IMG/VR virus record: IMGVR_UViG_3300049489_000842
Span: 1-64,000 of that record
Strand: one strand, 5' to 3'
From: a virus
DNA: 64,000 nt
Program-made: the position numbers and the translations under genes
Notes under the pieces: model-generated
Told to the model about the DNA's origin: nothing
The model's database searches: none
Seen by the model: the letters and a program-made list of their open reading frames with translations, nothing else
In this document: positions 1-64,000 of the stretch, in pieces
Numbering within the stretch: position 1 is the first letter of the stretch
Layout of the letters: every line of letters begins with the position of its first letter

Positions 1-3000
1 TGTCTGTCGACGCATCGGTTGTAATAGTGATATTTGTACCTGCCACCAATGTTAGTGTATCAGTAGCAGAATCCGCCACCACGTTTGACTGGCCCGACAC
101 TGCTATCGTCGAGAATGTACTTTGATCACCGGTATTAGTTCCTGATAGATTTGATGCCGATATTGCTCCGGTAAATGTCGCTCCATCAAGTTTTGCTAAT
201 TGAACCCACGATCCCCAAACACCGCTTGACATATAACGGATATAAAATCTGTTATTAACAATCTCGTGGTACATCTGGCTTTTAGCGTTTGATGTCCATT
301 GATGGTGATATAGTGTACTTCCGTTAACAGTAGCACCGACAGGGTAATTCGTTGCACCGGCAGATACTTTGTAAATACCTGATACTGTTATCGCATCTAA
401 ATCAGTAGTAATAGTAATTACAGTTATTATCGGTGTCCATTCTGACCAAGTACTTGTTGTTTTATGCCTTATCCAAAGTCGGTTATTCACAATTTCGTGA
501 TACATTTGACTTGCAGCCGTTGAATCCCAATTATTGTGATAAAGTGTACTACCATTCAATGAAGCTGTAACAGGGTAATTAGTTGCACCTGCCCCAATTC
601 TATATACACCGGTTATAGTAATGGTATTTACATCACCAATATATAACCCTTGCGCATACTTATCATAGTCGTGCGTATGTGATGTTATTGCTCCTGTTAA
701 TTTTGCTTCAATAGTAGCTTTTGTTTCATCACCGGTATTTGTACCAGATACTGCATCTAATGCTGTTCTATTTGAATGAGTTATCGCAGTCTTCTCTGCA
801 TCAGTCACATAACGTTTATTCGTACTATCAGCAATATCAGCTGTTGTAGCATCTGCGCCGGCAGTAACTAAACCTTTTGCATCATATGTGATTTTGGTTT
901 TGGTTGCTCCAGTTATCGCGACATTTGCAGCAACAAAATCTAAAGGATCTGTATATGTAGGTGCTCCTGCAGCATCAAAAGATGCTAATCTGATAGAAGC
1001 CTGATTACTTGTATGGTTTGCAGTTATCCATTCTCTATTACTTAACAAGGCATGATCGGATGCTCCACCAGTTGCAAGAATTGCTCCAGATGAGGTGGAT
1101 ACTCTTACATCTATAAATGTAGTGTTTACTAGTTTAAATTTAGCTGTAGTGAATGCACCGGTTGTATTATAATGAAAAGTGAGTCTGTAAAATGGAACTA
1201 CTTCTTGTAGTTCTAGTTTATTAAGCCCAACCAGGTTATTAAATTGAAATGGTGCTTCTCCTAATGCTGTTGTCAATGTACTATTGCTACTTTGACCCTG
1301 CCCTAATATCGCAATAACCGGCTCCGACGTGAAATTAGTGGCTAATAAGTACATTGGGAAATACCTATTGGCGGTCATATTTGTAAATCCACCAGCTGTT
1401 GTGTTATTAAACTGACATACAGCCGCTGCAATAGTAGATGGGGTTATAGCAGCTCCTCCAGATACGCCAAGGAAGTCTGTTGTAGTAAGTCTTCTCCATA
1501 TGTAATTTCCACCTGCCGCCGAACTGATGTAATATATAGGAATCCTCCCTCCTACAACTATTGCATCACCTATTGTAGCACCTGTTACTGATGTTATAGT
1601 AAATGTAGTACCAGTACCTCCAGTAACAACCGTTGCATATCCTCGTAATGTTTGAGTATTACCGTTCATTACTGTAATTGATTGACCAGTAATTAATGTA
1701 CGTGATGACGGAAATACTATTGTTGTGGCATTGGTTCCGACTGCTGCGAGATTTGTAAAACCTAAGAATTGATAAACAAATTTATCCCAATCTGTATCTG
1801 GAGTGGCTGTAGTTGATGTAATAGATAAATCTGAATGAGCTATACCGTTTTTAATATCCTCATCAAAAAAGTAACCACCACTAACTTGTAGTATTGCCCT
1901 GGCTGGTGAGTTGTCTGTATTAGAAGCTAATAAAGTAGAACTTATTCCATTATATGCACTAACTATAAATCCAGATTGATATACTGCACCTTGTGCATGG
2001 TTTCTAGCATGGTTGTAAATATCCCTACCGAATGTATGCTTTTCGTTTCCTACCCAAGCTACAGTGTTTCCTGTTGCTTCAAAATACATATTCCATAACA
2101 AAACATCCGGGTCATTTATTACCCATGGAGTTTTAGTTAAGGCCATTGCCGGGGCATTTTCATCTACCGTGGTTTGATTTATATAAAAGAAATATAAACC
2201 TTCACTAGCGGCTGCTGTCTGTGTGTATGCAGCGATATTAGCAGCTGTTACTATAAACTTTCTGTTGTTTATATAATAACTAAAAGATGTATAACCGCCT
2301 ACAAATTCTATGGATGCCGTAAGATTTCCTGTTGCGTAAGAAGTGGTTAATTTAAATTTCTTCTTTTCTTCAGATGGGATACCTGTACCCATTTTTGCAT
2401 CAAATGCCCTCTCGACATCAGACGATTCCAAATCGTTAGTGTACACACTATCGAATGAAACATCTGTATTTAATTTAGCATAGTTTGTAATATTTTCTGT
2501 AAAATCAAAAAACTTATTTGTATTGTTCCATACTGGAATTAATCCATCCGCATTTAGCGGTGTTCCATTAACATCACTTAAATCTTGTAATTTTGGTACT
2601 ATAGCAGATACAATATTTATCCTTCCATTTGTTCCATGTTTATACTCTACAATACCTACATTAATTATATAGTTAGGAACGGTTGGGAATACTTTTGTAA
2701 GTAATCCATCCAAGCCTACATATACCGGTTTCCCCTCATCGTACGCATTAGTATTTATATCACGAACTACACCCTGAATTGTGACATAACCAAAACCATT
2801 AATTGCTATATCTTGTGTTGCTAATCCGACATAAGCATATGCTGCTGGAGTAGTAATATCTACGGTTGTAAAAGCCGTAAATTGTCCTCCTACTGAATCT
2901 ATCGCTACTGGTTGTCCGTTTACTATTGGTTGGCCGGATGTATTCTTTCCGTATATATGCAGTTCCTGACCATTCTGTAATGTAACTCCATTCTTTAGTC

Positions 3001-4336
3001 TTGTTGAGTATGTAGAGTTTGCTTCATCCCAAAACATAGAACCGATTGGTTCTAAACCAGTTGGAGAGTATGAGTTGTTAAATGTTATGCCAGTGAATAT
3101 AGGAATTCCATTAATTACTGATTGTGGAGTAGTTTGATCAAGGTGTAATGATAGCGGATCTGTTTCAGTAATTGTTACCACTGTAGCATTATTGCCAGCA
3201 TTATCCGTGGCCGCAACAGCGGCTCCTACAAAGTTTAAATTTCCTCTTGCTGTTAGCGGTGTTCCTTCATTTTGTATAGTATGTCCTCCAGATAAAGGGT
3301 TTCCGTTTATAGTTATTGTATCTCCTACTATTTCTACTCCTGTATTTGATGTCTTTACATAATTAGAAGTACTGCCTTTAACTTTATAAAATACAGGATT
3401 GTATCCTGTAAAAGCTTTTATATCGAATCCTGATCCTACTACAGTACTGCTTATACTTCCTGCAGTCTGATTAGTGTAGTATAAATTTAAATCTTGTTTA
3501 GTGGCTGGAGATACAGTTCCAGTACCTCTATATATTACTATACTATATTTCTTCCCGGCCTCTAATACAAGAGGCGATGACAACACAGCATACTTTACTT
3601 CTGTATTAGCAGTTCCTATAATACCAGTCTGTCTAAAGTAAGGAGTGTTTAATAAAGGAGTATTTAAAGCGCCTAAAATTTCCCCATCAGTAAATTCTCT
3701 ATCAAAGACATCAATAACTATATCACTTACATTATTTAATGCAGAAGCTCTAAAATAAATACCTATAGAATCGATAATAGAATACTGATTATTTAAAAAA
3801 GTAGCTGAATGATAGGTTTTGGTTCCTGAAACTGTTTGTGGAGGCAGTGTATCTGGTATATCAGATAAAGTCTCTATTTTGTAATCCGTATTTTGTATAT
3901 GTAACTCAGAAAGATCCGGCTTATTCAGTATTTCAGCCCATCCTGTTACAGCATTCCAATCTGATTTTACATTTTGTAAAACTGCTAATGATGTAAATGT
4001 TGTATCTCCTAAAACATCAAAAGTTGCAACAGATTCTGGATATCCTACATGTTTAGATTGTATCCAACTTAAATTTGATAATAGGGCATGGTCTGATACT
4101 CCATCACTCCCAACTTCTTTCCAATTCAAATTATTTAGTAAACCAGAATCATAAGATTGGTAATTCAGATAATACTTTTTCATCTCGGATACAACAGATA
4201 CCTCCATCATAGGGTATCTCTCCACTAACGGAATAACATTCCTTTCTGCTATATCTAATGCTAAGATTTTAGCATCTACAGGTCTTTGAGAAGACAGATG
4301 AAAATTAGACGATAACCTTATATCTCCGATAGGCAT
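1..4336 (-). CDS. Large tail fibre/receptor-binding protein, >1440 aa, 3'-truncated by window edge (not in the ORF track)
   Basis: ATG at 4336 (MPIGDIRLSSNFHLSSQRPVDAK...). The frame reads open to position 2 (...GTNITITTDASTD). T/G/N-rich fibre composition, GTNTGD repeats, an HTH(D) metal-type motif and two tandem knob-like domains near the window edge. Confidence 0.85.
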   Translation of the reverse strand, partial: MPIGDIRLSSNFHLSSQRPVDAKILALDIAERNVIPLVERYPMMEVSVVSEMKKYYLNYQSYDSGLLNNLNWKEVGSDGVSDHALLSNLSWIQSKHVGYPESVATFDVLGDTTFTSLAVLQNVKSDWNAVTGWAEILNKPDLSELHIQNTDYKIETLSDIPDTLPPQTVSGTKTYHSATFLNNQYSIIDSIGIYFRASALNNVSDIVIDVFDREFTDGEILGALNTPLLNTPYFRQTGIIGTANTEVKYAVLSSPLVLEAGKKYSIVIYRGTGTVSPATKQDLNLYYTNQTAGSISSTVVGSGFDIKAFTGYNPVFYKVKGSTSNYVKTSNTGVEIVGDTITINGNPLSGGHTIQNEGTPLTARGNLNFVGAAVAATDNAGNNATVVTITETDPLSLHLDQTTPQSVINGIPIFTGITFNNSYSPTGLEPIGSMFWDEANSTYSTRLKNGVTLQNGQELHIYGKNTSGQPIVNGQPVAIDSVGGQFTAFTTVDITTPAAYAYVGLATQDIAINGFGYVTIQGVVRDINTNAYDEGKPVYVGLDGLLTKVFPTVPNYIINVGIVEYKHGTNGRINIVSAIVPKLQDLSDVNGTPLNADGLIPVWNNTNKFFDFTENITNYAKLNTDVSFDSVYTNDLESSDVERAFDAKMGTGIPSEEKKKFKLTTSYATGNLTASIEFVGGYTSFSYYINNRKFIVTAANIAAYTQTAAASEGLYFFYINQTTVDENAPAMALTKTPWVINDPDVLLWNMYFEATGNTVAWVGNEKHTFGRDIYNHARNHAQGAVYQSGFIVSAYNGISSTLLASNTDNSPARAILQVSGGYFFDEDIKNGIAHSDLSITSTTATPDTDWDKFVYQFLGFTNLAAVGTNATTIVFPSSRTLITGQSITVMNGNTQTLRGYATVVTGGTGTTFTITSVTGATIGDAIVVGGRIPIYYISSAAGGNYIWRRLTTTDFLGVSGGAAITPSTIAAAVCQFNNTTAGGFTNMTANRYFPMYLLATNFTSEPVIAILGQGQSSNSTLTTALGEAPFQFNNLVGLNKLELQEVVPFYRLTFHYNTTGAFTTAKFKLVNTTFIDVRVSTSSGAILATGGASDHALLSNREWITANHTSNQASIRLASFDAAGAPTYTDPLDFVAANVAITGATKTKITYDAKGLVTAGADATTADIADSTNKRYVTDAEKTAITHSNRTALDAVSGTNTGDETKATIEAKLTGAITSHTHDYDKYAQGLYIGDVNTITITGVYRIGAGATNYPVTASLNGSTLYHNNWDSTAASQMYHEIVNNRLWIRHKTTSTWSEWTPIITVITITTDLDAITVSGIYKVSAGATNYPVGATVNGSTLYHHQWTSNAKSQMYHEIVNNRFYIRYMSSGVWGSWVQLAKLDGATFTGAISASNLSGTNTGDQSTFSTIAVSGQSNVVADSATDTLTLVAGTNITITTDASTD
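199..652 (-). repeat. Tandem duplicated ~75-aa knob-like (pyocin-knob type) domain in the fibre
   Basis: ITGVYRIGAGATNYPV..NGSTLYHNNW...SQMYHEIVNNRLWIR...WSEW versus VSGIYKVSAGATNYPV..NGSTLYHHQW...SQMYHEIVNNRFYIR...WGSW. Nucleotide similarity is visible (ttattaacaatctcgtggtacat vs ttattcacaatttcgtgatacat). Confidence 0.85.
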
Positions 4337-4339
4337 ATC

Positions 4340-4930
4340 TTAATGTTTAAAAGTATTGTTAAAGTTTACTTGAGTTGTAATATGCTGGAATTCGTACACA
4401 AGATAACTAATAGGCACTCCATCTATATCTAAGTTCTCTAATCTGTATGCCCAACCGTTTATTGTCTCAAATCCATTAATATCGAGTATTTTAGATAACA
4501 ACCCATAACTAGCAGGGTATGCTATATAGTACACTTCCATATCCAATGTATAATTATACGTTTTATCGCCTCTGGCTGACATATCCTCAGAAAGAGCTTG
4601 TATCTGTACAGGAGTTAAGCCTGGATCTCCGGAACCATAATAGTATGGGTATGTAACAGGAGGAGGAGGAGTGTTTGGAATTTTATACAAAGCTGTAACA
4701 CCACTCTTTCTTGCCATCTCCACTGCTCGCATATAAATCTCTCTTTTTGTGTTATTACCTAGATAGTCTACTTTAAGTAGAGATAAAAGTAAATCCATGT
4801 AAAGACCGAATCTAAAATCCTGCTTTCCGTAGATATCTAGATTTTTACTTTGCTTTTTAGTAAGGACATCTGTTATGTCGTATTCTTTCGACAGAACATA
4901 GTCTATGTTGAATTCCAGTAAATTACTCAT
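4340..4930 (-). CDS. Virion structural protein (tail/fibre-associated)
   Basis: 196-aa ORF in the tail operon. A Pro linker is followed by a YYYGS...YYIAYPASYG beta domain of the type seen in phage structural proteins. Confidence 0.55.
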   Translation of the reverse strand: MSNLLEFNIDYVLSKEYDITDVLTKKQSKNLDIYGKQDFRFGLYMDLLLSLLKVDYLGNNTKREIYMRAVEMARKSGVTALYKIPNTPPPPVTYPYYYGSGDPGLTPVQIQALSEDMSARGDKTYNYTLDMEVYYIAYPASYGLLSKILDINGFETINGWAYRLENLDIDGVPISYLVYEFQHITTQVNFNNTFKH

Positions 4931-4940
4931 AGTAACTTAT

Positions 4941-5624
4941 TTAAGGTAAAAATACATTTGTTATATCATTATTGTAATTACAGTAAGCTTCGGTGGTTAA
5001 TCCCGACCATGTAGTTCCATTTGTTACATTTGGGATAGGTGTTCCATCTCTTAATTTTGTACATGCCCAGTTACCAGCAAGCCAAACCTGTGTACCTATT
5101 TTTACAGTTCTATATATATTTCCATCTATGTCTTCGAGAAATCCAGGATCGGTTGAATCGTCTTTTATTAATCGTATATTGTCTCCAAACTTTTTATTGT
5201 TACCATTAATATAATAATTATCATCCCCAGGTAAAAGCATTATTTCATATCCAGACGTAGTAGGAGATGGAAATTGTGTTGCTGTCCAAAATTTAGCATA
5301 GACTAGCATATTTCTAAATACACCATCTGAAGCATTTCTATCTCCATCAGCTCTTGCTGAAAACCCACTAGTGTTATCAGCAATATTAGGATCATTCCAA
5401 TACGTTAATCCTGCTTCTTTTAATTTACCACCTGAAACACTATTTCCTCCTAATTCAGTACTTAATGCATTAAACTCAGTATTACTAGGTACATGCCATC
5501 CAGCAGGTGCAAATAAAGGGTTACTTGCTGCATACCAATTATATAACCTTCCGTACTTTATATTCGAAACTACAGGTGTAGGAGGTGAACCTCCTAACTG
5601 ATTTTGACCAAAAAACATTCCCAT
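4941..5624 (-). CDS. FISUMP (Fibrobacter succinogenes major paralogous) domain protein, circularly permuted
   Basis: KYGRLYNWYAA, PAGWHVPS, GGKLKE, SGFSA, FWTAT, IRLIKD, and then the normally N-terminal DIDGNIYRTVKIGTQVWLA...DGTPIPNVT...W...AYCNYNND. Confidence 0.85.
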   Translation of the reverse strand: MGMFFGQNQLGGSPPTPVVSNIKYGRLYNWYAASNPLFAPAGWHVPSNTEFNALSTELGGNSVSGGKLKEAGLTYWNDPNIADNTSGFSARADGDRNASDGVFRNMLVYAKFWTATQFPSPTTSGYEIMLLPGDDNYYINGNNKKFGDNIRLIKDDSTDPGFLEDIDGNIYRTVKIGTQVWLAGNWACTKLRDGTPIPNVTNGTTWSGLTTEAYCNYNNDITNVFLP

Positions 5625-6049
5625 TATGATCCTTGATTAGTATATTCAACACCAAAAGTCACAAATAAATTAGTACCATCAAATGTGTATGATAGTATAG
5701 TAATAGCTCCTGCAGTTTCTGCTATAGCAACAACTCCTCCTCCATTATTAACTACGAATGGTGTAGGTGTTATATCTAGTGTCCATGCACCAGTTCCATC
5801 TTGTGTAACAATAACATTACCTTCACAACCAGATTCTAGATTTTTAAAAATAAGTGTTGAATCAGCCTCTAGTAAAAGTTTTGCGTTCTTTGTAAATCTT
5901 GAATCTAGTGTAAATGTATCTTCCTCATTTGGTAAGTCCGAATAAGCTATATCAAAAATATTTTTAATGGATAGTTCTTTTGTCTCTCCATTAGGTAAAG
6001 TAACATCTACCTTTTCAGTACCATTCGGTACAATTCTCATATCTTCCAT
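5624..6049 (-). CDS. Small structural/fibre-associated beta protein
   Basis: 141 aa with a VTQDGTGAWTL...ILSYTFDGTN motif typical of phage fibre accessory domains. Its stop overlaps the next start. Confidence 0.55.
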   Translation of the reverse strand: MEDMRIVPNGTEKVDVTLPNGETKELSIKNIFDIAYSDLPNEEDTFTLDSRFTKNAKLLLEADSTLIFKNLESGCEGNVIVTQDGTGAWTLDITPTPFVVNNGGGVVAIAETAGAITILSYTFDGTNLFVTFGVEYTNQGS

Positions 6050-6064
6050 ATTTATAGTTTTTTT

Positions 6065-6640
6065 TTAATATTTAACAACATAAACACCGCCAATAATCCA
6101 ACATCCAGATCCTTCTCCACAAGGAGATACATCTATATTTAAAAAGTCATCTCCAGAGTTTTCTACTACAGCCTCAACCTTATCCCATGCTCCTAGAGCC
6201 TGTTCTGTTTGACCGGCAGTAACATAGGTAATAGCTGCTTTAATGTATAAATGAAGCATGAATAGCTCATTCATTTTCTTTTCATCATCAAGGGCAAGTG
6301 TTTTATTTGCCAAGCAAATCATAGCGTAGTACGCATTTATTAATGTCTTTCCAGTAATAAAGTCTGGTCCTTCATCTGTTTCTACAACTATTGTAAATGG
6401 GCCATCAAACACATCTTTATTGTATACAGCTGCTATTTCTGGAGTGTTAACAGAAAACTGGTATTCATAAGAAGGATTAGATGGTTGAATGTAGGCATCT
6501 AAAATAACCGGGTTTTCATTCAAGTAAGCGTCCCCTATGTAAAGGTATAACTTAGTAATTTGGTTGGCTACAGGTACTGTAATTTTTGCGTACATTGTAG
6601 TAAAATCTGCTGATAGGTAATATTCTTCTATTATAGTCAT
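6065..6640 (-). CDS. Putative tail hub/structural protein
   Basis: 191 aa, located immediately after the auxiliary capsid gene as in crAss-like gene order (inference from synteny). Confidence 0.45.
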   Translation of the reverse strand: MTIIEEYYLSADFTTMYAKITVPVANQITKLYLYIGDAYLNENPVILDAYIQPSNPSYEYQFSVNTPEIAAVYNKDVFDGPFTIVVETDEGPDFITGKTLINAYYAMICLANKTLALDDEKKMNELFMLHLYIKAAITYVTAGQTEQALGAWDKVEAVVENSGDDFLNIDVSPCGEGSGCWIIGGVYVVKY

Positions 6641-6684
6641 GTGTATAATTTTTCGTTAAAGATACGAATAAAGATATAATAAAG

Positions 6685-6715
6685 AAAAAAGCCTGCCCGG
6701 ATAGGACAGGCTTTT
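6685..6715 (-). terminator. Intrinsic terminator after the auxiliary capsid gene
   Basis: Minus strand AAAAGCCTGTCC-TATCC-GGGCAGGC-TTTTTT. Confidence 0.8.
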
Positions 6716-6733
6716 ATTTGTCAAAAGCTGAAA

Positions 6734-7582
6734 TTAAACAGCAGGAGCAGCTCCAGCAGTATTGAAAGCAAGCAGTATGTCTACGTTTGCTAAAACGTGT
6801 CCATTAGCTGTTTCGATTTCTGAAAGCTCATTAATTACTTGTGTCTTGTAATTTTTAGACGCAGAAGAAAGAGCTTTAGGTTCGAAGTTATTTCTCCAAC
6901 CATTGTAACGATATGGATCCTGGTTTCCGAAAGCAAACAGTTCTCTTGCGTGAACAAATTTACCTAAACCAACACCATTTGTACCAGCTACAGTTACAGT
7001 ACCGGCTTTTACATCCACTGCAGGGCCAGAAACAAGACCTGTGTTAAAACGAACAAATCTTCCATCTTTTTTGTGAGGCACATAATCTTGAGCAACACCT
7101 GTAATGGTGATAACACCTAAAGCTGAGGTAGCAGTAATAACTGTATTACCTTCTCTTGCTAAAGAGGCATTTAACGACTTAGTCAAAGCAGTAGCAATAG
7201 TTGTAACAGTGTCGCCTGTAATAGCTTTGTAAATACCTTTTTGAACAAAGACACCGGTTTGACCCTTAATCTTTTGCTCTACATCTAAGATGTATACAGT
7301 ACCTACTTCTACTGTAGTGATTGTAACTGTCTCAACATGAGCTACAGCAGGTACATAAGCACCTAAAGTCCATGCTACAAACTTTTTAATGTATGAAGAT
7401 TCGATGATATTATTAGCATCGATACGCAGTACATACCTACCTTCATCACCAGCAATACCTGCAGTATTGTCTTTTTTGAAGAATCCTAATTCACCATTAG
7501 GCAATGCAGCTACGTTAGCAGCATTTGATTGTGCATTAAGATCGCTTACAAGTACTTGAACTACATTTTTTTGAGAACTCAT
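6734..7582 (-). CDS. Putative auxiliary (decoration) capsid protein
   Basis: 282 aa, A/T/V/G-rich, high-expression codon style, followed by a terminator. Its position after two ring proteins matches crAss-like order. Confidence 0.6.
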   Translation of the reverse strand: MSSQKNVVQVLVSDLNAQSNAANVAALPNGELGFFKKDNTAGIAGDEGRYVLRIDANNIIESSYIKKFVAWTLGAYVPAVAHVETVTITTVEVGTVYILDVEQKIKGQTGVFVQKGIYKAITGDTVTTIATALTKSLNASLAREGNTVITATSALGVITITGVAQDYVPHKKDGRFVRFNTGLVSGPAVDVKAGTVTVAGTNGVGLGKFVHARELFAFGNQDPYRYNGWRNNFEPKALSSASKNYKTQVINELSEIETANGHVLANVDILLAFNTAGAAPAV

Positions 7583-7618
7583 AATAATTTGTGTTTTAAA
7601 TTAATAACTAAAAACTAA

Positions 7619-8305
7619 TTAAGGTTTTTGGGCCGCAAAAATCTTTGTGTCTTCTACAACAGCTTTAACTGCTATGTTTATTATATCCATAATTTCTGCA
7701 TCTGGAAAAGAAAATGATGTAGTTGCAGAAGATTCTCCATGGATAGATAAACCATCCGGTAAAGTCTCTAGTATTATTGGATTAGCTTTTAAAGCTATAG
7801 TTGCTGTATATTTTGAAAGTGTTGTTCCTACTGGAACATACAACTCTACATTTCTTAATGGTACTGTACTGATGTTAGATGTTTCTTTTAAAACCCTTAC
7901 ACATCCATGTCTGTAGTGTGGTTTTCTGAAAGGATTTTGAAGTGAGTCTATTATTTCTGATAGCCTATCTTCTACAACTTGAAATTCTTTATTATTATAG
8001 ATAGGGTTTGTAGAAGTCAATAATACTTTATCCCTTAAAACTTGTTTAATTTCACTGGCAAATGCGACTGTGTATCCTCCAAAAAATGTTGGGCCATTGA
8101 AAGTACTTATTTCTACAGATTGTACCAGCCTGGCTAATTTGTATGATATAGTTGAACTATCTTCAAATACATCCAGTAAAGCATTATAATAAGTATCCTG
8201 TGCTTCGGTAAGATAAATAGATTTCTCATATTCATCTTTCGATATACCTCCAGAGAAAGCACTAAGCTTTGTGTCGAATATGTCACTGATTGTCTTGAGA
8301 TCCAT
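7619..8305 (-). CDS. Tail ring protein (crAss-like), paralogue 2
   Basis: FD...S.G..YEKSIYLTEAQ and ANPIILETLPDGLSI motifs, shared with the upstream ORF. Confidence 0.7.
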   Translation of the reverse strand: MDLKTISDIFDTKLSAFSGGISKDEYEKSIYLTEAQDTYYNALLDVFEDSSTISYKLARLVQSVEISTFNGPTFFGGYTVAFASEIKQVLRDKVLLTSTNPIYNNKEFQVVEDRLSEIIDSLQNPFRKPHYRHGCVRVLKETSNISTVPLRNVELYVPVGTTLSKYTATIALKANPIILETLPDGLSIHGESSATTSFSFPDAEIMDIINIAVKAVVEDTKIFAAQKP

Positions 8306-8945
8306 TGCTTTGTCCGTATTTATCTAAATAATATTGTTCAGCTAATTGTACTGCTACTTCGAGTATTTTAGGGTGAAGAGAAGGAATTAAATCTGTGTTT
8401 TGATCGATAACAACCCCTCTTACACTTAATCCTGTACCTGTCAAATCCTCCAAAACTATCGGAGCCGGAAGAACCATATATCTAATTAAATATTTAGATA
8501 TTGTTACTCCAGATCTACCTATAATTTCTACAGTAGATGTGGTTGCTGCAGATGACTCTATTCTCCATGCAGTTCTCCTTTTAGGGTATCTATAAGGCCT
8601 ACTTCTTAATAAGGAATATTCTTGAAAAGATATAGGTGTAATAGAATGTCTTTGTGCTGTGTTGTCTTCTACTTCTTCGTTTAATGTTAAAGCTAAACTA
8701 GCTGGTAACGCAAATATAACAGAATTAGGGTTTAACTTATCTACTGAAACTGTAGGCACTATACTGTCAACCTTTATAAGGTTGGCTACCAAATCTGGAG
8801 AAGATTTCAATACTTGATAAGCTACAGCTTCAGCTGCCTGAGTAAGTATAACAGATTTTTCATAAGGGATAAGCCCTGGAGCTCCTCCCTTAGAAATATT
8901 CTGATAAATTATATCAAACTCATTATGGAATTCTGTAAGATTCAT
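8283..8945 (-). CDS. Tail ring protein (crAss-like), paralogue 1
   Basis: MNLTEFHNEFDIIYQNI...APGL.PYEKSVILTQA, PAPIVLEDL and LHPKILEVAV, characteristic of crAss ring proteins. Confidence 0.75.
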   Translation of the reverse strand: MNLTEFHNEFDIIYQNISKGGAPGLIPYEKSVILTQAAEAVAYQVLKSSPDLVANLIKVDSIVPTVSVDKLNPNSVIFALPASLALTLNEEVEDNTAQRHSITPISFQEYSLLRSRPYRYPKRRTAWRIESSAATTSTVEIIGRSGVTISKYLIRYMVLPAPIVLEDLTGTGLSVRGVVIDQNTDLIPSLHPKILEVAVQLAEQYYLDKYGQSNGSQDNQ

Positions 8946-8947
8946 TA

Positions 8948-9841
8948 CTATCCTATTTTAGCTTCTATTCTTTGTCTTAACGATGCATTAGCCGGGTTTG
9001 ATAAAAACTTGATTGCTGATGCCAATGAAGGACTTTCGTTTTCTTCACATAAAGTAATCCCATCTTCTAATGAGAAACTTCCATGGACATCTTTTATAAC
9101 TCCAGATAACACTCCTCTGGCTACCAAACTCCTTATTTTATAATCTTTAGTTGTGTAAATATTCACAACTTCTTCCGGCTCATTTTCTACCATTTGCCCT
9201 AACCTACTAATCAACCAAGTGATAGGTGTATCTGCTGCAACTCTGGTTCCTTTTAAATATAAGAACTCTCGTATATGTTGAGGGTTCAATTCAAGCTTTT
9301 CAGCTATCTTATAAGCCTCTTTCTTCACGTTGTATTTAACAACTTCTACATTATCTTCTTCACCCTGGCGAACCATAACAAAGTAATAAGTTGCTTTGTC
9401 ATTTAATTTTAAATCTGCTAAGCTAGGACTTACAGTGTTAGTGTAGGTAAGGAGTATTTTGTATCGTATATAATCGATTGGGTCAAATAACCTCAAATTC
9501 ATTCCTTCTTTTGGAACTGAAAATTCGAACTTATCCCAGAAGTTATTCTGGTCTTTATATAACCCAAGTCCCCCTTTATCATAACCAAGCATTTCCTCTA
9601 AGAACTTTTGCTCTTCAGCATCTAAAACCGGTATGTATTTAAAAGTTTCTTTAGACTTTTTAGGTACAAAATGTTTCGCTGTACCTTCAAGCATTCCTCC
9701 GAAAGCCACATGCTTTACATCTGAAATTGCTCCTCTTTGTTTTTTAATGAACTGAATTTTTACTGTTTCATACGGTAAGGAAAATTCTTCTTTTTCCTTT
9801 ACCTCTACTTCTGATGATTTCACTCCTGCCTTTGTTGTCAT
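8948..9841 (-). CDS. Conserved crAss-like protein downstream of the major capsid gene
   Basis: 297 aa with NNFW, L.L.DPIDYI.YK.L and AI.FL.NP.N motifs; conserved position. Confidence 0.6.
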   Translation of the reverse strand: MTTKAGVKSSEVEVKEKEEFSLPYETVKIQFIKKQRGAISDVKHVAFGGMLEGTAKHFVPKKSKETFKYIPVLDAEEQKFLEEMLGYDKGGLGLYKDQNNFWDKFEFSVPKEGMNLRLFDPIDYIRYKILLTYTNTVSPSLADLKLNDKATYYFVMVRQGEEDNVEVVKYNVKKEAYKIAEKLELNPQHIREFLYLKGTRVAADTPITWLISRLGQMVENEPEEVVNIYTTKDYKIRSLVARGVLSGVIKDVHGSFSLEDGITLCEENESPSLASAIKFLSNPANASLRQRIEAKIG

Positions 9842-9867
9842 AGTTTATAAAAATTAAAGTTTGTATT

Positions 9868-9898
9868 AAAAAAGTAAAGGTATAAAAACCTTTACTTT
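9868..9898 (-). terminator. Hairpin/terminator after the major capsid gene
   Basis: Inverted repeat AAAGTAAAGGT-n6-ACCTTTACTTT, with a T-run on the minus strand. Confidence 0.55.
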
Positions 9899-9917
9899 AA
9901 TTATACTTTAAACTTAA

Positions 9918-11414
9918 TTATTCAAGAATCGATGGTAAAATAACAGCTGTTCTGGATGGGTCGATGATGCAAGCACCAAGGTTAGTATACCTTGAGTAGG
10001 TTGCAGAATCTTCCATTGTACCCATATGAGAATTATTTACTTCACCTGTCCAAGGATTTCTAAATCCGGCCATGTATCCGCGAATATCACCAAGTTTGGT
10101 AGCAAGTCTCTTAATATTGGCTTTCTCTTTATTACCAAGATAGAAGATATCCAAACGATAAGATTCAGCTACTCCACCCTCAGGATGTTTAATCTTGTTA
10201 CGAACCTTGTTATCATAAGAGTTATCTACTTCAACCTTAAGAACAATGTTGTTTGGTAACAAGAATTCAGTGAATTGGAAACCGGCTTTTAAAGAATTAG
10301 AATGCAGATCCGAGTTTGCTTTCTCAATGGTTGGAGGGTTGTAAGTAGTTAAGTTGCTCCATCCTGATGCTGTAGTTTGTGCAGCTTTAGAAATTTTAGC
10401 GGCTCCCCTTCTACCTGTACGAATCATGAATTCAGCTACATTTTGTACATCCTCACGACCTTCAATCATGTCAGTCATAACGCTTTCCAATAATCCGATA
10501 GTAATATCGTTTGAGAAGAATACGTTAGATACTTCCATTTGTTCGCGTATACCAGCACCTTGCTTAATATAAAAACCTGATTTACCTAAGTCGGTATATG
10601 ATCCATCTTCGTTACGGTTCGAGCGAGCGAACATATAAGCACGAGATTTTTCACGTTCCCATTGTTTTTCGAATTCCCATTCTGCATATAACATCCATAC
10701 AGGAAATTCTACAACTTTACCATTAGCATCAGTTCCTACAAGATTACCAGCAACTTTACGGTTCATCATATCGCCACCAACTTTTTCTTCCATACGTAAT
10801 GTAGTAAAGCTGTTTCTCATGTCGATAGGAGAAGTGTAGCTTACTCCGCCACCTTTAGTTGAAAGAGAACTTTCAACAGGAGAGAAATCTTTAGAGAAGT
10901 ATTTACCAGGAGTAATCTCTACTGCAGGAACACCAGTCTTAGCTCCATAACCTAAAAGTTTGGTTCTGTAATGCCACCCGTCAGCTTTCTCTAATGGCTC
11001 GCCATTAACTTTGAACTGATAGATTTCATTCTTTTCACCAACGATTACGTTAACATCGCTGAATAATCTGATAGCAAAAACAAGAACAATCTCTATTCCG
11101 TTTTTACCTTGAACAGGATCTCCAGCAACAATAGGAGTACCAGCAGTAACATAAGCATATTCTAACGCAACATTCTTTTCATCATGTCCTGTTAGTTTCC
11201 AAGTAAAGTCATCATCAGTTTCTAGTACCTCTACAGGGTACTTTTCCAACTCAGTTGAAATAGTACGTACACTAGAACCAGCAAGGAACTTAGTGATCGC
11301 ATTTTGAAGTAATTGAGGCTTACCGCCGAATAACAGACCTAGTTGATTCGCGGTTACTAATCCGCTAAAATCTTGAATCTCGGTCATTTGAAATCTACCC
11401 AAATTTTGACTCAT
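9918..11414 (-). CDS. Major capsid protein (crAss-like HK97 fold)
   Basis: 498 aa. MRNSFTTLR, G.G.REQ, TGRRG, GFQFTE and HPEGG.AESYR.DI motifs of crAss-like MCPs; portal-X-MCP order. Confidence 0.9.
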   Translation of the reverse strand: MSQNLGRFQMTEIQDFSGLVTANQLGLLFGGKPQLLQNAITKFLAGSSVRTISTELEKYPVEVLETDDDFTWKLTGHDEKNVALEYAYVTAGTPIVAGDPVQGKNGIEIVLVFAIRLFSDVNVIVGEKNEIYQFKVNGEPLEKADGWHYRTKLLGYGAKTGVPAVEITPGKYFSKDFSPVESSLSTKGGGVSYTSPIDMRNSFTTLRMEEKVGGDMMNRKVAGNLVGTDANGKVVEFPVWMLYAEWEFEKQWEREKSRAYMFARSNRNEDGSYTDLGKSGFYIKQGAGIREQMEVSNVFFSNDITIGLLESVMTDMIEGREDVQNVAEFMIRTGRRGAAKISKAAQTTASGWSNLTTYNPPTIEKANSDLHSNSLKAGFQFTEFLLPNNIVLKVEVDNSYDNKVRNKIKHPEGGVAESYRLDIFYLGNKEKANIKRLATKLGDIRGYMAGFRNPWTGEVNNSHMGTMEDSATYSRYTNLGACIIDPSRTAVILPSILE

Positions 11415-11434
11415 TTTATTTAATTTAAAAAGGT

Positions 11435-12619
11435 TTACACTTTAACAATATCTGGTATATCTAATGAATGACCTCCGCCAAACACTCCGGCTCCAGAACC
11501 GGTACTTAGTACGCCTGAACTTTCTATGGCTTGTTTTAAACCTTTGGCAGCGTTACTTTCTGCGGCCCTTTGCAATCTACCTAGGTTCTTAAATCCATTG
11601 GTTATAGTATAAGCGTAATAAAATCTTTTTTCAAAATCAACAGGATCTGATAGTCTATCCTTAACAACAGCGTTAACTGGAATTCCATCTACCTCATCTA
11701 CTACTTCAGTCATCATTTTGTAAACCCGGTCTTTAAGAACACCATCTACTTTTATTGATCCTAAAGCTAATGACTCATTATAAACAGCATCTTTTAAAGC
11801 AATGATTTGTCTTTCATTTTCTTTCTCTTCTGCTGCTTTTTTGTTCTCGGCTTCTATCCTCTGATTTTCAATGAACTCTTTGTTGTTTTTATGTAAAGTT
11901 ACTTTAGCTAGTAAAGCTTCTTCCACATCTTCTTTAGATTGCTTTAATCTATCAATCTGTTTTGTTATCCTATATTCGTCCCAACCTTGTGCAGATAAAT
12001 CTGCTCTGATTAAAGCTTCTCTTAATTCAGGATCTTCTTTAATATCATGATCCGTTACACTTTCTAATCTTGTCAGAACATCTATTGGACCTTGAACTAC
12101 TTCATGAGGAACTCCTGTTTCTATCGCTTTAAGATAAGTTCTCTGTAACTCAGTAAGTCCGCTGTACTTTAATTCTTCCAAAGACTCCCTTACAGCATTA
12201 GCAAAGTCTTCTGGTGTTTTGATGGAAGAAACGTCTTTAAGCTCCGGCAATGCGCCTTGCTCTATTAAAAGAGCAGCAGCAGCTTCATAGACTGATTTGG
12301 CAGGAGAGTCATTGTTACTAGCTTTGTCATCCCCTTCGCCTCCCGAAGGATCTTCGGTAGACGTTTCTTTATCATCAAAATCATCTAGTAAAGCTACCAA
12401 ATCTTCTGCTTTACCTTTATCCAGTTCGAGCTTTGGTTTTTCAATTACCTGCTCTATCTTTTCTATAGGAGGAGGCAATTGTACTGTATCCTCCGTTTTT
12501 ACTTGCGTTTCCACTTGTTTTTGTTCTTCAGAAATAGGTGGTGTCACCGTACTTCTTGCAGTATTCAGGACTATGTTGTCCAGCATACTTAAGTCTAAAA
12601 GTTGATTTTCCCCTGCCAT
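11435..12619 (-). CDS. Acidic coiled-coil protein between portal and MCP (scaffold-like)
   Basis: Likely start MAGENQ at 12619. Acidic low-complexity N-terminus, helical C-terminus, conserved crAss-like position. Confidence 0.6.
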   Translation of the reverse strand: MAGENQLLDLSMLDNIVLNTARSTVTPPISEEQKQVETQVKTEDTVQLPPPIEKIEQVIEKPKLELDKGKAEDLVALLDDFDDKETSTEDPSGGEGDDKASNNDSPAKSVYEAAAALLIEQGALPELKDVSSIKTPEDFANAVRESLEELKYSGLTELQRTYLKAIETGVPHEVVQGPIDVLTRLESVTDHDIKEDPELREALIRADLSAQGWDEYRITKQIDRLKQSKEDVEEALLAKVTLHKNNKEFIENQRIEAENKKAAEEKENERQIIALKDAVYNESLALGSIKVDGVLKDRVYKMMTEVVDEVDGIPVNAVVKDRLSDPVDFEKRFYYAYTITNGFKNLGRLQRAAESNAAKGLKQAIESSGVLSTGSGAGVFGGGHSLDIPDIVKV

Positions 12620-12639
12620 TGTATTAAAGTTTATGTACA

Positions 12640-12647
12640 CAAATATA
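12640..12647 (-). promoter_or_regulatory. Bacteroidota-type -7 promoter element TATATTTG
   Basis: Matches TAnnTTTG about 20 nt upstream of the 12619 ATG. The same motif precedes other minus-strand operons. Confidence 0.55.
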
Positions 12648-12719
12648 CCATGAAGATTAGTATAAAAATTAAATCATAAACAGTCATGGTATTTTCTGTT
12701 TATGACTCAATAGGTTTTA

Positions 12720-15047
12720 TTATTTCCTGGAAGTTTTTGTTATACTTGCCTTTTTATCAGCTACAATAACCTTCTTATGTTCTATATCTATCTTAGCTTG
12801 TAGCTCCTTGATCCTCATTAATAAGTCATCTTTAGATACAGTCTCATCTAGATCTAATTGCTTATCTGCCATACCAAGTTTCATTTCCTCAATAAGAATT
12901 TTAGTGGCATTATTAGAATCAATCTCATACAATCTTAAATCCTTCTCTTCCTGAGCTAATCTAGATTGTTCCTTAATCTGTTCTTGAGCTATCTTGTTTT
13001 GCTGTTCCTGAGCTTGTGATGCTTGTTGTTGCATATCGTACTCAGCCAATTCAATTTTCCTTCTCTTCTCGATAAGGCTGTCAGAAAACATAATATCCAT
13101 AATTGTACTGAAGCTTCCATTGTTTTGCATAAATGCATGAGCAAATTGATGTAAGTTTTCCTTCATCTCATTAGCTTTCTTAGAAGTAGTAAGGAATATA
13201 CCATATTCACTATCAGCAAACTCATTACCTTCTAAATCCAAAACTTCGGTCGAGAAGTCATTAAGTACAACTTGGGCCAACATTTTATTTCCCCTTAATG
13301 CTACTTTAGCTGTTTCTATTAGAATCTGACAACATTCTAATTTAAACAATTGGTGTTGATAAAATTCGTAATAAGTGTTATTATTACTAGCCATTACGCT
13401 TCTTTCAGTTCCACCTACAGTAGCCGAAGTCTGCACTGCACCTTGTCTTTGAGGAGTTATACCTACTATGTCAGACATTTCTGATTTAATATAGTCTAGT
13501 AAGTTTATTTGTTGCTGGATATAATTCCCGGTATCCATGTCAAGAACTCTATTTGTAGTGTTTAGGTTCCCGGCTAATTTACCAGTTGCTACCCCTTTGT
13601 TTGCCTCTTTAAATCCGTCAGTAAATGCTATACCACCTTTGTATGCATACATCATCCATCTTTCAACTGTCCAGTCTTTAGGTATTTTGGCTAAGTCTAC
13701 TTCAAGGATTTTACCTAGATTCTTTTTGATTCCATCCATTAACCGGTCCCATACAATATCGTACAGGTATTGATAAGGCTTCATTTTTGAAAGGAAAGAA
13801 ACTACTTTACCTTCGGAAATAGAGTTAACGTACCCCACAACTCCTGGATGTCCTTTAGAGGGATTACCTAAAACATTAAACTGAATAGATCGTGGTTCAA
13901 TTCCTACATAGACATCATTACCTATTTTTCTTCCTTGCCACCATTCTTCCACCCATACTTTAGCTACCTTTTCTCCGTAAAGAATGTTTGGAGTATACTC
14001 TTCAGACATAATCCTTTCATACTGATCTCCGGTATCTGGGTTAGTTCCTGTAACAATCTTTATAAGTTTTTGTGATCTCCATAAAGCCGTTAAGTGCCTA
14101 ATGTTACCGTAAATATCCACAGTAGATTTGGTAGTCGAGGCATACCCAGCTTCTCCCATACCAGCTCTTACAATACCATCAACAACTACAGCATCTGGTA
14201 CTATAAAAGATTGTTGAAGTACATCAGTATATCTGGCATCAGAAGATAGTGTATTTGCATTTATCTTATCTACCTGTTCTGGGGTGAGTTTGTCATAATA
14301 ATGATCAATTAACCTCCCCTTTGACCAGTATTCCTCAATAATGATAATGTCAGCATCAGCTATTCTGTTCGAATTACTTGAATACAGAGTATGTACCCTT
14401 TTAGGGTCAAGCTTCCTGGCAACTGGTACACCAGACACAATATCAAACATCATAATCTCTTCGCCATATACAAGCCGGTCAATCATACATTCATTAAACT
14501 TCTCCTCCATCTTTTCCTTAAGAAAGAAGTGGTTGAAAAGTTTAGTTGCATTAACTTCCTTCATATCTTTCCAGGTGTACTTGAAGTACAAATCAAGTTC
14601 TTTTAACTTGGACTTCAACTCTTCATCGGAATATTGTGATTCTAATAAAGCCGTAACCTTCTCATTAATGAGAGTTTTCTTTTGCTCCTGTTTTTCTGAT
14701 ATACTTGTTGGGTCAGTTACCATAATAGAAACATCGAATGGTTCTTTGGCTGCTTCTCCTACAAGCAACTCTATCTTCGGGCGCATGATAGGCTTATGTT
14801 GTATTTTCTTAGGAACAAATGACTTTAGAGTACCATCTGTAGATATTACTTCTATAACATCTTTCATATCCAGTACACCATCATACAACTTACCATTAGT
14901 GTACTTCTCGGCGATAGACCGGCGTACTTCCTGGTCCGTTATAAAAGAAATACCCCCATCTATTTTATCCACACACAACTTTCTCCATTCTTCATTCTTT
15001 TCCTTAAACCTAAGTTTTTGAGGAGGTAATTGTATTATACGTGCCAT
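12720..15047 (-). CDS. Portal protein
   Basis: 775 aa. LP.QKL...K..EW, KI.LL.GE, MKPYQYLYD, GI..QRQG and VGG.ERSV motifs; directly follows terminase. Confidence 0.9.
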   Translation of the reverse strand: MARIIQLPPQKLRFKEKNEEWRKLCVDKIDGGISFITDQEVRRSIAEKYTNGKLYDGVLDMKDVIEVISTDGTLKSFVPKKIQHKPIMRPKIELLVGEAAKEPFDVSIMVTDPTSISEKQEQKKTLINEKVTALLESQYSDEELKSKLKELDLYFKYTWKDMKEVNATKLFNHFFLKEKMEEKFNECMIDRLVYGEEIMMFDIVSGVPVARKLDPKRVHTLYSSNSNRIADADIIIIEEYWSKGRLIDHYYDKLTPEQVDKINANTLSSDARYTDVLQQSFIVPDAVVVDGIVRAGMGEAGYASTTKSTVDIYGNIRHLTALWRSQKLIKIVTGTNPDTGDQYERIMSEEYTPNILYGEKVAKVWVEEWWQGRKIGNDVYVGIEPRSIQFNVLGNPSKGHPGVVGYVNSISEGKVVSFLSKMKPYQYLYDIVWDRLMDGIKKNLGKILEVDLAKIPKDWTVERWMMYAYKGGIAFTDGFKEANKGVATGKLAGNLNTTNRVLDMDTGNYIQQQINLLDYIKSEMSDIVGITPQRQGAVQTSATVGGTERSVMASNNNTYYEFYQHQLFKLECCQILIETAKVALRGNKMLAQVVLNDFSTEVLDLEGNEFADSEYGIFLTTSKKANEMKENLHQFAHAFMQNNGSFSTIMDIMFSDSLIEKRRKIELAEYDMQQQASQAQEQQNKIAQEQIKEQSRLAQEEKDLRLYEIDSNNATKILIEEMKLGMADKQLDLDETVSKDDLLMRIKELQAKIDIEHKKVIVADKKASITKTSRK

Positions 15048-15059
15048 AATTTACAAGTA

Positions 15060-17228
15060 TTAAAAGTTTATATTCGAAAATTCTTCTGTACTAAATTCAC
15101 CATCTTCGGTGAAAAACTTATCTTTATTATAATCATAATCTTCTTGCTGCTTACCATCCATACCTACTATGGATTTTCGTTTATCCTCTCTTAGAATAAA
15201 CAACATAATCCTGGAAGATACTCTATCAAAGTTACCATCAATATGCCAGGAAATACACTCTCTTATATACCCTATATCTCTGATTTCTTTATAGTTAAAG
15301 TCTTCAGTAATAGGATTTTTATTTAACATCCAGTCAGCTTGTAACGTCCGACCCCATTTATTTATTTGAGCTGTAGGAGGAGTTCCCTTTTTCTTGTTAC
15401 CATATGTTTCTTTTTTAGATGAGTAATCATAATCTTGTAGGATCTCTGGAGTATCACATAAGTAATGTACCAGGTTTTTACCTAGAAGATAAGCATAAAA
15501 CCCTTTCAACTTATTCTCATAATTCAATAGGGCCCCGTAAAAAACAGCAAGCTTTATAGCCTGGTTGTAGTTGTCCTCAGCTTTTCTAAATCTTCCTATC
15601 CACCAAGCAACCTCTTTATCTGTAAATAAGTCCATTATCGCTATTGAAAATAATGATGTACCATAATCATCATCTACAGTATCTACTCCACCTATGTACC
15701 TCCCTGGTATAGGACGGCCATCTATTTTCTTCGGTAAGTTTACAATCTCAACAGCTCCTTCAGTATCTGAACGTTTAACTGGCCATTCTCGTATAGGAGT
15801 AGAATTGAAGGAAGGTTTAAATTCAACTTCATTATAGTTTACCCAGTTAAGGCTTCCAACAAGATGTCCTGAAGTAAAAGTATGCTCTATCGGAGCAATC
15901 TCTGCTAGCCTGTTCTTTAGTTCCTCTACCGGGAACTCCGAACCATGTGTTCTCATTACAGCTTCCTGAGGAGTCAATGGTTCCTCTGCTTTAGACTGTG
16001 CTGCATCTTCTGAACTTGTGCCGGCATACTTTATTTTAAGTCTTCTCTCTATAACTTCCTCTAGAGCCTTAACAACATTTGAATTTCCATCCTTATCATA
16101 ACAGTCTGCGCGATTTAAGTATTCAGGATGGAAGAATCCACATGATTGATCTATAACATTTCTGTCAAAAACATTAGGTATAGCTTTAACTCTATATGCT
16201 GTAGCTTTATAGAATAGTGCTTCCAGCCCTTCAAAATTGGCTCCTTTTTCACCACCAGTTCCGAATGCTATCATTATACCAAACACCCTATTACCATCTT
16301 CGAGAGATTTCTGCGCGATACGCCATGAAGTAAGTATGTTAGGAAATATACCGGCCTCTTCCCAGAGTATTATTTTTCCCCTTTTTCCCCTCGCTTTACC
16401 AGGGGCATTCTTAAGTGTAACACCTACTACTGAAGAAAGGAAACCTCTTTCTGATGGATCTCCAGGCATCTTATACCCGGCAGTCTTCTCCATGATAGTG
16501 TCCTTTACCCTTAACTTCTTCGCAAACCCTATGTGGGCATTAGCAAAGTTTAAGTAAGACCATGCTTTATTAAGTACACCATCTGTGGTTAAGTATTCTG
16601 TATCACTGGCAAATGCATAAGAAGCTTCTCTTCCTACCAACTGATAATTCCTTATAAGCATAGAAGCTGCTTTAAAGGAATATCCACGGCCCCTTGTTTT
16701 TAAAACACTGCAATAGTTTCCTTCATTCTCTGCCTGGTCTACATAATGAAAATACATATAGTCGCCATCAAACATATTAGGGAAGCCGGATACCCTTGAA
16801 GCTTTAACACTTCCATCTTTATTTCTTTTACCGGTAATTACCGATTTAAGAATTGGGCTATAGTTTAGGTAGTAATAGTGATATCCTGTAATCCATTCTC
16901 CATCTGACTTTCTTACATACCCCTCAAGGCATCGCCTTTTCTCCTCATCCCAGAATTTTCTATAAGGACTGTTTATATCTTTAGAAGGATAGGCATCTGT
17001 GTAGTACCCATTTTTCTCAAAAGAAATAGCCGCCTTCCTGAAGTAATCCATATCTTCAAGAATGTGCGGCTTAGTGACATTAACGATTATCCTGCCGGAA
17101 TCGTCCCTTTTTAAATCTTTAGCTCTGGGTCTGTTTTTAGACACCATATAGCTTGCCAATGTAATACTGTCAAGTATACCTTGTAATTCTATATGCTCTT
17201 CAGACCCTTCGGTAAATTTTGTTGTCAT
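15060..17228 (-). CDS. terL: Terminase large subunit
   Basis: ITGYHYYYLNY, LKTRGRGYS (Walker A), IILWEEAG (Walker B), FGTGG, and nuclease motifs GGVDTVD and GNFDRVS. Confidence 0.93.
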   Translation of the reverse strand: MTTKFTEGSEEHIELQGILDSITLASYMVSKNRPRAKDLKRDDSGRIIVNVTKPHILEDMDYFRKAAISFEKNGYYTDAYPSKDINSPYRKFWDEEKRRCLEGYVRKSDGEWITGYHYYYLNYSPILKSVITGKRNKDGSVKASRVSGFPNMFDGDYMYFHYVDQAENEGNYCSVLKTRGRGYSFKAASMLIRNYQLVGREASYAFASDTEYLTTDGVLNKAWSYLNFANAHIGFAKKLRVKDTIMEKTAGYKMPGDPSERGFLSSVVGVTLKNAPGKARGKRGKIILWEEAGIFPNILTSWRIAQKSLEDGNRVFGIMIAFGTGGEKGANFEGLEALFYKATAYRVKAIPNVFDRNVIDQSCGFFHPEYLNRADCYDKDGNSNVVKALEEVIERRLKIKYAGTSSEDAAQSKAEEPLTPQEAVMRTHGSEFPVEELKNRLAEIAPIEHTFTSGHLVGSLNWVNYNEVEFKPSFNSTPIREWPVKRSDTEGAVEIVNLPKKIDGRPIPGRYIGGVDTVDDDYGTSLFSIAIMDLFTDKEVAWWIGRFRKAEDNYNQAIKLAVFYGALLNYENKLKGFYAYLLGKNLVHYLCDTPEILQDYDYSSKKETYGNKKKGTPPTAQINKWGRTLQADWMLNKNPITEDFNYKEIRDIGYIRECISWHIDGNFDRVSSRIMLFILREDKRKSIVGMDGKQQEDYDYNKDKFFTEDGEFSTEEFSNINF

Positions 17229-17255
17229 TTACATTTGTATTTCGTACAAATGTAA
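17229..17255 (-). promoter_or_regulatory. Perfect 11-bp inverted repeat containing a TACATTTG -7 element, abutting the terminase ATG
   Basis: Minus strand TTACATTTGTA-CGAAA-TACAAATGTAA-ATG. Confidence 0.6.
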
Positions 17256-17262
17256 TGAAATT

Positions 17263-18201
17263 TTAATCTTTGAACAAAACACTTAAATCTTTCAGTACAA
17301 ATCCGGCAGCACCTTTATGTCCTCCTCCTCCAAATTGTTTAGCTATAACGGAGCAATCAACCAAGCCATTATCATTATATAGTGAGAAATGCCATAAGTC
17401 ATTAGCATAGTGGAAACATGCTGCTCCATCATACCCTTCTTTGTGATAGTCTATTCCAAAGTTAATTGGGTTAAAGCGTTCTTTGTTGATGCAGATGAAT
17501 TTGTATTGCTTAAAATCTTTTGCAAACCCAATTTTATCATAATGTATATTATCGAATATTATTTCAAATCCATTTTTATAACTTTGTTTAGCTTCTGTGC
17601 AAAGGTATTGATAAATGGATTTGCCCTTTTCATAAATCATTTGTGTACTATAATCAGCGGTTGTAATAGATGTGTGTAACTCTTCATATGCTTCCTCATA
17701 ATTACTAATTACACTTCTAGCTCCATATTGAAACTCCAATACTTTAGTTTCTTCCTCAGTTCCTTTATGACCGAAACAATCATACCTTCCAAGTAATCTA
17801 ACTATTTCTGGCATTGGTTCATCAGGAAAGAAGTATTTCCATGTTAATTCGCAAGCTGAAAATTTAGTATCTCTTAGTCCTTTATAGTAAGCTTTATGAG
17901 AATCTAAGTAACTATCTATTGCAGATTTGTGATGATCTATCCAAATCAGTTGATTGTTCATTGCTAACATATCTTCTAATGGAAAGCTAATGTCACACAT
18001 TACTACTTTGTCATACCCTGATAAATCTGGAATAGGTTGGCCGTAGTTGTAACCTAGGAAATCTAGAGTATCCACATCTTTTCTGAACAGGAATATTCCT
18101 GGTTGTACTTCTTGTTTTTCAGTTTCAAACCAATATTTAACTATTGCTGCAGACATCCAGCCATCCAAATCTACGCTATGATATACACATACTGTTTTCA
18201 T
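17263..18201 (-). CDS. DHH/DHHA1 family phosphoesterase
   Basis: YHSVDLDG, CDIS, WIDHH and GGGGHKGAAGF motifs. Confidence 0.9.
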   Translation of the reverse strand: MKTVCVYHSVDLDGWMSAAIVKYWFETEKQEVQPGIFLFRKDVDTLDFLGYNYGQPIPDLSGYDKVVMCDISFPLEDMLAMNNQLIWIDHHKSAIDSYLDSHKAYYKGLRDTKFSACELTWKYFFPDEPMPEIVRLLGRYDCFGHKGTEEETKVLEFQYGARSVISNYEEAYEELHTSITTADYSTQMIYEKGKSIYQYLCTEAKQSYKNGFEIIFDNIHYDKIGFAKDFKQYKFICINKERFNPINFGIDYHKEGYDGAACFHYANDLWHFSLYNDNGLVDCSVIAKQFGGGGHKGAAGFVLKDLSVLFKD

Positions 18202-18205
18202 AATA

Positions 18206-18511
18206 TTATTTTAGTTGTTTTATAAATTGATGTAATAAAAGGGAGAAACTCTGTACGAAAGTTTCATTTGAGTTTAATCTTTCTTCACCTAATTCCGTAA
18301 GAATTACGTGGACAAGTTCATGGTAAAATGTCTGCTCTAATTGATCCGCCGGTATATCAAATCCCTGATACTTCAAAGCTAATTTTATTTTACCGAGCAT
18401 TGCATAGGAACGTCCTAAACCTGTATCATCTATAGATTCTACCAGTTCTACTGTATAGTCCTTACCCCCAAGTTTAAACTCTAAAGGCAATACATTTATG
18501 TTCTTATCCAT
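18206..18511 (-). CDS. Small zincin-like metalloprotease
   Basis: TFYHELVHVIL (HExxH) with downstream NETFV; likely start MDKNIN at 18511. Confidence 0.75.
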   Translation of the reverse strand: MDKNINVLPLEFKLGGKDYTVELVESIDDTGLGRSYAMLGKIKLALKYQGFDIPADQLEQTFYHELVHVILTELGEERLNSNETFVQSFSLLLHQFIKQLK

Positions 18512-19028
18512 CTTCGTACATCCCTTTCTCCCCGGCACCAACTACTTTCTTATCAATAGAAGCTTCCTTCTTAACAAGAGAATCCACTTTATCTATTCCC
18601 TCAATAAGATTTGGGAGCCTTGATACAATGTCGGCCAGAAGTTTTATATCATCCATAGTACCCATAGAAGCACTATTAATAGTAGCTGTAGCTTTCTGAA
18701 GAGACTCCTTTAAAGCCCGTACAAGTTTAATCTTAGGGGTATCCCTTTCATCCATGTAAAACAACACTGCTTCTATAGTGGTTTTATCAATCTTAACATG
18801 CCGGTTTCCATAAACTTTTTTCTTAATAGAAGTAAGTCTTTCTTCGACAGTACCTTCATCTTGTAAGTCAGATCTATAATCCGCAGCAAACCAGACAATA
18901 CAGGCCTCAACATAAGCTAAACTAAAATCCTTGTACTTATCCTTTATTGCTTTGAAAGGGGCTAATAACCAAACCTGAGGTTCAATTATCAGCTCTCCGT
19001 CATTATCTTTTGTGAAGAAATTCTTCAT
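18504..19028 (-). CDS. Conserved helical protein upstream of terminase (possible small terminase)
   Basis: 174 aa, ends G.GEKGMYED; function inferred from position only. Confidence 0.4.
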   Translation of the reverse strand: MKNFFTKDNDGELIIEPQVWLLAPFKAIKDKYKDFSLAYVEACIVWFAADYRSDLQDEGTVEERLTSIKKKVYGNRHVKIDKTTIEAVLFYMDERDTPKIKLVRALKESLQKATATINSASMGTMDDIKLLADIVSRLPNLIEGIDKVDSLVKKEASIDKKVVGAGEKGMYEDG

Positions 19029-19034
19029 AGTAGA

Positions 19035-19406
19035 TTACTCCCCCTTTTCATAAGCATACTTCAACTCACGAGTGCTTACAAATAAGTACGGCTCGTTATC
19101 AAACACTTCAATAGGAAGTACAACCTCGAACCTATCTGGTCCTGTATCGTAATGTTCCCCTACACGTTTCGGGCCCAGATTTTTCCTTTGAAACCTTGAG
19201 GTATCAATTTCCACTTCATCTCCTACCTCTACACATGAAGCCGGACCACAGCATACAACTGTTTGTCTGGTAAGAATTTCTCCTTTACCTTCATTCAGTA
19301 CAATACCACTATTGGTAACCCTTTTAACATTAGCTGTTAGTAAGATGTTATCACTAAACATCTTTAACTTTGGTAATTTTACTTTTTTTGTTTCTGCTTT
19401 TTCCAT
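19035..19406 (-). CDS. GroES-like co-chaperonin
   Basis: DNILL...TNSGIVL...VVCCGP...VEVGDEV pattern of Cpn10. Confidence 0.7.
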   Translation of the reverse strand: MEKAETKKVKLPKLKMFSDNILLTANVKRVTNSGIVLNEGKGEILTRQTVVCCGPASCVEVGDEVEIDTSRFQRKNLGPKRVGEHYDTGPDRFEVVLPIEVFDNEPYLFVSTRELKYAYEKGE

Positions 19407-19665
19407 ATTTGTTTAGTATTCTCCCGAACCCGGGAATGTAAAAATTGATTGCTATTTCTCTTACTTTTTCCTTGGTCAAAGACCTATACCTTATCTCTGA
19501 CATTTTAGATGCTAGATGTTTAGTAAAATGAGTATACACTTCTTTCACAGTAGAAGCTTCTATCCCCATCTCCTCCGCTGCTTCTTTAAATATACCTTCC
19601 AGAACATAGTCATAATCTGGAAGTTTAGGTTTTGTAGAACCCCACTTACTACTTTGTTCCATCAT
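19354..19665 (-). CDS. HU/IHF-like DNA-binding protein
   Basis: IFKEAAEEMGI...VKEVY..F followed by FYIPGFGRI and a basic tail. Confidence 0.65.
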   Translation of the reverse strand: MMEQSSKWGSTKPKLPDYDYVLEGIFKEAAEEMGIEASTVKEVYTHFTKHLASKMSEIRYRSLTKEKVREIAINFYIPGFGRILNKYGKSRNKKSKITKVKDV

Positions 19666-20008
19666 ACTTTATTGAAATTACTATTTCTGTATTAGTGTAG
19701 TCCTGAAGAAATACCGGTTTCACCCCTGTGGCTGTAATTAAACCTTTGCTTTTAAAGGTAGAAAGATACCCACGGAATACCTGATCAGCCATCTTCATCT
19801 TACTTTTTATAGCTACTCTATTGGCGGTATTTAAGTAAAGAGTATTTGCTACCTCCTCATCGTACTTAGCGAGTAAATCCTGATATACCATAATTATCTC
19901 CGCGAATAACTCCATCTCCTTAGGTGTAAGTTTATGGAACCCATCGAGTATATTAAGATACATCAATATAGCTTCTCTCCTATCTCCTGCCTTTAAGTTT
20001 AAAACCAT
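19649..20008 (-). CDS. Putative winged-helix protein
   Basis: LTPKEMELF...R.AIK.KM.M....F..YLS.FK.KGLI pattern. Confidence 0.5.
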   Translation of the reverse strand: MVLNLKAGDRREAILMYLNILDGFHKLTPKEMELFAEIIMVYQDLLAKYDEEVANTLYLNTANRVAIKSKMKMADQVFRGYLSTFKSKGLITATGVKPVFLQDYTNTEIVISIKYDGTK

Positions 20009-20018
20009 TGTGTTTTGT

Positions 20019-20648
20019 TTATAAATTTCGTAACATTCTTATGAGTTTTGTATCTGGGTACAAACCAGTAAACTCATGATTAAAAGAGTTCTGTAAATAA
20101 AACCCGGCTATTCCTGTTAGTGCTTCAATAGACACATCCCATATAGCATCTTTATACCTAATTTCTATATTATACTCAAGTCTTAGCAAGGATAAGAGTT
20201 CTTGAAGAGAGTTGATCTGATCTTTAGTGTAAGATTCAAAGAATCTAAAACCTCTGTATGTAGAAATATTAGAAACCTTACCGGTAAACTCCTTACCATT
20301 ATCCTTACAGATAAAAGTAAACTTTCTTCCTTCACTCATAGCTCCGCAAGTTACAAAAGCTATACCTATAGAAGATTTAGAACAGTTTCTTGGAATTAGA
20401 GAGTACTTGTTCATAACGATATTGGTATCCATTAAATGATCTGACCAGAACTTATCCGGATACATAGAGTAAACAGTACCATCCCTGTCAATAATATAAG
20501 ATGGACTTACAGGTAAATCCTTTTCCCTGTATTTTTGTATAATATCCTGTATATCATCCCCGATTAAAGCTTGACTCAAAACAATCTGGTTTTTAAATGA
20601 TTCCTGATGGATATACTTATCAAAATTTTCTACTTGTTCAATTATCAT
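20019..20648 (-). CDS. N-acetylmuramoyl-L-alanine amidase-like (Amidase_2 fold), catalytic residues apparently lost
   Basis: YIIDRDG.V, W..HL, SIGI and YT.DQI.SL..LL scaffold retained; IVLSQA replaces IVLHHT, SIGIA replaces SIGIE, LQNS replaces THxS. Confidence 0.7.
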   Translation of the reverse strand: MIIEQVENFDKYIHQESFKNQIVLSQALIGDDIQDIIQKYREKDLPVSPSYIIDRDGTVYSMYPDKFWSDHLMDTNIVMNKYSLIPRNCSKSSIGIAFVTCGAMSEGRKFTFICKDNGKEFTGKVSNISTYRGFRFFESYTKDQINSLQELLSLLRLEYNIEIRYKDAIWDVSIEALTGIAGFYLQNSFNHEFTGLYPDTKLIRMLRNL

Positions 20649-20666
20649 ATAATAGTTTTTATAGGT

Positions 20667-21239
20667 TTAAAATTTATCTGGGTACACAATTTTAGCGTGC
20701 CACACATCACTATGTACCTTCCTTACCTTCAAATCTCCTTGCCATACAATAAAAGGATTCAACTCTATACTCCCTCTGGATCCTAAAATTAATCCATTCT
20801 TCTTTAATTTCTTAAGTATAACAGACAAGTACCCTTTAGTGAGTCCAAGATAATCTAAAATATAAGCTCTTCTATCACTATCAAAAGTAATTGTACTTTT
20901 GTTATACTCCATAAATTTAACCAGTATAAAAAATACTTTAAACTCTGTAGCTGTATCCAGATACTTTAACAAAGATACAGAATCAATATCTAGAAATACA
21001 AACCTACTATTAATAGTATCCTGATTTGGTTCCTCTATAGACTCTTTACTCCTTTTAACGTCTCTTTCCCTTCCTTTAAGGAAAGCCACATATTTCTTTT
21101 TATCCTTATCAGATAATTCCTGATACCATTCCAGATTCTGTACAGAACTCTCGGTATCCGACTCACCGGAAACAACCATCCCAGTGACTACATCAATCAC
21201 AGCATCCTTATAAAAAATATACCCACTCTCCTTTTCCAT
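20667..21239 (-). CDS. RepL-like HTH replication initiator/DNA-binding protein
   Basis: EFKVFF.LV.FM.YN...I...R..I...LGL......ILK.LKK.GLI...RG...LNP.IVWQG, matching the RepL family known from crAss-like phages. Confidence 0.7.
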   Translation of the reverse strand: MEKESGYIFYKDAVIDVVTGMVVSGESDTESSVQNLEWYQELSDKDKKKYVAFLKGRERDVKRSKESIEEPNQDTINSRFVFLDIDSVSLLKYLDTATEFKVFFILVKFMEYNKSTITFDSDRRAYILDYLGLTKGYLSVILKKLKKNGLILGSRGSIELNPFIVWQGDLKVRKVHSDVWHAKIVYPDKF

Positions 21240-21240
21240 A

Positions 21241-21507
21241 CTAATTATAGTAAGTTACCTTTAACCCAAACCATAGAAACATCAATTGTTTGTGTCTCAA
21301 GGTAAGATATACACTCAATCCTCCATCAGGATTTATCTGCCTATTCCTGACTGCCCAATAAGTACTATAATAAAACCCAAACAATTTAAAAATAAAAGGT
21401 AAAAACAAATGCCTTATATCAGATGGACTTCTATGGTAGAAAAACCCATTTGTATATTCGAAGATTTTTACCTTCTTAAACCTATCCTCAAACTCTTGTG
21501 ATACCAT
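21241..21507 (-). CDS. Hypothetical protein, first gene of the minus-strand operon
   Basis: 88-aa ORF abutting the RepL-like gene, downstream of a -7 motif. Confidence 0.55.
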   Translation of the reverse strand: MVSQEFEDRFKKVKIFEYTNGFFYHRSPSDIRHLFLPFIFKLFGFYYSTYWAVRNRQINPDGGLSVYLTLRHKQLMFLWFGLKVTYYN

Positions 21508-21585
21508 ATCTTCAGTTATTATTATTAGTAACGTAATACATCTAAATTTCTAACGTGGTCATACGCCTCCGTTATGTTTTCTGTA

Positions 21586-21593
21586 CAAATATA
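21586..21593 (-). promoter_or_regulatory. Bacteroidota-type -7 element TATATTTG heading the late operon
   Basis: Plus strand caaatata; lies just upstream of the first minus-strand ORF. Confidence 0.6.
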
Positions 21594-21600
21594 CGAAAAG

Positions 21601-21820
21601 TTATTCTAATAGAGTAATTCGACCCTCATTTTATTCTCCCAGAATAACAAAAAATGTATGAGGTGTGTATGGGTTTTATTCTCCCAGAATAACTTTTCCT
21701 TTCCTTAAAATAAAAAGATGGAGTTCCATACGTGTTAACCGAGTATGGGTTTTTAAGAGTTATTCTCCCAGAGTACCTGAGTTATTCTGGTAGAGTACTT
21801 GAGTTATTCTCCCAGACACA
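21601..21820. repeat. Six palindromic sites TTATTCT-N3-AGA(A/G)TA; candidate iterons/operators
   Basis: Copies start at 21601, 21631, 21676, 21760, 21782 and 21804. The last three have exact 22-bp spacing; the last copy has a degenerate right arm. Confidence 0.85.
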
Positions 21821-22248
21821 TAACGGCCATTTCAAACCCAGTCGTATCAAGGGAAACACATATCTTATCTTTAATAAGGAGATTTTTTCTTTCTTTTTCC
21901 GGGGGAGGAAAGGTAGGGAGAGAGAGGTAGGGTAGGTAGGTAAGATACTACTCCCCCACCACATATTTTTTATGGCCCAGTCCTTTCACATAGAAAGGCA
22001 TAGGGGTACTTACTTACATCCCCCCCCCTAAACCAGTTGTGTATTAGAGTTCCATTTCTATCCCGAAGGGGGCACCCCTTCGGGTACTCGACATCTGGGT
22101 ATCCCCCGGCATTGAACCTCGTGGTTCCTATTGCTGTTTGGGTATGCTTCAAATGTTACGAAGAGACAACTTCGTTCCCACCTTGAGGAGAACCAAATTC
22201 GCGAAACCCGAAAAGCGTAAGAGTAGGGACATCAAATACAGAGATACT

Positions 22249-22734
22249 ATGGAAAATACTTCTAAATCCATGACGCTTCAAGTTCGTTCAATTGGTTACA
22301 GTGCTAAACGTAATCGTATAGTTTTCAATTTCTCTAACCCTGAAACAGCTGGTTTAGCACATGGCGTGCCAGCAGAATGGTTCGGTAAGAAACTTGCCAA
22401 CTTCGGAATGTTTGACATTACCGCTGCGCATTTAGAGTTGTTAGTGGAATTGAACGGTGTAACCGCGCATTGTAATGGTGTATCTATCATACCAGCAGGT
22501 TCGATGCTGGAAGGTAGGGACGAACCTACAAAGCAGGACAATCTGGACGTGGTTGACTTTGACTTCCAAGTCAAAGTGTTACCAAAGCTTCAGATTAAAA
22601 AGGAACTTACTCCGGAAGTGCTTAAAGGAATGCCTGTACTGTTTAAATCTTCTGTAACCGAAGCCGAAAAGGCTGAGGTTGCTAAACCAACAGTTGCAAC
22701 TATTGCAGCAGGAATATCTGAAGACGAGGAGTAA
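22249..22734 (+). CDS. First plus-strand (early) gene; beta-rich with acidic tail (possible ssDNA-binding protein)
   Basis: Likely start MENTSK at 22249, ends ISEDEE, followed by a strong hairpin. Confidence 0.6.
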   Translation: MENTSKSMTLQVRSIGYSAKRNRIVFNFSNPETAGLAHGVPAEWFGKKLANFGMFDITAAHLELLVELNGVTAHCNGVSIIPAGSMLEGRDEPTKQDNLDVVDFDFQVKVLPKLQIKKELTPEVLKGMPVLFKSSVTEAEKAEVAKPTVATIAAGISEDEE

Positions 22735-22748
22735 TCCTCTCTTCAGGA

Positions 22749-22788
22749 CCCTTCGGGAGGCCTTGTGCCTTCCGAGGGGATTCCTTTT
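22749..22788 (+). terminator. GC-rich hairpin/terminator
   Basis: CCCTTCGGGAGGC-CTTGT-GCCTTCCGAGGGG followed by attcctttt. Confidence 0.65.
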
Positions 22789-22800
22789 CAAATGTATACC

Positions 22801-23470
22801 TTAGGGGGCTGGAAGTGAGTGATAGCAAGGGCTGTAGCCTTCGCTAACAATCAACTCACTTCTAGCTCCCTTAATCATAACATAGTCCTAACGAAGACTA
22901 AACTTACCTACTCTCTGGTTTACAGAGGGTTGAGGGAGTTATAGCATGACTCGTTAGGACTTTCCTCTCCTTATCCTACAGAGAGAAACACTTGCTTATA
23001 GCTTTAGGCGTAGATGCAAGGTGAGTAGCACATTGAGGCTACAGTAGGGTTATGTGGCTATTTATAGCTACATTGGCAATTGTCTAAAAGGGGGATTCTC
23101 CTTTTAGATAATATACCTTGATAGAAACAAGCAGTAAAAAGATAGTACATACTGCAGGTTACAGTTCCTTCGGGGATAGTCGGTGTTGTCCGATGAAAGG
23201 TGATAACACCTGTAGCTGCTTGTTTCTTTACTAATGCACCACAACTCACTTCCCAAGGGTGAGCAGTTGTAATACCTGAAAAGGTAACAATAAAAAGGAA
23301 AGTAGGAAAAGTATAAGGCAATACCATTACAAGAGTATGTAAGAACCTTGTTGAAGTATCTTTCTTATTACAACTGAGTGCAGAGGGGTATAGAAAGCAG
23401 AGCACTCCTCGCTATAACGAGGTCGTACAGCCAGGTTTCAGTCTGGCCGGGGAGTGTTGCTTTCTTTTTT
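22801..23470 (+). ncRNA. Large structured non-coding RNA region (~670 nt), unassigned
   Basis: At least ten consecutive stems whose imperfect pairs are G-U on the plus strand. No credible ORF. Ends in a long stem plus U-tract. Confidence 0.6.
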
Positions 23471-23496
23471 AAATTGTAAACTCTTAAAAACACTAT

Positions 23497-23697
23497 ATGC
23501 GTAAAAGGATTAAGAACAATGTGAAGGCTCAGTTAGTGGCCTCTACTGTAGTTGGAAAGGAATATTACCTTTCCAAACTAAGAAATTTCAAGGAAGCTAT
23601 ACTTCCTGAGAAAACACGTGCCCATAAATTGGGCATGAATATATCTGGGTTAAAAAACTACGACGAGAGTCGTAGTGTAGGCCCAGGTACATTATGA
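23497..23697 (+). CDS. Small basic hypothetical protein
   Basis: 66 aa with an A-rich leader (aaactcttaaaaacactat). Confidence 0.55.
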   Translation: MRKRIKNNVKAQLVASTVVGKEYYLSKLRNFKEAILPEKTRAHKLGMNISGLKNYDESRSVGPGTL

Positions 23698-23832
23698 TTT
23701 AGAGTTTCCAAACCAGAGATAGTATCAAAGGGGAGGAAACTTATTACTTGCAGGTTTAACCTGTATGGCCACAGAGAACTCGAAAGGGTTGGTGCGAACA
23801 CTGATGCTTATGCATTAAGAAGAAACTCTAAA
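23698..23832 (+). ncRNA. Structured RNA element closed by an 11-bp stem
   Basis: TTTAGAGTTTC...GAAACTCTAAA encloses TGCAGG-TTTAA-CCTGTA and AACTC-GAAA-GGGTT hairpins. Confidence 0.5.
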
Positions 23833-23841
23833 AATATAAAA

Positions 23842-23967
23842 ATGAAAAAAGCAGTAAAACAAGAAGAAGCTGGTGCTTTGGCACTTGCAATGTTTTTAAT
23901 AACATCGTTTGTGACGGTGTTATTAATAATGGCTTTCACATTTGGGAGTAATCCCATAGGTGTTTAG
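23842..23967 (+). CDS. 41-aa single-TM peptide (below the ORF-track cutoff)
   Basis: MKKAVKQEEAGALALAMFLITSFVTVLLIMAFTFGSNPIGV* with an A-rich leader. Confidence 0.6.
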   Translation: MKKAVKQEEAGALALAMFLITSFVTVLLIMAFTFGSNPIGV

Positions 23968-24100
23968 ACTGATAAAACCAACAACCTGAAGCCGAATGGG
24001 GATAAGGGTGGTTGGTTAAGATAAAAACCGGATGCTAGTTATAACTGGACTTTTAGTAGAGTTTTTGTTATTGCCAACAGAGTTTTACCGGTTCTCAATT

Positions 24101-24136
24101 GAGGGGAGTCTACTTAGGTAGGCTCCTCTCTTTTTT
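24101..24136 (+). terminator. Intrinsic terminator
   Basis: GAGGGGAGTCTAC-TTAG-GTAGGCTCCTCTC-TTTTTT. Confidence 0.85.
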
Positions 24137-24258
24137 CTATTTTAATTTAAACAAATCCCCCTTAATCCTTACCAACGATTTTTGGTAGTGACATAAATGT
24201 CGTGACCAAATGTGAGGATAAGGGGGGAAATTACTAACAGCTAAAACAATAATAAAAG

Positions 24259-24672
24259 ATGAAAAACAGAAAAACGCTAGTGTTTATAGCTATTGTAGTA
24301 AGCTTAATCTGCTTGCTAATAGCTATTGAGTTTAAGGGGAGCTCACAAGAAAAACAAAAACCTTTAGAGGCTACACATTTGGTGTACAGCCTTAGAGCAC
24401 AAGAGGGACACATATACCAGTTTAAGAAAGACAATGACTTCAACTATTACATGGATGAAGGAGATGTCTATATGTATGGTTTATCTCATATCGACTCATT
24501 AGAGGAGGTAAGAGATTATGCTAATTACTACCACCTAACTTTTAAAGTAGAGGGTGTAGGCACTCTTGAAGACTGTAAAGCTATTGCAGGAGGTCTTTAT
24601 ATGGAGTATTATACTAGCGAGTACAAAGATAAGTACTCATGGCCAGTTCCACCCGGTAACTCTTTAAACTAA
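24259..24672 (+). CDS. Membrane-anchored URI/GIY-YIG-like protein, degenerate paralogue
   Basis: Basic N-terminus plus TM helix; YSLRA, GDVYMYG, VGTLEDC and PPGN align with the next ORF. Confidence 0.6.
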   Translation: MKNRKTLVFIAIVVSLICLLIAIEFKGSSQEKQKPLEATHLVYSLRAQEGHIYQFKKDNDFNYYMDEGDVYMYGLSHIDSLEEVRDYANYYHLTFKVEGVGTLEDCKAIAGGLYMEYYTSEYKDKYSWPVPPGNSLN

Positions 24673-24679
24673 ACATTTT

Positions 24680-25135
24680 ATGGCACAGAGACTAAGCAAC
24701 TCAGCAATAGCTACCTTATTAGTGGCTATAACAATGTTGTTATTTGCTATAACAACACTGCACTCTACAAGAGTGGCTGAAAAAGAGAGAGCAATAGGAA
24801 GGATATTAGAGGGGGAGGATGATCTAACCCCAGCAGTACAGTACTCCCTTAAGGCACTAACCTCAGGCATGTACCCTTGCTATGCAAAGGGTGGGCCATC
24901 AGAAGTGTACCTTGAAAGGGGAGATGTCTGGAAGTATGGCCAGACATGCAATCCAACTACCAGATATTCTGGTAGGTATCTTATAGAGAATCGTCTGTAT
25001 ATGGTGACAGAGTTTGTTGGAACCAAAACAGAATGTCTAATTATGGAAAAGGAGAAAATATTCTCCTATCCTATGCTGCCGGAAGGATTAAGGACTCATC
25101 TTACCAGGCCTCCTGGTAATAAAATAGATAACTGA
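24680..25135 (+). CDS. Membrane-anchored URI/GIY-YIG-like nuclease-fold protein
   Basis: N-terminal TM helix; YSLKA...GDVWKYGQT...RYS...MEKEKI..Y...RPPGNKI resembles URI-type polymorphic toxin tips. Confidence 0.6.
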   Translation: MAQRLSNSAIATLLVAITMLLFAITTLHSTRVAEKERAIGRILEGEDDLTPAVQYSLKALTSGMYPCYAKGGPSEVYLERGDVWKYGQTCNPTTRYSGRYLIENRLYMVTEFVGTKTECLIMEKEKIFSYPMLPEGLRTHLTRPPGNKIDN

Positions 25136-25422
25136 TGGTGATAGTTAATCCGGAACAAGAACATAGAATTATAGATTCTGATGTTCTTAAAGCAGTAATG
25201 AGTATAATAGCCAAGAAAAACATTATAATCATTACAGATTTCACAACAAATTCTAAGGGATTCCTTAAGAATTGTGAGACTGGAGAAATTAACCTGTTTG
25301 TCCCTAAAAATAACCAGGGACAATTGCTCTCAAATTGGGTAGAATTACTCAATATTATATCTTATGAGCTATCTTTGGGATTTAAACTAAACAAAAGTGG
25401 ACATATAGAATGGTTGACATGA
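25135..25422 (+). CDS. Hypothetical protein
   Basis: 95 aa, start overlaps the upstream stop. Confidence 0.55.
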   Translation: MVIVNPEQEHRIIDSDVLKAVMSIIAKKNIIIITDFTTNSKGFLKNCETGEINLFVPKNNQGQLLSNWVELLNIISYELSLGFKLNKSGHIEWLT

Positions 25423-25610
25423 GTTCAAACACAGAAAATATAGGGGAATATGAGGTTCTGAAATCCCAAGTCGGAATGAACGTTGGGATGTACTATGTTG
25501 GAAGGATGTACTTTCATGAAGGAGTATATCTACCTTACTCGGTGGATTCAGCATTCTTCATTACTAGGAATGCTGCTGAGGATTACTTTAATACTCATTT
25601 TAAGAAATAA
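25410..25610 (+). CDS. Small hypothetical protein
   Basis: 66 aa with a YYVGR...PYS.DS.FF.TR..AE motif, a recurring small phage protein type. Confidence 0.6.
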   Translation: MVDMSSNTENIGEYEVLKSQVGMNVGMYYVGRMYFHEGVYLPYSVDSAFFITRNAAEDYFNTHFKK

Positions 25611-25620
25611 CACTTAACTA

Positions 25621-26080
25621 TATAGACCGTGCAAGTGAAAAGGTTACTGGACGAATGCCCAGTGTTAGTTGAGTTTATAATAAAACTCTAGCTAAGAGTA
25701 TAACAAAGCCGCGAGGTAACTAAAGGATAAAAAGAATTAAATGCGTCGTGGCAGTGTGGCTCTGCCCTTTAGAAGTTTACCAAGCTGTAGGTGAGATTCC
25801 TACAGCTATTTTAACGGCGCAAAGCACGTAGTGTAGTCTGGAAACTGATCAACCAGAAAGGTACTATTCGATTAGTATTGCGCCTCTATAAAGTCTCTCT
25901 GCTTAGGAAACAAGCATACATACCAGCGTAAACCTGGTAGCAATATCAACTAATTATGTAGATTTGGCAAATCAGCTTGTGGAGTAGGTTATAATAATAA
26001 AGAATAACAAGAAAGTAACATAAGAAACATGACTTGCTTTAATGTTATAATACTTTGCCAGGTACAGAGAGATTTTATTT
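25621..26080 (+). ncRNA. Structured non-coding region (~460 nt) including a T-loop hairpin, a tRNA-like cloverleaf and a ~185-nt closed domain
   Basis: AGCTGTAGG-TGAGATT-CCTACAGCT; GGCGCA...TGCGCC cloverleaf; AAGTCTCTCTG(25891)...CAGAGAGATTT(26075). Confidence 0.55.
25816..25888 (+). ncRNA. Degenerate tRNA-like element (not a canonical tRNA)
   Basis: Acceptor-like GGCGCA/TGCGCC, short D-like arm, TCTGG-11nt-CCAGA arm, TACTA-TTCGAT-TAGTA T-like arm, 3' TCTA instead of NCCA. Confidence 0.45.
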
Positions 26081-26099
26081 TTAATTTAAACTTAAAAAG

Positions 26100-26378
26100 A
26101 TGGGAGTAAATCAATTAAAGAAGTATGTAATATTACACTTAACTGATAATGGGTGGAAAGTAGAGATGCCACACTATGATCGTGTATATGTAAAAGATGG
26201 AAAAACCATTATAGTAGAACATAATCATGTAAATTTTTACTTTAGAGGGTATTACTTCGGTAAGTGTGATCACACTAATTTATTAACAGATTGTCATGCA
26301 TTTATAAGATACTTTGTTGAGGGAGATAACATGGAACAGAAACCACAAGATCCTCTTAGTATCTTTGATTCATTATAA
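26100..26378 (+). CDS. Hypothetical protein
   Basis: 92 aa with an A-rich leader. Confidence 0.65.
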   Translation: MGVNQLKKYVILHLTDNGWKVEMPHYDRVYVKDGKTIIVEHNHVNFYFRGYYFGKCDHTNLLTDCHAFIRYFVEGDNMEQKPQDPLSIFDSL

Positions 26379-26640
26379 GGCTACGGCCTAGGCTAGAGAA
26401 AAGACAGCCTGCAGCACCTGAGAAGGACTGCGAAATATCGTCAGTAATGGCGGACATGTTATTGCCTTGAGAAAGCAAGCCGAAATAGGATTATATTGTA
26501 GTGAAAGACACTAGGGTATCCATAACATGAACTCGTTCTCGGCATAAAGAATTCCTCTCTTTAGTGTGAAGGATAACTTTAGAGATATGAACTGCTGGTA
26601 TACCAGAATCAGTCCTGTCTTTGACCCTGAGTAATCAGGG
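26378..26640 (+). ncRNA. Multi-domain structured RNA (~260 nt) rich in T-loop and GNRA motifs, unassigned
   Basis: UACG tetraloop hairpin; closing stem AAAGACAG(26400)/CTGTCTTT(26622); nested CATGTTAT/ATAACATG; two TGAGAA and two CGAAATA motifs; two GTAA-capped stems. Confidence 0.65.
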
Positions 26641-26663
26641 TGCTAAAACTAAAACTCTTAAAA

Positions 26664-26873
26664 ATGAAAGTAACAGTTAAACATTGTTTTACAGGAGAAT
26701 TTAACTCTTTAGAATTGGATATAACCCCAGAACAAGCAGAAAGAATCCTCAAAAATGAGGAAAAATTACAAGATATAGTTCCTCACTTATCTGCTGATGA
26801 AAGAGAATTTCTTATAACAGGAATGCTGCCTGGCGAGTTTGATGCTTTATTAGATTGTTCTGACGAATACTGA
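26664..26873 (+). CDS. Small conserved phage protein
   Basis: LQDIVPHLSADEREFLITG...EFD motif, widespread in phages; likely start 26664. Confidence 0.7.
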   Translation: MKVTVKHCFTGEFNSLELDITPEQAERILKNEEKLQDIVPHLSADEREFLITGMLPGEFDALLDCSDEY

Positions 26874-26875
26874 TT

Positions 26876-27040
26876 ATGTATAAAGTAATTGATGAAGGCG
26901 GAAACCTCTTCCTCGTCAAGTACGAGGAAAAAGAGGAAGATGGATTATGGGTTCCAGAGATTCTAGTAGAATCAAAATCCCAAGAGATAATAGCCGAAGA
27001 GTTAATGAGGCTTGAGTTGTTAGAAATAGAAAGTAATTGA
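26876..27040 (+). CDS. 54-aa highly acidic protein (below the ORF-track cutoff)
   Basis: MYKVIDEGGNLFLVKYEEKEEDGLWVPEILVESKSQEIIAEELMRLELLEIESN*; fills the gap between neighbouring ORFs. Confidence 0.6.
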   Translation: MYKVIDEGGNLFLVKYEEKEEDGLWVPEILVESKSQEIIAEELMRLELLEIESN

Positions 27041-27285
27041 TGCAGCTAGAAAAAGACAACAGTGTAGTGTTCCAAACAAATGAGGTCGAACAAACCTCTA
27101 AAGGGTACAAGCTTAACTCTGGAGGATTTATACCAAGAGAGGCTGTGCGCGTACAGATACTATCCAAGGAAAACTTCCCTGGAAAGAAATCTGTGGAGAA
27201 AATAATGCTGGTATTGAAGAGAACCAGTTTAAATAAATCTCTTTATACTCTATTACGTAGTAATAGAGAAGTCAGAAACCAATAA
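27037..27285 (+). CDS. Hypothetical protein
   Basis: 82-aa ORF coupled to the upstream stop. Confidence 0.55.
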   Translation: MMQLEKDNSVVFQTNEVEQTSKGYKLNSGGFIPREAVRVQILSKENFPGKKSVEKIMLVLKRTSLNKSLYTLLRSNREVRNQ

Positions 27286-27296
27286 ATTTTTTAAGA

Positions 27297-27905
27297 ATGA
27301 ATTTTGATTTTTTAAATGATTTGGGAGAGTCTTTACTTCCTGTTGAAACAAAAAAGAGAGTAGCAGCTTCTAAAGTTCCTGTAAATGGAATAATGAGGGT
27401 GACTAAAAAACAGATTGTATTTGGAGATGAGTTTCGTGCATCTGTGGGAACAAAGATGATTGACATGGTTTTCTCAACTGAGTGGAGTCAATATCCTACC
27501 GGAAAACCTAAAGTCCTGTTTTGTGTAGTGCTGCTTAACGAGGAAAAACCTCTTAAGGCTGACATTAAGAAAGAAGGACCAACACAGTATGCTGCAGAGC
27601 TTCTTGGTAAACTCATTAATTTCTTTGATCTACCCGAAGATACTAAATCTGTAGAGTTAGATTGGAGCCCAGAAAATGCTGTGTTTGTGAAAAAGGCACG
27701 CTTTTCTAAAATTGTACAGAGAGGAGAAGAGAAAGGGTTGCCTACTTATGTTACCAGGGACAATGCCCACATGAACCCGGTCTTTGTTGTAGCTAATGCT
27801 GAAGAGGTATTAGAAGATGATATTGAATTGGAAGATCTTAGAAACACACCTGAGGTTGATACAGACATTGTAGAAGAGGACGCTATACCACAGAAAAAGA
27901 AGTAA
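27297..27905 (+). CDS. Hypothetical protein with acidic C-terminus
   Basis: 202-aa ORF immediately upstream of polA. Confidence 0.7.
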   Translation: MNFDFLNDLGESLLPVETKKRVAASKVPVNGIMRVTKKQIVFGDEFRASVGTKMIDMVFSTEWSQYPTGKPKVLFCVVLLNEEKPLKADIKKEGPTQYAAELLGKLINFFDLPEDTKSVELDWSPENAVFVKKARFSKIVQRGEEKGLPTYVTRDNAHMNPVFVVANAEEVLEDDIELEDLRNTPEVDTDIVEEDAIPQKKK

Positions 27906-27908
27906 TCA

Positions 27909-30662
27909 ATGCTTACAATGGTATTGAGCAAAACGGGAGGGAAACTAGGAAAGTACCTCCCTTTTGTTACTGATGATTTCCAAAAGTTTAAAGACTGGAT
28001 TGATCCTATTACTGGGTATATAGCTCATGATTTAGAAACAACCATGACTAAATCAGTACTTGATAGACAAATGCTCTTATCTGCTTACTATTATGATGAT
28101 GTAGCATGGGTTGTATTTATTGAAGAGCTAACACCAGAAGAGCTTGCAGAACTGTGTGTAATAATGAGTAATAAGAAACTTATTATACAGGCATCCAAGT
28201 TCGAATATGGTATGTGGAGAAAGTATGGAGTGTTTTTAGAGAAATATCATGATATATACCTACAGGATAAACTCCTGTATATGGGTATAGATGGAGAGAA
28301 GTTTGATTTATCGAGTATTCTTCATAGATATCTTGGTAAGACTCTAGATAAAACACTACAAACAAGCTTTACAGCTTGTTCTGAGGTAACAGATGATCAG
28401 CTTGAGTATGCTGTGGCAGATATAGTAGACTTACCTTTAATTATGGAGCTTCAGCTAGAGAAAATAGCTCTTCATGATAAGAAGTTTAAGTTCTTTATCC
28501 AGAAAACTGCCCATAAAAACAGAGGATTGCAGAAAGCATCATGGTGGACGCATGAGTTCAGTAAAGTACTGAATGATATGCAGTATACCGGCGTAAACTT
28601 TAATCCTATTAAATGGGAGGAGTTGTATCATAAATCATTTCCAATTGTTGAGGCAGCTACAAAAAAGCTCAATGATATATTGGTAAGGGATTTCAAATTA
28701 CAGTTAGCCGGAGAAGGCATGTATTTACTCAAGGATACTCCTGTAGATAAGCTATTTTCTTCTCCTGATAAAAAGCTAAAACTTCTTAATATTATGTTCC
28801 CCCTTTTAACTAAAACTTCGAATTATGAAGTTACTCAGTATTTAAAAGAACATGATCCTTCATTTGTTAAAGGTAAAGCTTACCTAAATACCTATGAAAA
28901 GAACAATTTTTCTATACTCAAATTGAGTATCGCGGGGAATGTTAAGGTTTTAGAGTCGTTTTTTGTAGAAAACTTTCGAGATGAGATGGTAAAAAGGGAA
29001 TTGTTGTTACCAGCCGGAACATTGCTGGTAAACTGGGCAAGTCCTATTCAAAGAAAGACTATCTTTCAATGGATACATCCCCAATTAGAAAGTACAGATA
29101 AAGAACATATAGCTGAAATAGCTTGGAAACATGAGTTATTGCAGGTGTATTCAGAAGAATATTCCAATGCAAATAATCGCATAACTAAGTTTGGATTAAA
29201 GTATCTTGAGCATATAGATTTAGATGGAAGAATAAGAACTAACATAGATCCTGTTTTAAACACAGGAAGGATATCTTCTTCTAAACCGAATGTATTAAAT
29301 ATCATCAACGATGCTGAATACCGTTCTGCTTTTATCTGTAGTCCTGGATTTAAAATGCTTGGATGTGATTATAAAGGACAGGAGCTAGTCATTACAGCTC
29401 ATGTATCTGGCGAGCAGCAATGGATTAAAGCTATAAGGGAGGATAAGGACTTGCATTCCATCAATGCAAGAAACACATTCTCAAGCTGGAATTCCCATAC
29501 TCTTAAAGATTGTACTTTTTCTATTGATGAGAAGAAGTGTAAGTGTCCAGGGCATAATATCCTGAGGGGAAATGCTAAGACTGTTGTATTCGGTAAACAA
29601 TCACTATAAATATGAAAAATGCCGAATTAAAAGACTGTAAATTCAGGGAAACCTTAACGCATAATGGCGATGGCAATCCTGAGCCAAGCCCAGAAAATAG
29701 GGAAGGTGCAGAGACTATAATCAGACTATGTGTGTTGTGTGGAGAACATATTTCTTTGGTGAGATCTAAACAAGCTAAATACTGCAGTAATGTATGTAAG
29801 CTTAAAATGAATAGAATTAAACGTGTTTTACTTAATGGAGGAAAGCCTGGTGTAGGTTCCGGAGGAAATCAATTTGGTGAAAAGAATAGCCAATGGATAA
29901 ACGGAAAGATTGCATTCAGGAGAATCGGAAGAGAAGCCCACGGAGAGGTTTGTAATAGATGTAAATCTACTTCTTATCTGGTAGTTCATCATATAAATGA
30001 AAATAGAGATGATAACAGAAAAGAAAACCTCGAAGTCTTATGTAAAGCATGTCACCAAAATCATCACGCAATCAGAGATGCCTTAACAGGAAGATATATC
30101 TCTAAAAATACATAAAGGGATAGTCCACTCCGGTATGAAAATATTGGGTAAAGTGATAATTTATGGAATTACTAAGTATGGCTTATCCTATAAGATAAAG
30201 TCCAGTGTGGATGCAGCTCAAGTTGTCATTGATGACTTTCGTGCAGCAACACCTGCAGTTACTTTATTCTTTAAGAAAATGGCTGACTTTACGGTTAACC
30301 AGGGTTATACACCTGAATCTGGATTGGGCACGGCTCGGTTTATCCAGAAAAAGAGACTGGCATACGATAAAGAAGCAGTTATGAGGGAATCTGGTAACTT
30401 CAATATTCAAGGTGTTGGAGCCGGGATATTGAAAGTAGCTACATCTCTTATGAGAAGACATATTAGACATCATGATATGGTGGATAAGGCTTTGATAGTA
30501 CTTACTCCTTATGATGAAATTGTGATGGATGTTGAAGACTCCTTAGTGGATTATTGGAAAGTAAAACTTCCTTATTTCATGGAGTTAGCAGCCAAGTTGG
30601 TTCTTGGTTCGGATATATTAAAGGCAGATACACCTGCTGTTGGAGATTTCTGGATACATTAA
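27909..30662 (+). CDS. polA: DNA polymerase family A, spliced: exons 27909-29594 and 30156-30662 (~730 aa)
   Basis: Exonuclease motifs HDLETT and YAVAD; TGRISS..PN; motif A DYKGQEL. Motif B is restored on splicing (AKTVVFG|IIYG). NF.IQG and motif C YDEI follow. Confidence 0.92.
29595..30155 (+). mobile_element. Group I self-splicing intron (561 nt) in polA motif B
   Basis: P1 TTCGGT/GCCGAA with a U-G pair at the 5' splice site; core elements AAATTCAGGGAAACC, AATCCTGAGC, TGCAGAGACT and AAGGGATAGTCC; terminal G at 30155; the exons join in frame. Confidence 0.93.
29612..30115 (+). CDS. Intron-encoded HNH homing endonuclease
   Basis: CxxC Zn motifs and CNRC...LVVHHINENRDDN..ENLEVLCKACHQNHH. Confidence 0.88.
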   Translation: MKNAELKDCKFRETLTHNGDGNPEPSPENREGAETIIRLCVLCGEHISLVRSKQAKYCSNVCKLKMNRIKRVLLNGGKPGVGSGGNQFGEKNSQWINGKIAFRRIGREAHGEVCNRCKSTSYLVVHHINENRDDNRKENLEVLCKACHQNHHAIRDALTGRYISKNT

Positions 30663-30664
30663 TT

Positions 30665-30979
30665 ATGAAAGAACTAGAAATTAAAGTACAAGATACTGTG
30701 GAGGTAAAGGCTGAAGTTCCAGTCGAGTTCAAATACCTAGGGTCTAAAAGACGTATCCCAGGATTAAAACTTTGGGAATGTGACTTAAGGACTTTTAAGG
30801 TAAAAGAAGCACCTACTAATAAAGAAGTAGTTATGGGTATGGACGGTAAGAAAAAAGAAAAATTTTCAGTTATCCATAATCATCATGCTATTTATCATCA
30901 ATCCCATTGTAAGAGAACTGCTATTAGAAAGTTTCGGGTAATTATAGAAGCTATGGGAGGGATTATACTCGATGACTAG
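30665..30979 (+). CDS. Small hypothetical protein
   Basis: Likely start MKELEIK at 30665; KYLGS.R.IPGLKLWE motif. Confidence 0.65.
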   Translation: MKELEIKVQDTVEVKAEVPVEFKYLGSKRRIPGLKLWECDLRTFKVKEAPTNKEVVMGMDGKKKEKFSVIHNHHAIYHQSHCKRTAIRKFRVIIEAMGGIILDD

Positions 30980-32231
30980 AGAGGAGATGCAAGATAGGGT
31001 ACTAAACGACTTTCTATCTCTTCCTAAAAAAAGGGGATTGATTATGGTTGGAACTGGAGGAGGCAAGACTAGAATAGCTATGATGGCTATAAAAGCTTTG
31101 GAGCCTGAGGAAATCTTATTTTTATCTGACAGTATAATAGGACGCGATGTAACTCTGCCGGCAGAAATGGAGAAGTGGAACTTGGGTCATCTAAAAGATA
31201 AGACTAAGTTTTCTACATACCAGACAGCTTACAAGTGGAAGAAAAGCGAAGTTGACTTATCTAAAACATTTGTTATTTCGGATGAAGTTGACTTCGCCAT
31301 GACTGGTAAGTATGGAGAGTTTTTTAAAGAGTTTAGTGATATAGATATCCTTGGTATGACCGGTTATAGTCCGGATATTAAACTTTGGTCATTTTCTCAA
31401 TATCTCCCCCTTATTTCTGATATTCCTGTTATAGAGCTACAAAAAGCCGGTATCGTAAATCAATACAAATTTGTATTTATACAATACCTCTTGAGTAGAA
31501 AGAAAGATAGGGATGTTGTTTACAAAAAGGGAGCCGTGACAGAAACGTTTAAACAAAGCGAGAATGCTAGTTACCTGTATATTAGAAAGCAGGAAAAGAA
31601 GTATTATGCTAAGTTGAATGAAGCTGTAGAAGCCGGGGATATGATTGAAGCAGCCAAATATCAGTCTCTTATTGATAATATTATACCAAGGATGAGAACA
31701 GAGTTACTTCTAACTTTGAACTCTTCAGCTGACGTAGCTAAAACTATTCTCAATGAGATTTTAAAAGAAGATGAGGTAAATAAAGTAGTAACATTCTCAC
31801 AAAGGACTGAGCAAGCTGATAAAATCAGTAAGTTCACATACCACGGAAAGAATGATGCTTCTACAAACTCAAGCTTATTTTCTAAATTTAATTCCGGAGA
31901 GATAAGGGAACTTTCTTTATGTTCTAAAATAAACAGAACTGCAAATATGGTTGGGTTAAATAACTGTATTATGGAAAGTTTTATTGGGGATAAAGTAGCG
32001 TTCATTCAAAGAACTGGTAGGATGCTCAGATTAAATCCTGAAGAGGTAGCAACTGTTTACATTTTGCTTCCATATTATATGGAAGATCCGGATGAAAATA
32101 ACCCCGAGGAAGAGATTGTTTGCAAACCTACCAGGATGGTAGGCTGGGCAAAAACAATGATGGAATCAATAGATTTTTCTTGGTCAAAATTTGAAACAAG
32201 AAACCTGACTCCGTATAAAATGTCAAAATAA
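30972..32231 (+). CDS. Superfamily 2 helicase
   Basis: GTGGGKT, SDEVD, GMTG and IQRTGRMLR motifs. Confidence 0.88.
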   Translation: MTREEMQDRVLNDFLSLPKKRGLIMVGTGGGKTRIAMMAIKALEPEEILFLSDSIIGRDVTLPAEMEKWNLGHLKDKTKFSTYQTAYKWKKSEVDLSKTFVISDEVDFAMTGKYGEFFKEFSDIDILGMTGYSPDIKLWSFSQYLPLISDIPVIELQKAGIVNQYKFVFIQYLLSRKKDRDVVYKKGAVTETFKQSENASYLYIRKQEKKYYAKLNEAVEAGDMIEAAKYQSLIDNIIPRMRTELLLTLNSSADVAKTILNEILKEDEVNKVVTFSQRTEQADKISKFTYHGKNDASTNSSLFSKFNSGEIRELSLCSKINRTANMVGLNNCIMESFIGDKVAFIQRTGRMLRLNPEEVATVYILLPYYMEDPDENNPEEEIVCKPTRMVGWAKTMMESIDFSWSKFETRNLTPYKMSK

Positions 32232-32243
32232 AACTGTATTTTT

Positions 32244-32720
32244 ATGAAGGAATATTCAAAAGATCAACTCATCAAATTGTTGATAGACAATAACTTGATA
32301 GTTGAAGGTTCTAAAGATGTTTACTCAATCAGTACTGCTTTGGCAAAGAATATTAAGTTGGAGGTTAAGTCTAAAAGATGTATTAATTATCCAAATAAAT
32401 TTGCCCTTATAAGCGACACTCAAGTCTATAACATGGTTATGGATATGTGTGAATTAGATTTAGAAAAGTATAATAACAGTGGCGGGAGTTATTATATAAG
32501 AACATCATCGAAAGCAGCTATACAGACACTTAAAAGAATTCTGGCAACACCAGAAATTGACTTTAAGATTTTTGTTGAGACTACAAAGTCTGCTTATCTC
32601 GGTAAAACTGTCCTGCCTGGTTTTGACAAGTATTTAGTAAACAACCTATGGGAGCAGGTCTACAATGGAAGAAAGCAACAAGAAACTGAAAAATCTGGAG
32701 ATAGAAAGGGAGTTATTTAA
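32244..32720 (+). CDS. Hypothetical protein upstream of the replicative helicase
   Basis: 158 aa ending in a YL.N.LWE motif, overlapping dnaB. Confidence 0.6.
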   Translation: MKEYSKDQLIKLLIDNNLIVEGSKDVYSISTALAKNIKLEVKSKRCINYPNKFALISDTQVYNMVMDMCELDLEKYNNSGGSYYIRTSSKAAIQTLKRILATPEIDFKIFVETTKSAYLGKTVLPGFDKYLVNNLWEQVYNGRKQQETEKSGDRKGVI

Positions 32721-33885
32721 GAAAATTAGACAGTCCTTAAATAACAAGGATTTCTTTTTAAAACACCCAATCGAAAGACAATCATCAATCTTCAACTTTT
32801 ATGCAGAGCAGTATATCCTTCTTGGGTCCATAACCGGGACAGGAAAAACTAGCTATGTTGACCATTGTATATTAGCCATGATGGAACAAATCCTCACTTT
32901 TGATCCTAATGAAGTACATATAGAATTCCTGTATTTCTCGATGGAAAGAAGGAAAAGGATAAAGTATGCCAAATGGCTATCCTGGAAAATATTTCACGAA
33001 ACTAAACTAAGAATCCCCTCAGATGCCATCCTTAATAAGGACAATACCATGACTGAAGATCAGCTGGAATATATAGAAGGCTATGCTGAGTGGCTAGAAA
33101 AAGTTTTGGAGTTTGTGGATGTGAGGGAAGGGGCTAAAACTGTACCTGAAATAGAAGCCATGTTGCTTGAGAAAGCTAAATCTATGGGCTCTTACTATGA
33201 GTCTGATGACCTTAATGTTTATAGATATGGAGAGCCGGTGGCTACTTTTGATGATAAATATGTAGATACCAAGTATGGTAAAAAGAAGTACATAAATATC
33301 ACAAAGAAAGGGGAAACGTATACTCTTTATCAGAATGATAGGATATACATCCCGAATAAGCCAACATTATTCTTCGTAATTATAGACCACGTAGGTAAAG
33401 TTAAATCTGTAGGTAATGCGAAAAAGAAAGAAACCTTAGATGCCCTGGACACTGTTTTGTCAGATGCACGGGATAAGTATGGTATCTCTATTATAGCTAT
33501 ATCTCAGTTCAACAGAGCTATCTCATCCACAGACAGGTTGAAGTATCACCAAGGTGATTTGGACCCTGTAATGGAAGATTTTAAGGATACCAGCAACATG
33601 ACAGAGAGTGCTGATTTAGTAATTTCTGTTTTTGAACCGGGCAGGTACAAGTCTTGGAACTCCCATGGAGAGTATAAGGGGTACAATATCAGAGATGGTA
33701 TGGTTACTCCAAGTGGTAAATCACGTGCAAGAAGTGTCCATTTCTTAAAGAATTCACATGGACCTTCTGGAGGAACTCAAGTTCTCCGTTTTACAGGAGA
33801 ATCTATGTATTTTGAATCCCTTCCTATCCCTGAGGATAAAGATGGGTTAGCCAAAATATATTCAGAAGTACAAAGAGGTTTATAA
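32665..33885 (+). CDS. dnaB: DnaB-like (SF4) replicative helicase
   Basis: GSITGTGKTS, YFSME, IIDH, ISQFNR, DFKDT....ADLVI and LKN motifs. Confidence 0.88.
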   Translation: MEESNKKLKNLEIERELFKKIRQSLNNKDFFLKHPIERQSSIFNFYAEQYILLGSITGTGKTSYVDHCILAMMEQILTFDPNEVHIEFLYFSMERRKRIKYAKWLSWKIFHETKLRIPSDAILNKDNTMTEDQLEYIEGYAEWLEKVLEFVDVREGAKTVPEIEAMLLEKAKSMGSYYESDDLNVYRYGEPVATFDDKYVDTKYGKKKYINITKKGETYTLYQNDRIYIPNKPTLFFVIIDHVGKVKSVGNAKKKETLDALDTVLSDARDKYGISIIAISQFNRAISSTDRLKYHQGDLDPVMEDFKDTSNMTESADLVISVFEPGRYKSWNSHGEYKGYNIRDGMVTPSGKSRARSVHFLKNSHGPSGGTQVLRFTGESMYFESLPIPEDKDGLAKIYSEVQRGL

Positions 33886-33902
33886 AGAAGGAGGAAAAAT
33901 AA

Positions 33903-34700
33903 ATGGGATTTGAAATTCCTAAAGAACCAATTAAACCGGCTAGTAAAGAACCAAGAACTTTAATTATTTATGGTTCTCCTAAGTCTGGTAAAACAACTAT
34001 TACAGCACAGCTCCCTAATTCTCTTATTTTAGAACATGAAAATGCAGGAGCAGATGCTTTGGAAGCCAGGTATATTTATTTATTGAACCCTTATCAAATT
34101 GAGGAGTTTGTAAACGAACATGCTAAAAATCCGAAGATGCTGGATGGTATTGAAACTTTAATAGTAGATACAATCACACAGCTGGATGCTTGGTCAGAAA
34201 TTGTAGGAACCTATGATTTTATGAATAAAGTCCAGGGTAAAAACTTTAATGTGGTAAACAATGAGAGATTAGCTCACACAGATCCCAGATTTGACACCGT
34301 TCACTCTCTGGGAGAAGGTTACGGTTATAGATATTCTCGTGAAGCTATGATAAAATGGTATTCACTTCTTATCTCAACTGGTAAGAGAGTAATCTTTATC
34401 GCTCACGTTAAAGACAAGATGATTCAAACTGCATCTGGTGATATTGTAGAAACTACAGAACTGAACTTAACCGGTAAGTTAAAATTTATTTTCGCGTCTA
34501 AGGTTGATGCTATTGCTATCTTTAAAAGGAAAGGCAATAAAGGGTATCTTGTATTTGAAAATGGAGGAGATGTTATATCAGGTAGTAGATATGCCTATCT
34601 ATCTGGTAAAATACTTATCTCAGAAAGCGACGATGCTGGTAACGTGAAAACCTATTGGGAAAACATCTTCCCTCATTCATTAGCTAATATTAATAAATAA
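33903..34700 (+). CDS. AAA ATPase (Sak4/AAA_24-like)
   Basis: IIYGSPKSGKTT, IVDTIT, IFIAHVKD and DAI motifs. Confidence 0.85.
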   Translation: MGFEIPKEPIKPASKEPRTLIIYGSPKSGKTTITAQLPNSLILEHENAGADALEARYIYLLNPYQIEEFVNEHAKNPKMLDGIETLIVDTITQLDAWSEIVGTYDFMNKVQGKNFNVVNNERLAHTDPRFDTVHSLGEGYGYRYSREAMIKWYSLLISTGKRVIFIAHVKDKMIQTASGDIVETTELNLTGKLKFIFASKVDAIAIFKRKGNKGYLVFENGGDVISGSRYAYLSGKILISESDDAGNVKTYWENIFPHSLANINK

Positions 34701-34707
34701 GTATAGT

Positions 34708-35436
34708 ATGTTAGAGATAGGAATTAACAGGAAGTTAAACCTCGCGTTAGGTGAGGCAAAGGGTGATGACCAGTTCATTATGAAATTCGCTGTTGGTGCT
34801 AAACCAAAAAGTGTTATGGAGTTGTTTGCATCTCAGGAAGATCTAGAGACAAATAATATATACATTTTTGGACCTAAAGTAGCGGATAAAAAGGGTGCAG
34901 TTAAAGATTTCATGCTTATCGCGGAAGATTTAAGGACAACTTATTTTATTTACCGTGGTCTATTTGAGTTGTACTTAACAGCGGAAGAAATAACCGAGCA
35001 CTTTGGTCCAGAAATTCTTTATGGTGATTACAAAATTAACGAGGACAATCAAGTAGCTATGATGACAAATCAAACTGTTGTCAATAAGATTTTCCAGGGA
35101 ATTTGTAAGAGAGCAAATGAAGTGATTACTTTCTTCTCTTTAGATAAAGAGAAACCTTTAAAATTGAAACTTTATAGACAGTCACCAGAAAAAGCTATGC
35201 CAAGGTATACTTACAAGCCATTGTTCAAAAACTGGTGTGAACTGGATGAAGTATCAGATGAGGAAACTATTGTAAAATGGACTGATTACGAAAAGAGTAA
35301 AGGATTTAATAATCCATTACCACTTGAAAAAGATGCCACTAAAGCTGCGCCTAAGAACTTCGCCACACCTGGTGATGTTAATGAGGCTCCAGCAACAGAT
35401 ACCATCCCATCAGCTAAGGATTTACCATTCAAATAG
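34708..35436 (+). CDS. Putative ssDNA-binding protein
   Basis: Lies between the AAA ATPase and primase; flexible C-terminus ending DLPFK. Confidence 0.55.
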   Translation: MLEIGINRKLNLALGEAKGDDQFIMKFAVGAKPKSVMELFASQEDLETNNIYIFGPKVADKKGAVKDFMLIAEDLRTTYFIYRGLFELYLTAEEITEHFGPEILYGDYKINEDNQVAMMTNQTVVNKIFQGICKRANEVITFFSLDKEKPLKLKLYRQSPEKAMPRYTYKPLFKNWCELDEVSDEETIVKWTDYEKSKGFNNPLPLEKDATKAAPKNFATPGDVNEAPATDTIPSAKDLPFK

Positions 35437-35437
35437 T

Positions 35438-36415
35438 ATGTTTGAAACCCTTCTTACTGAAGACAATGTATTAGAAAGAGTGGATGCTTATAGCATCTAT
35501 TCTTTTTATATAGGATCTGAGTTAGAGGTCGGAAGGGTTTATCTCTCCCCTTTAAGGGAAGATGACATAAAACCTTCTTTTTCTTTATACGAGTATAAAG
35601 GAACTCTATTCTTCAGAGATCATGGTAAAGGTATTTCTGGAAATGTATTCAAATTTATAAAGATATTGTTCGGATTTAATACTTCTATGGAAGTACTTAG
35701 TGCTGTAAATAAAGATTTTGATTTGGAACTACAAGGTGGTATTCCTTATGTTAAAGGAGAAAAAGCCCCCTTAATAGCATCTTACAAAAAGAAAGCAAAA
35801 CTGGTTAAAATTGAAGTGGCTTCCAGGAAAAATCAAAGGGTATTTTTAGAGTATCTGATGGAGTATGGTATAACTAAACGTACTTCAGACTATTATGAAG
35901 CCACTGAAGCTGCAGTACTTTACTTTCACTATGAAGATAATTTAACTAGAACTGTGTACCCAAAAACGTTGTGTATCGCTTATCCTATTTATGATAAGTA
36001 TAAGATATACCAACCATTTGAGGACCAAAGGTTTTTCAACAATTATCCTTCAGATTATGTAGAGGGATTTTTACAGCTGAAGTACGAAAAGGATTTCTGT
36101 ATAATCACTAAAAGTACGAAAGAGATAATGTTTTTTAGAGAACATTACGACTGGGATACAGTTGCAGGTAAATCTGAAAGTACTCATGTTACAAGAGTCA
36201 TAATGCTTATCTTATTAAAGAGATTCAAGAAGATTTACATTTGGCTAGATAATGATACTACCGGATTAGCCAGGCAAGCTTTATATTTACAAGAATACCC
36301 TTTCTTAATACCTGTGTATTTTAATGTACCGCAGAAAGATCCGACAGATTTTTATAAAACTACTAAGAATAAGGCATTTGCTTTATCAGTAATTAAAAAA
36401 CAAATAGAAATTTAA
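35438..36415 (+). CDS. DNA primase (crAss-type, TOPRIM)
   Basis: SPLRED..PSF, F.DHG.G, IITKS.K, WLDND.TG and KDPTD; likely start 35438. Confidence 0.85.
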   Translation: MFETLLTEDNVLERVDAYSIYSFYIGSELEVGRVYLSPLREDDIKPSFSLYEYKGTLFFRDHGKGISGNVFKFIKILFGFNTSMEVLSAVNKDFDLELQGGIPYVKGEKAPLIASYKKKAKLVKIEVASRKNQRVFLEYLMEYGITKRTSDYYEATEAAVLYFHYEDNLTRTVYPKTLCIAYPIYDKYKIYQPFEDQRFFNNYPSDYVEGFLQLKYEKDFCIITKSTKEIMFFREHYDWDTVAGKSESTHVTRVIMLILLKRFKKIYIWLDNDTTGLARQALYLQEYPFLIPVYFNVPQKDPTDFYKTTKNKAFALSVIKKQIEI

Positions 36416-39397
36416 ATGGCTATACTAGAAAAAGACATAGTAAGAAATAGTGGGCTTGTCAAAGATATTGACCAGGATTCTCTGGACATGATAATTGACA
36501 TGGTACAGATAAACCTGTACAAGTATCCTGAGGATTCTGCTATTAGAGAGTATTTCTCTAACATGTACGACTCTCTTATGGAGAAGTTCAACGCTATAAA
36601 AATACTCAAAGGAGAAGCTAAAGTTTCCGACTTCTATGTTGAGGATGATTCGCGAAAGGAAACAAAAACAAGTAAATTTAATCCGGAATACTACTCTTTA
36701 GATCACCTGGATGGTTCCATATCAAAAGCAACGATAAGTTATGTAGACGATGCTGATAATGGTAAAGACATGATATTCTTTTCTGACTATGGTGTAGGGT
36801 TAGATTTAAACAGATTACTGGGTTCTATGAAAATTGGTTATAGTACTAAAAGATTGTCTAATGCTATGATTGGCAAGTTCGGAGCCGGAGCTAAAAGTGC
36901 CTTGGCAACTAATGTCGATTTTTATGTTTTAGAATCCTGGTATAATGGATTGTATACTAAAATGATGGTTTATGACCATTTCTTCAATTGTATTATTCCA
37001 GAAGAAACTACTGTCCATACAGATATAGTTAAAGGTAAAAAGCGAGAGATCGTAGATGGAGAGGAGGTTATAGTAGATTCACAGGATTACATACGATGGG
37101 AAAAGACTGACCGAAAAAACGGTGCTACAGTATCATTTCATGTGAAAAAGCATAATAAACCGAAGTATATTGAAGGCATAAAAAGACAGTTAATGTACTT
37201 CGGAGATTATCTTGATGTTTACGATATTGATTCGGAGGGAGTTAAGAATTACGTACATTTTGCTTCAAAAGTATTACTTGAGACTCCTTTATTTAAGATT
37301 GTAAGAGGAATTATTACAGTTCCACATATTTTAATAAATAATGTGAATTATGGCCCGGTTGACTTTGCAGAAATAGGTATAAACAAGAAATTCGGTTCTG
37401 TTGCATTGAAAGGTACTCCGACTGATGTAAATGTTATGTCAAACAGAGAGAGTTTAAAGTGGGATGATAAAGCTCGTGAATTTGTACTCAGGATAAGCGA
37501 TGAGGCTAATATTCAAGCTGGAAAGATCTTACAAGAAGAGTTGAATAAGATAGATAACCCTATTGAAAGATACTTCGCTTCTAATAAACTTTCTTTTCAA
37601 GGCACATCAGATAGAGATTACATTATTAATACTTTAAAGGCCTTTAGTGGTGATATATCTCCTAGCTTTAACTTAAATCCGCAGGATTATCTTGATGATA
37701 AGCAAAAATTGATTTATAAAGCTAAGAGTATTTCTATAAAAGAAATACTTTATATCTACTCATACTTCAGAGTTACACTTATATCTAAAGGAAGCAGTAC
37801 ACTAAAAGTTGTTTCACATCCAAATCTAGCAGAACTAGACTTTAGTAGGATTGTATTTAAAGTTGAGGAAAAATTTGAGAATATAAGAACATCCGAAGCT
37901 TTGTACGTTTTTAACAAGGTTCTTATGGGCAATCCAGATTCGTTTGTTTACATATCTATACCAAGTAAGGCAGAAAGCATAAAGTCTTTTGAAGATTATG
38001 ATGAAATACTTCAAAGTGGTGAAAAAGCTAAACTTCTTAAGAAGATTAAAGAAGCTAAAGTTCCAGAAGTAATAGCTAGTCTAGAAAAGGACCTTGAAGA
38101 TTTAAACAATAAAATCCAAGGTATGTATTTAAACTACATTAAGAGGGAGAAAACTATTATGATGGCTAAAGCTATTTTTATAAACATCCTTAAAAAGTTC
38201 TCTTTAAATGCAGATGAGTATTTAATAGAATCTAATGTAAAAGCTTACGCTAAAGTGTTAAGATTGGCTTCTGATAGTGCCTTGACTACTAAGAAGGAAG
38301 AGGCAACAACACATCAAATACATACCGTATCTGACAGAGATGCTCAAAGGGCCGAATGGCTAGAAATGAAAAAGAGTAAGCAGATATTTCCGGTTCGTAT
38401 GTTAAATTATGGTGGTACAAGGTTTTTTAATTCTGACGGATTCACAAGAATAAACTTAGTGGATATAAAATTAGTTGACTTAGTCAAGGAAATAGAGTCT
38501 TACGATAATTTAGAAGATAAAGCTTCCAGAGCTATTTTAATTTATGGTGAAACAGAGGATAAAGATCTTTTAGACTTTTTGTATAGGATCCTTGCTTTTA
38601 TAGGAGGAGAAAAGGGTGCAGGGTATTTACCCTCATACAATCCATTAAACCCTTTAAGGAGAGATATACCTGTACTTCTTACTGTAGCTAAAGATAATAT
38701 TAAAATTATCAAGAATATTCCTTGGGCTATACATATCAAAGATTATATTTTAAGTAAAACAATCTCAAATAACAAGATGAATATAGAATTTAAACCTGCT
38801 TTAAGGGATTTTATAACCTGTATAAGGCTTCTACAAATAACAAAAGAGTATCCTTTGGCCGACATTATTAGAGGGAATGTACTATTGCATAATAATTCTT
38901 ACTTCAAGAATTTACTCTATACTAAAAAGGCACAAGAATTATTGTCTAAGTTTCCTATAGAAGTCAAGAATACTAGTGATGAAAGTATTATCAGTACTCT
39001 ACTTTCTGGTATAAAATACAAGTCTTTTGAGGAAACTTTAAGATCTTTCTTTTCTTCTATAGAATCCTTAATAAAAATACAGGAATTACCATGGATAGAA
39101 TTGGAGGAGTCTCAAAAAGCCATGCTATCGAAGTTTGAGTCTTATAAAATAGACTTATATGATAAAGAATTATGCGAAGGGTTGATTAAAGAGATAGGTA
39201 ATAACAAAGAAAGAATAGAAAAATCTTTAATGAAGGTAGCTGTTACTGATGCTTTTAATTATGATCATCCTATTCTTATAGATTACCTTAGAAACTCAGA
39301 GATACTACTAGTAGAAGAAGAGGAGGAAATAGAAGAGGAAGCAGAGTTTACGAATACAACAGAGCAGACAGAGGATTCAGATGAGATTGATTTTTAG
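36416..39397 (+). CDS. rIIA: rIIA-like protein (N-terminal GHKL fold)
   Basis: LY.....AIREY.SN.YD, DYGVGL, YSTK..SN..IGKFGAGAKS and NRESL motifs; paired with an rIIB-like gene. Confidence 0.8.
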   Translation: MAILEKDIVRNSGLVKDIDQDSLDMIIDMVQINLYKYPEDSAIREYFSNMYDSLMEKFNAIKILKGEAKVSDFYVEDDSRKETKTSKFNPEYYSLDHLDGSISKATISYVDDADNGKDMIFFSDYGVGLDLNRLLGSMKIGYSTKRLSNAMIGKFGAGAKSALATNVDFYVLESWYNGLYTKMMVYDHFFNCIIPEETTVHTDIVKGKKREIVDGEEVIVDSQDYIRWEKTDRKNGATVSFHVKKHNKPKYIEGIKRQLMYFGDYLDVYDIDSEGVKNYVHFASKVLLETPLFKIVRGIITVPHILINNVNYGPVDFAEIGINKKFGSVALKGTPTDVNVMSNRESLKWDDKAREFVLRISDEANIQAGKILQEELNKIDNPIERYFASNKLSFQGTSDRDYIINTLKAFSGDISPSFNLNPQDYLDDKQKLIYKAKSISIKEILYIYSYFRVTLISKGSSTLKVVSHPNLAELDFSRIVFKVEEKFENIRTSEALYVFNKVLMGNPDSFVYISIPSKAESIKSFEDYDEILQSGEKAKLLKKIKEAKVPEVIASLEKDLEDLNNKIQGMYLNYIKREKTIMMAKAIFINILKKFSLNADEYLIESNVKAYAKVLRLASDSALTTKKEEATTHQIHTVSDRDAQRAEWLEMKKSKQIFPVRMLNYGGTRFFNSDGFTRINLVDIKLVDLVKEIESYDNLEDKASRAILIYGETEDKDLLDFLYRILAFIGGEKGAGYLPSYNPLNPLRRDIPVLLTVAKDNIKIIKNIPWAIHIKDYILSKTISNNKMNIEFKPALRDFITCIRLLQITKEYPLADIIRGNVLLHNNSYFKNLLYTKKAQELLSKFPIEVKNTSDESIISTLLSGIKYKSFEETLRSFFSSIESLIKIQELPWIELEESQKAMLSKFESYKIDLYDKELCEGLIKEIGNNKERIEKSLMKVAVTDAFNYDHPILIDYLRNSEILLVEEEEEIEEEAEFTNTTEQTEDSDEIDF

Positions 39398-39451
39398 TGT
39401 TTTTATTAGAAAAATTTAGTAATTTTAATCTTTAATTAAAAATTGTAAAAC

Positions 39452-40681
39452 ATGATTTTAGTAAATCGAAAAAATGACAGACTAACTGGGTCTATAAATT
39501 CAGTACCCTACAGTATTCCTTATGATAAGGATGTAGAAGAAACTTTAAAAGTTTTATCTGACAGATTAAAGCTCTGCAAGGACCGGGAAACTTTTAATGC
39601 TGTGATTGAAGATGCTAAAAAAGCGATCCAAATCGATTTTAAAGCTGAGGTTGCAGCTGCAAATGGATACTTAAAGTATCGGAAAGATGGGCATTACTAT
39701 TTAGTGGTAAACAAAGGGGAGGATAATGAAACAGTATCCGACATACCTCTTCCAAAAGCTTTATCAGATAGGATTATACAGTCTTATGAAGAGAAATCTG
39801 ATTTTATGCCTATAATTCTTGCATGGCAGAGATTCCTTGCAAAGCAATTGATTCTCGAGACAAAGAAGCCTAATGGGTTCGATTTAAAGCATAACTGTGA
39901 GTTATTTGCAAACTACATTACAGCAATGTATGTCGACAAAGAAAAAGCAGAGTTGCTTATGGAATCAGATGGTGTATCTCAGGAGGTAGCTAATGAATTG
40001 GCGACATTTAATGACATTGCTATTACAAACTTTGGTATTCTTGTAACCTATAAGGTTGTAGATGAAATCGAAGAAATCTGGAGTCTTGAAAAAGATAAAG
40101 ATGGTAATGATATTAAAGTAAAGAAACCGATCTTCACACCTTCAAAGAAAATTGATCCTATTTCTGGTAAAGTTGATGTAACTAAAGGAAAAGCAGATTT
40201 TGCAGAAAACAGAGTATTTACTCCTGCCATACATAAAAGTGGGGATAAGTTCTTCTGCGGAGAAGACTTAAGTTATATGTATAAAGTTGGAAAGATGCAT
40301 GTGTTACCTGAAGATGCTGTTAGAAACTACCAAAATACTTTTGGTGGAGGCGGATTGTACGCCGGTGGACTAAATTACATCGAAGGGTACAGAAGTAATC
40401 ATAATGTTACTTTAACTTGCTTTATAGATCCATTTGACATCATTTCTTTCCAAGATGATGGAAGAGCATTCCGCACTGATGGTATGTTTATCAACGGTAT
40501 ATTAAATGACGAAACAGAATTACAAGGAATGTACTTTGATTCTGATTTTGCTGCAGCTTCTGATGAGGTTATAAAAAAACGAATGATCGAAGTTGTTACA
40601 AAACATACCAGTAATGTGAAGGATGAAAATTCTGCTATTGAATCTAAGGTAGATTTGTTAAACTCTATTCTTAAGAAGTAG
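39452..40681 (+). CDS. rIIB: rIIB-like protein
   Basis: IT..G..V.YK.V and GLYAGGLNY...Y......CFIDP.DIIS, matching the rIIB C-terminal motif; follows rIIA. Confidence 0.75.
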   Translation: MILVNRKNDRLTGSINSVPYSIPYDKDVEETLKVLSDRLKLCKDRETFNAVIEDAKKAIQIDFKAEVAAANGYLKYRKDGHYYLVVNKGEDNETVSDIPLPKALSDRIIQSYEEKSDFMPIILAWQRFLAKQLILETKKPNGFDLKHNCELFANYITAMYVDKEKAELLMESDGVSQEVANELATFNDIAITNFGILVTYKVVDEIEEIWSLEKDKDGNDIKVKKPIFTPSKKIDPISGKVDVTKGKADFAENRVFTPAIHKSGDKFFCGEDLSYMYKVGKMHVLPEDAVRNYQNTFGGGGLYAGGLNYIEGYRSNHNVTLTCFIDPFDIISFQDDGRAFRTDGMFINGILNDETELQGMYFDSDFAAASDEVIKKRMIEVVTKHTSNVKDENSAIESKVDLLNSILKK

Positions 40682-40684
40682 TAG

Positions 40685-41083
40685 ATGGTTAATCCTTATG
40701 AGCAAGAAATTGTAGAAAGGTTAAATATGATGAAGGGTCCTGATGGGACCCTTTTTCCTAAGCTCATTAGCTCTCACGGACTGAGGTCTTTTGACCATGT
40801 TTTGAAATTAGATATTGTTACTGCAGATTTTGATGATATGGAGAAATTCGGTCTTCTTATCCAGGCTAAAATGAAGGGAGGGGTAGCAAAATACCCATTA
40901 CTTTTAGATAAACTTAATGCTGCAGTTGATAAGTATCCTAATTCTATTCCGGTTATTTACCATAAACAGGTAATAAAAGGGGAGGTTGGTCAAGAGTACG
41001 CTTTGATGTATGTACAAGATTTTGAAAATTTAATATGTAAAATAAAAAGGTATGAAAACCCTAGTCGTTATAGATTTGGATAG
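40685..41083 (+). CDS. PD-(D/E)xK-like protein (resolvase-like)
   Basis: YEQEIVERL...LDIV...IQAK...PVIYHK pattern. Confidence 0.5.
   Translation: MVNPYEQEIVERLNMMKGPDGTLFPKLISSHGLRSFDHVLKLDIVTADFDDMEKFGLLIQAKMKGGVAKYPLLLDKLNAAVDKYPNSIPVIYHKQVIKGEVGQEYALMYVQDFENLICKIKRYENPSRYRFG
40733..40756 (+). terminator. Possible terminator after rIIB, within the next ORF
   Basis: AAGGGTCC-TGATG-GGACCCTT-TTT. Confidence 0.45.
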
Positions 41084-41855
41084 CATAGGGTGGACTGTTG
41101 CTGGAGGTCCTATATTTAAAGATTTGAATAGAGACATAAGCACAGAACCATTCATGCGTAATAGCCTTAAAAAGTTTATAAATTCTATATTTTTAAACAC
41201 TAAGGCTGATAGTTACATTGGATTTTACCAAGGTCCTGGACATAAAAACTTTAGAAAGAACTTAAATCCTTTCTACAAGAGTAATAGAAAAGAGAAACCT
41301 GAATTTATGAAAATATGGGAACCTGTAATATTCGAAACATTAAAGGAATACCCAGGATTTGTAAATTTAAGGTGCATTGAAAGCGATGATGCTTTACGTA
41401 TAACAAACAACAGATACAAATCGGAGTATAACATTATCTTATCGCATGCTGATAAAGACTTAAAGTGTATTCCGGGAAACCATTTTAACTATAAAAAGGC
41501 CTTACATTTTTCTATAAAAGAAGAGGAAGCTTTAATAAATGAATATGCTCAGTTTATATCGGGAGACTCTACTGATGGAGTTCCAGGTATTTATGGAATA
41601 GGACCGGCTAAGGCAGCTAAACTTGTGAAGAAACACAATATGAAATTCGTTGCTGCATTTAAAGACGCTTACTATTCCACTGGTATGGAAAGAGGTATGA
41701 CATGGAGAAAACTGTTGTGGACTACTTATCATAGTATAAGAATATTACCAAACATAGAAGGCTATAAAAGGTTTTCTGATGTTGAGGAAATGCCTTTAGA
41801 TGTGATAACGGATGTGATAAAAGAACAAAAAAGACCGACTTTAGATAACTGGTAG
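41052..41855 (+). CDS. 5'-3' exonuclease/flap endonuclease (T7 gp6-like)
   Basis: IDLDSI, NFR, YKSNR, ESDD, DKDLKCIPG and GDSTDGVPGIYGIGPAKA motifs. Confidence 0.9.
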   Translation: MKTLVVIDLDSIGWTVAGGPIFKDLNRDISTEPFMRNSLKKFINSIFLNTKADSYIGFYQGPGHKNFRKNLNPFYKSNRKEKPEFMKIWEPVIFETLKEYPGFVNLRCIESDDALRITNNRYKSEYNIILSHADKDLKCIPGNHFNYKKALHFSIKEEEALINEYAQFISGDSTDGVPGIYGIGPAKAAKLVKKHNMKFVAAFKDAYYSTGMERGMTWRKLLWTTYHSIRILPNIEGYKRFSDVEEMPLDVITDVIKEQKRPTLDNW

Positions 41856-41856
41856 T

Positions 41857-42414
41857 ATGAAAAGTAGATTTTTACCCAATAAAAAAGAAGACTCAATCCT
41901 GCATTATTACGGATTACCACTTGTAGGGTTAAATAAAAGTAGTTTTCACGACAATTTAAAATCCGTAAAAATCAACTTTGATGGAACTGTTATTTTTGTA
42001 GAGGTAGTTCAAGATATCTACTCGGATATTTTATATCCGAATAAGATAAAATATGAAGATACGACCTATTTGTTTTTCAAGATACCTAATCATTTATTGG
42101 ATGATTCCAGAAAAATTGTGGAAGGAAAGTATAGCCAGCTTAGTATAGCAGCTAAAAAGAAAATACACGATCTTTCTGAGTTGTATAATAATACCCTTGT
42201 AGGAGGAAATTATATAACATCCAAACTGATATTTGCTTTAGATAAAAGTCCTACTTTAATAAATTATATGTACGAAATCTTAAAATCTCCTTATGAAAAA
42301 GGAGATAAGTTTAATAGTGAATTGTGGAAACTCCTTTGTAAAGGAGAATTAACAGAAAAACTATCTGAGGAAGATTTCTACTTCAATGTTGAGGAGGAAA
42401 TTTATGGGGTATAG
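41857..42414 (+). CDS. Hypothetical protein
   Basis: 185 aa with an F.IP......I.EGKYS.LS...K motif. Confidence 0.7.
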   Translation: MKSRFLPNKKEDSILHYYGLPLVGLNKSSFHDNLKSVKINFDGTVIFVEVVQDIYSDILYPNKIKYEDTTYLFFKIPNHLLDDSRKIVEGKYSQLSIAAKKKIHDLSELYNNTLVGGNYITSKLIFALDKSPTLINYMYEILKSPYEKGDKFNSELWKLLCKGELTEKLSEEDFYFNVEEEIYGV

Positions 42415-42652
42415 TAGAGGATTCAAAAATACTTACTGTTATGCCAGGATAAAAGATGGTACAGATAAAGCATTTGGTGGAGGAGAACTTGAACTTGAAC
42501 TTTGGGTTGGAACCAAGAAGAAAGATAAACAGATTATAGGAACTATAAAAGTAAGTATCGACTGGACAAAGGGACTTGGTATTCTAGAATTAAATGACAA
42601 AGTTCTCAAAACAGTTCAAATATAAAATAGTGATTAGGTGGTTGATGTAGGT

Positions 42653-42694
42653 AGGGGGATTGGATGAGTATATTCATATCCCCCTTAATTTTTC
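42653..42694 (+). terminator. Hairpin/terminator ending the replication operon
   Basis: AGGGGGAT...ATCCCCCT followed by taattttt. Confidence 0.6.
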
Positions 42695-42706
42695 TAAAAA
42701 CTAAAT

Positions 42707-43153
42707 ATGAGAAAAAGAACAAAAGAACAAATTAGAAAATGGGGACAAACTCCTTATCCTATAGTAGACTTTTTAGAACAGAAACTGCTAGAAGTATCTG
42801 CAGTTACTAAAGTTCCTATATCAGTTATGGAAGGTACAGATAGGCATCGAGATTTTGTTATTGCCAGACAATTGTATTGCTATATCGCTTATCGAACTAA
42901 ACCTTTTGAAATTTCTCTCAGAGAAGTAGGTTTGGGTATAAAAAAAGATCACGCAACTGTTATGCATAGTAACGGAGTAATTGAAAATTATATCTTTTCT
43001 AAAAATAAAGATATACTTCAATTTTTACAGTTGTTAAAAAAAGATGAGCATTATACATCTTACACTTTAAGTTATAAAAGAATCAGTTTAAAGGAATGTA
43101 TAAAAATGAGAACCTACTTAGATCCCGTTGTTTTACAAGAAAATTTTTATTAA
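42707..43153 (+). CDS. DnaA C-terminal (domain IV) HTH-like protein
   Basis: R.R.FV.ARQ..CY........SL.EVG...KKDHATVMHS matches the DnaA DNA-binding domain; no AAA+ domain. Confidence 0.8.
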   Translation: MRKRTKEQIRKWGQTPYPIVDFLEQKLLEVSAVTKVPISVMEGTDRHRDFVIARQLYCYIAYRTKPFEISLREVGLGIKKDHATVMHSNGVIENYIFSKNKDILQFLQLLKKDEHYTSYTLSYKRISLKECIKMRTYLDPVVLQENFY

Positions 43154-43382
43154 AGAAAGGAGAAAAATAATGTCAAAAAATTCAGGTAACTCCGGTATAG
43201 GAGTTTTAGGTTTGCTGGGAACAGCATTTGTAGTCTTAAGGTTAGCTGGAATAATAGAATGGTCATGGTGGTGGGTTACACTTCCTTTTTGGGGAGGATT
43301 CGCTTTATTGCTATTTGTTGTAATAGTTATGTGGATAATTTTACTGGTTGACAGAAAAAACCAGAAAGATAAGTGGTGGTAA
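43149..43382 (+). CDS. Small membrane protein
   Basis: GIG..GLL...FVVLRL.GII.WSWWWV..PFW, a widespread phage membrane family. Confidence 0.75.
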   Translation: MKERRKIMSKNSGNSGIGVLGLLGTAFVVLRLAGIIEWSWWWVTLPFWGGFALLLFVVIVMWIILLVDRKNQKDKWW

Positions 43383-43567
43383 TGGCTTCACATGAAAATA
43401 TTGCTAATGGAAGGCTATGTCAGCTTTGTTTAAAGGCTTTCAAAAAGCCAAATGGTGAGCCTGGTATTTACACTCACGGCTATATGGTAGTTTGTGAAGA
43501 GTGTTATGAAGCTATAGATTCTACTTTTGTAAAAGAAAATTACATAAAAGCTGATAAAGGAACATAA
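43373..43567 (+). CDS. Small Zn-finger protein
   Basis: CQLC...HGY.VVCEEC. Confidence 0.6.
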   Translation: MVVMASHENIANGRLCQLCLKAFKKPNGEPGIYTHGYMVVCEECYEAIDSTFVKENYIKADKGT

Positions 43568-43596
43568 AAAATACTTAATTTTGTAAATAAAACTGT

Positions 43597-43731
43597 ATGT
43601 TTTCATTGTGTGGATGTCCGAAGTGTGGTAAAAAGAGTTTTAAGAAGTTCGAAGAGAATGATGGCTCCTTTTACTGGAAATGTTTTAGTTGTGGGTATGA
43701 AACTCAGATAACAAGAAGAAGTAAACATTAA
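43597..43731 (+). CDS. 44-aa zinc-ribbon protein (below the ORF-track cutoff)
   Basis: MFSLCGCPKCGKK...WKCFSCGYE...; preceded by a TAATTTTG -7-like motif. Confidence 0.6.
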   Translation: MFSLCGCPKCGKKSFKKFEENDGSFYWKCFSCGYETQITRRSKH

Positions 43732-43750
43732 ACCTTAAATATAAATTCTA

Positions 43751-43951
43751 ATGAGTAATCGCACTATTGTAATAATAGCTATCTCATTATTGTGGTTAAT
43801 AACAGGTCTAGGCTTCTACGTTCTAGTAGAGACTATAAGGATTTTCTCTTATAATTTTCTTGCAAGCGTAGAATACTTATATCTTTGGTCCACAATAATA
43901 AGTTTATTATTTTCTGTAAGGGTTGTTTATAAAACTTTTACAAAAAAGTAA
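43751..43951 (+). CDS. Two-TM small membrane protein
   Basis: 66 aa with two hydrophobic stretches. Confidence 0.6.
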   Translation: MSNRTIVIIAISLLWLITGLGFYVLVETIRIFSYNFLASVEYLYLWSTIISLLFSVRVVYKTFTKK

Positions 43952-43983
43952 ATCATGTTTTTTTTTCGTTTTTAGTTGTTTCT

Positions 43984-44020
43984 CCCCGGGATTATAGCTG
44001 TTTTCCCGGGGATTTTTATT
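43984..44020 (+). terminator. Intrinsic terminator
   Basis: CCCCGGGA-n12-TCCCGGGG-ATTTTT. Confidence 0.65.
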
Positions 44021-44108
44021 TAACTATAATCCGGAATTGTTCTAATGAGTAATAAAGGGTTTGGATTTGTAAAAAATAATACTGACCTTTGACTCTCATT
44101 CATTAAAC

Positions 44109-44675
44109 ATGAATACAAAAGATACCAGTGCAGGAGAGATAATGGCTCGGGCTTTCTTTGAGGAACTTAAAACTTTAGGGTTTATAGTGAAAATCGAGGA
44201 ACAACCTGAGCCTTTTATATTATCTGATAAGGTAAGTATCATAAAAGAGATACACCTTAAAACAAAGATTAAAACAGAAGAGCATACCCTTTTAGACTCG
44301 AATATATATACAGCTGATTTTAAGATCATATGGAATGGACCCAACATTTTCCATCACGATCTATTGCTGCCGATTGTAAAACCTCCAGTCTTTTATTCGT
44401 CAAATAATATTTCTTACATAGAGTGTAAGCCTATCTGGGATTACAACAATATGACAAGGATATTTTTACAAAGAACAAGGCCATGGGTTTATCAAAAGTT
44501 TGGCGTTTACGTCAACTTAATGAAGTCCCCCGACTTTTTTAAAAGTACATTTATCCCTGCAAAATGCCTCAGTAGTTTTTACTATAAAGTAGGTGTTAAG
44601 AAAGGACTCCCTAAGTTTAAATGGGAGTACAGTACTTCTAAAGACTTTATACAAAGTCGGAGTATGTCTAACTAA
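44109..44675 (+). CDS. PD-(D/E)xK endonuclease (endonuclease I/DUF1064-like)
   Basis: S..E....F.EL, QPE.F.L, YTADF and IECK motifs. Confidence 0.7.
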   Translation: MNTKDTSAGEIMARAFFEELKTLGFIVKIEEQPEPFILSDKVSIIKEIHLKTKIKTEEHTLLDSNIYTADFKIIWNGPNIFHHDLLLPIVKPPVFYSSNNISYIECKPIWDYNNMTRIFLQRTRPWVYQKFGVYVNLMKSPDFFKSTFIPAKCLSSFYYKVGVKKGLPKFKWEYSTSKDFIQSRSMSN

Positions 44676-44686
44676 TAAAAACAGTA

Positions 44687-45265
44687 ATGAAATGGTTATG
44701 GTTAATAATTCTATTATTCCCTACTTCTATTGTATCCGCCCCTTCAAGTAAGGGCATTGACTTTATTCCTATAAACTCAGTCATTGAAGTAGTGGAAATT
44801 AGGCATAATTTGTCTAAAGACCTCGAAAAGAAAATTAAAGAAGTAAGTAAAGCATTGCAGATTAAACCGGAATGGCTTGTGTCTGTAATACAAGAAGAGT
44901 CCAGATTCAACTCTAAAAAAGAGAATCATATAGGAGCCGTAGGGTTCATCCAGTTTCTTCCTATCACTTTAAAGCAATTGAAAATATCTAAAGACTCATT
45001 GCTTTCACTTTCTGACACAGCACAATTAAATATTATAGAAAAGTTTTATAAGCCTGTTGCAGGTAAAGTCTTCAATGCAGAAGACCTGCACTTGTACACA
45101 TTCTTTCCTATAGCTGTGACTCAAAAATGGGGGGATGAAAGAATTCTGGAAACGTCCCGCGTGTCAGCACAGACAGTAGTAAAATGTAATAGGCCAATAG
45201 ACTTAAATAAGGATATGAAAATAACTGTTGGTGAGTATAAAACATATTTAAAACTAATAAAATGA
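44687..45265 (+). CDS. Lysozyme-like lytic transglycosylase with signal peptide
   Basis: Signal MKWLWLIILLFPTSIVSA; VIQEESRFN, GAVGFIQF and N...DLNKD..IT motifs. Confidence 0.8.
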   Translation: MKWLWLIILLFPTSIVSAPSSKGIDFIPINSVIEVVEIRHNLSKDLEKKIKEVSKALQIKPEWLVSVIQEESRFNSKKENHIGAVGFIQFLPITLKQLKISKDSLLSLSDTAQLNIIEKFYKPVAGKVFNAEDLHLYTFFPIAVTQKWGDERILETSRVSAQTVVKCNRPIDLNKDMKITVGEYKTYLKLIK

Positions 45266-45866
45266 AATATGCATCCTTTTTACTTATACTCTCATGGAGT
45301 ATATATACCCTTGTAACTGAGGGTAATATAAGACCTAGCGATAACATTATATTATGGATACTAGGTGTACTTTCTGTTTTTTACTCTTGCGTACAAGCAA
45401 TAATATGGATTCAACAACCTAATAAAAAGTAACTAAATGGGAAGATTTTTAAAGTCTGTTATTACAGTAGTTATAGCATGGATTATACTGTCTTGTATGT
45501 TTTGGTTAGGTATAGCTTTTATAAAAGCAGAGTTAAATCCGTTCTTATGGAAAGAAGAACTTAGGGTCACATTGGTATTTTTAATACTATGCATTACTTT
45601 ATTTTCTCCAATAGTAACTCAGTCTTTATATGACGAAGTATTTAAAAACTAATATAAATATTAACAAAATGATCCTACTTAAAATTCTAGTAACTCAAGT
45701 TATTTTATTTTTCTTGTCTATGCTTTTACTTCATCCGGATTCTCCAGCTATATCTTTTATAGAAAAGAAATCATTAAACTACGGTAAAATAGTAGCATTA
45801 ACAGCTATCATTCAGATGATACTAATATTAGTAGTACTCTTGATTGTTGTATGGATAGCAAAATAA
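45262..45866 (+). CDS. Three consecutive small two-TM proteins (45262-45432, 45437-45652, 45630-45866); holin-like candidates
   Basis: Each has two hydrophobic helices and they follow the transglycosylase. Confidence 0.5.
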
Positions 45867-45891
45867 AGAACTTTAAAAGTAAAGAGACTCT

Positions 45892-48800
45892 CTAGTAGAG
45901 TCTCGATACTTCATCTAGTTCGGCCCATTTAAATAGCTCTTTTGCTCCTGGGGTCATTTTTATAGCTTCATTTAAAAACTTGTTTTCTCCTTGTTGGTTT
46001 TCCATTCCTCTTCCTGCTAGCACATCTTCTGCATATCCTACTACTCTGTTTAAGCTTTGCATATACTTTAGAATAGCTGTTGGATTGTTTAGGATATCCA
46101 AATATCCTTTGACTGACCAGAATGTTCTTGTTTCTTGGTCTAACCTACGTAAACTAGATACAAGGAATTTACCTGCTGCGCTTCTACATTTTAGTGTAGA
46201 GGCGGAATTATTATTACACATCTCAGCTTTAACTAGAGCCTGTAAAACATAAGTCATTACTCCTACAGTAAGCTCCATCATAGTTACTCTTAAATTCTGT
46301 AGCTGTACAGCTGAAACTTCTCCTCTGTCGTAAGCCGCTTTAAAAGTTTTATAGTTCAGTCCGAATTCTCTTATAGCTTGTAGTGTAGTTATATATCTTC
46401 CTTGCTTATAGGATTGAGAAATATAATCCCATCTTTTTGGACCAAATCTGGCCATAAAGGGATCAAAAAACCAAGTTTTGAACAGTATCAATGCTCTACC
46501 GGTAGCATACTTTTGTACAAGTTTCGGATTAGTATAATCTCCGTGTATAGCTGTAAGTTGATTTCTTACTTTTAAAGTTATGCCTGTAATAGCTTCATCT
46601 CCTGTTTTACCGTTAAAGGAGTATTTATCAGTTCCATCTGATTTTAATATTAGTTTTCCTGATTCATCTACCGCATCCCAGAAAGATATCTCTTCTCCAG
46701 TGTCAACATCTTTAACTTTATGATGTAGCATCATAGCTACCATTACTTGTCCCTGGTTAACTGTTTCTACAAACTTATTCCCTTCCATAGGCTTAATAAA
46801 TCTCGCTGCATTGCCTAATGAAGATTTTTTCTCTTCGAATGGATTTTTATGTGCGAAATCGTACATTATATCCCCAAGAATAGCATAGTTTTTAACAATA
46901 TTATCAAATTTACCTCTTTCTGAAAATAGTAAACCTGTAGCTTGCTTTAATCCTGATGTAGTGAAGTTTTCACCTCTTACAGACTCAATTAAATTAGCCA
47001 CATTACCTTGAAGTAAATTAGCTAAAAAGGACGGTAAGTTCCAGGATAAAGCTGTAAATCGGAGACTATCTATTAAAGATTGTACCATCTTATCAACAGA
47101 AATATATCTACCTAATGAGTTTATTCTTGTTTCGATAGTATCTATTTTACTTTGGTTCCCTCCTTTAGATTTTAAAACATCTAGTTCCTGCTTTAAAAGT
47201 AAAAGTTCTTCTTTTTCTTTTTTGGTATAAAATTTTCTTCCTTTTCTAAAGGATCTATCTTCACCTCCTAAGTCATAGTACTCTTTATCTACAAAGTAGT
47301 TAATCATGTCTTTGGCATTCTGTACATCTTGTTCAGTAATATCTTTAAGCTTTACATTATTACCTGTATTCTTTAAAGCTAATTCGAGCTTTTCAATAAT
47401 GAACTTATTAGGATTTGGCTTTTTCTTCTCATCTTCCAGTTCTGCTATCATTCTTTGTCTGCCGGTTAATCCAGCCATCTCATCGAGATAGTGCATAGCC
47501 AAGTCTATTTCAGGCTGTATAGCTGCTTTATAAGAGTAAGTCATTGATGCAAGATTAAGAGAGTTTAGGGCCATAAAAATATCCCCCTTATCACCTGACA
47601 TTATATAGTTAGAGGCCTCAGTAAATAAAATAGCCTCATCTTTAGCAGTTAAGTTTATCTTTTGTGCTTTTAATAAATCTCTTCTTCTTTTATACTCTAC
47701 CTCGATAGCTTCGGCTAATGTTATGACACTTTTCTCAACTTTCTTTACCTCTTTTCCAGTAATAGGATCAATAACCTTCTCCTTATTATTTGCTGAAGTA
47801 AAGTAATTTATAGCAGCATCTTTTGCAAAATCTTTTATCCCTAATTGATGCATTTCTTGTATCATTCCACTCTCTACATGAGCTAAAGTGAATCTGGATA
47901 AACTGCTGTCATTAAAGTTATTGTAGGCATCATCAACAATTTTTGCAGCCTCTTCATAAAAAGCGAAAGCTATAGGGTCATTTTTTATTGTTTCATAGTT
48001 TTTATCATATAGATTAAGAGGTTTCCCTTTACTATCGTATTTTTTAGGCACAATAACTATAAACCTATCTGCATCATATCCTACTAAATTCTTATATTTA
48101 GAATTAGGTGCCGCATCAACGGTAAATAGTCTGTGCCTTCTTACCGGAGAGTTATTATTAATCCATGAATCATAAATATTTAGTTCAGCTGATGTTAATC
48201 TATTCAAATCTGTATGACCAAATTCTGCTATCATAAAATCTTTCGAGATGGACTTGTATTCTTTAAAGAGTGCAGCTGCCTCATCTACTTTTTTAGTAGC
48301 CATTTCTACTCCTATATTAGGAGTAAGTTCATCTATATAGTCTTGTCTGTCTTTCTCAGCTCTTTTTGGATCTATTATAAATGTATTATCCCTTAACCAG
48401 CTTACTGATGTTTTATTCTTGTGGAAATTACGCATATTGTTCCAAAACTTGAATGTATACTCGGTAACAAGATTACCAGTAATGTCGTCATTATTTCCTT
48501 TTTGCCAGAACAGTTCTACGTCAAATTTAGAATCTTTTAACCTTTTATACAACTCACCTAACTCCCTACTTTTAGTTATAGCTCTAGTTGTAGCCATCGA
48601 GTTTACGGTATTGATCTTATTCATAAGATAAGCTGCAATAGGGTTGTCAAGATGAGCTATAGAATAGAAGTTTTTATATATCCAATTCCAAACCCGGGTT
48701 TTTAATGTAATCATATCTCGGAATGTAAATGTCTTACCAAGATTCTCAGAAGCTCTATTCACAAAAACCGATTTACCTAATTTATTCAAGTCTTTACCTA

Positions 48801-51800
48801 AGGTTTCGAACTCTATGTATATATCTCTAAATAAAGCTTTAACAGTTGGATCTTGTATTTCTACATCTTCTAACAAATAGTTAGTAGATTCATCTTCAAA
48901 GTCGGAGATAGCTGCCCAAGTATCTATTATCTTCCTAGCCGATAGGATATCTTCCGAAGATACTAAAGTAGAATTCAGTATTCTCTCGACTTCTTTCTTA
49001 TCCATATCTGCCATCTGCTTTATCTGAGTAACAGATTTGAAGTTTTTGATGTCTTTAAGTACTTGCTTTTTCTCGTTAACCCTATCTATAAAATATTGCA
49101 AATCTTTTTCAGCAGATCCTTTTAACCTTTCGCGATGAATGTGATTCTCCAGTGATTTTATCTCTGTCTTCACCTTCTTTTCTGCATTCGGAACTTTGAT
49201 GTTTAAGAATATTTCCTCGCTAAGTTCATCAGTCGGAGCCATTTTTACTAGTTCCCTGGATACGGATGTTGAGTAATTATCATACATCAGTTTGTTGTAC
49301 AAGTCCATGTCACTAGTACCTGTTACTTGTACAATTCTAGGGTCCGATGGATCGGTAGTTATAGAATCATATAGTCTGGAATTGAATTCTGAAATAACAG
49401 GTGATGAGGGAAGGTTTAAAATGATGGCCTCAGGAACAGCTTCGATAATCGCTTTTTCTATTGCAGTCCCCTCGGCCATATTCCCTGGATATATTATGTG
49501 ATCAGCCGGGTTTAAACTCATACCTTCAAGTAAAATGTTTACTCTTTCCTCTAATGAATTAGGTGGGATTACTCTACTGGCTAAAGATATGTTATTATCT
49601 TCTGACTTTTTTTGGTAAGCTTTTTTAGTAGGCCTAGAGTAAAAATTAACTCCTTCCTTTACACCTGATACCCATCCTAGTTTAACAAAAGATTTCTCTA
49701 TGACCTCATTATCATAGGATGTTCGAAACTTTTCTGGTTTAACTACAAAAGATAAAACCCCACCTGTAATAGCGGCATCTATCTCAGCTAAAGCTTCAGC
49801 TACTTCTCCCTCAGACATTATATTTATGAACGGAGTGTCTTCTTTGGAGTAGGACGTTAATGCCAGGTCTTCATCTATAGTTGGTTTTTGTTCAAGTTCG
49901 GTTAAGTCTTGTCTTGTTAAGAATGCATCTGTAAGTATTTTAGTAAGGGCAGCTTTATCTAGTAAGGATAACTTGTTTAGGTCCCCTAAAAACCAATTTA
50001 CAAACTTTTTCCACCATTCCCAGGCATCTCCTTTTTGTTTTACAGCCTGTTCTCCAATGCTTTGAACTAAAGCTTCCTCACTTCCCCATTTTTTTATAGC
50101 TTCTTGAACAATAGGGGTATTTCTATTCCATGCAATATAGTGATGAGCATATTCATGAGGTAAAGTATCTTGTTTTTGGTTTATAGCATCTACAAGAATA
50201 GTTAATGCTTTAGTATTAGCTTGACCTATTATTTGGTTAGCCTCATTTTTCTGTAAAAAGATATTACTTAAATCCCTGGCAGGGTTTATTGTGATCTCTC
50301 TCCATTCATTGCCATACTCATCAGTAATAGTTTTAACATTATCTTTACCGAATTGCTTTTCTAGTATATTACCTACTTTAATTTCATAAAATGCTTCAAT
50401 GGGTTTAAGTTTTTCTATACCTTGGGACTTAAGTTCTTGTTTCTCTTTTTCTGCTTTATCTAAAAGATCCTTATTTGCTGGAAAATATCCGCTATTACCT
50501 CTATGATCTTCATAATAATATTCGTCTTGTCCTTTCTCTATAGCATATTTTATATGATCTATCTCCGCATCTTTTCTCTTTATACTATCAGCAATAGTTT
50601 CATGCCCTTCTACTTTAGCAGCAGTTTCACCTTTAGGAAATAATACTTTCTCATATCCTTTCTTAGCACTATCTTGAATAATAGATTTAATAAAGAATGT
50701 TACCCAATTGTTGTCTTTGTTAAGAAGTTGTAAGAAAGAATTTCTAGTAATATATTCTTCTTCACCTTTAGGGTTTTTTGCAAAATCTTCTTCTGTTGTT
50801 GGTGTATAAAAATCAGTTGCTAAATCATCTTTATCTCTACCCTTCTGAAATAAATCAGATTGTACTTCTAGTATTCTACGAGTTTTAGGTAAATTATTTA
50901 TATAAGTATTTATATAAGATTCTGCTTCTTTTTTTGTAGCATATTCACCTAATGGTTCGTTAGTAGTTCTATCTCTAACATAGAATTTATTATTGTATTC
51001 AAATACCTCTTGACCTCCAATATATTGAGTAGGGTATACACTATCATCTTTTGTAAAATTATAATAGGTGTATAGTGGATTATGTTTATGTGTATTATTT
51101 GGGATAAACTTTTCATCACTTCTAAACCATCCAATACCATTATCAGTACTAAATTCTGCATGTCCTTTAATACTAGGTACAATTAATGGGGTAGATATTT
51201 CATTCTCAGTGTAGTTAGTACCACCTGGTACTGTTAGGTTTGAGTAATATTCAGAATTTCTTTCATACATACCTCCTTCTAATATACCAGTATCCTCATT
51301 ATAGTAAGCTGGGGTTTGTTCTGATTTAGCAGTATTAATCTCAACACTATAACTATACTTACTAGCTAGTTCTAAGGCTAATTGTTCTCTATCAGTAATA
51401 CCTAAATCTAATAATAATTGTTTTTGCTCTTTAGGCACGGAAAGTTCTGTTAAAATTTTATTTAAATCCCACTTAGCTTTTTCTCCTTTAGAAAATATTT
51501 GTTTTGCTTTATCAGATAAAAGTATCTCCGTAGCTTTAAGTCTATAGTTAATTTGCTTATCATATTCTTCTTGATTGAATACATTATCTCCGTACTCCCA
51601 AGCAGGAGTATTGGTAATATTAAGTTTAATTTCTGGGTATAACTTCTGAAGTTTATCCTGGATTTTCTGAGCTAATTGACTATCAAAAGAGGAATTAGGT
51701 GAAGTTTTTGTAACTACAGTAGCCGGGATGTTATTTTTACCAGCTTCATAAGCTTTAGTGAGGTATTCTGCAGAATCCTCGAATGTTTCATCAGCCAGGC

Positions 51801-52587
51801 TAACACCAGTACTCTTTATGATTATAATCTTGGCATCATTAGTTATAAAAGCAGGAGGAGAGTCTATATCATCTCCTTTAATAATTTCACGTTTACCTTC
51901 TTTCTTTAATCTAGAAGTAGGTACTCGAGTTAATTTAGATATCCCACCTTTTATTACTCTTGGGTCTACTAAGTCAACCATAGGAACACCTCCTTCAACA
52001 TACGATTTGTATACATAATATACAGTCACTTTATTATCAGTACTTTCTATCTTCTTACCATCAACTTGATCTTGAGAATATAGAACAACTGACCCGGCTT
52101 TTATTGGGCCATCCGGCTCTTTAGTATACTGCTTTCTTAAAGCTTTCTCATAAGATTCCACATCTACATTAGGTACAGGAACTTTACTGGCAAGAACTAT
52201 ATCCTGGTAATCCATTAATGGTATTTTCCCGGATTTACCAACAAAGAAATCCGCATTATAATCTTTAAACAAAACAGGTTCAAGATTACGATCTTGTTTT
52301 ACACCGGAGTATTCCTTTGCAAGGTCTATATATCTCCAGTCTCCGAACTCTTTTATGAATTCAGGAGAGTGAATCCTGGCTTTTAACAGATGTGTTTTTG
52401 TAGTGTCTTGAACTACGCTTTCTATGGTTTTATATAGTATTGAAGGTTCTCCTTCTCTGGTATAATCTAAAGGATACCCGTTATTAGATTCAAGAACAGC
52501 ATAAGCTATATCTTTATTTCCGAACATTTTAGTTAAATCCCTAAGATTTTTTCTTACGGAAGGTAGATTTAATGCTAAACAACCCAT
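45892..52587 (-). CDS. Giant virion/ejection protein (2231 aa), polyvalent, with zincin HExxH
   Basis: N-terminal F.KEFGDW motif, GGTNY...ILEVQSD module, TLPHEYAHH metallopeptidase motif, long helical C-terminus. No DxDGD/DFDID RNAP motif seen. Confidence 0.75.
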   Translation of the reverse strand: MGCLALNLPSVRKNLRDLTKMFGNKDIAYAVLESNNGYPLDYTREGEPSILYKTIESVVQDTTKTHLLKARIHSPEFIKEFGDWRYIDLAKEYSGVKQDRNLEPVLFKDYNADFFVGKSGKIPLMDYQDIVLASKVPVPNVDVESYEKALRKQYTKEPDGPIKAGSVVLYSQDQVDGKKIESTDNKVTVYYVYKSYVEGGVPMVDLVDPRVIKGGISKLTRVPTSRLKKEGKREIIKGDDIDSPPAFITNDAKIIIIKSTGVSLADETFEDSAEYLTKAYEAGKNNIPATVVTKTSPNSSFDSQLAQKIQDKLQKLYPEIKLNITNTPAWEYGDNVFNQEEYDKQINYRLKATEILLSDKAKQIFSKGEKAKWDLNKILTELSVPKEQKQLLLDLGITDREQLALELASKYSYSVEINTAKSEQTPAYYNEDTGILEGGMYERNSEYYSNLTVPGGTNYTENEISTPLIVPSIKGHAEFSTDNGIGWFRSDEKFIPNNTHKHNPLYTYYNFTKDDSVYPTQYIGGQEVFEYNNKFYVRDRTTNEPLGEYATKKEAESYINTYINNLPKTRRILEVQSDLFQKGRDKDDLATDFYTPTTEEDFAKNPKGEEEYITRNSFLQLLNKDNNWVTFFIKSIIQDSAKKGYEKVLFPKGETAAKVEGHETIADSIKRKDAEIDHIKYAIEKGQDEYYYEDHRGNSGYFPANKDLLDKAEKEKQELKSQGIEKLKPIEAFYEIKVGNILEKQFGKDNVKTITDEYGNEWREITINPARDLSNIFLQKNEANQIIGQANTKALTILVDAINQKQDTLPHEYAHHYIAWNRNTPIVQEAIKKWGSEEALVQSIGEQAVKQKGDAWEWWKKFVNWFLGDLNKLSLLDKAALTKILTDAFLTRQDLTELEQKPTIDEDLALTSYSKEDTPFINIMSEGEVAEALAEIDAAITGGVLSFVVKPEKFRTSYDNEVIEKSFVKLGWVSGVKEGVNFYSRPTKKAYQKKSEDNNISLASRVIPPNSLEERVNILLEGMSLNPADHIIYPGNMAEGTAIEKAIIEAVPEAIILNLPSSPVISEFNSRLYDSITTDPSDPRIVQVTGTSDMDLYNKLMYDNYSTSVSRELVKMAPTDELSEEIFLNIKVPNAEKKVKTEIKSLENHIHRERLKGSAEKDLQYFIDRVNEKKQVLKDIKNFKSVTQIKQMADMDKKEVERILNSTLVSSEDILSARKIIDTWAAISDFEDESTNYLLEDVEIQDPTVKALFRDIYIEFETLGKDLNKLGKSVFVNRASENLGKTFTFRDMITLKTRVWNWIYKNFYSIAHLDNPIAAYLMNKINTVNSMATTRAITKSRELGELYKRLKDSKFDVELFWQKGNNDDITGNLVTEYTFKFWNNMRNFHKNKTSVSWLRDNTFIIDPKRAEKDRQDYIDELTPNIGVEMATKKVDEAAALFKEYKSISKDFMIAEFGHTDLNRLTSAELNIYDSWINNNSPVRRHRLFTVDAAPNSKYKNLVGYDADRFIVIVPKKYDSKGKPLNLYDKNYETIKNDPIAFAFYEEAAKIVDDAYNNFNDSSLSRFTLAHVESGMIQEMHQLGIKDFAKDAAINYFTSANNKEKVIDPITGKEVKKVEKSVITLAEAIEVEYKRRRDLLKAQKINLTAKDEAILFTEASNYIMSGDKGDIFMALNSLNLASMTYSYKAAIQPEIDLAMHYLDEMAGLTGRQRMIAELEDEKKKPNPNKFIIEKLELALKNTGNNVKLKDITEQDVQNAKDMINYFVDKEYYDLGGEDRSFRKGRKFYTKKEKEELLLLKQELDVLKSKGGNQSKIDTIETRINSLGRYISVDKMVQSLIDSLRFTALSWNLPSFLANLLQGNVANLIESVRGENFTTSGLKQATGLLFSERGKFDNIVKNYAILGDIMYDFAHKNPFEEKKSSLGNAARFIKPMEGNKFVETVNQGQVMVAMMLHHKVKDVDTGEEISFWDAVDESGKLILKSDGTDKYSFNGKTGDEAITGITLKVRNQLTAIHGDYTNPKLVQKYATGRALILFKTWFFDPFMARFGPKRWDYISQSYKQGRYITTLQAIREFGLNYKTFKAAYDRGEVSAVQLQNLRVTMMELTVGVMTYVLQALVKAEMCNNNSASTLKCRSAAGKFLVSSLRRLDQETRTFWSVKGYLDILNNPTAILKYMQSLNRVVGYAEDVLAGRGMENQQGENKFLNEAIKMTPGAKELFKWAELDEVSRLY

Positions 52588-52611
52588 AATTTTATATATT
52601 TATTTATAGTA

Positions 52612-52619
52612 CAAATGTA
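52612..52619 (-). promoter_or_regulatory. Bacteroidota-type -7 element TACATTTG
   Basis: About 25 nt upstream of the giant-gene ATG. Confidence 0.6.
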
Positions 52620-52639
52620 ATAATTTAAAAGATAATACG

Positions 52640-53044
52640 ATGAACGAAAAATCACATGTTGCTCTTGTAAAAAGAGTATGTAGAGTATGCCTTCAAACAG
52701 AAGATGCTGAAATACTTTTAGCAACCCATTATCATAAAAATGGAGAACCTGTAGAAGATCTTGCTCCTATGCATGGTAAAGTAGTAGGCTTTATAGAAGA
52801 TGGTATGTGTAAAAAATGTAAAGAAAAGCACGAAGGTTTTCTTGTTTTAATAGGCTGTGACTTAAGTGCTAATGACTCTTCAAAAGATAACCCAGTACTG
52901 TTAGGAAAGAATGTACTTGTTAAAAAAGATTCAGGTTTTGGTTTATATTTACAAGAAAAAGGTCTTATAAAAGATGATATAGCTTATATTGATAAACCAG
53001 ATTTTGAAGAACTACAATTAAAAATATCTTCAGAACAAAACTAA
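52640..53044 (+). CDS. Zn-binding hypothetical protein
   Basis: CRVC...CKKC motifs. Confidence 0.7.
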   Translation: MNEKSHVALVKRVCRVCLQTEDAEILLATHYHKNGEPVEDLAPMHGKVVGFIEDGMCKKCKEKHEGFLVLIGCDLSANDSSKDNPVLLGKNVLVKKDSGFGLYLQEKGLIKDDIAYIDKPDFEELQLKISSEQN

Positions 53045-53215
53045 GTTTTATGATAGGATGTGGTTATTGTCTTTACGAAAAGGAGTGTCATGTACATAAT
53101 CCTAATGTAAACAAGGCTAGCTTCGGCTGTCCTGGCTTCCGTCACTTTGACGATGCGCCAATTTCAAATGTAAACTTCCCTAAGGAAGAAGTGTCTAATT
53201 TTAACGATAGATTGA

Positions 53216-53641
53216 ATGAAAAAAATTGAAGTAAAGATTGCAGGGGCTGGACAAATGCCCCTTTATGCTAAACCTGGAGATGCAGGTTGCGATTTGTGTT
53301 ACTATGGGGATAAACCGCTAGGTTTAAAGCCAAGGGAGATAACAAAAGTTCCGACCGGAGTATTTCTCGAGATACCAGAAGGGTATGAATGCCAAGTTAG
53401 GCCTAGAAGCGGATTAGCTTTAAAAGGTATTATAACTATATTAGGCACAGTGGATTCTGGCTATAGAGGAGAGATTTGTGCTATAGTGCATAACACAACA
53501 TCAGAGATGTTTGTACTTCAACCTTTTGATAGAATATCTCAGTTAGTATTCAATAAAGTTGTTCAGGCAGATTTTGAAAGAGTTATTACACTATCAGAAT
53601 CGGAAAGGGGAATAGGAGGATTTGGACATACTGGAATATGA
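53216..53641 (+). CDS. dut: Trimeric dUTPase
   Basis: DAGCDL, RPRSGLA, GTVDSGYRGE, RISQLV and RGIGGFGHTG motifs. Confidence 0.96.
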   Translation: MKKIEVKIAGAGQMPLYAKPGDAGCDLCYYGDKPLGLKPREITKVPTGVFLEIPEGYECQVRPRSGLALKGIITILGTVDSGYRGEICAIVHNTTSEMFVLQPFDRISQLVFNKVVQADFERVITLSESERGIGGFGHTGI

Positions 53642-53892
53642 GTTTAACGTTTTCTAAAGCTGATGTTCAGTTTAAAGTAGGAAGTAAACTTGTAAAGTTC
53701 AGTGTAGTTCATAATTTACCTGAAATTTTTGGGTTACATTTCGAAGGGGCACTAACAAATTGGTTAGTAAGAACAGATACTTTCACAGCAAAGTCTCTTT
53801 GTAAGTATATAAATCAGAAACAGGATGAATATGTATGCATGACTATTAAAACTTGGAATAGATTAAATAAAAATGACAACACAGAAACCTGA
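53638..53892 (+). CDS. Hypothetical protein, paralogue of 55274-55558
   Basis: Shared VKFSV.HNLP..FGL....AL.NW..RTD..TA.SLC.YI......YVCMT. Confidence 0.8.
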   Translation: MSLTFSKADVQFKVGSKLVKFSVVHNLPEIFGLHFEGALTNWLVRTDTFTAKSLCKYINQKQDEYVCMTIKTWNRLNKNDNTET

Positions 53893-54052
53893 AGTTCAAA
53901 CTATTTTCACCAGAGAAGAGGTGGAGAAATTATTAGCAAGGCAAAGGAGGTTTTCTACAAAAGGTATAAGACACATCCATCCATTTACCCGGACTTTAGT
54001 ACGGGAACACATTAAGAAATCAAAATTAAAATTTTAAAAAGGAGAATTAAGT

Positions 54053-54238
54053 ATGAAAAAAAGATTATTAAAGTTACTAGGCCTATACACACAGGCAGAT
54101 ATGGTTTCCTTCGGGAATTACCTTCTTTCTATGGAAAGAGAAAAAGTTTTAATGGAAAACTGCAACTCTCCATTTGAGTATGAAGCGAAGAGTGTTAAAG
54201 TACATGACGCGGATTTTGACCAATGGAAAAGCCGGTAG
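54053..54238 (+). CDS. Small conserved phage protein
   Basis: DMVSFGNYLLS.ER...V.DADF..W motif. Confidence 0.7.
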   Translation: MKKRLLKLLGLYTQADMVSFGNYLLSMEREKVLMENCNSPFEYEAKSVKVHDADFDQWKSR

Positions 54239-54399
54239 AAAAACTATGGATTAGCTTTGAAGAATGGAAATTTGAAAAAGAATGGTTGAAGGGTAGAGAA
54301 AAGTTATTCTTTAGGGCTAATCCTATTGCACACGAACTCCTTCATGAAACTATACGGAAAAACATTAAATGAACTAATGAAAGAAAGGGTAAAAACAAA

Positions 54400-55271
54400 A
54401 TGAATAAAGATAAAAATAATAAACTCCCCATACATCTGATTGGTATCAGTGGTCGTATGGGGAGTGGTTAAGTAAAGATACTGTTGGAAAAATTGTACAG
54501 TATTTATTTGCTAAAGAAGAATCTTCTATAATATATGTAAAGTCAAAGTTAGTAAAAGACATGAGTAATATTTTATTAGACTTTGAAGGATATATTAATG
54601 AAGGATATGATAAAAACAGTAACTGGCAAATAAAGAAGTTCGCTACCAAAGTTAAGGAGATATGCTCACTTCTCACTGGGATACCTGTGAAAGACTTTGA
54701 GAAAGAAGAAGTTAAAAGTAGTTATTTAGGAGAAGAGTGGGACTATATTAAGTTTGAAAGTTCCGGTAAAAAAGTAATGAATAGAAAAGAGTATTTGGAT
54801 TACATAGCAGGTACAACTTTTATGCATACTAAATTAGATTTTAACAGGATGACAGTAAGAGAACTACTTCAAAAAGTAGGTACAGATGCAATGAGAGATG
54901 TTATACATCCTGATGTTTGGGTTAATGCTTTGATGAAGGATTATAGAGATAAAGTAGACTTTGATAAATCTTTACCACCAAATAAAAACTGGTTAATTAC
55001 AGATGTACGCTTTCCTAATGAGGCTAAAGCTATTAAAGATAGAGGTGGGATTGTTGTTAGGGTTAATAGACCTTCTGTAAGAAAAGAGGAAGTCACAAAT
55101 GCTTTGACAGGAGAGAAAGATTACTTTCATGTCCATTATCCGAAGGACGAACATCCTTCTGAAACAGCTTTGGATGGCTATCAATTCGACTATATCATTG
55201 ACAATTCTGGTAGTATTGAGGATCTTATACGTAAGACAAAGGAGTTTTTAATCTCATTTAATCTTTTATAA
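54400..55271 (+). pseudogene. Deoxynucleoside monophosphate kinase interrupted in the P-loop (5-nt insert TAAGT at 54469-54473); pseudogene or recoded gene
   Basis: 54400 ATG...IGISGRMGSG-stop, then KDTVGKI in frame with ORF 54561, which has KKFA..VK, RELLQKVGTD, ITDVRFPNE and HPSET..D motifs. Confidence 0.8.
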
Positions 55272-55273
55272 AG

Positions 55274-55558
55274 ATGATTGGAATAATGAACGTTAAATTT
55301 ATACATATGAAATTAGTATTAGCTGAAATAGAATTTGAAGTAGATGCCAAACCTGTAAAATTTAGTGTGTATCACAACTTACCAGATACTTTTGGTTTAA
55401 GCTTACAAGATGCACTCGAGAATTGGTTTATAAGAACTGACAAATATACTGCTGCATCTCTTTGTAATTATATTAAAAACAAAGGAATAGAGTATGTTTG
55501 TATGACTGAAACACAGTATAAACGATTAAATAAATATGAAAACAAACGAAATAATTGA
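55274..55558 (+). CDS. Hypothetical protein, paralogue of 53638-53892
   Basis: See the paralogue alignment above. Confidence 0.8.
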   Translation: MIGIMNVKFIHMKLVLAEIEFEVDAKPVKFSVYHNLPDTFGLSLQDALENWFIRTDKYTAASLCNYIKNKGIEYVCMTETQYKRLNKYENKRNN

Positions 55559-55976
55559 AGGAAATAAGTTGATTGCCGAGTTTATGGGTTATGTGCTTCA
55601 TGATCTAGGTGATGGAAAAAGCCCATACTATAATCATAATAATAAGTATTTAAAACCCTGCGCAGTAATACGTTTAGATAAAGGAGAGAAACTTCAATTT
55701 GACTCTTCTTGGGACTGGCTTATGCCAGTTGTAGAGAAAATTGAAAGTTTGACAAACTATGTAAATACTGTAGAATATAATAAAAGTAATTATTTAGGAG
55801 CTTTTTATTTCTCTATTCTAACAATTCCATTTAGTTCTATTACACAACATGTGTACATTAATGCGGAACATAAGAAAATGATGGGTAAAGATGTTACAGA
55901 TAGTTGGGCAGATACTAAGATAGAAGCTGTATATAAAGTAGTAGTTGAATTTATAAAATGGTACAATGGAAAGTAA
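55536..55976 (+). CDS. Conserved Bacteroidota-phage hypothetical protein
   Basis: NKLIAEFMG, SWDWLMPVVEKIE and IEAVY..VVEFIKWYN motifs. Confidence 0.75.
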   Translation: MKTNEIIEGNKLIAEFMGYVLHDLGDGKSPYYNHNNKYLKPCAVIRLDKGEKLQFDSSWDWLMPVVEKIESLTNYVNTVEYNKSNYLGAFYFSILTIPFSSITQHVYINAEHKKMMGKDVTDSWADTKIEAVYKVVVEFIKWYNGK

Positions 55977-58070
55977 ATATAAAGAAAGAGCTGAAGAAAT
56001 CTTAAAAATGAATATCTGTATAGATGTAATTGGAGAGGATACGAGTACTTATGCTTATACTATTAAAGCCATGTGCCAGTTGGCAGAAGAAGTTGAAAAA
56101 GTCTACAGAGATCCTTTAATGTTTGGAGAAGAAGGTTCTATACAAAAGGTATATTCAAAAGCTTATGTAGAAGAACTCCTGCAAAAACAGAGAGAACTGT
56201 GTCTTGAAACTGTAAAATCAGATGCGATGAAACTTTATGACTCTGATGTTCCTGATTGTTGGGATGGAGATAGTATTCTAAACGCAAAACTTAAAATTGA
56301 TGGATGCTAAATTAAGATTTAAAGAAGGTTGGATAATGTTACTTCGCCCTTTTAGGTTTGCTGAACTTAAACAGCCTTTACAAAAGATGACTATACTGTA
56401 CGCTTATTCTGAAAAACCTATGCTCAAAGTTGAATTGAGTGAAAAAGGAAAGGAGGCTATCAGTGAGCTTTATAATCATAGTTTTGAAGGTGATCCAGGC
56501 AGACTGTTTATGGAGCCTGAAGATGAGTATTATACTAGAATCCAATTATCAGAAGATGCTATTTTTAAAGCATATTCTACTGTAGAAATATACTCTGGAG
56601 AAGTAGTACAATGCTATGTAGAAAAAACTATGTGTCGATTTTATCCTGATGAGTATACTGTAATACGTAGAGAAACTTTTGAAGAAGTTATGACCTCAGA
56701 GGAATACACTATGGACATAGAATCAGGTAGTTATTATGATATAGAAAATATCCAAGATAAAGTACATTATGTTAGAAGTAGAGGAATAGATGATACGTTA
56801 GCAAAACGTATGTGTTCTTCTGAAGCTAAGGATTCAGTAATTTTTAGGCCTAAGCGGGAACTACTAGAGATATTCTGTAGGGAACATGAAATTTATTAAA
56901 AACTTAAAATTGATTGATTATGTCTGATATTGAAGTAGATAAATGTGATTTTTGTCAAAAGATAGTACAAGTAGTGAGAACTTATTTAAGGCCTTCTTTG
57001 TTTATAAAACCATCTGTGTTTGAGGAATATAAAGACCTCTATAATTCAGGTAATTATTTTATTATAATCAAAACTTGTAATAGTTGTGGTAAACCTAAAA
57101 TTGATTAATATGGAAAAGATACTAAGAAAAGTCAGTACGAAGGATAGACTTCCTGAACCTTTAGAAGAAGTTTTTTGTGATTGTGGCGAATACGGATTAA
57201 ATGTGCTTTATCTTAATAAAGACCATGCCATTAAAAAATTTGATAAATGGACTATTTCTAATTCTGGATACAACGCTTTGTTTGAGCCAGAATATTGGTA
57301 TGAAGAAGTTGATTTGATCGAATTACTGCCTAAGCAAGCTATTTCTCATTTAGCTTTATATGATGAAGCTAAAGAAAGATATGAAAAAGCTATGTCTGTA
57401 CTAAAAAATGGAAATTACATCAGAACTAGTATGGTTCATATTGAAAAAGCACTTAAAATTGCAGCAGGTATTAAGGAGGAATAATTATGACAGTACAAGA
57501 AATGGATAAATCCCTTACTACTTCATGGAAACAAATGCCGGAATGGTGGGGGAATCCAGAACTAGGTTTTGAGTGCTGGGGTAAGAGATATGAAAAAAAC
57601 TATGGTACTTATAAAGTCTACATATTTGGTAAAAAAGATTACGGGAAAAATAGTCCGCAATATGATTACACTAATAAGGACCCAGAAAAAGGTTTCTATG
57701 ATGAATCTACTAGATATATTAAAGGATATGTTGATCATAGTGATTGGAGTTTTTGTGTTAGGGGATGTTATTCCGGTTCAGTAGGTTATGCACATTTAAA
57801 TGACATATTACCTCAAAGCGGAGAAGAGGCATGTAAAATGCTTGACGAAATATTTAAAAAAGAAAGGATTTACTAATGAAAAGTTATAAAATTGAAATAA
57901 CACAACGTGAAGATAATAGTATTAGTATGACAAGGACCAATGATGGTTTTAATCTAGCTGAATTATTAGGTTTTTTAGAACTTGTAAGAATGGAACTTTA
58001 TGCTATTTTTAAACAGGAAATTAAAGTAGATGAAATTAAAAGAAATACTATTATAGATGGCAAAGATTAA
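55966..58070 (+). CDS. Run of six tightly packed hypothetical genes (55966-56310, 56297-56899, 56914-57108, 57086-57484, 57487-57876, 57876-58070)
   Basis: Co-oriented ORFs with overlapping or abutting stops and starts; no confident family. Confidence 0.65.
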
Positions 58071-59268
58071 AGAATGGTGGGAATATGTCCAACCGGGGCA
58101 TACTCTTAAATGCATAGATGTTAAATTACCGGAAGGTGTTAAAGAACCAGTACTAGGGGCTGGCTATGGTGGATCAGGGTGGTCAAAAGCTGCAATAATA
58201 AAAGTGCGAGTTATAAATGTACATGGTGATCATGCAGTATTCTTTTATGAAGGTTCTATATGTGGAGTTTATTCTTATGCTTGTGAGCCTTGTTATCAAG
58301 TTGGAGATTGGGTTATAGATGAGTCAGCTAAGGCTCCTGCAGCCTATAAGATTATTTCTGTAAATGGAGATATACTTATGGCATCTAAAAACTCTTGTTT
58401 TTATTCTAATCAACATGGGTTAAGGTATGCTACTAAAAAAGAAATTGACAAAGCAATTCTTTTAAATAACTCTCTTTCTGTAAACGATCTTATTATAGGT
58501 AATTTTTATAAAATTACAGACGCTAATGGCACTTTCCTTATAATTAAATTCCTTTATAAACCGGACGACCCTAATAGAATCGCAGGAACTTATATTTCCA
58601 ACATGAATTCTATATGGGAGTTTAAAACATCAAGCCATGTTTGGCATCATGAAAGACGTTTAGAGGTTGCTACTGAAGAAGAAACTATATGGCTTGAGGC
58701 TTGTATTAAAGAAGATAAGTTTATAAAAAAAGAGGATATAAAAAAAGATACTTTACCTGAAAAATGGTGCGTAAAAGTTTCTGATATTCCTAGGGATTTA
58801 ATGGAAAAGTGGCGGAAAGCTGCTTTAGGTATTAGTACTTATGTTGATGATAATGAGTATTTAGAGCACACATCCTTTAGAATAGACCCCTATAGGTATC
58901 CTGATCGTATAATACTACCTTTCGAACAGGTTAAAGACTATATCTATAGTAAAATAGGTATGACAGAGATTCCAGAGTTACGACCTACTACAGAAGAAGG
59001 GTGTACTGAATGTGATGGTACAGGTTATGTTATGACTGCAAAATTATACCCATCTGGACATACTGAAGTAAGCGAAATTTGTGAAGTTTGTGGAGGAGAA
59101 GGTGTTTTAGAAAAGGAGGAAACAATGAATGACCTAGAAAAAGTTAACTCCATGCTTAATATGGAGTCTAATTTAAGAAGAACTCATAGCGGTGATGACG
59201 TACAATTACCTAAATTTGTATTGACTAAAGAGTACGTAAATTACTTCGAGAAAATAGAAGATGAATAG
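58057..59268 (+). CDS. Mosaic multi-domain hypothetical protein with a DnaJ-type Zn finger
   Basis: Several short modules; CTECDGTG...CEVCGGEG near the C-terminus. Confidence 0.7.
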   Translation: MAKIKEWWEYVQPGHTLKCIDVKLPEGVKEPVLGAGYGGSGWSKAAIIKVRVINVHGDHAVFFYEGSICGVYSYACEPCYQVGDWVIDESAKAPAAYKIISVNGDILMASKNSCFYSNQHGLRYATKKEIDKAILLNNSLSVNDLIIGNFYKITDANGTFLIIKFLYKPDDPNRIAGTYISNMNSIWEFKTSSHVWHHERRLEVATEEETIWLEACIKEDKFIKKEDIKKDTLPEKWCVKVSDIPRDLMEKWRKAALGISTYVDDNEYLEHTSFRIDPYRYPDRIILPFEQVKDYIYSKIGMTEIPELRPTTEEGCTECDGTGYVMTAKLYPSGHTEVSEICEVCGGEGVLEKEETMNDLEKVNSMLNMESNLRRTHSGDDVQLPKFVLTKEYVNYFEKIEDE

Positions 59269-59292
59269 TAATAAACAATTAAATTAAAATTT

Positions 59293-59751
59293 ATGACAAA
59301 AGCAGCTAAAAGTAAAGTAGTAGAAGAATCCAAATCTTTAGGGGATAGGGCTTCTGAGTTTTTAAACATCTCAGCAAAAGAGAATATCGATATGTTTGAG
59401 GAGAAGATGACTAGTCATTGGACTCAACAAATCCGGAAAGCTAAATCAAAATTAAACTCTTTAAAAGAGGATTTTGATAATGAGATGAGGGATCATCAGT
59501 ATAGGTTGGATGAGTTAAGAAAAGAATGCTCAAACTCTTTCTTAAGGATTAACATTAACAGAGTTAGTTCTGTTATAGATCGCCAAAATTATGTCGAGTC
59601 TTATGAAACTCAAATCAACGATGCCTTTAACTTATATCGAAACTATGAAAGAGCAGTAGATATGTTCGTAAACAGTTACGAAATAGAGGCAAAAACACTT
59701 AACTCTAGAATCAGCTTCTGGGAAGAATGCCTGAAGTTCGGTAAGGAGTAG
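59293..59751 (+). CDS. Coiled-coil hypothetical protein
   Basis: 152 aa, helical; followed by the hairpin ACCCGGT-GTAAT-GCCGGGT. Confidence 0.7.
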   Translation: MTKAAKSKVVEESKSLGDRASEFLNISAKENIDMFEEKMTSHWTQQIRKAKSKLNSLKEDFDNEMRDHQYRLDELRKECSNSFLRININRVSSVIDRQNYVESYETQINDAFNLYRNYERAVDMFVNSYEIEAKTLNSRISFWEECLKFGKE

Positions 59752-59816
59752 CTCTCTTAACCCGGTGTAATGCCGGGTATATTTTAACATTTTTAAATAA
59801 CAAAAACGAAATTAAA

Positions 59817-60335
59817 ATGAAAACTATTTTTATAACTTTTATACTTTTAAATATTTTAGGGTTTAATTCTATTAAGTTAAATCCAGGTTTTGTACATCCT
59901 ACTGAACAGAAAGGATATTACGTTGCACAATCTTTTGGTAATTACTCTAAAAGAGGAGTACACTTAGGTGTAGATATAACAAAACGTGGTGCTCCAAATG
60001 CCGATTTAGGAGAACCTGTGTACGCTATATGCGATATGACTATATCCTCTGTTAATGGTAACAATAAAGGTTATCTTTCTGCAATAGCTAAAATGGACGG
60101 TAAGTACTATAGAATTATATATTTACATTTAGATACTATCTTTGTAAAAGAAGGATGGAAAGTAAACTGTGGAAGATACATAGGAACTATAGGAAATGAC
60201 GAAGGAAGTACTACGGCCCATCTACACCTTGAAATAACATCTGATACTACTAAGTACTTAGGGGCTTACGGAGCTTTAGAATTCAATGAATCTTTTATGG
60301 ATCCTATGAAACTTATACCTAAATACAAAGAATAA
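59817..60335 (+). CDS. M23 family metallopeptidase with N-terminal signal/anchor
   Basis: HLGVD, Y.HLD and AHLHLEI motifs. Confidence 0.88.
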   Translation: MKTIFITFILLNILGFNSIKLNPGFVHPTEQKGYYVAQSFGNYSKRGVHLGVDITKRGAPNADLGEPVYAICDMTISSVNGNNKGYLSAIAKMDGKYYRIIYLHLDTIFVKEGWKVNCGRYIGTIGNDEGSTTAHLHLEITSDTTKYLGAYGALEFNESFMDPMKLIPKYKE

Positions 60336-60387
60336 CAGTAACAAAAAGGGATATTGTTCCATATATATATATATATTGACTTTTTAG

Positions 60388-60417
60388 ACAGGGGAGTAAA
60401 ATCCCCTGTTTTTTTTT
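60388..60417 (+). terminator. Terminator between convergent operons, preceded by (AT)8 at 60361-60376
   Basis: ACAGGGGA-GTAAAA-TCCCCTGT-TTTTTTTT. Confidence 0.85.
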
Positions 60418-60418
60418 A

Positions 60419-61996
60419 TTATTTATTTATACCACTCTTTTTTGCGTACTCTACATTTCTATTGTGTTTTTTAGCCCTTTCTATTTTAGCCTTATCCCAA
60501 CTTTGGTGTTCGTTTAAAGCAGTAGCGTAATAAACATCTTTTTCTTTCATGAAGTCTTCAGGGTAATAATCCGCTTTTCCGGAATTACCAACGGAATATA
60601 CATTACCATAATCGTACATTATATGATCTCCATTTTCATCTATACCTACAGATGTCAATGAATGTCTAGTTCGTATAGCTTGTTCTCCTATATTCTCTTT
60701 AATAGTTTTACCTTTTTCAGTTCTTTCTATAGAAATTTTATCTCCACTATTGGTGTAAGTCATACCAGTGTCTGCATCTCCTGTATTAAATATAGTACCA
60801 ATAGGTACGTTATCCCAAGTTTTAGCGAACTCATTTCTACTTTTTTCTATTGATTCATAAAACTCTCCGGCTCTTTCTTCATCTATTTCTGTCTTAGCTT
60901 TATTTAAGTAATCAGATTTTTTAACTGATGGCTTTAACAGAGTTTTTCCAAATCCAAAATGTTCAGCTATAGATGGTAATTCCCAAGAATCTAATCCTGG
61001 AAAGTCATTATTATTTAAATAGCCAGATTGACCTGTTCTTATTTTAGCTCCTTTAAGGTTCTTATCTCGTATACTATAATAGGATGGTAAGTCTGGGTTG
61101 ATTATACTTTGTGCTCTACATGCTGAACCTAAACAACCTTGAGAATCCGCATAAGGAGCCCCTTCAAATTTTTCAACAGGTTTTCCTTTATCATTAAAGG
61201 CTCCTGTATAGTTGTTAAACCATTCCCTTCCTGATGTATTCCATGCATTTACTGTAGATTCAATATCAGATTTTCGTAAACTAGCACTTTTAGGTAATGT
61301 TACTATATCCTCTCCGAACTCTTTTGTAAAGTCTTCAGGTAATTCTTCTAATGGAGTTCTATATTTAGGGACATTTACTTTATTTTCTTGTTTTGGTATC
61401 TTAAGTCCATCAGCTGCTTTCACGTATCCCCCAGTTTTAAACTGGTTTGTACTAGCAACGTTTTGTGATTGAGACTGTCCAGTTCCTTCTAAAAGTGCCT
61501 CATAATCAACAGGTAATTCTAAACCTCTTTCTTTTAATCCTGGTAAATCTCTCTTCCTTATAGGAAGGATTTTATTTGTTTTTACATATTCTTCATGTGT
61601 TCCTTTTTTATAAGGACCATAATCTTCATTAGAATAATACCCTAATATAAAGTCGTCAGCTTCAGCACCAACTAAACCTTTGTATTTACTTAATCCAGCA
61701 CTTGTAGAGAACCATTTAGTTTTATCTGATGGTTGAAACATAGGAGGTGCATTAAGGCCTTGTGATCCTGCAGGAGGATCTGTAGGGTTTTTCTTTTTAG
61801 TAGGTAACATCAAAGTACCATCCTCGGCATAGTCCTCTTCCAAAGGAAGAGTATTTACTATCTGATCTATACCTTCATAATCCTCTTGTTCTAGTAACGA
61901 CCTAACTCTACCGCCAAGGTACTTCGGGATAACCGCGTAACTTCCATTTCCACTTCTTAATATAAGCTCTCCACCTTCTGCTTCTACTTTTTTCAT
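60419..61996 (-). CDS. Putative virion cargo protein; C-terminal region may be a papain/CHAP-like peptidase
   Basis: N-terminal EAEGGEL; AEDG, KTGG and AADG motifs; C-terminal GC..SA...DSW...RHS motif (inference). Confidence 0.55.
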   Translation of the reverse strand: MKKVEAEGGELILRSGNGSYAVIPKYLGGRVRSLLEQEDYEGIDQIVNTLPLEEDYAEDGTLMLPTKKKNPTDPPAGSQGLNAPPMFQPSDKTKWFSTSAGLSKYKGLVGAEADDFILGYYSNEDYGPYKKGTHEEYVKTNKILPIRKRDLPGLKERGLELPVDYEALLEGTGQSQSQNVASTNQFKTGGYVKAADGLKIPKQENKVNVPKYRTPLEELPEDFTKEFGEDIVTLPKSASLRKSDIESTVNAWNTSGREWFNNYTGAFNDKGKPVEKFEGAPYADSQGCLGSACRAQSIINPDLPSYYSIRDKNLKGAKIRTGQSGYLNNNDFPGLDSWELPSIAEHFGFGKTLLKPSVKKSDYLNKAKTEIDEERAGEFYESIEKSRNEFAKTWDNVPIGTIFNTGDADTGMTYTNSGDKISIERTEKGKTIKENIGEQAIRTRHSLTSVGIDENGDHIMYDYGNVYSVGNSGKADYYPEDFMKEKDVYYATALNEHQSWDKAKIERAKKHNRNVEYAKKSGINK

Positions 61997-62505
61997 ACCA
62001 TTTCGTTTATCTGGTTATCTAATAATTTTAATGATTCTCTGGATATACTTCCGTCTTCTTCAGTAAGGGATTCAAGGATGTCACATAGAGTTGTAGTCTT
62101 TTCAATCTCCTCTACTTGTTCATTGAGATATTTCTGAGCTAAAGCTAACGTCATAAAAGATCCTTCTTCCATAGCTGCTTTAGCAAGCTTCTCGCATTGA
62201 TTTGTAATCTCTACTTCATGCTTAAATGCTGCAATAAGTACGTCTTTTAAACAAGGGAAAGTATCAGGTTCTGGAGCTTTTAAAGCCGGAACTGTAGGAT
62301 TAATATCAAGGGAAAGTAGATACTTGTATGCCCATTCTGCGTGAGTAGCTTCTTCTTCTGAATACTTTTTGAACAGTTTTTCTGCTCCAAGGTATCCATG
62401 GTATCCCATACAAATAGACATCCTTTTATAGAGCCTACTTGAGTACTCTTCCTGTTCTATTCTATAGTTCAGAAGATCAATAAGTTTTTTAGGTAGTAAA
62501 TCCAT
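61993..62505 (-). CDS. Ferritin (non-haem type)
   Basis: EEYSSRLY, EEATHA, HEVEIT and EQVEE ferroxidase-centre pattern. Confidence 0.88.
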   Translation of the reverse strand: MDLLPKKLIDLLNYRIEQEEYSSRLYKRMSICMGYHGYLGAEKLFKKYSEEEATHAEWAYKYLLSLDINPTVPALKAPEPDTFPCLKDVLIAAFKHEVEITNQCEKLAKAAMEEGSFMTLALAQKYLNEQVEEIEKTTTLCDILESLTEEDGSISRESLKLLDNQINEMV

Positions 62506-62516
62506 CTTTATAAAAT

Positions 62517-64000
62517 TTAATTTTTATATCTTTTCTTTTTAAGTACTCTTTGTGGGGTCTTATCAAAAGATGCTGTAGATTCTAGTGTTTCGGTTGGAGT
62601 ATCCTGAACCATAATATGTACACCATATTCAGCTTTAATACTTGTTTCCCCCCTTACCATTTGCACACCTTCATCTCCTATTTTTAGTTTAATACCTCCA
62701 TTAGCATGTGATGGTCCTTCTAAATCTTTAACAAGTTCCCACTTTCCACCTACAAAGTTATTACTATTTTTAATATAGGCTCCATCTTTTTTATCAGATT
62801 TACCACCGACTAAACTCCAAGAGTCGCTTTTTATTCCATGGTTTCTTGCTTGTACAATACCTCCATATTTCATGTTATGTTGGCCTATTTTAGCATTAGA
62901 TAAGCTCCATGTTTCCCCTGAGTAGTGATAAGGTTTAGTTATAACTAAACCGTGTTCTGCATATATGGAAGGATTAGCGTCAACAGCTGTCCATCTAGAA
63001 CCGGTTTTAGCCCCACCTCCACATTTAGAAATTAGTTCTTTACCCAAAGAAACAAGGCTTTTAAGATTTATATTATCCAGAATAGAATCATTATCCAGTT
63101 TATCTTTTAAACTTTTAGAAACATCATTATTTCCAATAACTTTATTGGAAAACTTAGCTACCTTTTCTAGGTATGCTTGAAACTCATCCGGAGCCTCAGT
63201 AGATACTATTTCAGTATTTACTGGGGTTTTTTCTTTTTTTACAGGCTCAACGATAGCTTCCTCATTTTGCTCCGGATTAAACGTTCTGTCTATACCTAAT
63301 CTTTTATATAAGTCGGTTATGAGTGTATTTGCATCTCTTTTTGCTCTTTTACTCTCTCCATTTTCTACGATATCATTTAAAACAGATAAGGCAATAGCAG
63401 CTTTATCAATAGGAATATCTTTCTTAAAATCCCTAATCATCTCTGATATATAGTCATACTTATTTGAGTCTACTTTATTATTCCATACAGTTTTCCAGTC
63501 TTTTGCTGAATCTATAAAGGATTCTATATACTCTTTAAGTACCTGCTTAAAAATATCTGGCTCCATTATAACCATCTGGTTTATCTGGTTGACAAAGACA
63601 GTACCTTTAGGTTTAATCACATCTCCGTTATATGGCATGTAGTTATTGAATGTTTTTGTCTTTCCGCTTCCACTCATATCTGGCATAACTAATTCTACCT
63701 GAGATATCGTAAGTACATCCGCTATAATACTTTCTATAAACTCGTCGTTAAGTCCAAGAGCTTTTAGTAAAGACCTATACAACTGTTTAGCTGCTTCCCA
63801 TATCTTTTTGCCTAAGTTAGTCTTTAGCATAGTAGGTTCGGACCCGGCATGAGCAACAAACTCATGAATGTTGGATAAAGAGTATAAGTAAGTAGAGTTA
63901 GCCATACCTGTTATACCCCTCATCTTAGCTAATTCCATCTCTGTAAATGAGGATACTTTTGTGAAATAGCTTATATCCTGGTTTATCTTTTCTCTCTCTT
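62517..64000 (-). CDS. C-terminal part of a large virion protein, open beyond the window edge
   Basis: The frame stays open upstream of 63938 (EREKINQDISYFTKVSSFTEM...). Y.L.N.HEFVA motif as in zincin C-termini; GPSHANGG motif and short W-containing repeats at the C-terminus. Confidence 0.7.
   Translation of the reverse strand, partial: EREKINQDISYFTKVSSFTEMELAKMRGITGMANSTYLYSLSNIHEFVAHAGSEPTMLKTNLGKKIWEAAKQLYRSLLKALGLNDEFIESIIADVLTISQVELVMPDMSGSGKTKTFNNYMPYNGDVIKPKGTVFVNQINQMVIMEPDIFKQVLKEYIESFIDSAKDWKTVWNNKVDSNKYDYISEMIRDFKKDIPIDKAAIALSVLNDIVENGESKRAKRDANTLITDLYKRLGIDRTFNPEQNEEAIVEPVKKEKTPVNTEIVSTEAPDEFQAYLEKVAKFSNKVIGNNDVSKSLKDKLDNDSILDNINLKSLVSLGKELISKCGGGAKTGSRWTAVDANPSIYAEHGLVITKPYHYSGETWSLSNAKIGQHNMKYGGIVQARNHGIKSDSWSLVGGKSDKKDGAYIKNSNNFVGGKWELVKDLEGPSHANGGIKLKIGDEGVQMVRGETSIKAEYGVHIMVQDTPTETLESTASFDKTPQRVLKKKRYKN

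Follow-up and report, generated by a model that had tools for sequence, protein, structure and literature searches.

A putative twister-type ribozyme variant among modular folded spacers in the early region of a crAss-like phage

What purpose do long gene-free spacers serve in a phage genome that is otherwise dense with genes? In an 88.5-kb crAss-like phage record from freshwater sediment (IMGVR_UViG_3300049489_000842), whose first 64,000 nucleotides form the window, no part is poorer in ORFs than 22140–26640. A first-pass annotation had estimated about 1.8 kb of non-coding DNA here, and this was confirmed, with 1,947 of the 4,501 bases lying between the ORFs of the ORF list. A genome-wide scan for gaps of at least 200 nt free of any ORF of at least 60 aa listed seven; one (1–4339) was discounted as an artefact of an ORF running off the contig, and five of the six internal gaps of the whole genome fall within 21508–26639. 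Adjoining the region are a strand switch with a turn of the GC skew near 22000 and, at 21628–21816, five copies of a 16-nt repeat. The spacers are treated below as blocks 1–6 (Table 1), and the A-rich leader and short ORF said to follow every block are visible in the sequence.

Table 1. Features of the early region and of the putative ribozyme, in positions of the window
Feature	Position	Strand	Basis
Inter-ORF stretches	22735–23496, 23698–23841, 23968–24258, 25611–26099, 26379–26639		
DUF805b-like hairpin and purine-rich motif	22198–22229	+	Rfam RF02914, near-threshold
First rightward gene, 161 aa, acidic C-terminal tail	22249–22734	+	ORF list
Block 1	22735–23496		
Terminator-like hairpin after first gene, 13 pairs and U-rich tail	22749–22779	+	pattern scan, fold
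M1, long irregular hairpin	22803–22871	+	fold, relatives
M2, long irregular hairpin	22884–22961	+	fold
M3, small hairpin, compensatory change at closing pair	22989–23016	+	fold, relatives
M4, four-way junction, three hairpins within 7-pair closing helix	23017–23120	+	fold, relatives
115-aa ORF, overlaps ribozyme	23058–23405	−	ORF list
M5, junction domain closed by 11-pair helix	23125–23225	+	fold, relatives
Putative twister-type ribozyme variant, type P1	23223–23396	+	anatomy, family model, covariation
Ribozyme P1	23223–23231/23388–23396	+	
Predicted cut	between U23232 and A23233	+	
Ribozyme P2	23235–23238/23379–23382	+	
Ribozyme T2 pseudoknot	23239–23240 with 23257–23258	+	
Ribozyme P4	23245–23249/23259–23263	+	
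Ribozyme T1 pseudoknot	23252–23254 with 23385–23387	+	
Ribozyme P5 arm, 113 nt, 10-pair base and 93-nt apex	23264–23376	+	family covariation
Candidate general-base G	23383	+	
M7, branched hairpin then U-tract	23395–23470	+	fold, RNA contig
66-aa ORF packed with perfect hairpins	23497–23697	+	ORF list, fold
Block 2, multi-branch fold closed by 11-pair helix	23698–23832	+	fold, relatives, RNA contig
41-aa hydrophobic ORF	23842–23967	+	ORF list
Block 3, two hairpin domains, then terminator-like hairpin (24101–24130) and T-run	23968–24138	+	
Block 4, long bulged hairpin 30 nt upstream of 137-aa ORF	24156–24228	+	
Block 5, ORF-free, structure unsupported, partly transcribed	25611–26099	+	
Block 6, ORF-free, structure unsupported by energy	26379–26639	+	
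RNA contigs	22112–22692, 23245–23454, 23598–23772, 25913–26043		metatranscriptome

Comparison with shuffled controls placed three blocks far beyond chance: block 1 (MFE −283 kcal/mol, z −13.5 on the plus strand; −253.8, z −9.45 on the minus), block 2 with its flank (23698–23841; z −3.0 on plus, −1.6 on minus) and block 4 with its flanks (24150–24235; MFE −33.9, z −5.4 on plus; z −3.2 on minus). In block 3, 23968–24100 scores z −2.0, and the hairpin beyond it comes from a terminator scan. Block 5 reaches z −3.8 as a whole and −1.3, −2.0 and −0.2 in three pieces; block 6 gives −2.0 whole, and −1.85 and −1.9 in two. The claim that nearly all of the non-coding sequence folds therefore holds for 22735–23496, 23698–23841 and 24150–24235, but not for blocks 5 and 6, unremarkable in pieces (only −0.2 to −2.0). 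Across the genome, 150-nt windows (1,179 of them) average z −0.66 (sd 1.47), a background that is noisy because each window had only 15 shuffles; six of the nine genome windows with a plus-strand z of −5 or below fall within 22651–24225. GNRA and UNCG loops are present in the predicted folds, and the reported G·U pairing on the plus strand is supported, with 32 of 249 pairs in the block 1 MFE against 17 of 245 on the minus.

Within block 1 the modules were also folded one by one (200 shuffles each): M1 (MFE −43.3, z −8.7 on plus; −35.1, z −7.0 on minus), M2 (−33.6, z −5.2 on plus; z −5.8 on minus), M4 (−41.8, z −6.1 on plus; −27.5, z −4.9 on minus), M5 (z −3.2 on plus) and M7 (−28.1, z −2.8). 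For 22884–22961, 23125–23225 and 23395–23470 the minus-strand z is slightly the lower.

Three DNA metagenomes (X2, X3 and X4) hold related strains, whose contigs were compared at 80% likeness. Blocks 1–4 are 96–98% identical in these strains, against 88–94% for the adjoining genes. Block 1 differs at 38 of 1,029 nt in X2, 16 of 420 in X3 and 5 of 209 in X4; blocks 3–4 carry four changes and three gaps in 308 nt (X2 record 5, 23946–24253) and five and three in 273 (X4 record 18, 23974–24246); and X3 record 10 is identical across 23571–23829. Changes in coding stretches number 36 in 350, 70 in 808, 76 in 951 and 74 in 627. Among seven paired sites, read from the 40 listed of 391 differences, five keep the pair. 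At M3, where the MFE pairs 22989 with 23016, X3 carries C>T and G>A together, the one double change; X2 and X4 carry the C>T alone, giving U·G. Three changes keep a G·U pair on the plus strand only (22814 A>G and 22864 A>G in M1; 23077 C>T in M4, as U·G), and two break pairs (22815 and 22821 G>A in M1), barring compensation among the unlisted differences. The covariation proposed as a check in relatives thus yields one compensatory change and three plus-only G·U pairs, but also two breaks.

The strains also differ by whole pieces. One X3 relative lacks 23125–23402, a deletion that begins exactly at the first base of M5 and removes the whole ribozyme module, which is therefore dispensable, and two X2 contigs replace the apex of the P5 arm, skipping 23273–23367 and 23275–23365 and keeping its base. 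Block 1 is made up of modules that can be separated, with parts deleted or swapped between close strains.

One of these modules can be named. The segment 23223–23396 is, on its nucleotide sequence, a putatively active variant of twister, a known self-cutting ribozyme, that has not been catalogued; it shows the full architecture of a type-P1 twister, without P3 and with a flipped T2 pair. Its elements follow the order of the Rfam consensus line (RF03160, clan CL00120): P1; UAA with the cut site beside P1; a P2 of four pairs; two nucleotides that pair with the P4 loop (T2); P4, whose loop contains UCCCAAG; an optional P5; the second strand of P2; GAGGG, with its GGG paired to the loop CCC (T1); and the second strand of P1. 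According to passages of PMC5408937, P3 is missing in about 20% of twisters, as here, and parts of PMC11662667 report that natural twisters have been assayed. The tertiary pairs are intact (three of three in T1, two of two in T2), as are the putative catalytic features, an A after the cut site and a G after P2. In contrast to twister, where GC with GC is conserved in T2, the first pair is flipped here (CC with GG), P4 has five pairs, and the linker after it is replaced by the P5 arm. Rfam twister models give no match up to E 10, here or in five family records. No Rfam family matches the spacers at threshold, but one module is identifiable all the same. The first-pass suggestion of tRNA mimics found no support, with no tRNA or tRNA-like match from ARAGORN or Rfam, and nothing observed speaks for anti-defence decoys or antitoxins. 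Nor does a single undescribed RNA system describe block 1, which is modular and whose sole identifiable module is a variant of a known ribozyme class.

The variant belongs to a family. At least 120 IMG/VR stretches carry the 5′ core, and among the matches listed the 3′ core lies within 400 nt of it in 114 of 124 instances, which the search did not require. The two strands of T2 covary: CC with GG has the 3′ core in 114 of 124 instances among the matches listed and GC with GC in 43 of 95, and the mixed combinations never do (GC with GG, 0/24; CC with GC, 0/30). Across 61 sequences, 89.3% of cells are paired against 79.3% in shuffles, none of 500 being as high. Double changes occur in all five pairs of P4 (97.7% paired) and in nine of ten pairs of the P5 base (92.6% paired), and the three core-proximal pairs of P1 are paired in 52, 48 and 40 sequences. 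P2, T1 and the 5′ core are invariant, partly because the search pattern fixed them. Judged by sequence comparison, the family has at least 114 copies with covarying P1, P4 and P5, is almost confined to phages and is missed by Rfam. On 23223–23396, a copy that was in its seed, the family model R1 gives 100.8 bits (E 1e-23); it also detects one of five canonical twister loci tried (24.9 bits, E 8e-4). The retention of catalytic and tertiary features in at least 114 copies argues for selection on activity.

Family copies lie mostly outside ORFs of at least 50 aa (97 of 107); an ORF starts within 150 nt downstream of 47 of 93, against 27% at random positions, and the 47 nt upstream fold at −8.5 kcal/mol compared with −5.6 for random 47-mers. 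Terminator-like sites follow 8 of 102 copies, no enrichment over the 10% at random positions, which confines the idea of a discrete 240-nt product to the present locus. A GOLLD-like match adjoins another family copy, in L046.

A metatranscriptome holds identical contigs for four parts of the region. Such contigs reveal neither transcript ends nor strand nor level, and DNA can be present in an RNA library. The one at 23245–23454 has the highest depth (97; the next downstream has 2.8), and starts 12 nt past the predicted cut, not at 23233. Conservation above the flanking genes, kept pairs and RNA contigs together support the spacers being functional as plus-strand RNA; to that extent the folded phage RNAs of the first-pass annotation are real, conserved and transcribed.

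The reading favoured here, held with rather better than even confidence, is that the long spacers of this rightward early unit are cis-acting RNA-processing and stability modules along the transcript, comprising, besides the ribozyme, hairpins, terminator-like stems and the near-threshold DUF805b-like leader. The ribozyme would cut between U23232 and A23233, leaving the mRNA of the first gene with a heavily structured 3′ tail (M1–M5) that ends in a 2′,3′-cyclic phosphate, M5 becoming the 3′ end of the upstream product. The downstream RNA would start with a 5′-OH and either stop at the hairpin and U-tract of M7, yielding a stable species some 240 nt long, or continue into the 66-aa ORF, which begins 100 nt after the ribozyme. 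M7 and its U-tract are a candidate 3′ end for such an RNA; simple terminator scans do not call them, and X3 has 9 nt fewer in the U-tract. The other long hairpins, including that before the 137-aa ORF, may serve as terminators, processing sites or barriers to nucleases, and blocks 5 and 6 may be plain untranslated spacers or fast-evolving elements.

A less likely reading, to which perhaps a minor share of belief is due, is that the spacers encode stable trans-acting ncRNAs (the array of hairpins and the roughly 240-nt piece between 23233 and about 23470) for host take-over, anti-defence decoys or scaffolds, with the ribozyme merely releasing them. Their counterparts would be the early RNAs of Cellulophaga phi14:2: passages of a preprint (bioRxiv 10.1101/2020.03.07.982082) describe abundant long ncRNAs from two early intergenic regions, its g004–g005 and g005–g006 junctions, whose transcription exceeds that of most genes and which last through infection. 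That phage is likewise crAss-like; its first early gene precedes a stretch of more than 1.5 kb that has no accepted genes and is transcribed in the gene direction, ORF calls within 2905–4601 of NC_021806 having been withdrawn. The two regions have, however, no sequence or model similarity, and the phi14:2 stretch holds a tmRNA gene, whereas the window has none. Like GOLLD and ROOL, block 1 is an ORF-free, highly folded phage RNA of several hundred nucleotides, but it has no Rfam match and is modular. The conservation of blocks 1–4 above the surrounding genes would suit trans-acting RNAs, as would the contig at 23245–23454, about four times as deep as that of the first gene, although contig depth is a poor measure of RNA level. 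Modules are gained and lost between close relatives, a variation more easily squared with accessory cis elements than with a single dedicated RNA machine.

It is improbable that the hairpins are host RNase substrates or barriers and the twister-like module an inactive relic. RNase III sites are long, nearly perfect, bulged hairpins, and the early mRNA of T7 carries such processing stems between the genes of an early operon. M1, M2 and block 4 have this shape (25–30 pairs), and one relative lacks the ribozyme; the catalytic and tertiary features readable from the sequence are nevertheless all intact and kept across the family. Unlike in T7, several hairpins here stand in succession with no intervening genes, beside the putative ribozyme. 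The mundane alternative of processing sites, raised by the first-pass annotation, thus comes close to the result, except that the only nameable cutter is the RNA itself. Still more doubtful is a role of the inverted repeats as DNA, in replication origin, packaging or recombination, for which the neighbouring strand switch, skew turn and 16-nt repeats and the well-folding minus strand speak; three of the five pair-keeping substitutions give G·U on the plus strand only (A·C on the opposite one), G·U pairs are the more numerous on the plus strand, and the ribozyme family is gene-oriented upstream of ORFs, with parts in the RNA library. That the blocks hide small proteins or recoded frames is scarcely credible: crAss-like phages do recode stops and a 115-aa ORF lies on the minus strand, but the long genes of this phage open in the standard code, no block becomes fully open when TGA, TAG or TAA is read as sense (at most 154 of 254 codons in block 1), and that ORF overlaps a ribozyme whose RNA fold is conserved across unrelated phages.

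The unit opens with a leader. The first gene's true start is probably ATG 22249, which adds a leader of 109 nt; the RNA contig begins at 22112, ahead of the DUF805b-like motif. This motif, 20 nt upstream of the ATG, matches RF02914 (typed Cis-reg) at 35.1 bits (E 3.3e-7), 0.5 bit below the gathering score of 35.6; the match spans the whole 35-position model and shares its 5′ leader position, but the stem here has three standard pairs. It is single-copy in the genome, the next best match scoring 12.7 bits. The 161-aa product belongs to no Pfam family, DUF805 included; its sole relative in two large protein libraries, P0003, is 54% identical, in an alignment that begins at ATG 22249. The gene varies among relatives, X2 record 3 having 467 unlike letters for 22215–22704, and its RNA contig is identical. 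OB-fold look-alikes of the protein are a weak lead.

Further downstream, blocks 5 and 6 are not well kept in the three DNA metagenomes. Block 5 has no Rfam or tRNA match, no X2–X4 contig covers 25680–25913 at 80% likeness, and its RNA contig has non-genomic letters at both ends. Over the 399 nt of 26412–26810, which take in most of block 6, X3 record 13 carries 30 changes and 27 gaps. Of the two X2 variants in the 41-aa ORF (23879 and 23886), one is missense and the other synonymous. The 66-aa ORF is probably coding and structured simultaneously. Its folds reach z −4.5 and −7.4, the latter (23560–23700) being the strongest outside block 1, in a stretch that had been counted as coding on first reading. 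One X3 contig, at its end before 23653, is shorter by an in-frame 3 nt and carries a double change that keeps the hairpin at about 23619–23635. No homologue of the 66-aa protein was found; a single-sequence model (mean pLDDT 68.7) gives mostly one long helix.

The module at 23223-23396 has the architecture of a twister ribozyme, yet it falls outside Rfam family RF03160 as the curated threshold defines it. Run at E up to 10, the RF03160 model (gathering score 67.2 bits) hit neither the genome nor any of five records of the variant's family; canonical phage twisters, the positive control, scored 32-70.5 bits. A scan of 23190-23430 against all Rfam families returned no twister match at E up to 10, and when six family loci were scanned in the same way, no ribozyme was among the matches at E up to 1. 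All three stems required of the twister class (P1, P2 and P4) are nonetheless found in the window, and both the order of elements and most of the sequence match the Rfam twister-P1 consensus, for which canonical phage twisters again served as the positive control. The UAA, UCCCAAG and GAGGG segments all agree with the RF03160 consensus, the two differing positions forming a compensated T2 pair. The variant departs from that consensus in three respects: it has no P3, it carries a P5 arm, and its first T2 pair is flipped. Its anatomy also fits the description of twisters in a review (PMC5408937).

Features of the ribozyme module and of the surrounding early region, with changes seen in related strains where available
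Feature	Position	Strand	Remark
P1	23223-23231 with 23388-23396	+	9 pairs, one U.U
Predicted cut site	U23232 / A23233, then A	+	read from sequence
P2	23235-23238 with 23379-23382	+	4 pairs
T2	CC 23239-23240 with GG 23257-23258	+	pseudoknot pairing
P4	23245-23249 with 23259-23263	+	loop cap holds UCCCAAG
P5	base 23264-23273 with 23367-23376	+	93-nt apex
Strand after P2	GAGGG 23383-23387	+	
T1	GGG 23385-23387 with loop CCC 23252-23254	+	
Upstream spacer			non-coding; changes 21 in 747, 16 in 826
First gene	22249-22734		161-aa ORF
Block 1	22735-23496		non-coding; changes 38 in 1,029, 16 in 420, 5 in 209
M1	22803-22871		module of block 1
M2	22884-22961		module of block 1
M4	23017-23120		module of block 1
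M5	23125-23225		module of block 1
M7	23395-23470		module of block 1
Block 2	23698-23832		
Block 3	23968-24138		
Block 4	24156-24228		
Blocks 3-4			non-coding; 4 changes and 3 gaps in 308, 5 changes and 3 gaps in 273
Block 5	25611-26099		
Block 6	26379-26639		
Coding stretches			coding; changes 36 in 350, 70 in 808, 76 in 951, 74 in 627

Covariation in a wider family supports part of the pairing scheme. Searched with the pair of 5' core motifs, IMG/VR yielded at least 120 stretches; among the matches listed, the gap length was 9 or 10 in 117 of 124 instances, and the 3' core, which the pattern did not ask for, lay within 400 nt in 114 of the 124 CC/GG instances. Switching the T2 letters of the pattern to GC with GC recovered canonical twisters, with the 3' core in 43 of 95, while uncompensated T2 combinations had it in 0 of 24 and 0 of 30. 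Across viral contigs, the 3' core accompanies only compensated combinations of the T2 pseudoknot. Covariation was scored on 61 sequences, comprising the window copy and, out of 107 unique complete instances among the matches listed, the 60 that were shortest. Paired cells made up 89.3%, compared with 79.3% in shuffles and at most 51% with the partners slid, and the covariation score was 0.315 versus 0.133, none of 500 shuffles scoring as high. P4 was 97.7% paired, with double changes in all five of its pairs, and the three P1 pairs nearest the core were paired in 52, 48 and 40 of the 61. P4, the P5 base and inner P1 covary in the family, whereas P2, T1 and T2 are invariant within it. The two T1 strands are capable of pairing and are the same in 61/61, CCC being fixed by the search pattern and GGG free, so no covariation is seen there.

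A covariance model built from this family finds one copy in the whole phage genome, and no match in the first 9 kb of the phage phi14:2. Of five loci with canonical twisters, it recovers one, and that weakly (24.9 bits). In 185,579 species genomes it confirmed 5 of 14 pattern matches plus one weak one, mostly in metagenome bins of assorted phyla. A weak match (25.6 bits, E 6e-4) lies at 275-411 of contig3 of Flavobacterium terrisoli strain PT-3 (locus L291), and would be the sole copy seen from a cultured organism. Among the matches listed, 97 of 107 family copies lie outside ORFs of at least 50 aa, and 47 of 93 have an ORF start no more than 150 nt downstream, compared with 27% of random positions; the 47-nt stretch preceding family copies folds better than random 47-mers. 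A general unit of twister plus terminator was rejected, as terminator-like sites follow 8 of 102 copies versus 10% of random positions. Of 60 family loci scanned, 21 contain a tRNA or tmRNA gene, which is no tight link. Two loci carry several structured RNAs. In L046, a GOLLD-like RNA at 4367-4761 (100.8 bits, E 2e-25; gathering score 150) stops some 10 nt short of one copy of the variant (4771 onward), with a second copy ~160 nt later. The viral contig L203 holds, at 2499-2874 and 5163-5234, two canonical type-P1 twisters scoring 70.5 and 32.1 bits, together with a twister-sister ribozyme that at 39.2 bits exceeds its gathering score of 34.

The virus record that hosts the module comprises 88,518 bases, is estimated to be 88% complete, and probably derives from a freshwater sediment metagenome; the window is its first 64 kb. 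The family-A DNA polymerase of the virus resembles others only distantly, at 23-31% identity, those of Crassvirales phages included. Genes run leftward until 21507 and rightward from about 22249, and GC skew turns at ~22000, so the region at 22140-26640 covers the start of the rightward gene block. The first-pass annotation described an ORF-poor early region in an otherwise gene-dense genome, which is correct: ORF-free stretches of 762, 144, 291, 489 and 261 bases between its ORFs total 1,947 of 4,501. A script listed seven gaps of at least 200 nt lacking any ORF of at least 60 aa genome-wide, of which that at 1-4339 is an artefact, an ORF there running off the contig; of the six real gaps, five fall inside 21508-26639. 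Recoding TGA, TAG or TAA as sense leaves no block fully open. The sole remaining gap, at 54239-54445, coincides with a stretch that folds strongly (54376-54525, z -5.4 on the plus and -9.5 on the minus strand, from 15 shuffles only). Outside the region, at the strand switch, lies a 740-nt ORF-free spacer that is 97-98% conserved in relatives. It contains five copies of a 16-nt repeat at 21628-21816, three with 22-nt spacing and some palindromic, which may be iterons or operators.

The same annotation held that nearly all of the spacer sequence folds and that it may encode undescribed RNAs, tRNA mimics among the suggestions. Exceptional folding is limited to part of the region. Block 1 reaches -283 kcal/mol on the plus strand (z -13.5) and -253.8 on the minus strand (z -9.45), with plus-strand z of -8.7 for M1, -5.2 for M2, -6.1 for M4, -3.2 for M5 and -2.8 for M7, on a genome background of mean -0.66 and sd 1.47 (1,179 windows). 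Nine windows genome-wide have a plus-strand z of -5 or below, six of them in 22651-24225. Further on, z is -3.0 at 23698-23841, -5.4 at 24150-24235 and only -2.0 at 23968-24100. The folding claim holds for block 1, for example, and is unsupported for two of the six blocks, 5 and 6: block 5 gives -3.8 whole and -1.3, -2.0 and -0.2 when split, and block 6 -2.0 whole and -1.85 and -1.9 when split. No Rfam family matches the window at gathering thresholds, in keeping with the claim of undescribed RNAs, but the ribozyme module reads as a known class. The tRNA mimics are not borne out, as ARAGORN found no tRNA or tmRNA in the window; a candidate tRNA-like element at 25816-25885 was rejected, since ARAGORN gave 0 genes and the Rfam tRNA clan, searched at E up to 5, no match. 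The large Rfam RNAs, GOLLD and ROOL among them, were likewise discarded, with no match at gathering thresholds in the window or at E up to 5 in 22735-24260 and 25600-26650, and relaxed searches of small pieces gave microRNA, snoRNA and lncRNA families at chance level only (E 0.1-5). The sole credible relaxed match in the window is to DUF805b (RF02914) at 22198-22229, which at 35.1 bits (E 3.3e-7) misses the gathering score of 35.6. This element occurs once in the genome, 20 nt upstream of the ATG at 22249. Its name leads one to expect a DUF805-family gene downstream; Pfam and PHROG assign the 161-aa product there to no family.

Contigs of related strains span most of the region. Word matching pointed to 19 more runs that share small parts of the stretch, and three DNA metagenome runs (X2-X4) and one metatranscriptome (X6) were compared; uncovered parts in these do not signify absence there, and the small shares in X5 and X7-X20 are uninformative on habitat. 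Block 1 is modular: one relative lacks exactly 23125-23402, and in a different run 23273-23367 is missing from one contig and 23275-23365 from a second. The positions 22989 and 23016, partners in the minimum-energy fold, change from C-G to U-A in X3, with the U.G intermediate in X2 and X4. Changes at 22814, 22864 and 23077 give G.U pairs, which exist on the plus strand only, and those at 22815 and 22821 break pairs, unless compensated among differences outside the displayed 40 of 391. As DNA from few close relatives was found, covariation of the non-ribozyme modules rests on these 40, and the pair-keeping substitutions in block 1 are no more than suggestive. Covariation in relatives was proposed in the first-pass annotation as a check; the sites displayed give one compensatory pair change and three plus-strand-only G.U changes, with two changes that break pairs. 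Outside these strains, blastn of 21400-27400 against GenBank phages gave no match, and the IMG/VR search for related loci gave none for the first gene, the polymerase, the 151-aa ORF or alignment A2. An exact 21-mer of 23403-23423 is absent from IMG/VR. Against 270 loci, blastn of 21400-27000 matched the ribozyme only, plus the 151-aa ORF in L002 and L003; the other modules thus have no relatives among those phages.

Four contigs of the metatranscriptome are identical to the window (22112-22692, 23245-23454, 23598-23772 and 25913-26043), though they tell neither ends, strand nor level, and the RNA library may contain DNA. The contig at 23245-23454 has the highest depth of the four and starts 12 nt downstream of the predicted cut site, the one hint of cleavage. 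Loose, non-genomic letters at 23245, 25913 and 26043 look like sequencing-adapter ends, which would mean short inserts.

The best-supported reading of the region is a processed early transcript. Its plus-strand elements are folded and conserved, and the ribozyme fold covaries family-wide. M5 precedes the ribozyme, its closing helix sharing three bases with P1; downstream come a branched hairpin and U-tract (23395-23470), and the 66-aa ORF starts 100 nt on. Self-cleavage, predicted at 23232/23233, would leave the mRNA of the first gene with a structured tail and would yield a 5'-OH RNA, either ending at 23470 or leading into the next gene; the high-depth RNA contig fits the former weakly. By shape alone, M1, M2 and block 4 fit RNase III sites, at which the enzyme would cut inside a ~20-pair helix. 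The observation is real but narrower than first proposed: a known ribozyme, in a new form, set in an early leader that is modular and conserved. A bolder reading seems unlikely: that the hairpin array and a ribozyme-released piece of ~240 nt, reaching from 23233 to about 23470, act in trans as abundant and stable RNAs, functional counterparts of the early lncRNAs of phi14:2, with a twister clade dedicated to making them. If it were true, crAss-like phages would make such RNAs at the start of infection, for host take-over or counter-defence.

The closest known parallels to this leader are the twister class itself and the unexplained, abundant early non-coding RNAs described in a phi14:2 study (bioRxiv 10.1101/2020.03.07.982082). 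A full-text literature search listed no paper on twisters in crAss-like phages. According to a review, self-cleaving ribozymes are common near phage genes, their jobs largely unknown, and bacterial ribozymes near phage genes may matter to phages (PMC6765202). The present locus unites a ribozyme clade undetected by Rfam, with at least 114 copies in viral contigs, with a clear early-transcript position, flanked by a structured 3' tail on one side and by the next gene on the other, and also offers natural deletion variants and metatranscriptome contigs of the same strain. Together, these features make the effect of a phage twister on its transcript directly testable. The locus suggests a concrete reading for part of the abundant early non-coding RNA of a cultured crAss-like phage and, for annotation, shows that these phages can carry a ribozyme where Rfam reports none. 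The phi14:2 record itself has a 1.7-kb stretch after g004 from which ORFs were withdrawn, and which includes a tmRNA gene. This tmRNA (L004, NC_021806, 4031-4502; Rfam score 46.0 bits, E 3.6e-16, gathering score 47; placed by ARAGORN at 4031-4500, its tag 11 residues long) sits between g004 and g006, in a stretch overlapping the region of the abundant early RNAs of unknown function.

ATG 22249, and not TTG 22138, is most likely the start of the first gene, since the gene's sole relative aligns from that ATG and an RNA contig starts at 22112. That relative (P0003, 54% identical) came from an exhaustive HMMER search of 1.8 billion representatives; word-indexed protein searches gave none beyond those of the window itself. 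In one related-strain contig, the gene is swapped for 467 unlike letters. Its product has an acidic tail at the end, and any role as a single-strand-binding protein would be a guess: OB-fold look-alikes in the Atlas (RecJ OB, ExoVII OB and DUF669) are weak (TM at most 0.5, model pLDDT 0.47), and structure prediction of the gene with its relative was unusable (pLDDT 34.7). The 66-aa ORF (23497-23697) is packed with perfect hairpins (z -4.5 and -7.4) and is probably coding and structured simultaneously; at the end of a relative's contig it is 3 nt shorter, in frame, and a double change keeps a hairpin. A homologue search was empty, and its model (mean pLDDT 68.7) is mostly one long helix.

Terminator-like hairpins lie at 22749-22779 and 24101-24130. 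A 41-aa ORF at 23842-23967, whose product begins lysine-rich and has one hydrophobic helix, precedes such a hairpin and is flanked by two structured blocks; in size and shape it matches a small membrane peptide. Block 4 forms a long hairpin with bulges, about 97-98% conserved, 30 nt before the 137-aa ORF. This ORF (24259-24672) and the 151-aa ORF (24680-25135) are paralogue-like, with an N-terminal hydrophobic stretch. A metagenome scan found two relatives of the 151-aa ORF at 43% identity (L002 134-595, and L003), on bacterial-looking and not phage loci, each followed by a small ORF; a toxin-immunity-like layout is possible.

What the first reader, a model, noticed from the sequence alone, without database searches (positions are those of the whole stretch)
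26378..26640. ~260-nt RNA with repeated T-loop modules and GNRA caps
Seen: AGGC-TACG-GCCT hairpin, then an 8-bp closing stem (26400-26407 with 26615-26622). It encloses GCAG..CC-TGAGAA-GG..CTGC, CGAAATA, TCGTCA-GTAA-TGGCGG, a nested CATGTTAT/ATAACATG domain carrying a second TGAGAA and CC-GAAATA-GG, and further stems. A final CCCTGA-GTAA-TCAGGG hairpin follows. Established: paired T-loops are tertiary modules used by RNase P, T-box and the L1 stalk to bind tRNA elbows. Inference: a complex, tertiary-folded ncRNA that I cannot assign to a riboswitch or ribozyme class I know.
Basis: partly seen in the sequence, partly recalled or inferred. Interest (0 to 1): 0.72.

Follow-up and report, generated by a model that had tools for sequence, protein, structure and literature searches.

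The report
Orphan folded RNA in crAss-like phage
A 260-base gene-free gap in an uncultured crAss-like phage most likely encodes a tightly folded non-coding RNA of no catalogued family, one more of the unexplained RNAs these phages carry beside their replication genes.

Summary
The window is an 88.5-kb IMG/VR record of a crAss-like phage; its best portal match is Cellulophaga phage phi14:2, 38.7%. The stretch lies between two complete + strand ORFs.

The + strand has five GNRA/UNCG-capped hairpins against 0.70 in shuffles (p 0.0005), and the - strand has none. No other 268-nt stretch of the window has more. Whole-element folding is modest (z -2.66). Rfam gives nothing.

Near-identical phages in other public runs carry an 8-nt UUCG mini-hairpin exactly in one predicted terminal loop.

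No more distant homologue was found, so there is no covariation test. Expression is not shown. The 8-bp "closing stem" competes with equally good local pairings. The "T-loops" read equally well as U-GAGA-A GNRA tetraloops.

Best reading: a real + strand structured RNA, probably a stable non-coding RNA like the abundant early intergenic RNAs of phi14:2, function unknown. A cis-acting leader is the main rival.

The scan has noted similar orphan RNAs in other crAss-like phages.

The parts
26360..26367 (+). TATCTTTG, a match to the Bacteroidota -7 promoter element TAnnTTTG (consensus recalled), 10 nt before the first hairpin. This is a weak hint of an own start.
   Evidence: the motif is not enriched in the window (91 matches against 82 expected). 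No TTTG lies at the usual -33 distance.
26378..26389 (+). 5' hairpin AGGC-UACG-GCCT (UNCG-type loop), overlapping the last base of the TAA stop of the upstream ORF.
   Evidence: Pair probability 0.98. Counted.
26390..26410 (+). Alternative hairpin AGGCU...AGCCU. It is mutually exclusive with the closing stem.
   Evidence: Mean pair probability 0.94 in the 311-nt context. Part of the MFE.
26400..26407 (+).
   Evidence: Perfect complement of 26615-26622. In the MFE of the 268-nt context, but with probability about 0.13.
26410..26432 (+). Hairpin P2: UGCAG/CUGCG plus CCU/AGG with a GAGA loop (first UGAGAA).
   Evidence: Pair probabilities 0.80 and 0.97..
26431..26437 (+). CGAAAUA, copy 1.
26438..26453 (+). 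Hairpin P2b: UCGUCA-GUAA-UGGCGG, 6 bp including two G-U pairs.
   Evidence: Probability 0.80..
26455..26529 (+). P3 domain, closed by the 8-bp stem CAUGUUAU/AUAACAUG. It holds the second UGAGAA hairpin (26463-26483), CGAAAUA copy 2 (26481-26487) and a long arm at 26488-26521 (UAGUG-AAAGA-CACUA tip).
   Evidence: The closing stem has probability 0.79-0.84. The tip helix has probability 1.00. The pairing of the second UGAGAA hairpin is ambiguous: 0.65 against 0.17-0.21.
26533..26590 (+). P4 arm: 26545-49/26577-81 and 26553-56/26570-73, with a variable tip at 26559-26570.
   Evidence: MFE. In the other runs the tip carries substitutions and an 8-nt UUCG mini-hairpin insertion. That insertion would break the alternative fold.
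26591..26613 (+). Hairpin P5: ACUG-CUGG-UAUA-CCAG-AAU-CAGU.
   Evidence: Probabilities 0.89 and 0.99.
26610..26624 (+). Pyrimidine-rich 3' strand with four candidate partners: 26400-07 (closing stem), 26504-10, 26424-30 and 26579-87.
   Evidence: The pairing 26579-87/26616-24 has probability 0.86.
26624..26641 (+). 3' hairpin ACCCUGA-GUAA-UCAGGGU, with no U-tract behind it.
   Evidence: Probability 0.96. Not listed as terminator-like.
26642..26666 (+). A-rich unstructured leader ending in AAACTCTTAAAAA plus the ATG of the 69-aa ORF. AAUGAA (26663-68) can pair with UUCAUU (26369-74).
   Evidence: the same 13-mer occurs at 23478 before another small ORF. Pairing probability 0.81.

Best explanation
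The stretch 26378-26641 is a real + strand structured RNA element of a crAss-like phage.

Inferred synthesis: it is made as part of the rightward transcript that runs from the small-gene region into the replication genes. It may also have its own start just upstream.

Fold: it forms a chain of stable hairpins, five of them capped by GNRA or UNCG loops, around an 8-bp-closed P3 domain. Whether a long-range stem closes the whole element is open.

Inferred fate: the UACG hairpin at the 5' edge and the GUAA hairpin at the 3' edge would shield the ends. The element would then persist as a discrete, nuclease-resistant non-coding RNA, as do the abundant, persistent early intergenic RNAs of the related phage phi14:2.

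Inferred action: it acts in trans on an unknown host or phage partner. The duplicated U-GAGA-A...CGAAAUA modules are the likeliest contact surfaces.

Shown: non-coding status, strand-specific structure signal, absence from Rfam, natural length variation at a loop. Inferred: transcription, stability, trans action.
For: - Non-coding gap of 285 nt between complete + strand ORFs, in a gene-dense phage. No frame under recoding.
- G+C is 0.41 here against 0.28-0.34 in the flanks.
- Five tetraloop-capped hairpins on the + strand against 0.70 expected (p 0.0005) and none on the - strand. It is the densest such stretch in the window.
- Robust helices contain G-U pairs that would be C-A mismatches on the other strand.
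- MFE z -2.66.
- The duplicated composite motif is unique to this spot.
- In one search, all three contigs from other runs that cover the P4 tip (X3 record 14, X2 records 4 and 5) carry the letters of an inserted UUCG-capped mini-hairpin in that predicted terminal loop. In X3, 26563 A>C adds a pair to the new stem.
- In X3 no listed difference falls in 26529-26558 or 26571-26707. The adjacent coding DNA shows 37 listed differences in 26708-27437 (that table is truncated).
- Precedent: two long intergenic regions of phi14:2 are transcribed rightward, early, above most genes, and persist, with function unknown (passages read). This phage is a crAss-like relative of phi14:2.
Against: - No homologue beyond near-identical strains, so there is no covariation statistic. 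The single-sequence model R1 hit only itself in the 88.5-kb record. It hit nothing significant in 100 loci, in phi14:2 1-14000 or in 47 whole virus records.
- No similarity to the phi14:2 intergenic RNAs, and those show no tetraloop excess.
- Transcription is not shown. The one RNA library laid gave contigs elsewhere in the region, not here.
- No terminator follows the element, and the next start codon is 23 nt away, which also fits a leader.
- Local folding z-scores are ordinary for this region.
- The global fold is ambiguous.
Confidence: 0.45

Rival explanations
1. It is a cis-acting leader or intercistronic element. The folded domain is part of the mRNA and tunes translation or stability of the 69-aa ORF and the replication genes behind it. 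It could do so by alternative pairings of the 26610-26624 strand. It could also do so through the 26369-74/26663-68 helix, which covers the AUG and would be opened by ribosomes finishing the upstream ORF.
For: - The element is 23 nt from the ATG, with no terminator between.
- The 3' strand has four mutually exclusive partners.
- The stop-proximal UUCAUU pairs with AAUGAA at probability 0.81.
- The same leader AAACTCTTAAAAA follows another structured gap before a small ORF at 23478.
Against: - Relatives of the downstream gene mostly lack any such leader. Of 81 loci with a scorable upstream gap, 65 have 150 nt or less and only 5 have 250 nt or more.
- None of the related loci matches the RNA.
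- The A-rich start region itself is predicted open apart from a 6-bp A-U-rich helix that could be chance.
- No riboswitch family matches.
Confidence: 0.25
2. It is a spacer with no function of its own. It would be a fast-evolving gap whose hairpins only slow RNases or arose by chance, or a decayed remnant of a gene or mobile element.
For: - It is an orphan with no homologues.
- Modest z-scores, and coding neighbours fold as well in 200-nt windows.
- About 0.45 perfect 8-bp stems are expected by chance in such a stretch.
Against: - The tetraloop excess is strong and strand-specific.
- The motif duplication is far from chance.
- In the X3 strain the listed changes cluster in one loop, while the flanking gene diverges by about 5%.
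Confidence: 0.15
3. The two UGAGAA loops are paired T-loops that stack on a tRNA elbow, as in T-box stem I, RNase P and the L1 stalk.
For: UGAGA fits the loose U-N-N-R-A pattern of T-loops (pattern recalled, not from a call). There are two copies.
Against: - The same letters form U-A-closed GAGA tetraloops, the reading the energy model prefers.
- No T-box or RNase P signal even at E up to 10.
- No tRNA genes in the window.
Confidence: 0.05
4. It is a mobile or catalytic RNA, either an ORF-less group I intron or a self-cleaving ribozyme.
For: The size is typical of ORF-less group I introns. crAss-like phages can be rich in introns (abstract and passages read).
Against: - It lies between genes, not within one. 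The upstream ORF ends in TAA. The downstream protein aligns from its first Met with 15 homologues.
- No intron or ribozyme family even at E up to 10.
Confidence: 0.05
5. It is a DNA-level element, either a replication origin or a cluster of protein-binding sites just upstream of the replication genes.
For: It sits 1.3 kb before the DNA polymerase gene. It has a duplicated 13-letter composite motif and several inverted repeats.
Against: DNA hairpins and operators are strand-symmetric. Here the tetraloop signal is 5 against 0 between strands, and helices use G-U pairs.
Confidence: 0.05

Closest known systems
Early long non-coding RNAs of the crAss-like Cellulophaga phage phi14:2 (g004-g005 and g005-g006 intergenic regions; bioRxiv 10.1101/2020.03.07.982082, passages read)
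   Same: - Both lie in a crAss-like phage, in a long ORF-free gap among small rightward genes ahead of the DNA polymerase.
- Function is unknown in both.
   Different: - No sequence or covariance-model similarity.
- The phi14:2 gap is about 1.7 kb against 0.26 kb here.
- phi14:2 shows no tetraloop-cap excess.
- Expression is shown for phi14:2 and not here.
Other uncatalogued structured RNAs noted by this scan in early regions of crAss-like phages (notes e1-3432099, e1-6045629, e1-6024612, e1-6012346)
   Same: Same kind of place and phage. All are ORF-free, + strand folded and absent from Rfam. Several were reported as exchangeable modules.
   Different: These are AI notes that I did not test. 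A word look-up with this sequence found only this genome, so there is no evidence of shared family.
Large ornate phage-associated RNAs such as ROOL and GOLLD (recalled)
   Same: Phage-linked, rich in GNRA loops, no known function.
   Different: Those are 500 nt or more and are Rfam families. Nothing matches here.
Junction-type riboswitch leaders, for example the five-way-junction lysine riboswitch (recalled)
   Same: One predicted fold is a five-branch junction closed by a P1 stem directly upstream of an ORF.
   Different: - No family match.
- P1 is not the favoured pairing.
- Homologous genes elsewhere lack the leader.
Interdigitated double T-loop modules of T-box stem I, RNase P and the L1 stalk (recalled)
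   Same: Two loops whose letters fit a loose T-loop pattern.
   Different: The letters read as GNRA tetraloops in the energy model. There is no match to those families. The fold was not tested.

Membership tests
crAss-like phage early intergenic lncRNAs (phi14:2 type) | Lies in a long ORF-free gap among rightward small genes of a Crassvirales genome. | tested here: met
   Portal 38.7% identical to phi14:2, and 122 crAss-type records matched. ORF map. phi14:2 layout.
crAss-like phage early intergenic lncRNAs (phi14:2 type) | Transcribed early, abundant and persistent. | not testable with these tools
   Only contigs could be laid. The one RNA library gave no contig on the element, which shows nothing either way.
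crAss-like phage early intergenic lncRNAs (phi14:2 type) | Sequence or structure homology to the phi14:2 RNAs. | tested here: not met
   R1 with filters off gave at best 8.9 bits, E 0.12, in phi14:2 1-14000. blastn and tblastx gave nothing significant.
Any Rfam 15 family | Score at or above the family's gathering threshold. | tested here: not met
   0 matches in the whole window. At E up to 10 only sub-threshold chance hits appeared, none on the + strand core.
Double T-loop tRNA-elbow binders (T-box stem I, RNase P, L1 stalk) | Two T-loops (position 1-5 reverse-Hoogsteen pair) that interdigitate. | not testable with these tools
   Only the letters can be seen. They also form U-A-closed GAGA tetraloops.
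Double T-loop tRNA-elbow binders (T-box stem I, RNase P, L1 stalk) | Match to the T-box or RNase P covariance models. | tested here: not met
Group I intron | Interrupts a gene whose exons join into one frame. | tested here: not met
   The upstream ORF ends in TAA at 26376-26378. The downstream protein is full length against 15 homologues.
Group I intron | Conserved catalytic core (Rfam Intron_gpI). | tested here: not met
   No hit at E up to 10.
Riboswitch or conserved cis-regulatory leader | Conserved upstream of homologous genes. | tested here: not met
   65 of 81 scorable loci have 150 nt or less upstream. No RNA match in the loci.
Riboswitch or conserved cis-regulatory leader | Alternative pairings that gate a terminator or start site. 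| tested here: inconclusive
   Mutually exclusive helices exist, and a 6-bp helix covers the AUG. No terminator is present and no conservation data are available.

The most novel reading that the evidence does not exclude
The duplicated U-GAGA-A...CGAAAUA-plus-GNRA-hairpin modules form a new tandem tertiary module. Through it a compact phage RNA would dock on a host RNA or protein, for instance a tRNA elbow, the ribosome or a defence sensor. It would redirect or blind that partner early in infection. That would make this a founding member of a trans-acting class of crAss-like phage RNAs.
Probability: 0.08. Interest if true: 0.8.

Novelty: new member of a known kind. Interest (0 to 1): 0.45.

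Why it matters
- crAss-like phages are among the most abundant phages known.
- The one cultured relative studied by transcriptomics makes abundant, persistent non-coding RNAs of unknown role.
- A compact 260-nt example with clear hairpins is far easier to probe, delete or pull down than the kilobase-sized gaps.
- Natural length variants of it already sit in public runs.
- If it proves functional, it offers a handle on what these phages do with RNA in the first minutes of infecting Bacteroidota.
- By itself it is an orphan candidate without shown expression, so its present value is as a lead.

Tried and rejected
Family and similarity searches
- Rfam at gathering score on the whole window gave 0. 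At E up to 10 on 601 nt and on 296 nt only chance hits appeared.
- ARAGORN found no tRNA or tmRNA.
- blastn 'distant' of 26300-26700 against 50,697 phage records gave none.
- The own record holds only the element itself plus a 12-nt palindrome.

Protein-anchored hunts for relatives
- DNA polymerase in viral contigs: 0 relatives.
- Portal: 1 relative (63% identical) on an 8.7-kb contig that does not reach this region.
- The 202-aa ORF: 0 relatives.
- The 69-aa ORF: 68 viral loci and 50 metagenome loci, at most 55% identical.
- None of these loci resembles the RNA. nhmmer found none. The best blastn E was 0.9 and 1.4.
- None of the seven other neighbouring proteins tested has a match in these loci, so synteny says nothing.

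Upstream-gap count
- I used 83 of the 118 loci. I left out 35 by eye, because the match was partial or there was too little upstream DNA.
- 2 of the 83 had no upstream ORF.
- Nine of the longer gaps were folded. Some fold well (z to -4.1) but are unrelated.

DNA pattern scans
All look like chance.
- The one 29-nt blastn match (L098, E 0.005) lies in G+C-rich coding-like DNA and scores 3.9 bits with R1.
- The 18-base P4/P5 pattern gave 0.
- The 26-base two-module pattern gave 0 in viral contigs. In genome contigs it gave 1 match, a tandem repeat in a Pseudoxanthomonas genome that is unrelated.

Covariance model R1
- It hit only itself in the own record.
- It found nothing significant in 100 loci, in phi14:2 plus L241 or in L244.
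- It matched 0 of 47 whole virus records. One handle, L036, was not held.

Coding and other checks
- No + strand frame under TAG=Q or table 4. A 94-codon - strand frame needs 4 TAG=Q and has no Met before about codon 44. TAG ends 9 of 42 long ORFs.
- The promoter hint TAnnTTTG is not enriched in the window.
- The 2231-aa ORF gave no PDB match and has no DFDxD motif. I therefore do not call it the virion RNA polymerase.
- Pfam found 0 families for 10 neighbouring ORFs.

Public runs
- 17 runs were listed and 4 were laid: X2, X3, X4 and X15.
- No contig of the RNA library X15 lies on the element.
- No contig of any laid run covers 26313-26514.
- Neither gap shows anything.

Papers
- Searches found no paper describing this RNA. 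The one relevant paper is the phi14:2 preprint, which I read in passages only.
- I also read passages of PMC7886860 and PMC9226505.
- PMC10136315 holds none of my four terms.
- Supplementary files were not opened. The phi14:2 supplementary tables may hold coordinates and abundances that bear on the comparison.
Full report
WHERE IT LIES

The window is the first 64 kb of an 88.5-kb IMG/VR virus record. Its portal protein matches 122 phage records, all below 60% identity. The best is Cellulophaga phage phi14:2 at 38.7%, followed by uncultured and Bacteroides crAss-like phages. PHROGs names a portal and a DNA polymerase. It is therefore a crAss-like phage, presumably of a Bacteroidota host.

The one run that holds the stretch whole is a freshwater sediment metagenome, and it may be the source of the record.

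The finding fills the gap between a 92-aa + strand ORF (26100-26378, stop TAA) and a 69-aa + strand ORF that starts at ATG 26664. The 69-aa protein belongs to phrog_20898. It aligns from its first Met with 15 homologues, so it is a whole gene and not a second exon. The DNA polymerase gene follows 1.3 kb downstream.

No + strand frame crosses the gap under table 11, TAG=Q or table 4. TAA, TAG and TGA end 29, 9 and 4 of 42 long ORFs, so nothing suggests recoding.

THE OBSERVATION

The tests against chance gave these results:
- The composite TGAGAA-N-CGAAATA occurs twice in 64 kb, both here, against 0.01 expected.
- Five hairpins of at least 3 bp carry GNRA or UNCG loops on the + strand: UACG, GAGA, GUAA, GAGA and GUAA. 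Shuffles give 0.70 (p 0.0005). The - strand has none.
- No other 268-nt stretch of the window on either strand has more.
- Perfect stems of at least 7 bp number 5 against 1.66 expected (p 0.026).
- The MFE of the 281-nt stretch is -79.9 kcal/mol, z -2.66, with 1 of 200 shuffles as good. The reverse strand gives z -2.26.
- G+C rises to 0.41 from 0.28-0.34 in the flanks.

Against this, 200-nt windows over the element give z of only -1.3 to -2.9. That is ordinary for this region, where 22600-22999 reaches -6 to -9 and some coding windows reach -4 to -5 (25 shuffles each).

THE FOLD

These helices are robust in every context I folded:
- the 5' UACG hairpin (probability 0.98);
- P2 with the first GAGA loop (0.80 and 0.97);
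- P2b with GUAA (0.80);
- the 8-bp P3 stem (0.79-0.84) and its distal arm (up to 1.00);
- P5 (0.89 and 0.99);
- the 3' GUAA hairpin (0.96).

In a 311-nt context it falls below 0.1. There the favoured pairings are 26390-94/26406-10 (0.94) and 26579-87/26616-24 (0.86).

The pyrimidine-rich 3' strand 26610-26624 has four candidate partners. So the element is either one junction-closed domain or a chain of separate hairpin domains, and the energies do not decide.

The 'T-loops' are the two UGAGAA hexamers. The energy model closes each with a U-A pair and reads a GAGA tetraloop. A T-loop fold cannot be tested with these tools.

NATURAL VARIANTS

I laid four of the 17 listed runs, as contigs only.

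X3 record 14 (1063 nt) covers 26529-27583 with 58 differing letters and 14 gap letters.
- Within the element its listed changes are 26559 C>A, a G put in behind 26559, 26563 A>C, eight letters put in behind 26565, and 26570 A>G.
- The eight letters are a self-complementary GC-UUCG-GC unit.
- By hand, the new C at 26563 pairs with G26568, and the flanking G64-U67 and U65-G66 extend the stem. The terminal loop of P4 in the fold thus becomes a UUCG-capped helix.
- The alternative P4 would be broken by both substitutions and split by the insertion. The variants therefore favour the version of P4.

X2 records 4 and 5 show the same inserted letters in their loose ends, so all three contigs that reach this spot carry it.

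X2 record 5 differs from the window at 26581 A>G, 26582 G>A, 26585 A>G, 26586 U>C, 26589 G>U and 26590 A>U.
- The first four keep pairing with an unchanged 26616-22.
- The last two are unpaired in that model.
- This mildly favours 26579-87/26616-24 over the closing stem. But purine transitions opposite U always keep pairing, the 5' partners needed to judge the other model were not covered, and record 5 has five unlocated differences in 26591-26640.

In X3 no listed difference falls in 26529-26558 or 26571-26707, against 37 listed in 26708-27437. The table was cut (59 rows not shown), and recombination could give the same picture. I count this only as a hint of constraint.

SEARCH FOR RELATIVES

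None was found beyond these near-identical strains.
- Similarity searches: Rfam, phage-record blastn and the own-record search found nothing.
- Protein-anchored hunts: one distant portal relative on a short contig, none for the polymerase or the 202-aa ORF, and 118 loci for the widespread 69-aa gene.
- None of those loci resembles the RNA by blastn, nhmmer or the single-sequence covariance model R1.
- R1 also found nothing in the 47 whole virus records behind the loci, nor in phi14:2.
- Pattern scans gave chance hits or nothing.
- In 65 of 81 scorable loci the 69-aa gene has 150 nt or less upstream. The element is therefore not a conserved leader of that gene family.
That blocked the closer relatives seen in the protein search (P0001 at 97%, P0002 at 66%).

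WHAT IT MOST LIKELY IS

The strand-specific tetraloop excess, the G-U pairs, the motif duplication and the loop-restricted natural insertion together make a real + strand structured RNA the best reading. I put that at about 0.7.

For its role the nearest precedent is phi14:2. There, two long intergenic regions among the early genes are transcribed rightward above the level of most genes, appear at the first time point and do not decline. Their functions 'remain to be determined' (passages of bioRxiv 10.1101/2020.03.07.982082). The layout of phi14:2 is similar: long ORF-free gaps among small rightward genes ahead of the polymerase.

The element's stable hairpins at both edges would suit a processed, nuclease-resistant RNA. 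I therefore favour a stable non-coding RNA acting in trans on an unknown partner (0.45 for the full statement).

The main rival is a cis-acting leader (0.25). The element ends 23 nt before the ATG with no terminator. It has competing pairings. A predicted 6-bp helix joins the end of the upstream ORF to the AUG.

Lesser rivals are a functionless spacer (0.15), a T-loop tRNA binder (0.05), an intron or ribozyme (0.05) and a DNA-level site (0.05).

COMPARISON AND NOVELTY

It works, as far as can be told, like the crAss-like early intergenic RNAs. But it is not a homologue of the phi14:2 RNAs, and it differs in size and in its tetraloop density. It is not a member of any Rfam family.

This scan has already noted at least eight structured, uncatalogued RNAs in early regions of other crAss-like phages. 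All but one compare theirs with the phi14:2 RNAs in their title or verdict (AI notes, not tested here). Another reader noted that 22140-26640 of this window alternates folded gaps and tiny ORFs. My z-score scan agrees for parts of it.

I file it as a new member of a known but unexplained kind, with interest 0.45. It is a tidy, testable example, but it is an orphan without covariation or expression data.

Noticed in passing
window 22198-22229 (+): Near-threshold match to Rfam DUF805b RNA (35.1 bits against gathering 35.6, E 2.8e-07). It lies just upstream of the ATG at 22249 of the first rightward ORF (161 aa), which has no Pfam family.
   Followed up: no
window 22600-23499, 23500-23799, 24000-24299 (+): Other stretches of the same arm fold far better than shuffles, with z to -9.5 at 22700-22899 and -7.1 at 24100-24299. 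ORF-free gaps lie at 22735-23496, 23698-23841, 23968-24258 and 25611-26099. None matches R1.
   Followed up: partly
window 23478-23490, 26652-26664 (and 23823-23835 with 2 mismatches): The 13-mer AAACTCTTAAAAA occurs exactly twice on the + strand. Each copy ends at or a few bases before the ATG of a small ORF that follows a folded ORF-free gap. It may be a shared translation-start leader.
   Followed up: partly
window 21599-21816: An array of five or more copies of TTATTCT-N3-AGA(A/G)TA-type repeats, three of them spaced 22 bp apart, at the switch between leftward and rightward genes (families D1-D3).
   Followed up: no
window 26664-26873 (+); loci L003-L070, L191-L240: The 69-aa protein (phrog_20898) is a widespread small phage protein with invariant P..DEREFL..G residues. 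It was found in 68 viral and 50 metagenome loci in varied gene contexts. No Pfam family and no known function.
   Followed up: partly
window 25437-25611 and 26000-26039: A freshwater metatranscriptome library (X15) holds contigs matching these two stretches. One is 175 nt with 1 difference. DNA carry-over cannot be excluded, and neither contig touches the finding.
   Followed up: no
window 45892-52587 (-): The 2231-aa ORF has no PHROG, no PDB sequence match and no DFDxD motif. It cannot be named the virion RNA polymerase from these data.
   Followed up: partly
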